Of a DNA stretch of 64,000 bases, positions 1 through 64,000 are shown piece by piece; the first letter of the stretch is position 1; each line of letters opens with the position of its first letter. Origin of the DNA: Mobula hypostoma (Eukaryota); contig NC_086097.1 in the NCBI RefSeq assembly GCF_963921235.1, positions 145,702,001 through 145,766,000 on the forward strand. Direction: 5' to 3'. Below the pieces are notes generated by a model. That model saw only the letters and a list, made by a program, of their open reading frames with translations. It was not told the origin of the DNA and made no database searches. The translations under genes and the position numbers were made by a program.

Positions 1-723
1 AGGTAACAGGATCAATCAAGCTCTATCGTTGTCAAGGGGTAAATGACCAGTTTCAAAGTGACGCAAAGTTCAGTTCAATTTAGTTCAGTTCAGTTCACAG
101 TAATCGCTGCCGTGGGAGATGGACAGTGGGGGGAAGGAGAGAGAGAGCAAAACGAATGAATATTCAAACGGCTTCCACACAGACCTTCGCAGTCAGCTTT
201 TGGGCGAGTCCTTTGTGATGTCATCTGAGGTCACCGACCGTGACCCCCTCCGTTGCCAGATACGATCGTTTCTCTGCGGTGAACCTGGCACCCAGGCAAT
301 GTTGGACACCACCAGGTTCCCGCCAATCGTGCCTTTCCACCCTGTGCGTCTATGGCTTGTCCCACGACCAGCCGTCCAAAATTTCCCACCGACTTGTGAG
401 AGACGCACCACTTCCAGGGTCTCGTTACCTCGGGGTGTCATGTGTGTCCTGCCTTAGCGAACCTGTCCCTTTTTATCCCCCTGCTGGGGTATCGCCTGTC
501 CATCACTTCAAACAGTTCAGGGTTCAAAGGGTGAGCCGATCTTGACAGCTCTCCTTCCGTTAGACTCTCCCGTCCCTTCATTAACATCTCCAAATGCTGC
601 TCCATTGTTTTCCTTATCTCTCTCTCTCTCTCTCTCCTGAAGACAGGTGGCAGACCAACTGCTGATCCCACTGGTGCCAGCACAGGACAGCTAACATCTT
701 AATCTATGTGTATTCTCGTCACA
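1..723 (-). mobile_element. Probable LTR of an LTR retrotransposon (5' part; runs off the window start)
   Basis: The minus strand begins TGTGACGAGAATAC at 723 (TG terminus), has a GATAAAA TATA-like box, is CpG-richer than its flanks and has no credible ORF. It ends right at the tip of the Tc1 TIR. The other end is not visible. Confidence 0.5.
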
Positions 724-1081
724 ATTGGCATGCAAAAGTTTGGGCACCCCTGGTCAAAATTTCTGTTACTGTGAATAGTTGAGTGAGTAGAAGATGAACT
801 GATCTCCAAAAGTCATAAAGTTAAAGATGAAAAATTCCTTTCAACATCTTAAGCAAGATTATTGTACTGGTGACCCCCATTTTCTGAACGTTTGCTTTAC
901 GACACCGCGCTGTTACGAAAGACCTACGTTAGTTACTTGTTTTCGCTAACAGGTGTTTTCACTGTTACAAAAAAAGGCAGCGTGCACCCGAACAGTCAAG
1001 CTCCTCCCCAGAACTGCATTCTAGCCACCATTGCTTAAATACATGTTTTATCTCAATTTATTTTGTGCATCCGTTAGCAAG

Positions 1082-4000
1082 ATGAGTTCTAAGGTACCGG
1101 AAAAGCCTAAAAGAGCTCGTAAGGGTGTTACACTTAGCGTAAAACTGGACATAATTAAGCGTTTCGATCGTGGTGAACGAAGTAAGGACATTGTCTGCGC
1201 GTTGATCTTGCCTGCATCCACCATTCGCACAATTTATATACAGACAGAAAGAATTTTGAAAGCTGCCAATGTTGCTGTTGGTTCTGATCGTAGCAAAGTG
1301 GTCTCTCTTAGTTGGCATCCAATAGTGGATAAAATGGAAAGTCTATTGCTTGAGTGGATTGATGGGTGTACAAAGCGTGGTGTTCCATTAAGTTTTCTTA
1401 TACTTAAGGAGAAATCAGTCAGTCTTTTTAATAAGCTGAAACAGAAAGCACTGGATGATACAAACATAGAAAATAGGTGCAGGAGTAGGCCATTCGTCCC
1501 TTCGAGCCTGCACCACCATTTAGTATGATCATGGCTGATCATCCAACTCAGAACCCTGTACCAGCCTTCCCCCCATACCCCCGATCCCTTTAGCCACAAG
1601 GGCCATATCTAACTCCCTCTTAAATATAGCCAATGAACTGGCCTCAACTGTTTCCTGTGGCAGAGAATTCCACAGATTCACCACTCTCTGTGTGAAGAAG
1701 TTTTTCCTCATCTCAGTCCTAAAAGGCTTCCCCTTTATCCTCAAACTGTGACCCCTCGTTCTGGACTTCCCCAACATCAGGAACAATCTTCCTGCATCTA
1801 GCCTGTCCAATCCCTTTAGGATTTTACATGTTTCAATAAGATCCCCCCTCAATCTTCTAAATTCCAACGAGTACAAGCCTAGTCGATCCAGTCTTTCATC
1901 ATATGAAAGTCCTGCCATCCCAGGAATCAATCTGGTGAACCTTCTTTGTACTCCCTCTATGGCAAGGATGTCTTTCCTCAGATTAGGGGACCAAAACTGT
2001 ACACAATACTCCAGGTGTGGTCTCACCAAGGCCTTGTACAAATGCAGTAGTACCTCCCTGCTCCTGTACTCGAATCCTCTTGCTATGAATGCCAGCATAC
2101 CATTCGCCTTTTTCACCGCCTGCTGTACCTGCATGCCCACTTTCAATGACTGGTGTATAATGACACCCAGGTCTCCTTGCACCTTCTCTTTTCCTAATCA
2201 GCCACCATTCAGATAATAATCCGTTTTCCTGTTTTTGCCACCAAAGTGGATAACCTCACATTTATCCACATTAAATTGCATCTGCCATGAATTTGCCCAC
2301 TCACCTAACCTATCCAAGTCACCCTGCATCCTCTTAGCATCCTCCTCACAGCTAACACTGCTGCCCAGCTTCATGTCATCTGCAAATTTGGAGATGCTGC
2401 ATTTAATTCCCTCATCCAGGTCATTAATATATCTTGTAAACAACTGGGGTCCCAGCACTGAGCCTTGCGGTACCCCACTAGTCACCGCCTGCCATTCTGA
2501 AAAGGTCCCGTTTATTCCCACTCTTTGCTTCCTATCTGCCAACCAATTCTCTATCCACATCAATACCTTACCCCCAATACCGTGTGCTTTAAGTTTGCAC
2601 ACTAATCCCCTGTGTGGGACCTTGTCAAAAGCCTTTTGAAAATCCAAATATACCACATCCACTGGTTCTCCCCTATCCACTCTACTAGTTACATCCTCAA
2701 AAAATTCTATGAGATTCGTAAGACATGATTTTCCTTTCACAAATCCATGCTTTGTCCAATGATTTCACCACTTTCCAAATGTGCTGTTATCACATCTTTG
2801 ATAACTGACTCTAGCATTTTCCCCACCACCGATGTCAGGCTAACCAGTCTATAATTCCCCGGTTTCTCTCTCCTTCCTTTTTTAAAAAGTGGGGGTTACC
2901 TTAGCCACCCTCCAATCCTCAGGAACTAGTCCAGAATCTAAAGAGTTTTGAAAAATTATCACTAATGCATCCACTATTTCTTGGGCTACTTCCTTAAGCA
3001 CTCTGGATGCAGACCATCTGGCCCTGGGGATTTATCCGCCTTTAATCCCTTCAATTTGCCTAACACCACTTCCCTACTAACATGCATTTCCCTCAGTTCC
3101 TCCATCTCACTGGACCCTCTGTCCCCTACTATTTCCAGAAGATTATTTATGTCCTCCTTAGTGAAGACAGAACCAAAGTATTTATTCAATTGGTCTGCCA
3201 TGTCCTTGCTCCCCATAATCAATTCACCTGTTTCTGTCTGTAGGGGACCTACATTTGTCTTAACCAATCTTTTTCTTTTCACACATCTATAAAAGCTTTT
3301 ACAGTCAGTTTTTATGTTCCCTGCCAGTTTTCTCTCATAATCTTTTTTCCCTTTCCTAATTAAGCCCTTTGTCCTCCTCTGCTGGACTCTGAATTTCTCC
3401 CAGTCCTCAGGTGAGCCACTTTCTCTGGCTAATTTGTATGCTTCTTCTTTGCAATTGACACTCTCCCTTGTCAGCCACGGGTGCACTACCTTCCTTGATT
3501 TATTCTTTTGCCAAACTGGGATGAACAATTGTTGTAGTTCATCCATGCGATCTTTAAATGCTTGCCATTGCATATCCACTGTCAACCCTTTAAGTGTCAT
3601 TTGCCAGTCTATCTTAGCTAATTCACGTCTCATACCTTCAAAGTTACCCTTCTTTAAGTTCGGAACCTTTGTTTCTGAATTAACTATGTTACTCTCCATC
3701 TTAATAAAGAATTCCACCATATTATGGTGTGTCGAAAGTGTTGCGAAAGTGGAATTTAAAAGTGGTCATGGGTGGTTTGATCGGTTTCTGAGGCGAGGGC
3801 AGCTTCATAGTTTAATGCTTACCAGAGAGTGCGCTTCGGCTGATACTGAAGCTGCCAAAAAGTTCCCAGCAGAACTGAAGAAAATAATTACAGAAAGTGG
3901 TTATTCCGATAAGCAAGTGTTTAACTGTGATGAAACTGCAATTTATTGGAAAAAATTGCCCAGCAAGACATTTACTTCGATAGAAGAAAAGCAGGCTAAG

Positions 4001-4645
4001 GGACACAAGGCATCAAAGGACAGGTTTACCCTCATGCCTAATATTAACGTCACTGGTGATGCAGTCCTTAAGCCTCTACTAGCGTACCGTTCAGAAACTT
4101 CGAGGGCACCTAAAGGCATCGATAAGAAAACACTTCCCGTTGTGTTCCGTTCACATCCAAGTGGTTGGAATACCCAAGTGCTTTTTTCTGAGTACATGAG
4201 TGGATACGTTAGCCCTTTTGTTGAAAAATACTGTAGAGACAATAACCTCGATAATAGGTGTCTTGTGATTGTCAATAATTGTCCACCTGGCATTACCGAG
4301 TATGGCAGTTAACATTCGTGTTGCGTTCTCACCGCCAAATACGACATCAATGCTGCAGCCATGCGACCAAGGCCTAATAGCCACAATTAAGGCTTACTAT
4401 AGGTAAAATGTGATGTGTTTTATTGTAAGTACCATTGACAGAGAGGGCAACTCCGAAGTGTCTTTACAAGAGGTCTGGAAAAAATGCAATATAAAATTGG
4501 CAATCGCCAACATTGGAGATGCTCTCGATAGGCTAACAGTCTCGATGAGAAATGGCGTTTGGAAGAAACGGTGTCCCGAAGCAGTGAATGACTTCAAAGG
4601 CTTCGAACCATCAACAACAAATATGGCAATAGTGAGTTTGGCTAC
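1082..4645 (+). pseudogene. pogo/Tigger (CENP-B-like HTH + DDE_1) transposase split by a CR1 insertion
   Basis: N-part 1082-1459 (TLSVKLDIIKRFDRGERSKDI...MESLLLEWI). C-part from ~3728 (FKSGHGWFDRFLRR, VFNCDET, GHKASKDRFTL), then frameshifted PPNTTSMLQPCDQG. The second catalytic Asp appears mutated (VIVNNCP). Confidence 0.9.
1460..3728 (-). mobile_element. 5'-truncated CR1 LINE (ORF2 reverse transcriptase)
   Basis: ORFs 2986-3720, 2198-2740 and 1529-2182: [52 protein letters not shown]. Short TTCTATG-type tail at ~1460. Confidence 0.95.
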
Positions 4646-5293
4646 TGTACATATATTATTTCTACAAACGTACTTTACATAGGCTGTGTATTTTCATGTC
4701 TTATTTGGTATGATTTGGCAGCTTCATAGCTTAAAGGTTACTGGAGAGTGTTTCTGCCCAGAGCGCTTGCGCTGAGAGTGCTGCCATGAGATTTTTGCTG
4801 AGCTAGACAGTGCAGAAAAGTATTTCTACTTTATATAGGCTGTGTATTTATCATATCATTCCTGCTTTTACTATATGTTACTGTTATTTTAGGTTTTATG
4901 TGTTATTTGGCATGATTTTGCAGGTTATTTTTTGGGTCTAGGAACGCTCAAAAATTTTTCCCATATTAATAAATGGTAATTGCTGATTCACTTTACCACA
5001 TTCTGGCTTACAAACCATTTCACAGGAACGCTCTACCTTCGGATCACGGGGGAAACCTGTATTATTTTTGTTTTGTACAATTTTAGAGTGAAGGGAAAGG
5101 AGCACCAGGCAAAAGTTTGGGCACCCCAAGAGATTTGAGCTCTCAGATAACTTCTACCAAGGTCTCAGACCTTAATTAGCTTGTTAGGGCTATGGCTTGT
5201 TCACAGTCATCGTTAGGAAAGGCCAGGTGATGCAAATTTCAAAGCTTTATAAATACCCTGACTCCTCAAACCTTGTCCCAACAATCAGCAGCC

Positions 5294-6310
5294 ATGGGCT
5301 CCTCTAAGCAGCTGCCTCGCACTCTGAAAATTAAAATAAATGATGTCCACAAAGCAAGAGAAGGCTATAAAAAGACAGCAAAGCGTTTTCAGGTAGCCGT
5401 TTCCTCAGTTCGTAATGTAATTAAGAAATGGCAGTTAACAGGAATGGTGAAGGTCAAGCTGAGGTCTGGAAGGTCGAGAAAACTTTCCGAGAGAACTGCT
5501 CGTAGGATTGCTAGAAAGGCAGATCAAAACCCCCGTTTGACTGCAAAAGACCTTCAGGAAGATTTAGCAGACTCTGGAGTGGTGGTGCACTGTTCTACTG
5601 TGCAGTGACACCCGCACAAATATGACTTTCATGGAAGAGTCATCAGAAGAAAACCTTTCCTGCGTCCTCACCACAAGATTCAGCATCAGAAGTTTGCAAA
5701 GGAACATCTAAACAAGCCTGATGCATTTTGGAAACAAACCCTGTGGGCTGAAGAAGCTAGAATAGAACTTTTTGGCCGCAATGAGCAAAGGTATGTTTGA
5801 AGAAAAAAGGGTGCAGAATTTCATGGAAAGAACACCTCTCCAACTGTTAAGCACGGGGGTGGATCGATCATGCTTTGGGCTTGTGTTGCAGCCAGTGGCA
5901 CAGGGAACATTTCACTGGTAGAGGGAAGAATGAATTCAATTAAATACCAGCAAATTCTGGAAGCAAACATCACACCGTCTGTAAAAAAGCTGAAGATAAA
6001 AAGAGGATGGCTTCTACAATAGGATAATGATCCTAAACACAACTCAAAATCCACAATGGACTACCTCAAGAGGTGCAAGCTGAAGGTTTTGCCGTGGCCC
6101 TCACAGTCCCTCGACCTAAACATCATCGAAAATCTGTGAATAGACCTCAAAAGTGCATGCAAGACGGTCCAAGAATCTCACAGAACTAGAAGTCTTTTGC
6201 AAGGAAGAATGGGCAAAACCCCCCAAACAAGAACTGAAAGACTCTTAGCTAGCTACAAAAAGCATTTACAAGCTGTCATACTGGCCAAAGGGGGTGTTAC
6301 TAAGTACTGA
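5294..6310 (+). pseudogene. Tc1 transposase pseudogene
   Basis: MGSSKQL...RSGRSRKLS (paired-like HTH and GRPR-like motif), [32 protein letters not shown], ending GGVTKY*. Several premature stops (e.g. TGA 5606-5608). Confidence 0.92.
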
Positions 6311-7992
6311 CCATGCAGGGTGCCCAAACTTTTGCTTCGGGCCCTTTTCCTTCTTTTGTTATTTTGAAACTGTAAAAGATGGAAATAAAAAAGTAATCTT
6401 GCTTAAAATATTAAGAAGTGTGTCATCTTTACCTTTATGCCTTTTGGAAATCAGGTCATTTTTACTCACTTAGCTATTCACAGTAACAGAAATTTTGACC
6501 AGGGTGCCCAAACTTTCGCATGTCACTGTACCAATGAGCTGAAACACAGATGTATAGAGAGAGTGACTGCCTGTGACCAAGAGTGTTCTCAGGGAACCCT
6601 GATAAAACTGAAATCAATGAACATTAAAAGGTTCTACTGATTCAAATCATACGTGCAAAAGGAAAAGTGCTGTGGAAGTCGATCATCTGAATCCCAGAAC
6701 ATTGCTGCTAAATCTGTTCAGTCAGATCTCAGTCTCAATGATCTACTGTTGCTTTATCAATAAAGTCCCCTTCAATTCCATTCATAGTCATAGATCACTA
6801 CAACACAATACAGAAATAGGCCTTCTGGCCCATCTAGTTCATGTCAAACTTATTTTCCTGAGGTACAGGATACTGAAGACACACAATGTTTCAGGAACAG
6901 CTTCTTCCTCTCTGCCATCAGATTTCTGAATGGACAATGAACCCATTAACACTACCTCACTTTTTTTGCTCTCTTTTTGCACAATTTGATTTTATATACC
7001 TTATTGTAATTTATATATTTTTTAAATTATGTTCTGCTGCCCCCCCAAAAAATGATGACAAATCCCAATGACATTAAACCCGATTCTGATCCTGCCAAGT
7101 CCCACTAACCTGCACCTGGACCATACCCCTCCATACTCCTCCCATCCATGTACGTATCCAAATTGCTCTGAAATGTTAAAATTTAAACCACATCCACCAC
7201 TTCAGCTGACAGCTTGTTCCACACTCTCACCACACTCTGAGTAAAGAAGTTTCCCCATGATTTCTCAGAAAATAGTTTCCATCTTCATATAGCAAGAAAT
7301 ATACAGCACTGAAGCAAAGGCTGGCATTGACAAGAAAGTTACACGCCCCACTAGTGCCTGTAATGGCTTACTCCAAGAGGACAGCACACCACCTAAGCTT
7401 GCAGTCAAATAAAATACCATCTCAGAGTCCCACCATCAACATTTTAAGGGCCCACAATGGCAATTTCAATTGGACCAGTCACATAAATACCCGCGCTGCA
7501 AGAACTGACCACTGGTAACTCATCACCTAAGCGCACCAAATCATTTTCATAAACCATAGGTTTGAAGTGCTCCGAAATTCTCTCCAGTTACCGGCAGTAC
7601 AGACGAGGAAGATAGCTGCCAGCATCCAGAACAAAGCAGCCTACTTTGACTGATACTTCACCCCTCATTGACATACCGTGTGTTAAATGCAGTTTTATCA
7701 TGGTTAATGACAGAAATTACTAAGGATGATCCAACAGATGCAGAGGTTATGTCTCAAACATTACAGTAGCATAAAATTGGGGCAATGAGCTTGCAGGAAA
7801 GAGGTAAAGAAAGCCCCAAGACAAAGTCTAATGTACAAGCTTTAAACTGACAATGAAACACTCCATGTAGACTAGAGTTCAATATTTAGCAAACTAGAAA
7901 AGATATGACATTTAAATTTTGCAGATGTGTTCTTTAATAAAATTTACATTAAAACTTTCAGAAATGCAGAAAACAATTTCTTATCATCATCC

Positions 7993-9367
7993 ATGTGGAA
8001 TCTGATTAATTGTGCCATTAATTAGGGCAGTCACTCATCTTGGAAACTCTTAAAGGACAAAAAGTAATCGAGAAAACAGCTGGATCTCCATTCATTTAGT
8101 TAGGACAATATGCTGTTTAATTAGGACAAGGGACTATTGCCAGTTTCTGACTGGCATCAGTTGCTCACACTTGTGCGGCCATTAGACACTACACCCTGGT
8201 TAGAGCAAAGAATTTTTAAATAGTGTCAGTTGTGTGTGTTTTTGTCACTGATAGCTGGTGAAAAATAACCAGTAAGATAATTCAGAACTGTTTTGCTCAC
8301 TGTGGTTTCAAGTATTCAGGCTTAGAATTGTCAGATACGACCAGGGTTGAAAATGAAACAATTTCATTACTTCAACAAATTAGGAACTACAAAGAATTTG
8401 AAGGTATCAACAAACATTCTTCCATTGTAACATTCAAGATAATTGCAAAGCAAGCATGACAGCACCTCCACTTCCTCAGGAGTCTGCAGAGATTCCACAT
8501 GTCATCAAAAGCATTGGCAAACTTCTGTAGACGTGTGGTGGGAAGTGTGCTGACTGCCTGCATTACGGCCTGGTACGGCAACACCAAATCCTGCAAAATG
8601 TAGTGAATTCAGCCCGGAACATCACAGGTTTAGGCCTCCCAACCACTGAGCACATCTACATGAAACATTGCCGTAGAAAAGCAGCATCAATTATCAAAGA
8701 TCCTCACTAACCAGGCCAGGCTCTATTCTTGCTGCTGCCATCAGGTAGAAGGTACAAGTGCCTCAGGACTCGCACCACCAGCTTCAAGAACAGTTACTAC
8801 CCCTCAACCGTCAGACTCCTCAGCAACACTCATTCTATTTCTGGTATTCTCACATCCATGGTCTCACTTTAAGGATTCTATCTTGTTATTTCACATTCAT
8901 TACTTATTGCTATTTATATTTGCATTGGTTGTTCATTGATCTTGTTTACAGTTACTGTTCTATAAGTTTACCAAGTATGCCCTCAGGACAAAGAATCTCA
9001 GGGCTGTTTGTGGTGACATGCATGTTCTCTGATAATAAATTTTACTTCGAACTTTGGAAATGAAGATTTGGAGGATGCAATCATCGAAAGCATCGTATAA
9101 AGGCAGTCCATTGTCTGCACTATGTGGCTACAATGATTTTATTCATTTACAATCACAGCAGCACACAATGAATTCCTCCATCTATAACTATTATGAACTA
9201 ATACACAGCTTTTATAGTATTGAGGTAGTATTGGTAGTTTTCTAATTTGCTGTTTTTTTGTTTATTTAAATTTAAATACATAATGTTACTCTACTAAATG
9301 GTAGCTTGTCTTTTTTTTATGCCTTTTAAACTATTTCCGTGAAACTTGTTGCCCCCAGAATCCACTG
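7993..9367 (+). mobile_element. Degenerate Tigger/pogo-derived non-autonomous element containing a Rex1-like insert
   Basis: The right end AATCCACTG-TA resembles the left CATGTGGAATC. Remnant IQNCFAHCGF (pogo C-terminal motif) at ~8279-8310. Confidence 0.5.
8447..9055 (+). mobile_element. Rex1/Babar-type LINE 3' fragment
   Basis: KA*QHLHFLRSLQRF, NFCRRVVGSVLTACITAWYGN, LLPSGRRY..., AATAAA and a (GAACTT)-like tail. Confidence 0.75.
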
Positions 9368-9837
9368 TACTCTAAATTGTCATTTATCAGTTTTTAAGCA
9401 CAATTTTGCTTTACTTACTTGTTGTAACTTACATTAGGTAGCAGTTCCATTATATCCAAAAGGGTGGAAATAAGGTTTATTTTAATGCAATATATCAGAC
9501 TTCAATTCTGATCAAGCAATGGGCATCAAGATTTATATTTTTAGATTCTTACAAATCCATTATTTTCTAAAATTCCAACCATTATCATAGATTGGCTTCT
9601 CAAAATAAAATGCACGTCTCAACCAAATTCAGGCAATATCAAATTTGATCACAATTCCAAAAAAAATGGATGTTGTTAACAGGGAAATAATACAAGGCAA
9701 TCTTATTGAAACAAGTAAGAAAATTGGAAATATTGAAAAACCTACTTTCCAAAATGTAGCTAGATGCTATTAATTTACAAAGAATAATAGAAATTATACA
9801 CAAAACATTATTTAAATACAAAATTATTTTGAGTATT

Positions 9838-10607
9838 AAACACAAAATGCCAGAGGAACTCAGCAAGTTAGGCAGCATCTGTGGAGGGGAATAAATAATT
9901 GATGTTTTAGTCAAGACCCTTCATTAGGATCGGAAAGGAATGGGACAGAAGCCAGAATAAGGAGGAGGGAGGGGAAGGAGTGCAAACTGACAGGTGATGA
10001 GAAAGGTAAGTAGGTAGGTAGGTGGGTGGGTGGGTGTGGGTGTGGGAGAATATCAGAAGCTGGGAGGGGCTAAGTGGAAGCGATAAAAGGCTGAAGAAGG
10101 AACCTGAGAGGGGAGGACAGTGGACAATGAAAGAAAGGGAAGGATGAAGGGAAGTTTCTCCACCTTCCAGTGGCATCTCCCCCACATCACCTCTCTTTCT
10201 GTATTCCTCATTCTAGTTACCCTTTCATCCATTCTCTTCTCATCACCTGCCCATCACCTCTTTCTCGTTCTCCCTCCTCCTTCCCCTTCCATGATTTACT
10301 GCCCTTTCCTATCATAGCACATCTTCAACCCTTTATCACAACTATTCCCTCCCATCTTCTAACTTTATTCCCACTCCCCCACTCACCTTGCGCCTCGCCC
10401 AGCCTCGCCTATAACCTACCAGTTTGCACACCTTCCCACCCCTACTTTCTTATTCTGGCTTCTGACCCTGCCTTCCTTTCCAGACATGATAATGGGTGTC
10501 AGCCAGAAACGTTGACTATTCATATTCTTCTTTAAATTTTACCTGACTTGCTCCACCACTGTGCGCCTTGCTCAAGATTGACAGCATCTACAGAATCTCT
10601 TGTGTTT
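9838..10607. mobile_element. Palindromic Penelope-derived non-autonomous element (two inverted terminal repeats)
   Basis: The left half resembles the Penelope end at 12784-13200 (purine-rich). The right half is its pyrimidine-rich inverted counterpart, with the centre near 10155. Both arms carry decayed hammerhead cores. Confidence 0.75.
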
Positions 10608-10895
10608 ACGTGAATTACTTTGTTAAGATTGCTCAAATGATCGATAAAACGAGAATATAACGTAAGAAAATCAAGAGTTTGCCGTGAAGAGGAGTAAACT
10701 AAGTTCGGGAGATAAGAGTCTGATTCAGGAGTCACTGGGATTCAGCAGGAAGATCCCGAGGCCCGAATGTCACCAGCCTCCTCCCACCCAGCCCAGCTTG
10801 ACCCGAATCTCTTGCATTATTAGTGCTTGAAATACTTTTACTCAGAAGAATGCCACTGAATATACTGTTTGTAATTCTCCTTTCTTATTATTTAC

Positions 10896-10979
10896 CTGTC
10901 TGACAGCCGTCGCAAAGGCGAACTCCCCAGCTTCCTTCAAATCGAGCCAGATCATCGGCATCCGAGGCACGGCCTCCAT
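10896..10979 (-). CDS. PTPN23: PTPN23 (HD-PTP, Bro1-domain phosphatase) coding exon 1
   Basis: 84 nt encoding MEAVPRMPMIWLDLKEAGEFAFATAVRQ, matching the recalled vertebrate PTPN23 N-terminus (MEAVPRMPMIWLDLKEAG...). Kozak aacATGG, phase-0 donor CAG|GTAAAT. Exon 2 was not found in the window. Confidence 0.95.
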
Positions 10980-10999
10980 GTTGAAAGGATGTAAACTGC

Positions 11000-11095
11000 G
11001 ATTAACCGGAAGTCAGGTGCACAGCAACGGAAATTAGTAAGGAACATGCTGGAACTTGTAGTTTACATAACTGATACCCCGGCTTGCGCAATTAA
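11000..11095 (-). promoter_or_regulatory. PTPN23 proximal promoter (ETS, ZNF143/THAP11-type ACTACA and C/EBP motifs)
   Basis: CCGGAAGT at 11006-11013. Minus-strand ACTACAAGTTCCAGCATG at 11062-11045. TTGCGCAA palindrome at 11084-11091. All lie within 115 bp upstream of the ATG, with local CpG enrichment. Confidence 0.7.
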
Positions 11096-11249
11096 TTGTG
11101 GGTTTTTTTGGCCATTATTTTCACTGCCTTCTTTCTATGACTGCCTTTTTTGCAATAAATAAAAATGATAATTTCCGCTATAGTGACCATTTTGAGAATT
11201 ATTAACTTAAATATTAAAATTGAATTGGCAGTTGATAGAAAAGTCGTCG

Positions 11250-12245
11250 AATTGAATTGACTTTATTTCTTACATCCTTCACATACATGAGGAGTAAAAA
11301 TCTTCACGTGCCGTCCTCTGTCTAAATGTGCAATATGCAATCATAGCAATTTATAATAAATAGAGCATAGAAAAACACACAAATCAGCGTGTGTTAATCA
11401 GTCTGATGGCCTGTTGGAAGCAGCTGTCCCGGAGCCTGTTGGTCCTGGCTTTTATGCTGTGGTAGCATTTCCTGGATCATAACAGCTGGAACAGTTTGTG
11501 GTTGGGGTGACTCGGGTCCCCAATGATCCTTCGGGTCCTTTTCTCACACCTGAATCATGTTCACAACTACAGATGTGTTGGGTTGTCCGCACCACTCTCT
11601 GCAGAGTCCTGCAATTAAGGGAGGTACAGTTGCCATACCAGGTTGTGATGCAGCAGTAAGGATGCTCTCAATTGTGCCCCTGTAGAAAGTTCTTAGGATT
11701 TGGGAGCCCATACCAAACTTTCTCAACCGTCTGAGGTGAAAGAGGTGCTGTTGTGCCTTTTTCACCACACAGCTGATGTGTACAGACCACGTGAGGTCCT
11801 CGGTGATGTGCATTGTGAGGAACTTGAAGCTGCTTACCTTCTCAACCCCAGATCCATTGATGTCAGTAGGGGTTAGCCCGTCTCCATTCCTCCTGTAATC
11901 CACAACCAGCTCCTTTGTTTTTGCGACATTGAGGGAGAGGTTGTTTTCTTGACACCATTATGTCAGAGAGATGACTTCTTCCCCGTAGACCACCTCGTTA
12001 TTGTTTGAGATTAGGCCAAAACAATTCAGTGTTATTAGCAAACTTAATTAGCAGATTGTAGCTGTAGGTGGCAACACAGTCATGGGTATACAAGGAGTAA
12101 AGGAGGGGATTTAGTACATAGCCCTGAGGGGCTCCTGTGTTGAGAGTCAGAGGGGTGGAGATGAGGGACCCCACTCTTACCACCTGCTGGTGATCTGACA
12201 GGAAGTCCAGGATCCACTTCACAAGGCTGGGGTCTCTGAGCTTCC
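11250..12245 (-). mobile_element. Rex1/Babar-type LINE 3' portion
   Basis: WILDFLSD..QVVRVG, LNTGAPQGYVLNPLLYSLYTHDC, KKAQQHLFHLRRLRKF. (CAATT)n tail at 11250. Confidence 0.85.
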
Positions 12246-12404
12246 TGTCAAGCTGGATAATAATATTAATAAATTGGATATTAATATGGTTTTTATATTA
12301 TTGAGTTAGTAGGCTAATATCATTTGTTTAGGATATTGATCCAGTACTCTGAGCTCAAAACCCATTTTAGTTAATCCAGGTAATCAATAAAACATTAAGA
12401 CTCC

Positions 12405-12783
12405 AGGGGTGGTGGGGAGGAGGTACATCCCTACCAAAGGAGGTGTAAAGCGCTCTTTCCCTCTGCTAGCCTGCAGGTCACCCTTGGGCAAGGAGTAGCA
12501 CCTACTTAGGCCTCCAGTTCCAGTCGCATGAAGTCATGGGAGCTGGTGGTGGATGGTCATATGAGCAACTAGTGCATACTACCAGTCCACTGACGCCAGG
12601 CAGACAACCTCTGAGGAGTATTGATAATGGCTGAGGTCACCCATCTTGTAAACACACTACACAGAAGAAGGCAATGGCAAACCACTTCTGTAAAAAAGAT
12701 TGTAAAGAATCATGATGGTCATGGATAGAGAAGATAGAAGGCCATGACCGTCCACGTCATACAACACGGCACATAACGATAAT
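12405..12783 (+). mobile_element. RTE-related SINE or LINE fragment
   Basis: GAAGAAGGCAATGGCAAACCACTTCTG (RTE/BovA-like motif). Its (GAT)n-type tail is split by the Penelope insertion and resumes at ~15306. Confidence 0.55.
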
Positions 12784-15292
12784 AACAGGAATTCTGCAGA
12801 TGCTGGAAATTCAAGCAACATACATCAAAGTTGCTGGTGAACGCAGCAGGCCAGGCAGCATCTATAGGAAGAAGCGCAGTCGACGTTTCAGGCCGAGACC
12901 CTTCGTCAGGACTAACTGAAGGAAGAGTGAGTAAGGGATTTGAAAGCTGGAGGGGGAGGGGGAGATGCAAAATGGTAGGAGAAGACAGGAGGGGGAGGGA
13001 TAGAGCCGAGAGCTGGACAGGTGATAGGCAAAAGGGGATACGAGAGGATCATGGGACAGGAGGTCCGGGAAGAAAGACAAGGAGGGGGGGGTGACCCAGA
13101 AGATGGGCAAAAGGTATATTCAGAGGGACAGAGGGAGAAAAAGGAGAGTGAGAGAAAGAATGTGTGCATAAAAATGAGTAACAGATGGAGTACGAGGGGG
13201 AGGTGGGGCCTTAGCGGAAGTTAGAGAAGTCAATGTTCATGCCATCAGGTTGGAGGCTACCCAGACGGAATATAAGGTGTTGTTCCTCCAACCTGAGTGT
13301 GGCTTCATCTTTACAGTAGAGGAAGCCGTGGATAGACATGTCAGAATGGGAATGGGATGTGGAATTAAAATGTGTGGCCACTGGGAGATCCTGCTTTCTC
13401 TGGCGGACAGAGCGTAGATGTTCAGCAAAGCGGTCTCCCAGTCTGCGTCAGGTCTCACCAATATATAAAAGGCCACATCGGGAGCACCGGACACAGTATA
13501 TCACCCCAGTCGACTCACAGGTGAAGTGATGCCTCACCTGGAAGGACTGTTTGGGGCCCTGAATGGTGGTAAGGGAGGAAGTGTAAGGGCATGTGTAGCA
13601 CTTGTTCCGCTTACACGGATAAGTGCCAGGAGGGAGATCAGTGGGGAGGGATGGGGGGGACGAATGGACAAGGGAGTTGTGTAGGGAGCGATCCCTGCGG
13701 AATGCAGAGAGAGGGGGAGAGGGAAAGATGTGCTTAGTGGTGGAATCCCGTTGGAGGTGGCGGAAGTTACGGAGAATAATATGTTGGACCCGGAGGCTGG
13801 TGGGGTGGTAGGTGAGGACCAGGGGAACCCTATTCCTAGTGGGGTGGTGGGAGGATGGAGTGAGAGCAGGTGTACGTGAAATGGGGGAGATGCGTTTAAG
13901 AGCAGAGTTGATAGTGGAGGAAGGGAAGCCCCTTTCTTTAAAAAATGAAGACATCTCCCTCGTCCTAGAATGAAAAGCCTCATCCTGAGAGCAGATGCGG
14001 CGGAGACGGAGGAATTGCGAGAAGGGGATGGCGTTTTTGCAAGAGACAGGGTGAGAAGAGGAATAGTCCAGATAGCTGTGAGAGTCAGTAGGCTTATAGT
14101 AGACATCAGTGGATAAGCTGTCTCCAGAGACAGAGACAGAAAGATCTAGAAAGGGGAGGGAGGTGTCGGAAATGGACCAGGTAAATTTGAGGGCAGGGTG
14201 AAAATTGGAGGCAAAGTTAATAAAGTCAACGAGTTCTGCATGCGTGCAGGAAGCAGCGCCAATGCAGTCGTCGATGTAGCGAAGGAAAAGTGCGGGATAG
14301 ATACCAGAATAGGCACGGAACATAGATTGTTCCACAAACCCAACAAAAAGGCAGGCATAGCTAGGACCCATACGGGTGCCCACAGCTACACCTTTAGTTT
14401 GGAGGAAATGGGAGGAGCCAAAGGAGAAATTATTAAGAGTAAGGACTAATTCCGCTAGACGGAGCAGAGTGGTGGTAGAGGGGAACTGATTAGGTCTGGA
14501 ATCCAAAAAGAAGCATAGAGCTTTGAGACCTTCCTGATGGGGGATGGAAGTATATAAGGACTGGACATCCATGGTGAAAATAAAGCGGTGGGGGCCAGGG
14601 AACTTAAAATCATCGAAAAGTTTAAGAGCATGAGAAGTGTCACGAACATAGGTCGGAAGGGATTGAACAAGGGGTGATAAAACAGTGTCGAGGTATGCAG
14701 AAACGAGTTCGGTGGGGCAGGAGCAAGCTGAGACAATAGGTCGGCCAGGACAGGCAGGTTTGTGGATCTTGGGTAGGAGGTAGAAATGGGAAGTGCAGGT
14801 GTGGGAACTATAAGGTTGGTAGCAGTGGATGGGAGATCCCCTGAGCGGATAAAGTCGGTGATAGTGTGGGAGACAATGGCCTGGTGCTCCTTAGTGGGGT
14901 CACGATCGAGGGGTAAATAAGAGGAAGTATCCGCGAGTTGTCGCTGCGCCTCGGCAAGGTAGAGGTCAGTACGCCAGACTACAACAGCACCCCCCTTATC
15001 AGCGGGTTTAATAATAAGGTTAGGATTAGTGCGGAGGGAGTGGAGAGCAGAGCGTTCCGAAGGAGTGAGGTTGGAATGGGGACAAGGTGCGGTGAAGTCG
15101 AGACGGTTGATGTCCCGTCGGCAGTTAGCAATAAAGAGATCCAGAGCAGGCAGAAGACCAGAGCGGGGTGTCCATGAAGAAGAGGAGGGTCGAAGACGGG
15201 AGAAGGGGTCATCTGTGGGGGTGGAAGAGTCCTTGCCGAAGATGTAGGCTCGGAGACGGAGACGGCGGAAGAAAAGTTCCGCATCATGGCGA
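12784..15292 (-). mobile_element. Penelope-like retroelement (RT + GIY-YIG endonuclease), 5'-truncated
   Basis: MDVQSLYTSIPH, QTKGVAVGTRMGPSYACLF, RYIDD, GVIYCVRCSRCGLLYIGET (GIY-YIG). Premature TGA at 13448, natural stop at 13211. 13-bp TSD ACATAACGATAAT at 12771-12783 and 15293-15305. Confidence 0.95.
12878..12913 (-). ncRNA. Minimal type-I hammerhead ribozyme in the Penelope terminal repeat
   Basis: Minus strand reads AGTC-CTGACGA-AGG(GTCTCGG)CCT-GAAA-CG-TC-GACT: stem I AGTC/GACT, core CUGANGA and GAAA, GUC cleavage triplet, vestigial stem III. Confidence 0.8.
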
Positions 15293-15365
15293 ACATAACG
15301 ATAATGATGAGTTTTCAGTCAGTGGAGTAAGATGAACCCAAAGATTGTGCTGAAGACTCTATGAG

Positions 15366-15670
15366 TGTTGGCGCTTGGCCAAATGGTTAAGGCGTCAGTC
15401 TAGTGAACTGAAGGTTGCTAGTCCGAGCCTCAGCTGAGGCAGCATGTTGTGTCCTTGTGTACTTAACCACACATTGCTCTGCGACGACACCGGTGCCAAG
15501 CTGTATCGGCCCTAGTGGCCTTCCCTTGGACAACATCAGTTGCGTGGAGAGGGAAGACTTGCAGTATGGGCAACTGCTGGTCTTCCTTACAACCTTGCCC
15601 AGGCCTGCACCCTGGAAACCTTCCAAGGCTCAAATCCATGGTCTCACGAGTCTAACGGATGCCTAAAAAA
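15366..15670 (+). mobile_element. tRNA-derived SINE
   Basis: A-box TGGCCAAATGG, degenerate B-box AGTCCGAGCC, A-rich tail. Its 3' part resembles 41940-42020. Confidence 0.65.
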
Positions 15671-16524
15671 ATGATTCTATGAGTGCATAGAGGTAGACTG
15701 TCGAAGCAATCTGTGAAACAGTTCTCTCCATTTAAATGTTGGCCTCTTGATGTTTATTTTGTGAGATTGGTGGCTTTGGGTGCAACAATGTCAGATGCGG
15801 ATCTGGTACCCAGCTCATTACTTTGTTTTTTTCTTATTGTTTTTCATCTTGGCTGTATTAGCAGAACTGAATGGCTCACTAGACTATTTCACAGAGCATA
15901 TAAGGTCATCTAAATTTTACAACCATTAGTGGTTTGAGGAAAAGGCCCAGGGCAAATAATAATGTGTCATAAATGTCAGTCTGTGACACCCACATACCAG
16001 GAATAAGTAAAAGGAAAATAATCAAAGCTGGGCATTTAGAGCAATAATGATTATTATTTCTCTTTTGAGGAATCCTTAATTGGGAGCATAGGCATTGCAC
16101 AAGTTTCTCTCAGGATCAGATTTACCATTTTTTTGGTGACCTAAGCTACTAAAGGACAGTGGAGACCTAGACCGTCAAATGTGGAATTGAAGGTGTTGAT
16201 AGCAGCCAATAGCAAGAACCTCTGTTTAATGGATATATTACTGTGCAGTGTGACAGATCCTTACAAAAGTCCTTTTGCTCGAAGTACACTCTGTACTGCA
16301 TCAGCTTAATGCAGCTGGTGTCAGTAGGCAATGTCATAATTGAATGAATGACCCTTGCTTGTAATTTAACCCTGAACTGAGTCATATGGAAGGCAGTTTC
16401 TTAAGACAGCGTTGCCACATAGTTATAACAGAATTCACATGAGCTGTTTTTTTCAGCCAATTGATATCGCAAAAGCAAAGCATTAACAGAGAAACTAAAA
16501 TCAGAGTGAATCTGCTAATACCAC

Positions 16525-16530
16525 TTTATT
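16525..16530 (-). terminator. Polyadenylation signal of the elastase-like gene
   Basis: AATAAA on the minus strand, 80 nt after the TAA stop. Confidence 0.7.
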
Positions 16531-16610
16531 GACAGGTTCAGATTAAAATATACAAGTGTATATTTCACATTTCTGCTTGACGTCACAGTTAATAGCATGT
16601 AGGAATTGTC

Positions 16611-16637
16611 TTAACGGCCACCATATTGTTGCACAAT
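16611..16637 (-). CDS. Chymotrypsin-like elastase, exon 8 (IVQQYGGR*)
   Basis: Strong acceptor TTTTTTCTTTCCTTTCAG, phase 0, stop TAA, downstream AATAAA. A short terminal exon is typical of CELA genes. Confidence 0.8.
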   Translation of the reverse strand: MVQQYGGR

Positions 16638-17479
16638 CTGAAAGGAAAGAAAAAATATATTAGAATTTGATGTCAGGTTTGCAGTTGAGTGCTAAAAATG
16701 GCAAAAGCTATAGTGAAAAATAAAACAAAATTGTAAAACAGTCCTTCTGTTTCACTGTTATCGAATTCTCGGGTGTGGAATCAGGATGAGCACCTTGAAG
16801 GTTCAGACTTTTTAAACAAAAACTTACCTTATTTTCACGTTGCACTTATAACACAGTCACATCAAGCCACATCAAAGTACAATCAGATAAAAAACATGTA
16901 ACCTAGGTAAAGAAACTTTGGAGTGGGTGATCATAGCTGGCTGAAGGAGTTAAGTTTTCAAGAGTTTAGGAAGACATTAAGACGTAGTCATCCTGCAAGG
17001 TTCTTGTTGAAGCATACGAGATGACAAGTATCAATCTGGGATATTTTTGTTTGTGGGAGAGATTCCAATGAGAGGTCATAGATGGAAGATAAGGGAGAGA
17101 TCATTTAAAGCTGATGTGAAGAGAAATTCCTATTCTAAGTGGTGAAGAATTTTTGGAATTGTATGTCCAGAGGAATGTAGAGGTTATATCACTGGAGGAT
17201 TTTAAGAAGTAGGTACATTTTGGAAAGATCAGGGAATTGAAGGCTATTTGGTACAGAAGAGGAGGTGTGGCCTGAGGCAGATCAACCATAATACAAGGAC
17301 ACAACGAGAAAGCTTTAAGTGATATGGTCAATTATATGAGAAGGATAATATTGATGGGAAAAGGCTGTGATGCTTTTACATAATCCACAAGAGACACAAT
17401 CTATTAGCTGCATGGTAATCCATTGTATTGCATTATTATCCGATGGGTCTGCAGAAGCTCTTGGCACAATATGAAAATC

Positions 17480-18010
17480 TTCTCTTCTACAGCACCAGTT
17501 GAGATGGGTGTGGCCTATTTAATGTCTGTCACAATTTATACCCTTAAATCATTGTTGAGGAAGGAGCTCTGGGATATGGAAAAAATAAGCCATTCACAAT
17601 GGTACACCAAAGTATTTGGGCTACCCCATTAGTGCTGATTCTAAAGCAGACATAAATGTATGTTTATAAAGGAAGTCATACAGGTCAGCACTATTGAGGA
17701 TGAGCAGTATCTGCCACCTACTTCATAAGATTTATTTGCAGAATTATCAGATTTTAGAGATTTTAACGAGAGACTTTTCTCTCATGCTGATGTACAACGT
17801 AATGTAGATTCAAGACATCGATCTACATGTCCATGAATGTGCACAAGGCAGGATGTAAACTTAGATCACTTTACCATACCAGATTAAGTCAGCCCCAAAT
17901 TTCCTTCGATCTATAACGGACAAAGTATTGCAAAATGTTTATACAGCATAAGTATACCAAGATCTTTATGCCACCAGGATTCCATCCTCTCAGTCTGAAC
18001 AAGGACCTTG
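17480..18010 (+). mobile_element. Highly decayed Gypsy pol remnant
   Basis: Fragmentary motifs in shifting frames: IWATPLVLILK, EQYLPP..DLFAELS (RT) and PPGFHPLS (integrase PYHP-like). Confidence 0.4.
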
Positions 18011-18814
18011 AAGTTTCTGAGGAAAATACTTGGTAGGTTACTGAATTACCACCTCCATCTGAAATGCAACATCTGGGGATTTAAATGTCCAGAAATTGTC
18101 TATCTGAGCATCGACAAGAATAGTCAAAGACTTGTCCAAGAGAAGATAGAAAGCATGTTTGAATGCCAGAGAGCTGACAAATGTTTCTTCCTAGAAGTGC
18201 TCACATTACCTGGAATTTTTGCTGAATTGAAAAGTACATTTTGCCTCAATTCCGCAAGTTGTTAAAAACAATGAAGAGCAATAGCAGTGATGCAATGTGC
18301 AGTCCGTTACGGGAACCATCACTGTCTACAGCTACTGAGTGGCTGCCATGTTGAGGAATCAGGCCCTGACTGGCAATTGCCTTAGCAGAGACAAATTAGG
18401 CAAAACTGGAATACGGTCTGCTGCTTTAAATTGAATGTGCAAGTATGTAAGAAGCTGCAGAGGGCAGTGGACTGACTCAACTCAATACATCACAGGCACA
18501 TCCTCCCCACCCTGTTAGTATACAGGAAACATTACCTCAAGAAGGCAACAACTATCATCAAAGATCCAAATCATACAACTTTCTGGCTGCTCCCATTGGG
18601 CAGAGGTACAGAAGAATGAAATCCCACGCCGCCAAGTTCAAGAACAGCTACCTGCCTTCAACCATTTGGTTCTTGAACAAACTGGTAAAACCTTAATCAC
18701 TGCAGTTTAGTAACTCTGTGAATACTTTGACCTCTTTGCACTAACAATGGACTTTTTTCCTTTGATTGTGCTTTCTTGTAAAAAAAAACTGCGTATGATT
18801 TATGTTTCTTTTAT

Positions 18815-19050
18815 TTAGAGATACAATATGGTAACAGATCCTTCCGGCCCAACAAGCATGCAAAATCCAATTACACCCATGTGACCAATTAGCCTACTAA
18901 CCAGTACATCTTCGGAATGTGGGAGAAGACCAGAGTACCTGGAGGAAGTCCATGCGGTCACTTGGAGAACATACAAACTCCGACAGACAGCGGTGAAATT
19001 GAACCCAGGTCACTGGTACTGTAATAACCACAATGCTACTATGCCACCCC
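18815..19050 (-). mobile_element. V-SINE/HE1-like tRNA-derived SINE
   Basis: GGGTGGCATAGTAGC...GGGTTCAATTTC (A/B boxes) followed by V-domain-like GAGTTTGTATGTTCTCC...TTCCTCCAGGTACTCTGG..CTCCCACATTCC. Inserted in a Rex1-like fragment (~18400-19170). Confidence 0.7.
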
Positions 19051-20869
19051 AATTTATGTTTAATGTACGCTTTATGCTGCTTGTATGACACTATGTGCCT
19101 GTGATGTTGCTGCTAGTAAGTTTTTCATTGCACATGTGCATGCATGTGCTAGTGTGCATAAAAATTAACTCAATATCATTGAAATATGTCACAGTCCCTT
19201 CATCACCTCTTTATGTAAGACCAGGAACCCCCTCCCAACAACGCTGTGGGAGAACCTTCATCACAGTAGTTTAAGAAGAAGAAGAGAAAAAAGATGAACT
19301 CTCAATCTCCCAATCTAAATTGCCACGCCCTTTGCACTTTGTTTGTCTACTGACATTGAATTTCCCCAGTAACTGCAACAATATATTCCGCAGTGTATTC
19401 TTTTTACTACCTTGATGTAATCATATATGACATGATCTACCCAGATAACATGCAAAACACAGCTTTTCACTGTATTGCCCTACATAAAAAACTAATTACC
19501 AATTGTCCAAAATGTATTTTTTGGGGAGGATTCAAGTTCAGAAGTACCTTGTTAGCAAGCATTTGCCCCTGGTCATGGACCATAAATAGCTGATGGCAAT
19601 CTTTGGACCCAAGTTGTCTATTCTGATAATGGCTGCTGCATGAATGCAAACATGGCCTATCCTGTCATGACAACCAGAATGGTCCAAAAGGTCCCGCATC
19701 TTGAAGTAGCCCCTTACTGGTAATCTTTCACATTCTCCTCCCAGTGGTGCAGTCACATTCCTGAACACTTAATTCTACCTCTCCAATTATAACCACTTCG
19801 GTATTTCTTCTTGCGCTACATCCAGTTGCACAACTATATTTTTCACCATTCCATTGTTTAGCACGTGTTGCTCTATTTATGATTACCGCATATACTGTTT
19901 ACTCCGCCAGCTTCACACAAGCAAGGAATTTCATTGCACCCTGGTGTATATAACAATAAGCTAAAATGAATCTGAATCTGAATTTCTCTAAGCATCAATT
20001 TTCATAGCAAGACCTAATTTGAGTAGGGAATTATTCAATTGCAAGTTCTTGACAATGATGCAGCTGGGAGCAGTAATTGTACTGGTATTCCTTAACGGCA
20101 AGTGTGTGAATTGGGATGAACTGGAGTAAAAACACCTATCAGAATGAGAAAGGGAAATAGAAGTCTGTGTTACTTGGAATATTTTCCAAGTCTGACCAGA
20201 ATATTGTGTGCCCCTTTTCCACAAGTTGCTGTGCGAAACAGAGTTTTGATAGTGTGATGCCAGGGTTGCCCTGGTAATCACAGTGTTGATGGAGCCTTCT
20301 TGTTAATAAATTAATGAGGAGAATTTGAGGGAGAGTGAAAACAAATAACAGAGTTATTGCGGAATCTTAAAACTGAAAGGAGAATGTTGAGCAGATTAAG
20401 CAGTATCTGTGAGAGAGAAAAAATTAATTAGCATTACAGATGAAGTATGACTTGAGAGGAGAACTGATTAAAATAAGCTATCTGAAAATAATTGAATGCA
20501 AATTGAGTATCTATTCAATCTGCAAGGGTGACCCAGAGCTTTTATTTGCCTATCACTTTAATTTTAAAATGCATTCGCAGTCTGACCTCTGTCTTTGTAC
20601 TCACACACTATTCTAGATAAGTTCAGAGTAAGCCCAAGAAATTGCACCTCTGCTTCTGTTCTGAGATGCTAGTTTTTTGAACTCAACACTGACTTTAACA
20701 ATATCAAATGATCAACCATCCTAGTCTTCTTGCTAACAATTACAGCATTCAGTTCTTTGTTTTTATCTCTCTTCTTCTACATTGTCCAGACACACCATTG
20801 CTACGCTTTTAGCCAACATCACCACCATATGTGCAGTCTCCTGCCTTTCTGTTTCATTTCCAACTTAAG

Positions 20870-21085
20870 CAACACACACGAAATGCTGGAGGAAGTCAGT
20901 GAGTCAGGCAGCATCTGCAAAGGAATATAAACAGTCAACAGTTTTGGCCTGAGACCCCTCATTGACCCTTTCTTGAGACCTGATGAAAGGTCTTGGCCTG
21001 AAAGGTCAATAGTTTATTCCCCTCCATAGATGCTGCCGGACTTGCTGAGTTCTTCAAGATTTCTAGCATCTGCAAAATATTTTCT
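20870..21085. mobile_element. Short palindromic Penelope-derived element
   Basis: Inverted arms GGAAGTCAGTGAGTCAGGCAGCATCT / AGATGCTGCCGGACTTGCTGAGTTC. Plus-strand CTGATGA (20980) ... GAAA (21000). Confidence 0.75.
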
Positions 21086-21262
21086 TTTTATTTTTAACTT
21101 CTCTTGATTCTAATTAAAGTGAAGTAATTGCTTTGAAACATTGATTCAGTCTTCCTGCAGATGCCACCTGACTTGCTGAGTATTTCCAGCAATTTTGTTT
21201 CTATTTCATATACCCAGCTTTATATTTTATATTGGATAAAGCTTTAGATCAAGAGGGCTTAC

Positions 21263-21412
21263 CTTGAAAATCCATTCAGTAAAAGATGATACACGAGTGA
21301 AAACAGTCGGATACCTTTCTTCTATACAGGAAACTGGCCCAAAGCTTACAATACCCTGGACAACCCAGATTCCAGCTTCATTTGCACAATTCAAAGGGCC
21401 ACCAGAATCTCC
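21263..21412 (-). CDS. Chymotrypsin-like elastase, exon 7 (catalytic Ser)
   Basis: 150 nt: [54 protein letters not shown] flanks, phases 0/0. Confidence 0.97.
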
Positions 21413-23038
21413 CTGTCAAACAAAGAGTAGACAATAATGTGAGAGAAATTTGTGTCTCAAATGCAATAAAAATATGGCAGATTATTCATCCATTTTAATA
21501 TCACTAAAATTTAAGTGGCAGCAGTTCAGGATTTCTTGTGCCTGCAGAGCTGTGTTGATCCATCAGTGTACAGTTTTCTGCTTGAAATTCAGGAGCACCT
21601 AAAGCCCATTGCTGTCTACTAAATCTGACTTATGCACAGAAAGGACAGTTCTTTGCACATAACACTCATGCACAGTAAGCATTTCCTCCCCCCCCCCCCC
21701 ACCCACATGTGCTGCTCAGCCCATCCGTTCTTCCAGCAGATCATTTGTTGCTGTTTGGTGGATGATTGGCTGGATGACGTGATCAATGGCTGAAGGAGAT
21801 TCAGTCAAGTAACTGATGCTTCGCAGTGATTGGGTTACTTATCCCATGGAATGGAAGGATCTTGGGCTTGGACAGTATGGACCTTGGATAGTATGGAGTC
21901 AGTACTCTAGGGGCCAGGGAATTCCCTTTAAAGTACATTGCAAACAGCACACCCAGACCTAGTTGATTGTGAGAACTCAATGAAAGGTAATGCTTTTAAC
22001 CATACAATCTAACTTCTCCTAGCAACACTTTACATGAATATTGCATCAGCAATTAAGTCTGTGACCAACATGGAAAATGACTCATCTGGGCTTGCATGAT
22101 TTGCAGTGGGCTATAGCTGGTCAGATTTCTGAAGCAGTATGATTCAGCACTCTACTCTACAATATAACAATTTCTATTTCCATAATGTAATACAACCAAA
22201 GCTCCAGACAAGCATTCTCTTATCTTATGATTAATGCAGGTATGGACTTAATTTAGTATTTTTCCTGCACATATTCTGATTTTATTCTTAATCATATATT
22301 TTCAACTTCCTTTGTTAAACAATACCTCAATTCAGAAGTAAAAGTGACACATTTAATGAGGCATCTTGTTCAATATAAAAGAAAGCAATTGGTGCTGCCC
22401 AGCATATTTTTAACATTGTTTCTCCATAAAACGGGTAATATGGGCTCAGGAAGGACAAAATTTTTAATGATTATTGATTGTTGCAGGCTTGCCTCTTTGT
22501 CAAAAAAGTGTGGCACTAATTCCTACCATCGTGACTTGACATCTAAATTCATATGGTATAGATTGCAAATTGGACACTACACTGTGCTAGTGAACTAATT
22601 TAGATTTTGACGCTGCCAGAGGAGTCCTTTGGTACAGCTGGTAAAAACCAAACCTTGAAGATAGACTTAGGAAATCATCCGGCACTTTGCAACTAAAGGC
22701 GACGAAGTTATTTATGATATCATGGGCAATAGCTTTCTCCATGGTGAACCTCACTAACCTGATTACCTGGTCTTTGTTATAACACATATTGAAGCTTTCT
22801 GTGTACAGATCATTTAGGGCATTTCTAATATGATAAGTACTTCAGTGGTGGTTGTGTAAAGTATTGTTTGAATTCAAATTTTGTTTTTATTCTTCTAAAC
22901 ACAATGGAGAATTCATAATTGAATGAGTCGCTTGTTTTTGTTTACAGCTGATAGTTCATCTGATATTTTATATCTGACTTTAGCAAGGATTTTGCTGGTA
23001 GGTCTGAAAAAAGACCAAATTAAATCTTCAAGTTTAGA

Positions 23039-23712
23039 TGGGAGGAAAATATGGCGGCGTGACACAGCACACGCGGCCGTACCGAATGATATCGTATGTG
23101 TTAACTAGGGGCTGTGCACAATCCTGATTTGATGGAGACAGCCGTGAGAAGCACGGAGGAACACCTGGAGAAACTTCTGAAATGCCCGCTTCGCTGCCGC
23201 TGCTACTGTGCGATCGAGAATCTCCGGAGACGAAGGCCCCAAATCCTCGACTTTGCCTATTGCCTGTTGCCGGGGCCGGGGTCGAAGCGCTCGGCAGAGA
23301 TAGTGCTCGATGCTCGGTGTCAGAGGGCTGGTCGGAGGCTCAGAGTTTTCGGACGGACTCAAGAGTCGGCTGTGGTCGGGTGCTTCCAGGGTGCTGCATC
23401 GGCAAGTTTGCAGCGCTGGAAGCTCATGGCAGGAAGAGTTTTTTTTCTTCCTTCTACCGTCTGCGTGAGATGATGGGACTTTCGAGAGACTTTGAGACTT
23501 TTTACCATGCCCATGGTCTGTTCTTCATCAAATTACAGTATTGCTTTGCACTGTTGTAACTATATGTTATAATTATGTGGTTTTTGTCAGTTTTTCAGTC
23601 AGTTTGTCTTGTGTTTCTGTGATACCATTCTGGAGCAATGTATCATTTCTTAATGCATGCATTACTAAATGACAATAAAAGAGGACTGCGTGTCCTCATA
23701 ACCTAATCTAAA
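23039..23712 (+). mobile_element. CpG-rich non-autonomous retroelement with a LINE-like 3' tail
   Basis: GC/CpG-rich 5' half starting GGGAGGAAAATATGGCGGCG, AT-rich 3' half with AATAAA and a (CTAAT)n/poly-A tail. Family not identified. Confidence 0.5.
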
Positions 23713-24334
23713 AAAAATTGTTTGGACATAGGCTGTCAAAAACATTTAAAGTATCTTATATTAATTTATGTTCTGAATTTTTAATTAACCATAACCTTAT
23801 AAGGAGCTGCTTTGTTATTATTCTCCTGTAATTTATCCTATCATCTGTGGGTTTAGTCTGGAGAGTGTGCCCCTCTGCAGTTATATATCCAGTCAGCTTT
23901 TACATTGGCTTTCAATAGGATGCTTTGGCTTTCTGTGGTGCTTGTGTAGATGGAAAAAAATGTTACAGTGCAGTACATCAAATCTTCATGGTCATTATAC
24001 ACCTTATATTTCACATTTGGCTTGAACTGCTTCTTGGTTTAGCAAATGCACAGTTTGCACAAGCAGTTCCTATTTTGTTTAAACTATGGAACAAGATAGG
24101 GAATTGATAAAGCAATTGAGTTTTTAGACAAGGATTCATGCTCAGGAGGGCTTTAGATTTGATTAGTTGCTTTTGTGATGCAGTTGCTGTTGTAGCAGTG
24201 AAAGTGCAGCAGCTAATCGGTTTACAGTAACTTCCACCTAATTGCAGTGAGATTTATAATCAGAGGTTGGATGAGGAATGTATATTGGAATCTGCAAGAA
24301 TGATCGTGGCTTGAAGATCCACCAAGCGAGGATG

Positions 24335-24935
24335 AAGTGTTTGGTGGGAGCAGGAGCAGCACAACGCGCAGGTGTCTAACCTGGTGAGATGAAGGAGGGG
24401 CCAGGCCCGGAGTCACCCCATAGTGCCCAGAACCTCCAAGTGTTGCAAACTAATCCCTTGAACATGAAGTCTAACAGGAGGCGGATCAAATGGCCAGCAG
24501 CTAATATGACTTCACTCTGGAAGCAGTTTGATGAAGATGTTAACCAAATTCTGGAGGCAACGGCGAAGGGAGGGGTTGATAGGAAGTTGCAAACCATGAC
24601 AACAGTTATTGTCAGTATCCCAGTGGAGGCTGGTTGTAGGGGATTCGTAGCCCGTTCTTTAGTTAGAGCCTTCAGCATTTTGGGCATCGAGGGAGAGAGG
24701 AAGAGGAGAGCCATCCGCAGTACCACTGATGCGGCAGAGAGGGCCTCAAGATGGCTGTGGCTCAAAAGAGGGGAGCCATGGAGTCATAAGTAGCTAGCCA
24801 TCTGGACACAAACTGGGGTCTGATCAGCCCCGGCTGGGTCACCTGGAGGAGGTTGTATGATGTTGAAAGACCCGAAACACCCGATGATTCCAGGAACATC
24901 ACTGAGGATGTGTCCGGAAGCATCAATAGATGTAT
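24335..24935 (+). mobile_element. Internally deleted HERO-like (restriction-like endonuclease) non-LTR retrotransposon
   Basis: ORF 24389-24793 joins N-terminal RIKWPAAN...WKQFDEDV to C-terminal PVEAGCRGF...AAERASRWLWLKR, with no RT in between. Structured 3' UTR. Confidence 0.75.
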
Positions 24936-25627
24936 GTACACAGTGACAGGACATAGGGGAACAAGTTGATCTATTATATTTCTTAGTATTCTGTGGATAT
25001 GCAACCTGGATTATTCTCTATCTGCTACAACCTATATTATTTTTTACTCAGTCATCTTTGAAAACCCAATCCGTCAGTCTTCAATTAACATTTTCCTTTC
25101 TTTAGGATGTCGTTGGTAAGTCAAACAGTGAAAAAAAAATATTAGCACAGATCTACATCTTTTCATTTTGCAGTATATTTCCATCTAAGGATAAAAATTG
25201 AAAATACTAGAAATATTCAAGGATAGGCAGAGTCGGTCGAGACGTAAACAAAAGCTATTCTTTTAGGTTGACAATGTTTCATTGATAAAAGGTCTCTGAC
25301 CTGAAATCTTAATTCTGATTCACTCTCCACAGATGCTGTCTGACTTGTTGAGCATTTCTAACATGTTTTGGTTTGTTTCAGATTTATAGCATCTGCTGCT
25401 TTGGTTTATCAATTGCCTTCCTAGGTTAACCTGCTGAGGTATTGGGCAATTCAATCCAAATCAAATTGATAACTAACTGAACAGATGTTTTGGCAAGTGA
25501 AACATGAGCTATCAATTTAAGGTATAAACCCATGCTGATCTTACCCCATGGGCCACTAGACTTCAGATATTCATGTGGAGTAGTTGCGAAGACTGCACTT
25601 TTGCATTATAAAACTGGAGTTCATTAC

Positions 25628-25773
25628 CTGACAACCAGCTGTATAACCATCACCCCCTGCACAGATCATGTCTTTGGTGACCGCGGTTGACCACGAGTAT
25701 GGTGATGAGCATTTATCATAGCTCACCACTGGGAGCAAGGCTTCTTGTAGTTTGGAAGAAATATCACCGTAAG
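25628..25773 (-). CDS. Chymotrypsin-like elastase, exon 6
   Basis: 146 nt: (P)YGDISSKLQEALLPVVSYDKCSSPYSWSTAVTKDMICAGGDGYTAGCQ. Phases 1/0, AG/GT. Confidence 0.97.
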
Positions 25774-26563
25774 CTGAAAGATTGAGAGAGCAAATAAGTG
25801 TAATTAAATTACTTTTTAATATATTTTAAATTGCAATGCTCTTGCCAGACTTTGTTTTGCAGCCTACTGGTGTATGATGGCATTAGTCACTTATGCCATT
25901 ATTTCCTTTGTTTTGCACTATAACATGTGTGTGATTATGCTAAACTCCAGATAAATTCAGACAAACGCCTTAAGCAGTAAATCAGAGAAAAATACAACTC
26001 TATGCACTAGGAGACAATTCAATCTATTTTGGCTATGCAGGTTGTAAAATAGCTAACTAGTCTAATCCCTCCTACTAGCAGTAGGTTGAAGCTCTGCAAG
26101 TTACAGCTCTTTAAGAACATATTAACTACTTCTCAATTTGCTGAGGGGTTCTGTCTCTACTGCTCTTTAAAACGGCGATTTTTAAACTCTAGTAGCTGAT
26201 GAGCTACATTGTCCCATGATTTGTAACCCCTCTGCTAATGGAAACAAGTCCTTCCTATTTAGTCTATCTAGCCTCTTCATAATTTAGTCTCAATTCAATT
26301 TCCCATCAGCCTTCCTTGTTCAAAAAAAAAATCCCCAGCTTCTCTGGTAGCTAAATCTTCCAGTCTTTGCAACATCCTTGTAAATCTCCTCTGAATCCTC
26401 TCCAGTGCAAACACGTAATTCCTAAGCTGAGACCTAGCTAGTATAATTCACAGTTCTGGCAAAACTGTCTGCTATTCTTGGCTAATACAAGAAAGTCGTC
26501 CTATGCCCTTTTAACTTCGTTATTGATGTGACTTGCCATCTCTAGGGATCTCCAAGATCTCTT

Positions 26564-29500
26564 CATAGAAACACAGAAACATAGAAAACCTACAGCACAA
26601 CACAGGCTCTTCGGCCCACAAAGCTACGCCGAACCTGTCCTTACCTTAGAACTGCGTAGGCTTACACATAGGCCTCTTAAAAGACCCTGTCGTTTCCGCC
26701 TCCACCATTGCCGCCGGCAGCCCATTCCATGCACTCACCACTCTCTGCTTAAAAAACGTACCTTTGACATCTCCTCTGTACCTGCTTCCAAGCACCTTAA
26801 AACTATGCCCTCTTGTTCTAGCCGTTTCAGCCCTGGGAAAAAGCCTCTGACTATCCACACAATCAATGCCTCTCATTATCTTGTACATCTCTATCAGGTC
26901 ACCTCTCATCCTCCATCGCTCCAAGGGGAAAAGGCCAAATTCACTCAAACTATACTCATAAGGCATGCTCCCCGATCCAGGCAACATCCTTGTAAATCTC
27001 TTCTGCACCCTTTCTCTGGTTTCCACATCCTTCCTGTAGTGAGGCAACCAGAATTGAGCACAGTACTCCAAGTGGGGTCTGACCAGAGTCCTATATAGCT
27101 GTAACATTACCTCTCGGCTCCTAAACTCAATCCCACGATTGATGAAGGCCAATGCACCATATGCCTTCTTAACCACAGAGTCAACCTGCACAGCAGATTT
27201 GTGTGTCCTATGGACTCGGACCCCAAGATCCCTCTGATCCCCCACACTGCCAAAAGTCTTACCATTAATGCTATATTCCACCATCGTATTTGACCTACTA
27301 AAATAAACCACCTCACACTTATCTGGATTGAACTCCATTTGCCACTTCTCAGCCCAGTTTTGCATCCTATCAATGTCCCGCTGTAACCTCTGACAGCCCT
27401 TCACACTGGCCGCAACACCCCAACCTTTGTGTCATTAGCAAATTTACTAACCCATCCCTCCACTTCCTCATTCAGGTCATTTATAAAAATCACGAAGAGT
27501 GAGGGTCCCAGAACAGATCCTTGAGGCTCACCACTGGTGACCGACCTCCATACATAATATGACTCGTCTACAACCACTCTTTGCTTTCTGTGGGCAAGCC
27601 AGTTCTGGATCCACAAAGCAATGTCCCCTTGGATCCCATGCCTCCTTACTTTCTCAATAAGCCCTGCAGGGGGTACCTTATCAAATGCCTTGCTAAAATC
27701 CATTTACTCTACATCTACGGCTCTACCTTCATCAATGTGTTTAGTCACATCCTCAAAAAATTCTATCAGCCTTGTAAGGCATGACCTGTCATGCTGACTA
27801 TTCCTAATCATATTATGCTTCTCCAAATGTTCATAAATCCTGCCTGTCAGGATTTTCTCCATCAACTTGCTAAACACTGAAGTAAGGCTCACTGGTCTAT
27901 AATTTCCTGGGCTATCCCCACTCCTTTTCTTGAATAAGGGAACAACATCAGCAACCCTCCAATCCTCTGGAACCTCTCCCGTCCCCATTGATGATGGAAA
28001 GATCATCGCAGGAGGCTCAGCAATCTCCTCCCTTCCTTCACACAGTAGCCTGAGGGACGTCCCGTCCAGTCCCAGTGACTTATCCAACTTGATGCTTTCC
28101 AAAAGCTCCAGCACATCCTCTTCCTTAATATCTACATCCTCAATCTTTTCAGTCCGCTGCAAGTCATCCCTACAATTGCCAAGACGCTTTTCCGTAGTGA
28201 ATACTGAAGCAAAGTATTCATTAAGTATCTCTGCTATCTCCTCCAGTTCCATACACACTTTTCCACTGTCACATTTGATTGGTCCTATTCTCTCACATCT
28301 CTTGCTCTTCACTTACTTGTAGAATGCCTTGGGGTTTTCCTTAATCCTGTCTGCCAAGGCCTTCTCATGACCGCTTCTGGCTCTCCTAATTTCATTCTTA
28401 AGCTCCTTCCTGCTAGCCTTATAAACTTCTATATGTCTACCATTACCTAGTTTTTTGAACCTTTTGTAAGCTCTTCTTTTCTTCTTAACTAGATTTACAT
28501 CAGCATTTGTACACCACGGTTCCTGTACCCTACCATCCTTTCCCCGTCCCATTGGAACGTACCTATACAGAATGCCACACAAATATCCCCTGAACATATG
28601 CCACATTTCTTCCGTACGCTTCCCTGAGAACATCTGTTTCCAATTTATGCTTCCTAGTTCCTGCCTGATAGCCTCATATTTCCCCTTACTCCAATTAAAC
28701 GTTTCCGTAACCTGTCCGTTCCTTTCCCTCTCCAATGCTATGGTAAGGGAGATAGAGTTGTGATCACTATCCCCAAAATGCTCTCCCACTGAAAGATGTG
28801 ACACCTGACCAGGTTCATTTGCCAATACCAGCCTCTCCTCTTGTAGGCTTATCTACATATTTTGTCAATAAACCTTCCTGAAGACACCTAACAAACTCTA
28901 CCCCATCTAAACCCCTCAGTCTAGGGAGATGCCAATCAATATTTTGGAAATTAAAATCTCCCACCACAACAACGCTGTTATTATTATTCCTTTCCTGAAT
29001 CTGTCTCCCTATCTGCTCCTCGATGTCCCTGTTACTATTGGGTGGTCTATAAAAAATACCCAGTAGAGTTATTGACCCCCTCCTATTCCTAACTTTCACC
29101 CACAGAGACTCCGTAGACAACCCCTCCATGACCTCTTCCTTTTCTGCAGCTGTGACACTATCTCTGATCAACAGTGCCATGCCCCCAGCTCTTTTGCCTC
29201 CCTCCCTGTCGTTTCTGAAACATCTAAAGCCTGGCACTCGAAGTAGCCATTCCTGCCCCTGCACTATTCAAGCCTCTGTAATGGCCACAACATCATAGCT
29301 CCAAGTGCTGATCCACGCTCTAAACTCATCCACTTTATTCATAATGCTCCTTGCATTAAAATAGACACATCTCAAATCATCGGTCTGAGTGCGTCCCTTC
29401 TCTATCATCTGTCTATCCTCCCTCACACACTGTCGCCAAGCTGTCACTATTTGTGAACCAACCTCCCTTTCCTCCGTCACTTCAGTTCAGTTCCGACCCC

Positions 29501-30703
29501 AGCAATCCTGGTTTAAACTCTCCTCAATAGCTTTTGTAAACCTCCCCACCAGGATATTGGTCCCCTTGGGATTCAAGTGCAACCCATCCTTTTTGTACAG
29601 GTCACACCTGCCCCAGAAGAGGTCCCAATGATCCAGAAATCTGAATCCCTGCCCCCTGTTCCAATCCCTCAGACACGCATCTATCCTCCACCTCATTCTA
29701 TTCCTATACTCACTGTCATGTGGCACAGGCGGTAATCCCAAGATTACTATCTTTGAGGTCCTGCTTCTCAACTTCCTTCCTAACTCCCTGTAGTCTGTTT
29801 TCAAGACCTCCTCCTTTTTCCTACCTATGTCGTTGGTACCAATATGTACCACGACCTCTGGCTATTCTCCTTCCCACTTCAAGATATCGTAGATGCGATC
29901 ATAAACATCCCGGACTCTGGCACCTGGGAGGCAAACTACCATCTTCATTTCTTTCCTGTGTCCACAGAATTGCCTGTCTGACCCCCTAACTATAGAGTAC
30001 CCTATTACTGCTGCCATCCTCTTCATTTCCCTACCCTTCTGAGCCACAGCGCCAAGCTCTGTGCCGGAGGCACGACCACTGTTGTTTCCCCCAGGTAGGC
30101 CGTCTCCCCCAAGGGTACTCAAACAGGAGTACTTCCTTCCCTCTCCTGACTTATCTGTCTCCCGAGACCCTGGAGTAACTACCTGCCTATAGCTCTTCTC
30201 TATGACCTCCTCACTCTCCCTGACCAGACAAAGGTCATTGAGCTGCAGCTTTGGTTCCCTAACACGGTCTCTGAGGAGCTGCAGCTTGATGCACCAAGTG
30301 CAGATATGGCCATCTGGGAGGCTGGAAATCTCCAGGACTTCGCACATCTGACACTGAGCACAGAAAGCTGGCCTCACACACATATTTTCTGTCTGTATTC
30401 TAAACTGATAACCTACCTCGCCTCGATCCCTCATCACTGAAGCCGCATTGAGCCAAAGCCTTCCTGCTCTGTCTCCCTCTACTCTGACACCCACTGTATA
30501 AAGCTGTCCTCTTTTTAAACTCTTCTCGCTGTTCTCACTGGCCGACCTACACACGCTTGCACAGTCGTGCCCTGTTCAAACCGCTGAAGAAATAACCGTC
30601 ACCTTTTAAGCTCTGCTTGTTTTTAAACTCTTCCCGTTGTTCTCACTGGCCAACCTGCACGCGCTTGCTCAGTTGTGCCCCGTTCAAATTGCTGAAGAAA
30701 TAA
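26564..30703 (-). mobile_element. Near full-length CR1 LINE (zinc-finger + SGNH esterase ORF1, APE-RT ORF2) with premature stops
   Basis: CAQCQM...HICTWC, IGYSIVRG, VHIGTNDIG, DGLHLN, CVYFNARSI, VAITE, YRPP, VGDFN, DSDHN, RT motifs. (TTTCTATG)n tail at 26564. Inserted in an older CR1 fragment. Confidence 0.95.
30512..30703 (-). repeat. Tandem ~108-bp-period repeats in the CR1 5' UTR
   Basis: TTTTTAAACTCTTC..TGTTCTCACTGGCC...GCTGAAGAAATAA occurs at 30512-30595 and 30620-30703. Confidence 0.85.
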
Positions 30704-30849
30704 CTTAGTTCATCTACATCACTCAATATCCTCCCATTTACTATGCACTTCTTTACTTTGTTGTACTTCACTAAATTTATTCCCTTATACTTTACTGCAG
30801 TAAATTCAATGTGCCAGCTTTCTGCCCAATTGGCCAAACCATATATGTC

Positions 30850-32255
30850 TTTACTACCATCCCCTCAAAACTAATCAATAAGCTACAACAGCTTGGCCTC
30901 AATACCTCCTTATACAACTGGATTCTCAATTTCCTCACTTGCAGATCCCAGTTAGTTCAGATTGGCAACAACAGCTCTTCCACAATCGGCACAGGTAAAC
31001 CACAATCCGCACAAGGATATATACTTAGCTCCCTGCTCTACTCCCTTCATACTTACGACTGTGAGGCTAAGCACAGCTCCAATGCCATATTTAAGTTTGC
31101 TGATGTAACCATCGATGTTGACCAAATCAAAGGTGGTGCTGTATCAGTATGCAGGAGGGAAATTGAAAATCTGGCTGAGTGGTGCCATAACAACAACCTC
31201 ACACTTAATGTCAGCAAAACCAAAGAGCTGATTATTAACTTGAGGAGGGAAGAAAACAAAGGTCTTGAGTCTGTAGTCATCAGGGGATCAGGGGTGGAGA
31301 GGGTCAGCAACTTTAACTTCCTCAGTGTTGTCATTTCAGAGGATTTGTCCTGGGTTCAGCATGGAAGTACCATTATGAGAAAAGCACAGCAGCACCTCTA
31401 CTGTCTTAGAATTTTTGAACATGTGGCATGTCATCTAAAAATTTGTCAGACTTCTATAGATGTATGGTGGAGAGTTTATTGGCTGGTTGCATCATGGCCT
31501 GGTATGGAAACGCTAATGCCCTTGAAAAGAAAGCCTATGAAAAGTAATGGATAGGGCCCGGTCCATCACGGAGAAAGCCCTCACTACCATTGTGAAAACT
31601 TACATGGAGCACTGTTGCAGGAATGCAGCATCCATCATCAAAGACCCTCTGCCCCACCATTCAGTCCCTGCTCTCTTCTCACAGCTGCCATCACGCTCTT
31701 TTCTTTTCCCCTAACCAACAAATCCCCTGTATCTCCAGCTCGACCCTTCTCCCCATTTCCCTCCTGAGCCAGAGCCAGAGACCTGATCAAGGTGGCTTTC
31801 TTCTGCAAGATCATTTCCCCAACAGTATCCAAAGTGGTATACTTGTTAGGGTAGATGGCCACAGGGGTACCCTGCACAGGCTGCCTATCCCTTTCCCCCT
31901 CCTGTCATTCACCCAGGCTCTTAACCCGTGAGGGTAACTTCACTCAACTTCACTCACCCCAGCACTGAACTGTTCCCATACCTATGGACTCACTTTCAAG
32001 GACTCTTCATTTCATGTTCTCAATATATATTGCTTATTTATTATTATTATTATTATTATTTCTATTTGTTATTTTTGTATTTGCAATGTTGATGTCTTTT
32101 GCACATTGGTTATGTGTCCACCCTGTTGGTTGTAGTCTTTCACTGATTCTGTTGTTTTTTGTTTGTACTGTGAATGCCAGCAAGAAAACTCAGGATTGTA
32201 TATGGTGACCATTATGTACTTCGATAATAAATTTACTTTGAACTTTGAACTTTGA
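30850..32255 (+). mobile_element. Rex1/Babar-type LINE 3' portion with an embedded CR1 ORF1 fragment (~31700-31910)
   Basis: [54 protein letters not shown] and (TTTGAAC)n tail. Confidence 0.85.
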
Positions 32256-33856
32256 GAGCTTTTCTTTTCTTTGTCAACAATGTGACCAGTTTTTGGATCG
32301 TCTAACTTTTTGACATGGTTGTTTAAATTAATTATTAACAGCAGCAAGGGAATCTTTTCAAGAAGTAAAATAGGATATAGTGACACCTATTGGCAAAATG
32401 TCCATGCTGCAATTTTCTTTCAGCTTTACCATTGATAAAGGGTGCAATTTTCCCAGATACTTTAGGCAGTAAATGACCTCATCATTTCACCAAAAAAAGT
32501 TTAAACTGAAATGCAGTTTACCTTGCATGTCACAAAACAATCCACCTTACTGTAGGATTGGAGTCTGGGCTGGGAATGCCTTCCTTTGAGAAAGGTTTGA
32601 TGAAAATTAATGAACATTTGGGAAGTTGTAGACCATTTTCTTCTACCAACAGGAAGTTGATGGTGTGTAAATATGTCCTTGCAGAGGATTTGGGGAAACC
32701 TCTGTCACATTTCACTATTCACTTGCATCTGGAAGTCCTTTTGAAAGAAAGGAATAGGAGGTCAAGAGGCCAGCAATGATATGCCAACTGCTGATTCAGG
32801 AATGGGCAGTAGGGTAAGACTTCACTTCACCTGTAGCACTTTATGGACAGAGAACCTGTTTTACTCTGGAGCTCCTTTACCTGGATCTCCAGGATGATTT
32901 CAGAAAATGTGTTACCCTCACTCTGTCAATGAATTGTCTATTGGTTTGCAATATGAGAAGCGATGAGGCAGACTGTGCTATATACTCTGAGTTTAGGAGG
33001 TGATCTCATTGAAGCATTCAAATTCCTTACGGAACTTGACAACTGAGGTCAGACCCTGTCTTTTCCACCAGCAGCAGGGGTCACTGTTCACACAAAGCAG
33101 TTAACAATCCAGGACAGAGAAAAGAATTTGCTTTCACACATGAGGTAGTAAATTCTCTGAATTCCCAACCCAGGAGGGCTGTGGAGGCTCAATCACTAAA
33201 TATATTCAAGATGGAGTCTAGAGATTTTTGTTATTAAGGGAATGAATGAAAATGGGGGTAATGTTGGGAGTAGAACTGAAGAAAAAGATGAGGAATGATT
33301 TTACTGAATGACAGAGCAAGCAGGAGACCTTACTCCTGGTCCTGAATTTTATGTTCTTAAACCTGCTACTTTATTCCATCTAGCACATTTCTCTCCCTTA
33401 GTAACAATAGGTGGGTAAAACACCTACGAGTGCTACACTATCAAGACTATTAGACAGTTATATCTGCTTGAGCACTTCCTGTCATGTTCAAGTTATGGCA
33501 ATCGCCATCAAGAAGAAAACTGTGTTCACACATTATCAGTTAAGCATGGCAATTAGCAAATATATCATTTGTTCATTAAAACAAATCTCAAGCCATCCAC
33601 CCTGAATAACATGAACATCTTTAGTGTGATTACTTGGACTGGAAATGATACCCTGTATACTTAGACATCTTGGATAAAGCTGTAATAAATTCACTTCACT
33701 TCACTTACCTTACTGATTCCCATCCTGTCTTTGATGTTGATCTAGTTTCCTTTCTTTAGACATCTGTGGCAGTAATCTCCACTTTCTCATCATTACTTGT
33801 ATAAATTATTTATTTGATTTGTTTTGTGGTAGCCTTGTACATTGTTTTGTACTTAC

Positions 33857-33993
33857 GTCTGGTTAATCCCCATCCTGTGATGTAACAGGGATACCCATCA
33901 GGAACGATATCTCCAGCAGCTGGTAAGTGAGCTATTTCTACATCAGGAGTTGAATACGCAGGCTGCTCCAGATGGAGTAGGGCAATGTCATAT
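33857..33993 (-). CDS. Chymotrypsin-like elastase, exon 5 (catalytic Asp)
   Basis: 137 nt: (G)YDIALLHLEQPAYSTPDVEIAHLPAAGDIVPDGYPCYITGWGLTR. Phases 2/1, donor GTAAGT. Confidence 0.97.
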
Positions 33994-35664
33994 CTAAAAG
34001 TCAGAGGATTGAGGTAAAAAGCAATTCCTATATGCCTTACATTGATAAACAATTCCCATTTGCCCCTGAATTAACATATCACCAAATCAGTACTACAATG
34101 TTGCCAAGACCTGAGAGCTCGAGTTATAGGGAAAGGTTGGGCAGGCGAGCACTTTATTCCTTAGCATGTAGGAGATGAAAAGGAGAACTTAGAAAAGTAT
34201 ATGCAATCATGTGGAGCATGAATAGGATGAATGCATGGAATCTTTTTCCTGGGAAAGGGAGTCAAAAAATAGAGGGCATAGGTTTAAGGTGGAAAGATTT
34301 AAGCAGGACCTGAGTAGCAATTTCTTCATGCAGAGAAGAAATATTGAATGAGTTGCCAGAGAAGTAGTCGATACAACAACAACATTTAAAAGGCACTTGG
34401 ACAGGTTCATGGAACGGAAATGTATGGAGGTACTGTATATGCACCAAATGAAGGCAAATGGAACTAGCTTAGATAGGTGTGATGGTTGGCATGGATGAGT
34501 TGGGCCAGAGGTTCTGGTTCCGTGTTGTATTTCACCCTAAAGCTGTGGCCTCTGCTATTTGACACATCCACTCTTGTAACAAGACTCTGACTACCTACCC
34601 TATCATAATTTGGCATGTTTCTATATGTTCATAGTCATAGCCATACTTTATTGATCCCGGGAGGGAAATTAGCTTCTGCAGCTCCAGAGAAAACAATACA
34701 AATCTGCCCAATCTCTCCTTATAGCTTGTAAGGCAACCTTGTGTGCTGGCTCCATGGCACCGAATTAGCCTCCTTTCTTTAACCTCCATGAGGTAAGGGA
34801 GGAGAAATAAAATCAGCCATCATTCTCATGGCTGAGCATTACTTGGTTGCTTTCTACAGAAAATTTACAGTGGATAAATATTTACTGAAACCAGTATAAC
34901 TTTTATTTACATTATGCCTTTTCTGATATTAAACTATCCCAAAGTACTTAACAGACAATGAAGTACTTTGAAAGTACAATAATTATTGTTTTCACAAAAT
35001 CACTGAATGGTTACAGCGAAGAAGGAAGCCAATCTGTCTGCGTGGCCACACTGGTTCTACTAACAGCAGTTCAGCCTTTTCCTATAGCCCTAGAGACTCT
35101 TTCTTCTCAGGTACTATCCACTCCCTTTTAAGTGCTACAATTGAATCTGTCTCCACACTACTCTTGACTATGGACTCCAAGTAACAAACCTTTATCTGAG
35201 GAAAATAAAAACACTTAGTCATGTTCTTAGTCCTTCCCCCTATAAATTGCTTGGGTCCAAGTACCATAACCCCATTCTGAAATCTCGGTCATCAAGCCGT
35301 GGAAAATGATTGGTCTTTAGTATCATTAACTTCTCTTGGCACTTAGCCCCATGGTAGGTATCTACCTAATCTATGCCTTTCCTTATATTAAATACTGCCA
35401 TCCGAGGTTCCAGCATCTCTTCTCTATTCACAAACTGCAACTCCCTCATCCTTGCAGTCATTTTGGTCAGTCTTTCCTGGATCATCTCTAAATAAGTACC
35501 AGAAATATGAAAGAACCAAGGGCCTATTGAGAGCAAAGAATCAAAGATAGAAGAATGGAGTTGGTGCTGCCCCACACCTGTGTTCACTTAGCAAGACAAA
35601 GGACTCAGGGTCTGGACTATATACATATATATTTTGCGTGATTTCATTTTACTGATATCCTACA

Positions 35665-37614
35665 GAGGATTGGGAAGTTTTTAAAAGCTTACAAAAGGAA
35701 ACTAAGAAGGTCATTAAGAAGGAAAAGATTAACTATGAAAGGAAGCTAGCAAATAATATCAAAGAGGAAACTAAAAGCTTATTCATGTATATAAAGAGTA
35801 AAAGACAGGTGCGAGTAGATATAGGACCGATAGAAAATGGTACTGGAGAAATTGTAATGGGAGATAAGGAGATGGCAGAGGAACTGAACGAGTATTTTGC
35901 ATCAGTTTTCACTGAGGAAGACATCAGCAGTATACCGGACACTCAAGGGTGGCAGGGAACAGGAGTGTGTGCAGTCACAATTAAGACAGAGAAAGTACTC
36001 AGGAAGCTGAATAGTCTAAAGGTCGATAAACCTCCCGGACCAGATGGAATGCACCCTTGTGTTCTGAAGGAAGCAGCTTTGGAGATTGCGGAGGCATTAG
36101 CGATGATCTTTCAAAAGTCGATAGATTCTAGCAGGGTTCCGGAGGACTGAACGATTGCCAATGTCACTCCGCTATTTAAGAAGGGGGCAAGGAAGCAAAA
36201 GAAAATTATAGACCTGTTAGCTTGACGTCAGTGGTTGGGAAGTTGTTGGAATCGATTGTCAAGGATGAGGTTACAGAGTACCTGGAGGCATATGACAAGA
36301 TAGGCAGAACTCAGCATGGTTTCCTTAAAGGAAAATCCTGCCTGACAAACGTATTACAATTTTTTGAGGAAATTACCAGTAGGCTAGACAAGGGAGATGC
36401 AGTGGATGTTGTATATTTGGATTTTCAGAAGGCCTTTGACAAGGTGCCACACATGAGGCTACTTAACAAGATAAGAGCCCATGGAATTATGGGAAAGTTA
36501 CATACGTGGATAGAGCGTTGGCTGTTTGGCAGGAAACAGAGAGTGGGAATAAAGGGATCCTATTCTGGTTGGCTGCCGGTTACCAGTGGTGTTCCACAGG
36601 GGTCCGTGTTGGGGCCACTTCTTTATACATTGTACTTCAACAATTTGGATTATGGAATAGATGGCTTTGTGGCTAAGTTTGCTGATGATACAAAGATTAG
36701 TGGAGGGGCTGGTAGTGCTGAGGAAACAGAGAGTCTGCAGAGAGACTTGGATAGATTGGAAGAATGGGCAAAGAAGTGGCAAATGAAGTACAATGTTGAT
36801 AAGTGTATGGTTATGCTCTTTGGCAGAAGAAATAGATGGGCAGACCATTATTTAAATGGGGAGAGAATTCGAAGTTCTGAGATGCAACGGGACTTGGGAG
36901 TCCTCGGGCAGGATACCCTTAAGGTTAACCTCCAAGTTGAGTCGGTGGTGAAGAAGGCGAATGCAATGTTGGCATTCATTTCTAGAGGAATAGAGTATAG
37001 GAGCAGGGATGTGATGTTGAGGCTCTATAAGGCGCTGGTAAGACCTCACTTGGAGTACTGTGGGCAGTTTTGGTCTCCTTATTTAAGAAAGGATGTGCTG
37101 ACGTTGGAGAGGGTACAGAGAAGATTCACTAGAATAATTCCAGGAATGAGAGGGTTAACATATGAGGAACGTTTGTCCACTCTTGGATTGTATTCCTTGG
37201 AGTTTAGAAGAATGAGGGGGGACCTCATAGAAACATTTCAAATGTTGAAAGGCATGGACAGAGTGGATGTGGCAAAGTTGTTTCCCATGATGAGGGAGTC
37301 CAGTACGAGAGGGCATGACTTAAGGATTGAAGGGTGCCCATTCAGAACAGAAATGCGAAGAAATTTTTTTAGCCAGAAGGTGGTGAATCTATGGAATTTG
37401 TTGCCACTGGCAGCAGTGGAGGCCAAGTCATTGAGTGTATTTAAGGCAGAGATTGATAGGTATCTGAGTAGCCAGGGCATCAAAGGTTATGGTGAGAAGG
37501 CAGGGGAGTGGGACTAAATGGGAGAGTGGATCAGCTCATGATAAAATGGCGGAGCAGACTCTATGGGCCGAATGGCCGACTTCTGCTCCTTTGTCTTATG
37601 GTCTTATGGGCTTA
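35665..37614 (+). mobile_element. Young 5'-truncated CR1 LINE
   Basis: Open 431-aa RT/C-terminal ORF 36222-37517 with one upstream TGG>TGA at 36148. (TCTTATGG)n tail. Same subfamily as the CR1 at 47146-53808. Confidence 0.95.
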
Positions 37615-38039
37615 TATGTGTTTGCTATCTTGTATGTATGAGGACTAGGTCTCGAGCTGTGGTGTTGTCTGTTTACTGCTGCTGGGGGAGGCGTTGGGGA
37701 CAGTGTGGCATGGCATCCAGGCTGGAGTTGGCGTTGCCCACCACCCCCCCCTCCCCACAACCAGTATTCACTTGGCAATAGACAAGCTCTATTGTGGTCG
37801 ACTGCAGGTTTTGGCGGCACTGGATGTCTTGAGTTTGATCTCTTCTATTGAGTGGCTGTATTCCTGTTTTATACGTGCTATATGTGCTTTGTGCTGTGCG
37901 TGACTGTTGGTACTGTGTTTTACACCTTGATCCTGGAGTAATGCTGCCTCTTTTGACTGTATTCAGCAGTATGCGTGTATGGTTAAATAACGATTAAACT
38001 TGAATTGAATTGAAAAGTCGATAATATAAAAACCAATCA

Positions 38040-38980
38040 CAGAAGGAGCTATGCTGGTTCTCTGTTATTTATGATATATGTCAATGACATGAATGAAAAT
38101 GTAGATGGGTGGATTAGAAAGTTTGTGGATGTCATTGTGATTGGGGGAAATGTGGACAGTGTAAAGGATTATCGAAGGAGATAATAGGATATAGATCAGT
38201 TGCATACATGGGCCAAGAAGTAGGAGATGGAATTGAATCCAAGCAAGTGATAGGTGCTGCACTTTGGGAGGTCAAATGAAAGAGAAAATATAAAATTAAT
38301 AATGGATTGGCTAATAGCATAGAGGTAGAGAGTGATCTTGTGGGTCCAGGTCCATAGTTCACTGAAAGAAGCTACGCAAGTGGATAAGGTAGTAAAGAAT
38401 GTGTGGCATGCTTGCCTTCACTGGCGGGTAGCTGAGAATAAGAGTAAGTAAATCATACTGCAGCTCTGTAAAACTTTAGTCAGACTGCACTTGAATTATA
38501 CATGCAGTTCTTGTCAGCTGATTATAAGAAGGATGTGGTGAGAGCACAGAAGAGGTTTACCAGAATGCTGTCTGGATTAGTGCTATGAACAATAAGGAAA
38601 GTTTGGATAAACTCAGGCTGTTCTCCTTAGAGCATCAGGGGCTAAGAAGTTATTTAAAATTACAAGAGCTATAGATAGGGTGGATAGTCAGAATTCTTCC
38701 CCAGGGTAGAAATGTTAAACATCAGATGACATGTTTTTAAGGTTAGAAGAGGAAAGTTTAAAGGTGATTTGAGGGGCAGGTTTTTATGCAAAGTGATAGG
38801 TCCTTGGAATAGGTTACTAGGGTTAGTAGTAGAAGCAGGCAGTTTGGTGGAGTTCAGGAGAGATACATGAATATAAAAGGAATCAAGGGATATGGATAAT
38901 ATCCATAACGAGGACACTTAGTATAGATGGGCATCAAGATCAGCAAAACATCATGAGCTAAATGGCTTAGCCAGCGTTCA
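38040..38980 (+). mobile_element. Old degenerate CR1 3' fragment
   Basis: Decayed RT and C-terminal motifs (RKFVD.., VRLHLNYTCSS, RAQKRFTRMLSGL). Confidence 0.75.
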
Positions 38981-39296
38981 AAGTTCTTGTGAAATTAATT
39001 CTGCTAAATTATTTCAGAATGTCTTGAATAATGTAACACTGGACACTCTAGGGTGGTGTACAGTGGATTTTCTTCCCAAGGGTAAAGCAATGTGACACCT
39101 TTATCCCTAAGACATGTAAACAAATTTTAAGAGTTTCTTGTATAATTGCTACAGCTTGTATCTTCCAGAAACTTCGTGCATAATTGGTTATTCTTGAAGT
39201 GAGCTGATAGATATTAAGCAGGCAAAGATACCAACTGTACAGCTATGGAAGAGATCTCAATAGTTGAAAGTTCTAGGTCTTAAAATTCTCAATTAC

Positions 39297-39422
39297 CCAT
39301 TTGTGAGCGACATTGGGTTCCATCTCTCATGACGGATGATTAAATCAACATGTCTCAAATATTCATTGCCTTTTTGTTGCAGATCATGCTCTCCGAGGAC
39401 AACAGCATATCTTCCTGGGTAG
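39297..39422 (-). CDS. Chymotrypsin-like elastase, exon 4
   Basis: 126 nt: (S)YPGRYAVVLGEHDLQQKGNEYLRHVDLIIRHERWNPMSLTN(G). Phases 2/2, acceptor TTTCCCTTCAG. Confidence 0.96.
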
Positions 39423-40964
39423 CTGAAGGGAAAGCAGGAAAGATTTCCTTCAATATAACACCTTTCACAATCACAGGAAACCTTAAAGCATCTTACCAGT
39501 TAATTAAGGAGTTCTGCAATGCTGTATTTTTTCTGCAATGCTGCTTTTAATTGTGGATTGTTACTTTCTATTTCCTATGTGATGTTCCAAAGTAGAAAAT
39601 GCAGTTAAAGTTCAGCTTTATTTCTCACATCTACATTGAAACATGCAAATGAAATCAGGGAAGATTGTCTGGACAGCCTACAAGTGTCGCCACATTTCCA
39701 ACACCAATGTGGCATGCAGACAACTCAGTAACCCAAATCCTACAAGAGATTGTGCTAACCACTGCACTATCACGTCATCAGTTTGCATGTAACTGTCCTT
39801 CATGGTGCAGGGGGAAAACTAGCCAGATTTAGTCTGCTTTACTAATATAGATTGAGGGATAAATATTGGTTAGGATAACATCACACAGGGAATAAGAAAT
39901 AACTATCCATAATTAAGTACAAAAATATGCATGGGAAGAGTCTCACTTTTAAGTGGAACAAAAAGGGGGGACATTGTCCAAACCACCTCGGCTGTCCCAG
40001 CTACCTGCATCTTTTCATTGGATAGACACTCATTTGGCACCCAGGAATTACTCCAGTGGGCTAAGGCATCAGCAAGTGAGAATCCCATCAAAGTGGAAGC
40101 TTCCTATGGTGAAACTGCAACTGATTATCCAAAGATGGGAATTCAGAATTTAAAGGAATTTAAAGCTAAAAAATGATGTAAATTCTCAAACGTTACACTG
40201 TTCGACAAATATACAGGGTCTGAAAAGAAACGACTACAAATACATCTCTGTGACAAATATCAACCCTGCATTTCCTGCTGCTATCTGTTATCCAAAAACA
40301 ATAAACTGGGCTGTCCTGGTAGACCCTTTGTTTCTGGCTGCTCCTGCACCACTGATCTCCTCATACCTCAACTCCATACTAATTCCCCTACACTCTAGAT
40401 ACTTCTCATGCCCTCCATCATTCTGATCATTTGAGTACTGATTTAGGGTTCCAACTATAACATCAACAAGTCCTTTCCCACAGCAGATGCTGCTTGATTT
40501 ACTGAGATCCTCCAGCAGATAGCTTATTGCACTATTCTTCGCATGATCCAAAGGATGTGGCCAGTGTTTAGAAAGGAATGCATTCAAAGTTAAATATAGT
40601 TCACTGAATGAGTTATGCAACTGAATCCTAGGCCAGTGATTAATATAAAGTTCAATATATACCAAATAAGCTTATTCCTTTAAACAAAAACACATGGTTG
40701 CAACGAGTAAGTGTGCACCCACAACTCTTCACCACTAAGAGTTTTTCTTACTTGACATCTGTATCTGTTGCAGATTCATGGATGGAAATTAATTATTATG
40801 ATGAAGTAATAATTCTAATTGTGTTATATCGTATCACTGTAGGAAGTAGGAAACCAAACTGATTTTGCACATTATTTGTCAAAACATTAATTCCTACATC
40901 GGTTTAATAAGTTACAATACAGTGGTTATAGTCTAAATTTGAAATTGCAAAGCTTTGTCATCAC

Positions 40965-42610
40965 AGAACAGAACAGAGAACAGTATCTGCTCCTACTTTC
41001 CACCCTAGCAACATGCATCAGTCACCAACTACTCTCTGTGTAAAAAACTGGTCTCACAATTCTCCTTTAAACTTTTTTCTTCTTGTTATTAACATATGTC
41101 CTCCAGTATTTGACATTTCCACCCTGGGAAAAAGACTCAGATTGTCTACCCTACCTACACCTCTCCTAATTCTATAAACATCTATCGGGTTATTTCTCAG
41201 TCCCCAGTACACCAGAGGAAACAATCCAAGTTTGTGAAACCTCTTGCTAAACCATTTAACCACCTTCTCCAAAGTCTCCACATCCTTCCTGTAATGCAGT
41301 AACTAGAGTTGTACACTATACTCCAAATGCAGCCAAATCAAAACTTTGTCATTGAAATATAATTTCCCAACTTTTATACTCAATATCCTGACTGAGAAAG
41401 ACAAGCATGCCATGTGCCTCCTTATCACCCTATCTTCCTGTATCAGCACTTTCAAGGAGCTGTGGACTTGTAACCCAAAATCCCTGTGTTTATCACTGGT
41501 CCTAAGAACACCGCTCTTAAGTTCCTTAACTTTGTCATAGCCGGGGGAGATAGTGGGGATAAAATCCCAATGTGTGTGTCTCAAATAGCCTCTGACAACC
41601 AAGTGCTGCTCCTGGCCTTCATGTGTGGCTTACCTACTAAGCCCAGTGGAACCATTGCTACTGACAGGAGAGGGGCCAATGTGGGTCACTGGTGTCTTAA
41701 AACCAGTTGCTTCGGGCAGAAGGGGCTAGTCAGCCAGCACTGATCGCTCATCTAGGAGAAGGAAAATTCTGATATCAAACCCCCACTGCTTTGTTGCAAT
41801 ACCATTCATGGGGAAAACTTTGAGAGTAAACTCTGTGGAAAAATCTGGAGCTGGAGTCCCTATAACAGTCCTATGTGAGTTCAAAGCTGATTGGCAACTC
41901 CTGCAACACTACTGATACCAGACTGTATTAGTGTCTGCCTTCCTTTGGATTCATTACCAGCACGGAGAGCGGGAGCTTGCTACATGGGCAACAGCTTGCT
42001 CTCCATACTGTACTGCCCTGGCTTGGTGTATTGGCCTATAGATCATGTAGGCAGCTAAGACACAATACCCATTGTTGATCCCGACCAATGGAGGGCTTCA
42101 AGAGCTCTGTCGTATACTTACCTCTTACAGTTGACGTCCTAAAATTTTTTAAAAATGCATTTGTTTAGATTAAATTCCATCTGCTATTTCTCTGCCCAAG
42201 TTTACAACTAGTTCATATGCTGCTGTATCCTTTGACAACCTTCCTGCTTTCTAGAATTCTACCAATTTTCTGAATCAAACTATCTGTATTTTCTTCCAAG
42301 TCATTAATATATAGTATATTACAAACAACAGTGGTCCCAGCACTCATCCTAGCAGAATAACACTTGTCACAGATATCTAGCCAGAGTAACAACCTTCTAT
42401 TACTAATTTCTTTCTTTTACGACCAAGGCAATGTTGTGTCCAATTTCCCGGTCTCCCAGCTCATTGTGGATCTCATATTGCTTAATCTCCGGACCAGCCT
42501 ACCATGAAGGATGTTGCAAAAGGCTTTTCTGAAGTCCATGTAGACAACATCCGCTATCCTACTTTCATTTATCATCTGCATTACTTTCTCTAAATAATAC
42601 TTGCAAGACA
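40965..42610 (-). mobile_element. Old CR1 fragment interrupted by an RTE-related insert (~41535-42100)
   Basis: DVVYMDFRKAF and LIWLHLEYSVQL motifs lie on either side of an unrelated plus-strand repeat. Confidence 0.65.
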
Positions 42611-42690
42611 GGACCACTTGGGCATAATTTCATGCTGAATATTGGTACAAAACAAAGATACAATGCTCATCTTAAATATAACTGACTTAC

Positions 42691-42800
42691 GAAAGAATGC
42701 AATGTGCAGCAGTCATAACCCAGGATCCAGCAATTATGGTTCCACCACACATATGTTGGAAGTAGTTAGGATCAAAGTCATAAGCAAACTGCAGAGAGAC
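42691..42800 (-). CDS. Chymotrypsin-like elastase, exon 3 (catalytic His)
   Basis: 110 nt: [36 protein letters not shown]. Phases 0/2, donor GTAAGT. Confidence 0.97.
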
Positions 42801-43534
42801 CTAAAATAAAAAGAAGACAGAAAAAAGGCATTACAATTTTTTTTCCTTTTCATACAAAATAAACTCAGGTTGGAAAAACTGAATAGCATGGATGTACTTG
42901 TGCAGTCGCCTTTGAAACTTGAGATCAGAACATTAACAAGGTTCACTGGATTATGGAAATGTAGTTTTGGAATATCATTAGTAGACATAAAGGGAAAAAT
43001 CTAGGAAGAATATATCCTCACATCAAACAAAAATTCAAGGAAAAATGTGTTGTGCATTAAACCTTCAAATTAAATGTGCCTGCTGATCTGTGGATACAAA
43101 ATGGGTATCCTGTGCTGATCACAATTTTAAGAGGGTTGTCAGGCCCGAGGAGGGTTAAGGGAGGAAAAAAGGGAGTTCTAAGAACCATCTTGAATGCATA
43201 TGTAATGAATTCATGCAGATACAGAAAAGAAGACTAAAAATTCCCTTTCTTTAAATACATTTGATGAGACAATTAAATAATTAATTTAGTTCATGTGGCC
43301 AACTTTGCCCTTTTGTGCCTATATTTAACAGTAAATGAACTACAGTCAACAGAAACAGTGCATATATTATATGTAATAGAAAAGTCTATATATCATTAAG
43401 ATGAGCACATCCGTGAAGTCATATGCAAACTTTATATACTTGATGAACTCATTTTAAAGTTGTCAGGTTGACGTTTTCTTACAAATATCCTGTTGTGCAT
43501 ATTCAGTGAGCTAGAATTAATAACATTTGCTTAC

Positions 43535-43611
43535 CTGCCATGGCCAGCTGTGTGGCACTGCCTCGTGTCCACCAATAACACGCCCTGTGAGCGGGTTTGC
43601 AGCTATAGCCC
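43535..43611 (-). CDS. Chymotrypsin-like elastase, exon 2 (propeptide and activation site)
   Basis: 77 nt: AIAANPLTGR|VIGGHEAVPHSWPWQ. Phases 1/0, donor GTAAGC. Confidence 0.96.
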
Positions 43612-43761
43612 CTACAATGTAAAAAGGGAAAAAATACAAATTAAGTAAAAGCAATTTAACATGGGAAGAAGTTGTCTTAAGAGTAGTTGTTGTTTTTAAT
43701 TCCTTTGCTTTCCAAACTGGCAATGAAGTAAAAACAACTTTAAGTCACGGTTAAATCTTAC

Positions 43762-43795
43762 TGAGGCAAAGAGTGAAGAGCAAGTACTGGAACAT
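43762..43795 (-). CDS. Chymotrypsin-like elastase, exon 1 (signal peptide)
   Basis: acaacATG, MFQYLLFTLCL + 1 nt, donor GTAAGA. Phase 1 matches exon 2 across a 150-bp intron. TATATTTACATAAGAA lies ~30-45 nt upstream. Confidence 0.85.
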
Positions 43796-46700
43796 GTTGT
43801 TCAAGTATACTTGTCACCCAATTTCTTATGTAAATATATGCATGCATGTATACATATATACACACACACTTCCAAGTGCGTCACAAGATATTGTCCATTC
43901 AAATCTACTGTATAAGATAACAGCCGTTCAAAGACCATTATGTTATTAGAAGACTGTGCCAAATATGCCTGTGAAACTGACCAGACCCAGTGAAAATCAT
44001 CAGTAAAAGAAATTATTTACATCAATTGGTTATCTCAGTTCATACTTTCTCCTCTGCTGTTTGTCGTAAGGACTAGTCCAAAGATTTTGTTGACAGATAT
44101 CTCTGGGATTTTTAACGTTACCATGCTTTCTTGTTCAGTAGTTGTCAGAGTCCAGAAACTTTACTCTCATCCCTTATTCTCCCAGTACTATGAGGTTCCT
44201 TTGGTTTTCATCTTCTACCCGACTGTAGAAGATACAGTGGATTGTCCTTTGCAAGTTCTGCCATCTTCAATGTGGTTCCATCCCTTCCCTTTCAGCAATC
44301 CCTTTGTGTCTTCCTGGTCTGCTTTTTCATCCATAGCAACCACGCGTTTTATGGCACTTTCTATAGAACTACAGTAGATATTACACCTTTAGTCACATAG
44401 GCACAAACAGTTCTTCCAGGAGGAGCAGTGGTTCACTTGGACTTCTTTTAATCTAGGTTATTGTATTCAATTTTCAAGTTGTGGTCTCCTTTGGGGAAAA
44501 CAGTTGCAGATATTGGACTGAAAGTGTTGTATTTGAATGCACACAGCATAAAAAATAAAATGGACGATCTTGAAATTCAGCTATAGATTGGCAAGTATGA
44601 TGTTGTGGCCAACTCTGAAACTTGGCTAAAAGATGGCTGCCATAGGGAGTTGAATGTCCAAGGAGATACGGTGTATTGGAAAGATAGGTTAGTAGGCAGA
44701 GGGGGTGGTGTGGCCCTGTGTATAAGAAATAATATTAAATCATTAGAAAGGGATGACATAGGATCGGAAGGTGTAGAGTCTCTATGGGTTGAGTTAAGAA
44801 ATGGCAAGGGTAAAATGACCCAAATGGCAGTTGTATACAGGCCTCCAAACAGCAGCTAGGATGTGGATTACAAATTACAGTAGGAGATAGAAAAGGCATG
44901 TCAGAAGGGCAATGTCATGATAATCATTGGGGATTTTAAAATGAAAGTGGATTGGGAAAACCAAGCCGGTACTGTACTGGACCTCAAGAGAGAGAATTTG
45001 TAACATGTCTAAGGGAAGGCTTTTTAGAACAGCTTGTTGTTGAGCCCAATAGGGGATCGGCTGTGCTGGATTGGGTGTTGTGCAAGGATCCAGAGGCGAG
45101 CTTATGGTTAAGGAACCTTTAGGAAACAGTGATCACAATATGATTGAGCTCACTTTGAAATTTGAGAGGGAAAAAGTAAATTCCAATGTGCTGGTATTTC
45201 AGTGGAACAAAAGAAATTACAATGGCATGAGAGGGGAACTGGCCAAGGTTGACCGGAAAGGGGCACTAGCAGGAAGGACAGCAGAGCAGCAATGGTTGGA
45301 GGTTCCTGCGAAAAATGAGGGAAATGCAAGACAGATATATTCCAAATAAGAAGAAGTTTTCAAATCGAAGAAGGACACTAACGTGGCTGTCAAGTGAAGT
45401 CAGAGCCAAAGTAAAAGCAAAAGAGAGAGAGAGCATACAAGAGAGGGCATACAAAGAATCCAAAGCTAGTGGGGAAGATAGAGGATTGCGAAGCTTTTAA
45501 AAACTTGCAGAAAGAAATTAAGAAGGTCATTAGAAAGGAAACGATGAATTATGAAAGGAAGCTGGTGACTAATATCAAAGAAGATAGTAAAAGCTTTTTT
45601 AAGTATATAAAGGGTAAAAAAGAGTTGAGGGTAGATATAGGACCAATAGAAAATGACGCAGGAGATATTGTAATGAGAGACGCAGAGATGGCAGAGGAAC
45701 TGAATATGTATTTTATATCAGTCTTCACAGTGGAAGACATCTACAGTACACCAGGCATTCAAGAGTGTCAGGGAAGTGAAGTATGTGCAGTGAAAATTAC
45801 GATTGAGATGGTACTCAGGAAGTTTAATGGTCTGAGGGTGGATAAATCTCCTGGACCTGATGGAATGCACGCTGAGGTTCTGAAGGAAGTAACTGGAGAG
45901 ATTGCGGAAGCACTAACAATGATCTTTGAAGAATCTGGCATTGTACTGGATGACTGGAAAATTGCAAATGTTGTTCTGCTATTTAAGAAGGTAAGGGGCA
46001 GCAGGAAGGAAACTATAGATCTGTTAGCCTGATATCAGTGGTTGGGAACTTGTGGAATCGATAGTTAGGGATGAGATTATGGAGTACCTGGAGGCTCATG
46101 ACAAGAAAGGCCAGAGTCAGCATGGTTTTCTGAAAGGAAAATCCTGCCTGACTAACCTACTGCAGTTTTTTGAGGTAATTACAAAGGAGATGCAGTAGAT
46201 GTGGTGTACTTGGATTTTCAGAAGGCCTTTGACAAGGTGCCGCACATGAGGCTGCTTAGCAAGATAATAGCCCATGGAGTTACAGGGGAGTTACGTGGAG
46301 CATTGGGTGTTTGGCAGAAAACAGAGAGTGGGAATAAATGGATCCTATTCTGGCTGGCTGCCGGTTACCAGTGGAGTTCCACAGGGGTCGGTGTTGGGAC
46401 CACTGCTTTTTACGATGTATGTGAATGATTTGGACAAAGGGATTAATGGATTTGTGGCTAAATTTCCAAATGATACAAAGATGGAGGAGTGCATAGTGTT
46501 GAGGAAACAGAGTGCCTGCAGAGAGACTTAGATGGTTTAGGGGAATGGGCAAAGAAGTGGCAAATGAAATACAATGTTGGAAAGTGTATGGTCATGCACT
46601 TTGGTGGGAGAAATAAATGAGCAGACTATTATTTAGATGGGGAGAGAATTCAAATTGCAGAGATGCAAAGGAACTTGGGAGTCCTTGTGCAGGATACCCT

Positions 46701-49043
46701 AAAGGTTAACCTCCAGGTTGAGTTGGTGGTGAAGAAGGCAAATGCAATGTTGGCATTCATTTCTAGAGGTACAGAATATAAGAGCAGGGATGTGATGTTG
46801 GGGCTCTACAAGGCACTCGTGAAACCACACTTGGAGTATTGTGTGCAGTTTTGGGCTCCCTATTTTAAAAAGGATATACTGACATTTGAGAGGGTTCAGA
46901 GAAGATTCATGAGAATGATTCCAGGAATGAAAGGGTTACTGTATGAGGAACGCCTGGCAATTCTTGGGCTGTATTCCCTGGAGTTCAGGAGAATGAGGGG
47001 GGATCTCATAGAACTATTCCAAATGTTAAAAGGCCTGAACAGATTAGATATGGCAAGGTTATTTCTCATGGTAGGGGAGTCCAGGACAAGAGGGCACGAT
47101 TTCAGGATTGAAGGATGTCCATTTAGAACAGAGATGTGGAGAAATCTGAGATGTGGCTGCCCCCCTCAGCAACAAGTATCTTGTCCTGGATGCTGTTGAG
47201 GGGGATAGCCTGACGGGAGATGCCCATGGTGACCGGGTCTCTGGCGCTGTTGTGCAGGAGGGAAGGAGGGATAAGAGAAATGCGGTAGTCATAGGGGATT
47301 CCATAGTCAGTGGAACGGACAGGAGATTCTGTGAGCCTGATAGAGATACCCACATGGCGTGTTGCCTTCCAGGTGCCAGGGTACGGGATGTCTCGGATCG
47401 GGTCCAGAATAATCTGAAGGGAGAGGGTGAGCAGCCAGTTGTCTTGGTACATGTTGGTACCAATGACATAGATAGGAGAAGGGAGGAGGTCCTGAAGAGA
47501 GATTTCTGGGAGTTAGGAAGGAAGCTGAAAAGCAGGACCTCCAGGGTAGTAATCTCGGGATTGCTACCTGTGCCACGTGCTAGCGAGGGCAAGAATAGCA
47601 GGATCAGGCAGATGAATGCGTGGCTGAGAGACTGGTGCAGGGGGCAGGGCTTCAGATTCTTGGATCATTGGGATCTCTTCTGGGGGAAGTATGACCTGTT
47701 CAAAATGGACAGGTTACCCTTGAACCCGAAGGGGACCAATATCCTGGCGGGAACGTTTAATAGAGCTGTTAGGGAGGGTTTAAACTAAATTTGGCAGGGG
47801 GATGGGAACCGGAATGATAGAGCGGAGGAAGGGGAAAACAGAAGTAAATCTAAGATAGTGAGCAGTAAAGATGTCAGGAAAGACAGGCAGGTGATGGGGC
47901 AAATTTATAGCCATTGGGATGAGTTGCAGTGCAATCGAAGCGAAAAGTACCAAACATTGGTCTTAAGGTGTTATACTTAAGTGCACGCAGCATAAGGAAT
48001 AAGGTGGATGATCTTGTCGTACAGCTACAGATTGGCAGGTATGATATTGTGGCCATCACTGAGACTTGGCTAAAGGATGCATGTCTCTGGGAGCTGAACG
48101 TCCAAGGATACACGGTGTATTGGAAGGATAGGAAGGTAGGCAGAGGGGGAGGCGTGGCTTTATCGGTAAGAAATGATATTAAATCATTAGAAAGAGGTGA
48201 TATAGGATCGGAAGGTGCAGAACCTTTATGGATTGAGCTAAGAAATCGCAGGGGTAAAAGGACTCTGATGGCAGTTATATACAGGCCTCCAAACAGCTGC
48301 AGTGATGTGGACTACAAATTACAATGGGAAATAGAAAAGGCTTGTCAGAAGGGCAGTGTTATGATAATTGTGGGGGATTTTAACATGTGAGTGGATTGGG
48401 AAAATTAGGTCAGCACTGGATCTCAAGAGAGAGAATCTGTAGAATGTTTACAAGGTGGCATTTTAGAACAGCTTGTTGTTGAGCCCACTAGGGGATCGGC
48501 TGTACTGGATTGGGTATTGTGTAATGAACTGGAGGTGATTAGAGAGATTGAGGTGAAGGAACCTTTAGGAGACAATAATCATAACATGATTGAGTTCACT
48601 GTGAAATTTGAAAAAGAGAAGCCAAAATCCGATGTGTCGGTATTTTAGTGGAGTAAAGGAAATTACAGTGGCATGAGAGAGGAACTGGCCAAAGTTGACT
48701 GGAAAGGAACACTGGTAGGAAGGACGGCAGAGCAGCAGTGGCTGGAGTTTATGCGAGAAGTGAGGAAGGTGCAAGACAGGTATATTCCAAAAAAGAAGAA
48801 ATTTTCGAATGGAAGAAAGATGCAACCGTGGCTGACAAGAGAAGTCAAAGCCAAAGTTAAAGCAAAGGAGAGGGCATACAAACAAACCAAAACTAGTGGG
48901 AAGACAGAAGATTGTGTAGTTTTTAAAAGCTTACAAAAGGAAACTAACACGAGGAATTCTGCAGATGTTGGAAATTCAAGCAACACACATCAAAGTTGAT
49001 GGTGAACACAGCAGGCTAGGCAGCATCTCTAGGAAGAGGTACT

Positions 49044-49078
49044 GTCGACATTTCGGGCCGAGACCTTTCGTCGGGACT
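49044..49078 (-). ncRNA. Hammerhead ribozyme copy with a mutated core
   Basis: AGTC-CCGACGA-AAGGTCTCGGCCC-GAAA-TG-TC-GACA. CUGA>CCGA substitution. Confidence 0.6.
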
Positions 49079-51801
49079 AACTGAAGGAAGAGCTCGTAAG
49101 AGATTTGAAAGTGGGAGGGGGAAGGGTGATCCAAAATGATAGGAGAAGACAGGAGGGGGAGGGATGGAGCCAAGAGCTGGACAGGTGATTGGCAAAAGGG
49201 ATATGAGAGGATCATGGGACAGGAGGCCCAGGGAAAAGGAAAGTGGGGGGGAACTCAGAGGATGGGCAAGGGGTATAGTCAGAGGGACAGAGGGAGAAAA
49301 AGGAGAGTGAGAGAAAGAATGTGTGTATATAAATAAATAACGGATAGGGTACGAGGGGGAGGTGGGGCATTAGCGGAAGTTAGAGAAGTCAGTGTTCATG
49401 CCATCAGGTTGGAGGCTACCCAGACGGAATATAAGGTGTTGTTCCTCCAACCTGAGTGTGACTTCATCTTTACAGTAGAGGAGGCCGTGGATAGACATAT
49501 CAGAATGGGAATGGGATGTGGAATTAAAATGTGTGGCCACTGAGAGATCCTGCTTTCTCTGGCGGACAGAGTGTAGATGTTCAGCAAAACGATCTCCCAG
49601 TCTGCGTCGGGTCTCACCAATATATAAAAGGCCACATCGGGAGCACCAGACGCAGTATATCACCCCAGCCGACTCACAGGTGAAGTGTCGCCTCACCTGG
49701 AAGGACTGTCTGGGGTCCTGAATGGTGGTAAGGGAGGAAGTTTAAGGGCATGTGTAGCACTTGTTCCGCTTACAAGGATAAGTGCCAGGAGGGAGATCAG
49801 TGGGGAGGGATGCGGGGGACGAATGGACAAGGGAGTCGTGTAGGGAGCGATCCCTGCGGAAAGCAGAGGGGGAGGAGGGAAAGATGTGCTTAGTGGTGGG
49901 ATCCCATTGGAGGTGGCGGAAGTTACGGAGAATTATATGTTGAACCCGGAGGCTGGTGGGGTGGTAGGTGAGGACCAGGGAAACCCTATTCCTAGTGGGA
50001 TGACAGGAGGATGGAGTGAGAGCAGATGTGTGTGAAATGGGGGAGATGCGTTTGAAAGCAGAGTTGATGGTGGAGGAAGGGAAGCCCCTTTCTTTAAAAA
50101 AGGAGGACATCTCCCTCGTCCTGGAATGAAAAGCCTCATCCTGAGAGCAGATGCGGCGGAGATGGAGCAATTGCAAGAAGGGGATGGCATTTTTGCAAGA
50201 GACAGGGTGAGAAGAGGAATAGTCCAGATAGCTGTGAGAGTCAGTAGGTTTATAGTAGACATCAGTAGATAAGCTTTCTCCAGAGATAGAGACAGAAAGA
50301 TCTAGAAAGGGGAGGGAGGTGTCAGAAATGGACCAGGTAAACTTGAGGGCAGGGTGAAAGTTGGAGGCAAAGTTAATGAAGTCAACGAGCTCAGTATGCG
50401 TGCAGGAAGCAGCGCCAATGCAGTTGTCGATGTAGCGAAGGAAAAGTGGGGGACAGATACCAGAATAGGTATGGAACATAGATTGTTCCACAAAGCCAAC
50501 AAAAAGGCAGGCATAGCTAGGACCCATACGGGTGCCCATAGCTACACCTTTAGTTTGGAGGAAGTGGGAGGAGCTAAGGGAGAGATTATTAAGAGTAAGG
50601 ACTAATTCCGCTAGACGGAGCAGAGTGGTGGTAGAGGGGAACTGATTAGGTCTGGAATCCAAAAAGAAGCGGAGAGCTTTGAGACCTTCCTGATGGGGGA
50701 TGGAAGTATATAAGGACTGGACATCCATGGTGAAAATAAAGCGGTGGGGGCCAGGGAACTTAAAATCATCGAAAAGTTTAAGAGCATGAGAAATGTCACG
50801 AACATAGGTAGGAAGGGATTGAACAAGGGGGGATAAAACCATGTCGAGGTATGCAGAAACGAGTTCCGTGGGGCAGGAGCAAGCTGAGACAATAGGTCGG
50901 CCAGGACAGGCAGGTTTGTGGATCTTGGGTAGGAGGTAGAAACGGGAAGTGCGAGGTGTAGGAACTATAAGGTTGGTAGCAGTGGATGGGAGATCCCCTG
51001 AGCGAATAAAGTCGGTGATGGTGTGGGAGACAATGGCCTGGTGCTCCTTAGTGGGGTCATGATCGAGTGGTAAATAAGAGGAGGTATCTGTGAGTTGTCG
51101 CTATGCCTCAGCAAGGTAGAGGTCAGTACGCCAGACTACAACAGCACCCCCCTTATCGGCGGGTTTAATAATAAGGCTAGCATTAGTGCGGTGGGAGTGG
51201 AGAGCAGAATGTTCGGAAGGCGTAAGGTTGGAATGGGAACAAGGTGCGGTGAAGTCAAGACGGTTGATGTCCCGTTGGCAGTTAGCAATAAAGAGATCCA
51301 GAGCAAGCAGAAGACCAGAGCGGGGTGTCCATGAAGAAGAGGAGGGTTGAAGACAGGAGAGGGGGTCATCAGTGCGGGTGGAAGAGTCCTTGCCGAAGAA
51401 GTGGGTTCGGAGACGGAGACGGCGGAAGAAGAGTTCCGCATCATGGCGATCGCGGAACTCACTGATGTGTGGGCAAAGGGGGACAAAGGTTCTTTCTCTC
51501 TCTCTCTCTCCTTTTTCTCCCTCTGTCCCTCTGACTATACCCCTTGCTCATTCTCTGGGGGTTTTTCCTCCCCCTTTTCCTTCTTTCCCTCTGACTATAC
51601 CCCTTGCCCATCCTCTGGGTTTCCCCCCCTCCCCCTTTTCCTTCTCCCTGGGCCTCCTGTCCCATGATCCTGTCATATCCCTTTTGCCAATCAACTGTCC
51701 AGCTCTTGGCTCCATCCCTCCCCCTCCTGTCTTCTCCTATCATTTTGGATCTCCCCCTCCCCCTCCCACTTTCAAATCTCTTACTAACTTTTCCTTCAAT
51801 T

Positions 51802-51837
51802 AGTCCTGACGAAGGGTCTCAGCCTGAAACGTCGACT
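51802..51837 (+). ncRNA. Minimal type-I hammerhead ribozyme (intact core)
   Basis: AGTC-CTGACGA-AGG(GTCTCAG)CCT-GAAA-CG-TC-GACT. Confidence 0.8.
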
Positions 51838-54483
51838 GTACCTCTTCCTAGAGATGCTGCCTGGCCTGCTGCATTCACCAGCAATTTTGATGTGTGTTGC
51901 TTAAAAGGAAACTAAGAAGGTCATTAAGAGGGAAAAGATAAACTATGAAAGGAAGCTAGCAAATAATATCAAAGAGGATACTAAAAGTTTTTTCAAGTAT
52001 ATAAAGAGTAAAGGACAGGTGAGGGTATATAGAACCGATAGAAGATGATGCTGGAGAAATTGTAATGGGAGATAAGGAGATGGTGGAGGAACTGAACGAG
52101 TATTTTGCATCAGTCTTCACTGAGGAAGACATCAGCAGTATACCGGACACTCAAGGGTGGCAGGGAAGAGAAGTGTGTGCAGTCACAATTCCGACAGAGA
52201 AAGTACTCAGGAAGCTGAATAGTCTAAAGGTAGATAAATCTCCCGGATCAGATGGAATGCACCCTCATGTTCTGAAGGAAGTAGCTGTGGAGATTGCGGA
52301 AGCATTAGCGATGATCTTTCAAAAGTTGATAGATTATAGCATGGTTCTGGAGGACTGGAAGATTGCAAGTGTCACTCCGCTATTTAAGAAGGAGGCAAGG
52401 AAGCAAAAAGGAAATTATAGACCTGTTAGCTTGACATCGGTGGTTGGGAAGTTGTTGGAGTTGATTGTCAAGTATGAGGTTACGGAGTACCTGGAGGCAT
52501 ATGATAAGATAGGCAGAACTCAGCATGGTTTCCTTAAAGGAAAATCCTGCCTGACAAACCTAATACAATTTTTTGAGGAAATTACAAGTAGGCTAGTCAA
52601 GGGAGATGCAGTGGATGTTGTATATTTGGATTTTCAGAAGGCCTTTGACAAGGTGCCACACATGAGGCTGTTTAATAAAATAGGAGCCCATGGAATTACA
52701 GGAAAGTTACATACGTGGATAGGGCATTGGCTGATTGGCAGGAAGCAGGGATCCTATTCTGATTGGCTGCCAGTTACCAGTGGTGTTCCACAAGGGTCCG
52801 TGTTGGGGCTGCTTCTTTTTACGTTGTACATCAACAATTTGGATTATGGAATAGATGGCTTTGTGGCTAAGTTTGCTGATGATACAAAGATTGGTGGAGG
52901 GGCTGGTAGTGCTGAGGAAACAGAGAGTCTGCAGAGAGACTTGGATAGATTGGAAGAATGGGCAAAGAAGTGGCAAATGAAATACAACGTTGGAAAGTGT
53001 GTGGTTATGCACTTTGGCAGAAGAAACTAATGGGCAGACCATTATTTAAATAGGGAGAGAATTCAAAGTTCTGAGATGCAACGGGACTTGGGAGTCCTCA
53101 TGCAGGATACCCTTAAGGTTAACCTCCAGGCTGAGTTGGTGGTGAAGAAGGCGAATGCAATGTTGGCATTCATTTCTAGAGGAACAGAGTATAGGAGCAG
53201 GGATGTGATGTTGAGGCTCTATAAGGCGCTGGTGAGACCTCACTTGGAGTACTGTGGGCAGTTTTGGTCTCCTTATTTAAGAAAGGATGTGCTGACGTTG
53301 GAGAGGGTACAGAGAGATTCACTAGAATGATTCTGGGAATGAGAGGGTTAACATATGAGGAACATTTGTCCGCTCTTGGACTATATTCCTTGGAGTTTAG
53401 AAGAATGAGGGGGGATCTCATAGAAACATTTCAATTGTTGAAAGGCATGGACAGAGTGGACGTGGCAAAGTTGTTTCTCATGATGGGGGAGTCTAGTACG
53501 AGAGGGCACGACTTAAGGATTGAAGGGCGCCCACTCAGAACAGAGACGCGAAGAATTTTTTTTTAGCCAGAGGGTGGTGAATTTATGGAATTTGTTGCCA
53601 TGGGCGGCAGTGGAGGCTAAGTCATTGGGTGTATTTAAGGCAGAGATTGATAGGTATCTGAGTAGCCAGGGCATCAAAGGTTATGGTGAGAAGGCGGGGG
53701 AGTGGGAAGAAATGGGAGAATGGATCAGCTCATGACAAATGGTGGAGCAAACTTGATGGGTCAAATGGCCGAATTCTGCTCTTTTGTCTTATGGTCTTAT
53801 GGTCTTATTACTGTAGTCAGAGGGTGGTAAATCTGTGGAATTTGTTGCCATGAGCAGCGTTGGAGGCCAAATCATTGGGTGCATTTAGGCAGAGATAAAT
53901 AGGTTCTTGATTAGCCAGGACATCAGAGGGTATGGGGAGAAGGCAGGGGAGTTGGGATGATTGGAAGAATTGGATCAGCCCATGATTGAATGGCGGAGCA
54001 GACTTGATGGGCCGAGTGGCCCACTTCTTCTCCTATAACTTATGGTCTTATGGTCTTATAAGGCGAAAACACTGCAGAACATCTCTGTTTGGTTCACAAG
54101 GATAACCTAATCTTCTTTCTGTCTGTCATTTTAGCTCTGCATTACACCCCCACTCTGAAATATCCATCTGCCGCCTTCTGTTCCAGCAATGGCCAGCATA
54201 AGTTTGAGGAACAGTATTTAATCTTCCATATATGCACAATTGGAAACTTCAGGACTCAATATCAAGTTGGACAATTGCATATAACATTGTTTTTTTTGTT
54301 TGTATGATCACTGGGCATAACTGTGGTATCCATTGTATTATTTACTCTGCTCGTCTCCTTCCATCGACATTGCCTGGTCTCCTGGGCATTTCAGACATTT
54401 TAAATCCTAAATCATGACAACCTAATAGAAACTAATCCTTCCTACTTACTTTGTCCAGACCCCTTATACAATTCCCTAACTCA

Positions 54484-54942
54484 TGTGAGCGATCACAGCT
54501 ATTGTGGCGTGATTGAAATCACTGGAGAGAGAGTTACTGGTAGATACAAAGCAGCTTCTTTATTCAACAAAACAAAGTTCAGCAGGCATCATACGGATGG
54601 AGACACTTTCTGTGGAAAGGTCTGCTGCCCAACGTGGGGCTCGATATTTATTTGCTACACACAAAGGGCAATCATATTTACAAAGTATAGAGAATGCTTT
54701 CTTTTGAAGCTACATACAAAACTTAACACCTGAATTCGTTCATCCGACAGGCGCCAGCAGGTCTGGGCTGGTATTCACAGTTTTTAGGAAATGCATTGTT
54801 ACAATTGGACTTGGATTCTGATATTCACAGCTTTTAGGAAATGCATTGTTACAGAAGACTGGTGTCCAAAGTCATTTGCTACGTGTGAATGACCTAAACC
54901 CAAAAATTACTCTAAAAACAGCCAACCAAATTTTCCCTCACA
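54484..54942 (-). mobile_element. Probable solo LTR
   Basis: Termini TGTGAG...CTCACA, minus-strand AATAAA at ~54559-54564, internal 50-bp-period duplication (54772-54860). No clear TSD. Confidence 0.5.
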
Positions 54943-57900
54943 GCTACAACTTTCCAACTGAGCTGCATCCTCATAAGACTCCGCTGTACATATCCAGTGT
55001 GATTGCATCTTTCTCTAATGTCTGTTGACCAGAATTCTAAATAGTACTCAAGATGTGGCCTCACTAATGGTGTATACCGTGTTAGGATAACTTCCCTGCA
55101 CCTTGGATGCTATGCCTCAATTAATACAGGGAAGCATCTAGCATGCTTTTTTAAACCATTTTACTATCCTGCCTCCTTTAAGAATAAGTTAACCTGAAGT
55201 TTAAGGTATGTTTGTTCCTCCCCACCTCTCAATATCTTCCCATTTACTGTATATTGCCTTGGCTTACCGCTCAGTCTCAATTTGCCTCTTTGTTCTTTCA
55301 GTCCAATGCTTTCCCATTCACTGTCAACTATTTGGACAATCTCTGTAAACTTCTGTATAATTTATGAACAGAAAGCAGACTGTGTCTCTGTCCTGAGAAA
55401 TCCCACTGGCAACAAACCTCCTGTCACAACAAAACATTTAAGCCATTAATCCTTTGCTTTCTGTCACTTAGATTTTGCATCCAATGTGTCTTCCACTTTT
55501 GGATCCTTTGGGTTTTTCCTTCTAACAAAATTAATATGGGTCTTTTAAATAGAACGTATGAAGAACAAGGAAAGACAGAGAAATTAAATAAATACTTTGT
55601 GGCCATCTTCACAGAGGAATGTTCATGCAGATCAGTAGCCATATTTCCAGATTGATAACATCATCATGTTGAGAGGTGGGCTTATTGCCTGATGGTTGAC
55701 ATGGAGGAGTGGGTGAATGGTCCATTCCCATGCTCTATGACACTAAGATATAGTAAAATGGTGGAGAATATCAAATTAGACAATGGACATTAGAAAGATG
55801 GAGAAATGAAAGTGGCTGAAAGTTAATAAGTATCCAGCACCTGCAGATAATTTGAAGGCTGCGGTATTGTAGTTTGTGAGGAGGACCTGTATCTGAAGAT
55901 TTTGAAAGACCACTCAAGAAAGAAGAGGGAGGCAAAAAGAGAAATTACAGTTCAGTTGTAAGGAAGTGTTAGAGTCTATCATAATTGTTATTATGGCATG
56001 TAGAAAATAAAAGTAGGATTGGACAGAGTCAACATGGATTGATGAAATCTGGTTGTTTTTTTTTGACATTGCAGCTAATGGATACCAGTGGATTTGGTGT
56101 ATCTGGACTCTCAGAAGGGCTTTGTAAGATATTTGGTGTCGTATACTGCCCTGTAGGTTAACAGACAGTAACTAGAAAGTTGGAGTAAATGGGATGATTT
56201 TCAGCTGGGAGGCTGTGATGTTTGAGTACTAAAGCCAAGTCTGCACCTGTTACAAGTATTATTGATTTGGAAACAGGTGTAATATATCCATGTTTTCAGA
56301 TTATTTGAAGCTCGTGGCACTAAGGTTTGTAAGGTGGATGCCTCATAAGCAAAGGGTAAAGTCAGTCTATGTGAATGGGTGAGGACATGGCAGATGGAAA
56401 CTAATACGGACAATGATGAAGATAAAAAAACTGGAAGGCAGAGTATTTTTATTGGTGGTGAGAGATGGAAAGGTCTTGTTCAGGAGGGCCTAAGCGTCCT
56501 TGTACATAAATCACCAAATGCCAGCCTGCAGGTTGAGCAAACAATTAGAAAGAATTAGAGAGGCAAACAATATATTGATCTTAATTTTAAGTGTTTTGAG
56601 TTCAGAAGTAAAGATGTCTTACTGCAATTCCAACATTCCCGCTGATTTTTTTTTACAGCCGCGCAGACCAACCATTGCTCAAAGCAAGAAATTTGTTCAT
56701 GGCCTGAAAACTATGTGCCACTTTAGCAAAACATTATCTAAAAGGAGATTCCAGCTGCACAGGAGCAAAGGCTTGATGTGATGGAGCATTTCAGTGACTG
56801 CGCGGCCACACACCCGCACAGCTTACAGGGAACAGTGGTTAGGACCCTGGTAAGAGTGCACCTGGAGTATTGAGTGTAAGTCTGGTCTCTCTAGCTGAGG
56901 AAAAAGTATTCAGTGTGCTTGCCTACATCGGTCAGGGCATTGAGTACAAGAGTTGGGATGGCTTGATATGGCAACTGCATTTCCCAAGACCACAAGGAAC
57001 GGCAGAGGGTTGTGCATATAGCACAGTACATTACAGAAACCAACCTCCCTTCCATGGACTCTGTCGACACTTCCCTCTGCCTCAGTAAAGCAGCCAGCCA
57101 TAATCAGAGACCCCCCCACCCACCCCAGACATTCTCTCTTTATCCCCCATCTGCTCCCCACCATCGATACAAAATACAAAAGCCTCAAAGCGTATCTACT
57201 AGGCTCAAGGCAGTTTCTATCCCACTGTTTTACGATTATTGTTCATTGCCTAGTATGATTAAATGGACTCTTCACCTCACAATCTCTCTCGGTATGGCCT
57301 TGCACCTTAAGATCTGCCTGCTCTGCACCTTCTCTGTAACTGTAACATCTGATTCTACATTCTTTATTGTTTTCCCTTGTACTCTGTCAAAGCACAGTTG
57401 TAATAAAACAAACTGTATGGATGGCATGCAGAGCTTTTCATTGTATCTCTGTGCATGTGAGAACAGTAAGCTAATTCACTAATTTACCAATTTACACCTT
57501 GCAGTTCTGGTCACTTCAGTTATAGGAAGGACGTCTGTAAACTGGACTTGATGCAGAAAAATCTTACAAAGCAGTTACCAGTACTGAAGGTGTGAGATGC
57601 AAAGAGATACTGTGAAAAAGGCTGTGCCGTTTTTCCCTGGCACATAGGAGGTTGAGGGACTATAGAGATTTATAAGGTCTTGAGATGCATGCATAATATG
57701 AATGGTCACAATCTTTTACCCAGGGTAAGGAAGATTAAATCTACTGGGTATAGTTTTAAGGTGAGAAGGAAGGATTTCAAGGGTACCTGAGGATCAATCT
57801 TTTCACACAGGTGATGGGAGTGGAGGTAATATGGAAGGAGCTGCCAGAGGAAGTTGCAGAAGCAAGTACAATTATGTTTAAAATATACTTTGACAGCTAC

Positions 57901-57947
57901 ATGGATAACAAGTGTTTATGGAATATCGGCCAAAAACAGGGAATTAT

Positions 57948-59160
57948 CTCAAAGACACAAGGGGTACTGCAGATGCTGGAAATCTAGAGCAATACACACA
58001 ATGTGCTGGAGGAGCTCAGCAGGTCAGGCAGCATCTACGGATGGGAATAAACAGTTGGCGTTTCAGGCTGAGACCTTTCATCAGGACCCGAGACGGAGGG
58101 GGAAGAAATCAGAAAAAGGAGGTGGGGGAGAGGAGGAAGAAGTACAAGGAGGCAGGTGATAGGTGAAATCGAGAGAGGGGAAGGGGGTAAAGTAAAGAGC
58201 TGGAAGGTTGATTGCTGGAAGAGATAAACGGCTGGGGAAGGGAGAATCTGACAGGAGAGGACAGAAACCATGGAAGGAAGGGAAGTGGGAGGAGCACCAG
58301 AGGGACATGATGGGCAGGTAGGAAGAGAATGTGTGAGAGGGAAACAAGAACGGGGAATGCTGAAGAAGAGGACAGAGCAGCGATTACCTGAAGTTCGAGA
58401 AATCGATGTTTATGCCATCAGGTTGGAGGCTACCCAGACAGAATATAAGGTGTTGCATTTCCACCTGAGTGAGGTCTCATCATGGCAGTAGAGGAGGCCA
58501 ATGACTGACCTGTTGGAATGGGAATGGGAAGTGGAACTAAAGTGGGTGGCCACCAGGAGATCCTGCTTTTACTGACAGATAGAGTGAAGGTGCTTGGCGA
58601 AGCAGTCTCCCAGTCTATGTAGGGTCTCTCCAAGATACAGGAGGCTACACTGGGAGCACCAGATACAGTAGATGATCCCAACAGGCTCACAGATGAAGTG
58701 TCACCTCACCTGAGAGGACTGATTGGGGCCCTGAATAGTAGTGAGGGAGGAGGTGTAGGGTCAGGTGTGGTATGTGTTCCACTTGCAAGGATAAGTACTG
58801 GGAGGGAGATCGGGGGGTGGGAGGGACGAGTGGACAAAGGAATTGCGTAGGGAGCGGAAAGTGGAAAGTGCGAGGGTGGGAAAGATGTGTTTGGTGGTGG
58901 GATCCTGTTGGAGATGGCAGAAGTTACGGAGAATTATGTGCTGGATGCAGGGGCTGATAGGGTGGTAGGCGAGGACAAGAGGAACCCTATCCCTGGTGTG
59001 GCAGTGGGTGGATGGGATGAGGGCAGATGTGCACAAAATGGAAGAGATGCAGGAGGGGGCAGTATTGATGGTGGAGGAAGGGAAGCCCCTTTCTTTGAAG
59101 AAGGAGGACATCTCAGTTGTTCTTGAATGAAAAGCCTCATCCTGAGAACAGATGTGGCGG
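57948..59160 (-). mobile_element. Older 5'-truncated Penelope-like element
   Basis: MSSFFKERGFPSSTIN...VPLVLAYHP, decayed GIY-YIG, terminal repeat with CTGATGA...GAAA (~58052-58088). Confidence 0.88.
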
Positions 59161-60330
59161 AATTAACTCAGGTAGACAACCTGGTCAGTTTGGACCAGTT
59201 TAGACATGCTGTATGACTCCATAATTCTATGGCTATTAAGAATCTACTTGCAATTGAGGGAGTACAACAAAAGTTCACCAAATTGATTCCTGGGATGAGG
59301 GATGAAGCATCAGATAAGTTTTCCATTGAACCCTGTGTGTACAGGTATTTGTGATGTGACAATAAACTTGTCATATGACTGACTGCTGTGACCCACTGAG
59401 CGACTCCAGCTGTTAGATTTTAATTGGTGTTTCTTTAGTGGCAGATGCCCTTCTCTGAATGCTGTGCAATTAGGTGTCAGGAGCTATGTTGAATTGTTTG
59501 TGGTCCTGTCAAGAGCCAAACAAACCCCATTTTCAAATTTCTTCCTGAGTGTAAATTGCCGTAATGCTGTCTCAAATCGGTTATGACCAAGTCTCAAAAT
59601 TCTTGAGGTGACTAGTGATAAATCCTTTAGTACTTCAAAAAAACAAGAAATTCTGCAGATGCTGGAAATCCAGAGCAACTTCAAAATAATTCAAAAATAA
59701 GTGAAAGCAAATTACAAGGTAATAGAATCCAATCTTCACCTGTCAAGGACATAGATTTTGTTCTTATAGCCTAACTCAAGGATTGTACCTGATTCTCAGG
59801 TGTTTATTTGCCTGTGTGGAACTAATGGTTTTCCATTACTTTGGTACATTTCCACTCAGTATTTGAAACATGCCAGGTTTATCAATGTCAACCTACAATA
59901 CCTTCCCCTTGCAAAATGGGAAAAATTGCACCTGGATGTATTGGAAGGCTGGTCTACAATGTTTATGATTAGATATCCCTGCAATGATTAATAAATAAAT
60001 ATTTTTTTTGTTTCTTTTCCGATCTCTCCCTCTGTTTCGGCAGCTCACAGTTCTCACAGTGGGATCTCTGAAAAAGTTGCAACTCAAAGATTAAACATCA
60101 ACTTTATTTGCCATGTGTATTTACATGTATTAGGAAATTAGGAAGCAGCTTAAAATAAGCACCAGATTATAGGATCTGTTTGAATGAGCAAGGTTCTCCA
60201 GTTCATTTGGTTTCAAGCATTTTGAATAACATTTAAAATACTTCTCAAGTTTTGGCATCTGATAATACACATATAGATATTACAGTAGATGACCCCAAGA
60301 ATTGTTATCAAGGATAAGTTTCTGGTCATG

Positions 60331-60645
60331 CAACACATACAAAATGCTGGAGGACCTCAGCAGATTAGACAATGTCTATAGAGGGAAATTAACAGTCCAC
60401 CTTCACGAGATCACAAGATCACAAGACAAAGGAGCAGAAGTAGGCCATTCGGCCCATCGAGTCTACTCCGCAGCTCCCCCATGAGCTAAACTAATCTTGA
60501 GCTAAGACGCTTCATCAGGACTGATGATCAGGCCCGAAACATCAATTGCTTATTTCCCTGCATACATGCTGCCCAACCTGCTGAATTCCTCCAGTCTCTT
60601 AGTGGTGCTCAAGGTCTCCAGCAGCTACAGCTTCTCTTGCGTCTC
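60331..60645. mobile_element. Short palindromic Penelope-derived element with a CR1 3'-tail insert
   Basis: Inverted arms with centre TCATCAG-GA-CTGATGA (60512-60527). ~90-bp CR1 3' end at ~60403-60496. Confidence 0.75.
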
Positions 60646-61059
60646 TTCACTGAGAGGGTTGTGAGATCATGGAATGAGCTGCCCCCACAGGTGGTGCATG
60701 CGAGCTCAATTTCAACGTTTAAGAGAAGTTTGGATGGGATATGGAGGGATATGGTGCCTTGCAGGTCGATAGGAGTAGACAGTTTAAAGATTCAGCATGG
60801 ACTAGACGGCCAAAGGGCCTGTTTCTGTGCTGTACTTTTCTATGAATCTGATTGTACAAAATCTGGTGTGAACCCAGTCATGTTGTGATAACCTTAAAGA
60901 GTTGTACAAAATTATGAAGGAAAAAGATGCAGGCTTATTCATAGAGAATCTGAGGGGAAAATTTATCACTCAGAGTGTGGTGTGAATGTGGAATGAGTTG
61001 CCAGCAGAAGTGATAAATGCAGGTTCAATTGTAAAATTTAAGAGTATTTTAGATAGGTA

Positions 61060-62539
61060 CAGTGGAGCTAGATACAGTAGAAGCTAGATAAAGAGAATCC
61101 AATTAAATAAATAACACAAAAAACATTATACTTGTTCATTTATTTATTGAGAAAAATGATCCAACATTACATGTGTTTGTTGTGAACTTCTGGGGTAATG
61201 CTTCCTACAAAAGTTATTTGGAGTTAGGTGTTTCAATCAATGAGATGAGATTGGTGGTGTGGGTTGTAAAGGTGCCCTGCCCTATAAAAAAGACACACAA
61301 AGTCAGGTTACTGACAGAGCCTGCTCTCCTCAAGAAAGATCTGTTTATGTGCATAATGCCTCGATTAAAACAATTTTCAGCAGACCTTAGAAGAAGAATT
61401 GTAGAGATGCATGAAGCTGGAAAAGGCTACAAAAGCATTTCTAAAGACCTGAGTGTTCATCAGTCCACAGTAACAGAACTTGTCTACAAATGGAGAAAAC
61501 TCAGTACATTGCTACTCTCCTGCGGAGTAGGTATCCTGCAAAGATCACACCAAGAGCACAATGTGCAATGCTGGGGGGGGGGGTGGGGTGATAAAGAACC
61601 CAAGGGTAACAGCAAAATACATGCAGAAATCTCTAGAACTTGCTAAAGTCTCTGTTCATGTATCCACTACAAGAAAAACACTGAACAAGAATGGTGTTCA
61701 TGGAGGGACACCACGGAGGAAACCACTACTCTCCAAAAAAACATTGCTGCATGTCCCAAGTTTGCAAAAGACCACCTGGATGGTCTACAATACTTCTGGG
61801 ACAAAGTTCTGTGGACAGATGAGACAAAAGTTGACATTTTTGGCAGAAATGCACATTGCTATGTTTGGAAGAAAAAGGGCACTGCACACCAACACCAAAA
61901 CTTCATCCCAACTGTGAAGCATACAATCACTGAGGGAACAATGAATTCAAAATTGTATCAAGACATTTTACAGGAGAATGTCAGGGCAGCAGTCCGTCAC
62001 CTGAAGCTTAATAGAAGTTGAATAATGCAACAAGGCAATGATCTGAAAGATGAGAGTAAATCAACAACAGAATAGTTTTTTAAAAAAGAAAATTTACATT
62101 TTGGAATGGGTAAGTCAACGACCTGACCTTAATCCTATAGAAATGTTGTGCAAGGACTTGAAGCAAGCAGTTCATGTAAAGAAACCCACTAACATCCCAG
62201 AGTTGAAACAGTTTTGTAAGGAGGAATGACCTAAAATTCCTCCAAGCCGATGTGTAGGACTGATCAACAGTTACCAGAAACGTTTGGTTGAAGTTATTGC
62301 TGTACAAGGGGGTCACACCAGTTACTGAAAGCAAAGGTTCACATACTTTTTCCAGCAAATACATATAATATTGAATCATTTTTCTCAATAAATGAACAAG
62401 TGTAATTTTTTTGTGTTATTTAATTGTGTTCTCTTTATCTAGTTTTAGGATTTACATGAAGTTCCGATCACATTTTAGGTCATATTTATGCAGATATAGA
62501 GAAAATTCTACAGGGTTCACAAACTTTCTAGCACCACTG
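61060..62539 (+). mobile_element. Second Tc1/mariner transposon (different family); transposase pseudogene 61356-62328
   Basis: TA|CAGTGGAGCTAG ... CTAGCACCACTG|TA. MPRLKQFSADLRRRIVEMHEAGKGYKSISKDL, LWTDETK, PDLNPIEML, GGHTSY*. Frameshifts. Inserted in a CR1 3' fragment. Confidence 0.92.
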
Positions 62540-62620
62540 TACCTGGATGGAAGGGTATTGGAAGGATATGATCCAGGTTCAGGTATACGAAAATAGGCAG
62601 AAGATCAGATCAGTATGGAC

Positions 62621-64000
62621 TGTTATGGTAGTTGATAGCAGTATTCCTATACCACTCAGTTAGCCACTCCCATATGGGAGGAGTTCACATACTGTACAAG
62701 CAGAGTTATTAATAAAGGTTGGTTGAATATTCAGCAAACCTGGTGTCACGGTGCTCTCTGCATTGCTACAGATCAAGAGAGATCCCCATCAAGAAAAAAC
62801 TTACAGTAAGTCCGTCCTTGTTCGCAAGTATCAATGAAAAATATCTGGAGATAACAATCAAAACTGCCTATGGTAGTTACTAATTGTATGTACCATGAGG
62901 CAGAGCTGAGAACTGGCCCAGGGTTGCTAGCTAATGCCTTATAGCTACGCCCAAAAGTGGATACATTGTAATAATCTGTGGGCCACTGCCCTGTGACACA
63001 GATACAGCAGATAAGTCAAAGAAGTCAGTCAAAGTCTCAGGGAGAGAGAGGAAAAAAGACTTTTGTAGTTCAAATTAAAAAGGTCAAAGAAAGACATGAA
63101 TCAGAAGAAGAGAGAACTTTCCTTGGGGTTCTAGATTCAAATAGATGAGGCTGGTGTATTACGGTTCAATTGCAAAATGAGGCAGTGATGTTCAAAATAG
63201 ACACTGGGGCAGATGTCACAGCCATCAATAAATGACTGTTCAAAAAACTGGCAAAGAAAACAGGCATTATGCTAAACCCAACAAAGAAAGTGCTCACTGG
63301 ACCAGGGAAATATAAGCTCAGTGAAAAAAGAACATTTACTGCTTTCATCCCTAAAGTTGAGAAACAGCTAAAAAACGATGGCTATGTTGTTCAGAATCTC
63401 TTCTAACCATTACTGAGAAGACATGCCATCAAGAAGCTGAATCTCTTTGCAAAGTTGGATCCGCTAAACAATCTTCAGTGGCAGGAGAATTACCTGGAGT
63501 TGTTCACAGGCCTGGGGGAACTGAAAGAAGACTACCTTATCCAGCTGAAGCCAGGATGATGCTCCACTCTCTGACCAAACCAGACATATACCAGTCCCAT
63601 TGATGAACAAAGTCAAAGCTGAACTTGAGAGCATCTCATCAGACCCTGAATTCTTTCAGATGAGGTTGAAGCACATTTCGGAAGGATTGGAGGGAGTAGT
63701 CTGCCACAAGGATAATGTCCTCATCTTAAGAGGTTCAAGTGAGGAACATGACAAAAGAGTGGAAGCTGCCTTGGAGAAAATGAAACAGGCTGGAATTACC
63801 CCCAAACAAAAAGAAACGTGAATTTGCAAAGTTGGAGGTGAAGTTCTTAGGCTACCAACTGCCCTCAGGCGAAGTTTAACCAGATTCAGACAAAATGGCA
63901 GGAGTTTGGAACATGGAACAGTCTGTGAATGTATTAGAAATCTGCAGTTTCCTTGGCATGGTAAACCAGCTGGAAAAGTTCATTCTGGATGTTGCGGAGA
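62621..64000 (+). mobile_element. Decayed, internally deleted Gypsy LTR retrotransposon (5' LTR ~62621-62770)
   Basis: TGTTATGG...AATAAA...GCTACA LTR-like segment. Protease FKIDTGADVTAI (~63190). RT LEGVVCHKDNVLI, EVKFLGY, SFLGMVNQLEKFI. Confidence 0.85.

Follow-up and report, generated by a model that had tools for sequence, protein, structure and literature searches.

A Neptune-type Penelope-like element of the ray Mobula hypostoma with a minimal type-I hammerhead motif in its terminal repeat

Introduction

The pseudo-LTRs of Penelope-like elements (PLEs) from metazoans, fish Neptune PLEs among them, have been described as carrying minimal hammerhead ribozymes (min-HHRs) (Cervera and de la Pena, 2014; PMC4209133). 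In the account given there, PLE min-HHRs show no activity as monomers and low activity as dimers, and a G10.1-C11.1 pair is typical and "highly conserved," though not strictly required. Natural hammerheads with other pairings at 10.1-11.1 are reported to exist (PMC3088659). In the PLE of the green anole, which belongs to the Poseidon clade, cleavage is described as protein-assisted and dispensable for insertion, with unprocessed RNA serving as the main template, and no RNA-seq ends are reported at the cut site (Frangieh et al., 2024; PMC11167929). Neptune-type PLEs are defined, in the description of Craig et al. (2021; PMC8557442), by a CX2-5CxxC linker together with CCHH residues. Furthermore, vertebrates are described as having non-LTR retrozymes that originate from the terminal repeats of PLEs and carry type-I hammerheads, one cartilaginous fish in the survey text carrying PLE-derived hammerheads (bioRxiv 10.64898/2026.07.22.740005).

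The DNA considered here is a stretch of 64,000 nucleotides from contig NC_086097.1 of the ray M. hypostoma (hereafter the window, in whose numbering all coordinates are given). A 36-nt motif with an intact core, which an initial annotation had placed at 12878-12913 (minus strand) and 51802-51837 (plus strand), was confirmed at both positions by the sequence and by a structural descriptor, and on sequence grounds it belongs to the PLE minimal hammerheads, a kind published in 2014. The reading favored here is that the PLE min-HHR would likely cut slowly and in the transcripts of tandem master copies only, with the scattered window copies likely being inert passengers.

The focal element and its hammerhead motif

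The focal element, E1, is a 5′-truncated PLE with only one terminal repeat, at its 3′ end, occupying 12784-15292 on the minus strand and flanked by a 13-bp target-site duplication (12771-12783 on the 3′ side and 15293-15305 on the 5′ side). Its reverse transcriptase (RT) and GIY-YIG ORF (13214-15292, minus strand) is broken by a frameshift near 14790 and a stop at 13448-13450. The ORF contains a CX4CX2C linker, a CxxC within GIY-YIG, and two His residues downstream (the CCHH residues)—that is, both the CX2-5CxxC RT-endonuclease linker and the GIY-YIG CCHH set—and the linker columns are conserved. The RVT_1 Pfam match to E1 scored 25.9 bits, under the 29.6 cut-off; the protein has 1287 homologues, the best of them from Mobula and Hypanus (76-94% identity), followed by sharks and marine invertebrates (~50-57%). 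E1 is thus classed as a Neptune-type EN+ PLE, the clade name resting on these motifs. The clade of the anole Poseidon element is described as being without a Zn-finger linker, unlike the ray element (PMC11167929). Just outside E1, at 15369-15433 (plus strand), lies a weak tRNA-like match (29.2 bits) that is probably a SINE head.

Read along the minus strand, the motif at 12878-12913 consists of AGTC (5′ arm of stem I), CTGACGA (core), an additional A, stem II (4 bp, closed by a 4-nt loop), GAAA, CG, TC, and GACT (3′ arm of stem I), with the scissile bond predicted between 12882 and 12881; one additional A gives the best register of the structural descriptor on the intact copies. The second intact motif, at 51802-51837 (plus strand), differs at 1 of the 36 bases, within loop II, and lies 39 kb away on the opposite strand. 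Both are identified by sequence, descriptor, and covariance model, and both show the CUGANGA ... GAAA ... UH core with type-I closure by stem I, a G10.1-U11.1 pair, and a palindromic ACGU where helix III and loop III would otherwise stand, in support of the earlier proposal of a minimal type-I hammerhead in which the palindrome replaces helix III. The proposed location in a PLE terminal repeat is also supported, the motif lying ~300 nt 3′ of the ORF stop codon and 98 nt from the E1 3′ end, and the core being found on the sense side in distant relatives.

In what is described of the min-HHRs of Cervera and de la Pena (2014; PMC4209133), the type-I topology, the CUGANGA/GAAA core, the additional nucleotide between 9 and 10.1, the palindromic 15.2-16.2, the lack of loop III, and a stem I of 4-5 bp are all shared with the ray motif, as are the sense location in terminal repeats, the mostly solitary copies, and the opposite-strand pairs. 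The differences are that the host here belongs to the rays, which do not appear among the hosts named in the account used here, that both intact ray copies carry G10.1-U11.1 rather than G-C, and that stem II has 4 bp, versus 7-8 bp in Schistosoma (PMC4209133). Whereas the Poseidon hammerhead is described as overlapping the ORF start (PMC11167929), the ray one lies past the stop codon, well away from the ORF start.

The stretch from the hammerhead to the element end (12784-12870, minus strand) is well conserved in the sequencing runs described below and folds into nested hairpins (folding z-score −1.55); it is a candidate RT binding or start structure.

Terminal-repeat copies in the window

The bare pattern CTGANGA..GAAA matched the window 12 times, versus a shuffled mean of 7.1, with 12 reached in 2 of 100 shuffles, and is therefore barely above chance and uninformative alone. 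The full structural descriptor, which requires both stems, had no matches in the 64 kb other than the two intact copies. The covariance model R1, trained on alignment A3 alone (14 non-window PLE hammerheads), gave E-values of 5.9e-7 and 3.4e-6 for the two intact copies (rough calibration), and the top 5 of its 17 window matches at E ≤ 10 were 51800-51839, 12876-12915, 49041-49080, 58051-58090, and 20980-21007; the covariance-model check suggested in the initial annotation thus ranked the four copies listed there first in the window. An Rfam covariance-model scan of the window yielded no hammerhead match among its 2 hits at E ≤ 1, in agreement with the earlier statement that standard annotation does not label the motif.

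A profile HMM search at E ≤ 4e-5 gave 14 terminal-repeat matches in the window, of which 6 were its own seeds; the reversed window gave no match. The decayed copies thereby added to the original four indicate a family denser than had been seen at first. The motif is intact in 2 of the 14 matches; the other 12 fail the descriptor, their motif being decayed or absent. With the intact pair so far apart and on opposite strands, the earlier claim of an abundant self-cleaving RNA family goes too far. Neither intact motif has a same-strand intact partner within the window, no tandem master copy was found in the window, and no head-to-tail tandem hammerhead array occurs among the 14 matches. Retrozymes are described as head-to-tail tandem arrays (bioRxiv 10.64898/2026.07.22.740005), whereas the short window units are solitary or head-to-head.

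E2 as a whole spans 48948-51902 within a CR1-like LINE and combines a minus-strand main body (48948-51493), 93% identical to E1, with an inverted plus-strand 5′ terminal-repeat arm (51494-51902) from which the tail is absent, so that its two motifs are antiparallel. It is bounded by a 13-bp target-site duplication (48935-48947 and its partner 51903-51915); the duplications are exact, at 13 bp, in 2/2 bounded copies (E1 and E2). Relative to a homologue of 749 residues, both bodies are missing the first 45-57 codons, and neither has a direct 5′ repeat. Their 5′ truncations (15292 and about 51493) lie within ~45 nt of each other, in what is possibly a truncation hot spot. E3 (57961-59162, minus strand) is an older-subfamily PLE fragment, ~78% identical to E1.

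The hammerhead copies of the E2 body and E3 are dead. In the former (49043-49078, minus strand), 5 of the 36 bases are changed, including U4C in the core, G10.1A, and C15.2U, and the terminal stem I pair is broken, with C11.1 retained; the mutated core reported in the initial annotation was upheld, but the copy starts at 49043, not 49044, and is more heavily damaged than claimed. In the latter (58053-58088, minus strand), 6 of the 36 bases are changed and the pair at 10.1-11.1 is A-U; the mutation reported in the cleavage triplet is U16.1C.

The remaining copies are short. S1 (20864-21080, decayed motif at 20976-21011, plus strand) is a very small head-to-head pair of terminal-repeat ends, with 7 nt between its arms, each of which starts at the 5′ edge of the hammerhead; S2 (9828-10599, decayed motif at 10482-10517, plus strand) is a head-to-head pair of older terminal repeats; and S3 (60321-60632) is another very small head-to-head pair, its join falling at the 5′ edge of the hammerhead. 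In the left arm of S3, the hammerhead is interrupted by ~100 bp (60400-60500) matching the LINE 3′ ends of the window. A target-site duplication of at least 7 bp was sought around S1-S3, and none was found. Old, decayed terminal-repeat ends on the plus strand are S4 (25283-25396, with A10.1-U11.1), S5 (40431-40522, adjoining an RT fragment at 40258-40390), and S6 (21135-21198), and a terminal-repeat 3′ tip (tail) occurs alone at 59647-59679 (minus strand). A putative S4 left arm, with a score of 33 versus a shuffle maximum of 32, was not significant and is uncounted.

The surroundings of these copies include other mobile elements and a host gene. CR1-like LINE copies with a GDSL-esterase-like ORF1, endonuclease, and RT are found at 45415-54056, 35656-37608, 1529-3765, and 26646-30575, E2 sitting in one of them. 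The sequences at 1025-1528, 3341-4312, 5231-5605, and 61107-61646 (+) are taken by us to be Tigger/pogo-like and Tc1-like DNA transposase remnants; 5231-5605 (+) gives Pfam HTH matches, and the 1025-1528 remnant is split by a LINE insertion. An elastase/chymotrypsin-C-like serine protease gene runs on the minus strand, with exons from ~43610 to 21263, namely near 43580 (RVIGG), 42750 (AAHC), 33900, 25750, and 21415 (GDSGGP); its first and last exons were looked for in the window and not found.

E1 has the same orientation as this gene and lies 8 kb downstream of the last exon located. That orientation, the frequency of intact copies (two in 64 kb), and the thousands of related contigs in three of the four sequencing runs could be taken to mean that the dispersed intact copies form an active self-cleaving family, which would cut host transcripts and pair in trans through its abundance. 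However, E1 could not be placed inside a host transcript, the monomer is predicted to fold into a rod, and the rates given in published descriptions are low even for dimers; for the anole element, no RNA-seq ends are reported at the cut site (PMC11167929). A trans-active family of this kind is considered very improbable.

The 3′ ends lie 98 nt (E1), 99 nt (E2 body, with tail), and 69 nt (E2 arm, no tail) past the predicted cut, and in all four head-to-head pairs (E2 and S1-S3), one arm has the ~30-nt tail and the other does not, as measured for E2 and judged by eye for S1-S3. The two tail-separated 3′ ends downstream of the hammerhead and the extension of copies through the cut site resemble what is described for the anole Poseidon PLE (Frangieh et al., 2024; PMC11167929), and in one case, E1, the first bases of the duplication on the element strand are ATT, resembling the nick motif given as preferred for Poseidon (PMC11167929). 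As in canonical EN+ PLE insertions, as far as these are described by Craig et al. (2021; PMC8557442) and Arkhipova et al. (2013; PMC3846280), there are a 5′ truncation, an inverted 5′ arm, a tail of 30-40 bp on one arm only, and short target-site duplications, although these are 13 bp here (2/2), versus the 8-10 bp given there for rotifers, and the very short pairs here, unlike the canonical insertions, begin at the hammerhead edge.

The four pairs with one tailed and one tail-less arm, together with the S1 and S3 arms, all of which start at the hammerhead 5′ edge, lend themselves to a different reading, in which the hammerhead fold is kept mainly as an RNA-RNA pairing or RT-stop module, uniting two template RNAs for two-ended, twin-primed insertion, with cleavage secondary. 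It would also accord with the anole PLE protein, which is reported to cut and extend both strands in vitro and to need no ribozyme cleavage for insertion, and for which a dimer is predicted. Against it, the inversion junctions of E2 and S2 are located 250-500 nt 5′ of the motif, self-priming is the published interpretation of palindromes found where PLE copies are joined in inverted orientation (PMC3846280), and Naiad PLEs are described as making inverted structures without hammerheads (PMC8557442). Taken with the evidence on this point from the relatives and the sequencing runs given below, this reading is regarded as unlikely.

Conservation in distant relatives

A total of 80 metagenome loci, probably invertebrate host DNA judging from the homologue list, were retrieved with a protein alignment; 43 had an endonuclease match and 31 extended for at least 350 nt past the ORF. 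The exact core was found on the sense strand after the ORF in 12/31 loci, versus 0/31 antisense (Fisher p 1.3e-4), and the core with at most one mismatch in 18/31, versus 0/31 (Fisher p 2.2e-7), the 31 loci not being independent, since several come from the same families. No core within one mismatch occurs in 13 of the 31 relatives. A search of viral contigs gave no match to a family pattern, and none of the 86 candidate stretches there proved to be a protein relative.

The stem I arms are wholly different between families, and still complementary. In 13 distinct arm sets, picked on the core and CG only, 43 of 52 stem I cells are paired, whereas 20,000 permutations gave 21.4 on average and 37 at most; with no stem filter applied, this is a fairer test than alignment A3. 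The latter (14 rows) comprises the 18 downstream loci minus six, namely the mutated copies L003, L019, L020, L029, and L060 and L006, a duplicate of L002, plus L012 and L015. It shows two-sided changes in 8/9 pairs and 87% of cells paired, versus 60% when shuffled, with 8/14 rows stem-selected. When the inner dinucleotide was left free, CG was found in 17 of 19 structured motifs, the ACGU palindrome thus being kept, as would also be expected of a pairing module. Inverted 5′ arms also occur among these relatives, with the hammerhead in antisense ahead of the ORF, at L002:1054-1093, L038:2256-2295, L012:1167-1205, and L005:34-58 (all minus strand).

Preferential conservation of the core and covariation of the stems, by which the initial annotation was to be judged, were both found (in the 31 loci, in A3, and in runs X1 and X5, respectively described above and below). 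The fixed sense-strand position and the compensatory stems across distant PLE families, and the recovery of the window copies by a model built on other loci, weigh heavily against the motif being a chance look-alike or a wholly non-functional relic with no selected RNA structure. The missing Rfam match, the near-chance frequency of the bare core pattern, and a folding z-score of only −1.0 for the motif are in keeping with such a relic, but this possibility is already largely refuted and is assigned a negligible probability.

Variation among relatives in sequencing runs

Related contigs were drawn from four public runs (X1, X5, X9, and X13), numbering 22 in X9 and 5238, 5648, and 1414 in the other three, and are of uncertain kind; the depths given are summed over contigs, the variants are those in the listed rows, and placement favors reference-like copies. 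In 4/4 runs, diverged relatives leave the reference at 12877 and 12913, the edges of the motif. In X1 and X5, CpG changes breaking the core, the palindrome, or the triplet make up 2-5% of depth, whereas tolerated changes are commoner, with N7 at 6% and 12% and flanking sites at 17-85%; G8A must lie below 3% in these two runs, since all C>T places of at least 3% are accounted for by the listed rows. In X13, the core-breaking CpG changes reach 19-24%, similar to N7 (22%), CpG sites throughout being changed at about 20%, and thus give no selection signal. Taken together, the stem covariation across distant PLE families and core-breaking changes near the CpG background indicate that the motif was under selection in master elements. 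The conservation of the catalytic residues G12 and G8 also argues against a role in pairing only, for which they are unneeded.

The joints listed for the runs bear on the pairing alternative as well. Four of the 22 listed joint endpoints fall within 12910-12913 (binomial p 6e-4 versus uniform, for an interval picked post hoc), as would be expected if copying halted at the motif; yet old-subfamily similarity stops at 12913 regardless, biasing joint calls. Run X1 shows one low-depth 119-nt joint of the "goes back" type, and no start or end pile-ups of contigs are listed in the four runs.

The pair at 10.1-11.1 is G-U in both intact window copies, A-U in three older window copies, and G-C in 17/17 structured non-window motifs. 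Among the relatives, U at 11.1 accounts for 81% (X1), 70% (X5), 68% (X9, 22 contigs), and 31% (X13) of depth, and C11.1 for 19-69% across runs, whereas G12A, the CpG partner change of U11.1, stays at 2-3% in X1 and X5. The excess of U11.1 (81% and 70%) over G12A in these two runs points to U11.1 being fixed in the master element rather than arising by copy decay. By its nucleotides, the G10.1-U11.1 motif is a variant inside the PLE min-HHR family. A published effect of G10.1-U11.1 on the rate was not found in the literature searched; loss of G-C at 10.1-11.1 in the dominant young variant could mean weaker or relaxed catalysis.

Folding and proposed mechanism

The monomer is predicted to fold into a rod in which the core GACG is paired with CGUC (−11.0 kcal/mol), versus −7.0 kcal/mol for the hammerhead-compatible fold, and a swapped, active-type dimer is predicted at −11.5 kcal/mol, versus −22.0 for two rods and −30.3 for an inactive duplex; nearest-neighbor energies of this kind are blind to tertiary contacts of the core. 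The predicted rod, the low activity published for PLE min-HHRs, and the anole results together suggest that cutting in tandem masters would be slow and regulated. The passenger status of the window copies is suggested by the intact fraction of 2/14, by E1 being solitary between its duplications, by the antiparallel motifs of E2, and by the favored monomer rod.

Following published PLE work, two repeats of one tandem transcript would exchange strands by way of their ACGU palindromes, forming helix III; the element's own protein would probably assist helix III formation or cutting; and a cut after the GUC triplet would process the multimeric RNA. The copies suggest that reverse transcription would begin ~69 or 98 nt 3′ of the cut site and pass through an uncut or re-ligated hammerhead, the insertion templates probably being uncut or re-ligated because the long copies run past the cut site. 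The motif would be copied passively by each insertion reaching that far, and its abundance may be explained in this way, rather than by per-copy selection.

If the fold were instead kept for pairing, an option given a low probability here, the PLE hammerhead would act as a dimerization signal, with two template RNAs kissing through the ACGU palindrome. An RT dimer would then copy the tail-plus and tail-minus starts into two nicked target strands, both copies would halt at the hammerhead 5′ edge to give tiny head-to-head insertions, and the young ray subfamily would have spread with a weakened G-U because selection keeps pairing, not cutting. Slow cutting in tandem masters, with passive copying of the motif, remains the preferred account.

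Implications

In the literature listings searched, no printed account of such a family in sharks or rays was found; Repbase/Dfam, papers behind subscription, and the supplementary files of PMC4209133 and the 2026 preprint may list motifs from these animals. The M. hypostoma element adds a cartilaginous-fish Neptune family to a known class, and shows that Rfam misses the motif. The family is young and present in many copies, has natural G-C, G-U, and A-U pairs at 10.1-11.1, two defined 3′ ends, and short inverted insertions, and is well suited to asking whether PLEs spread through cleavage, through dimer pairing, or through neither.
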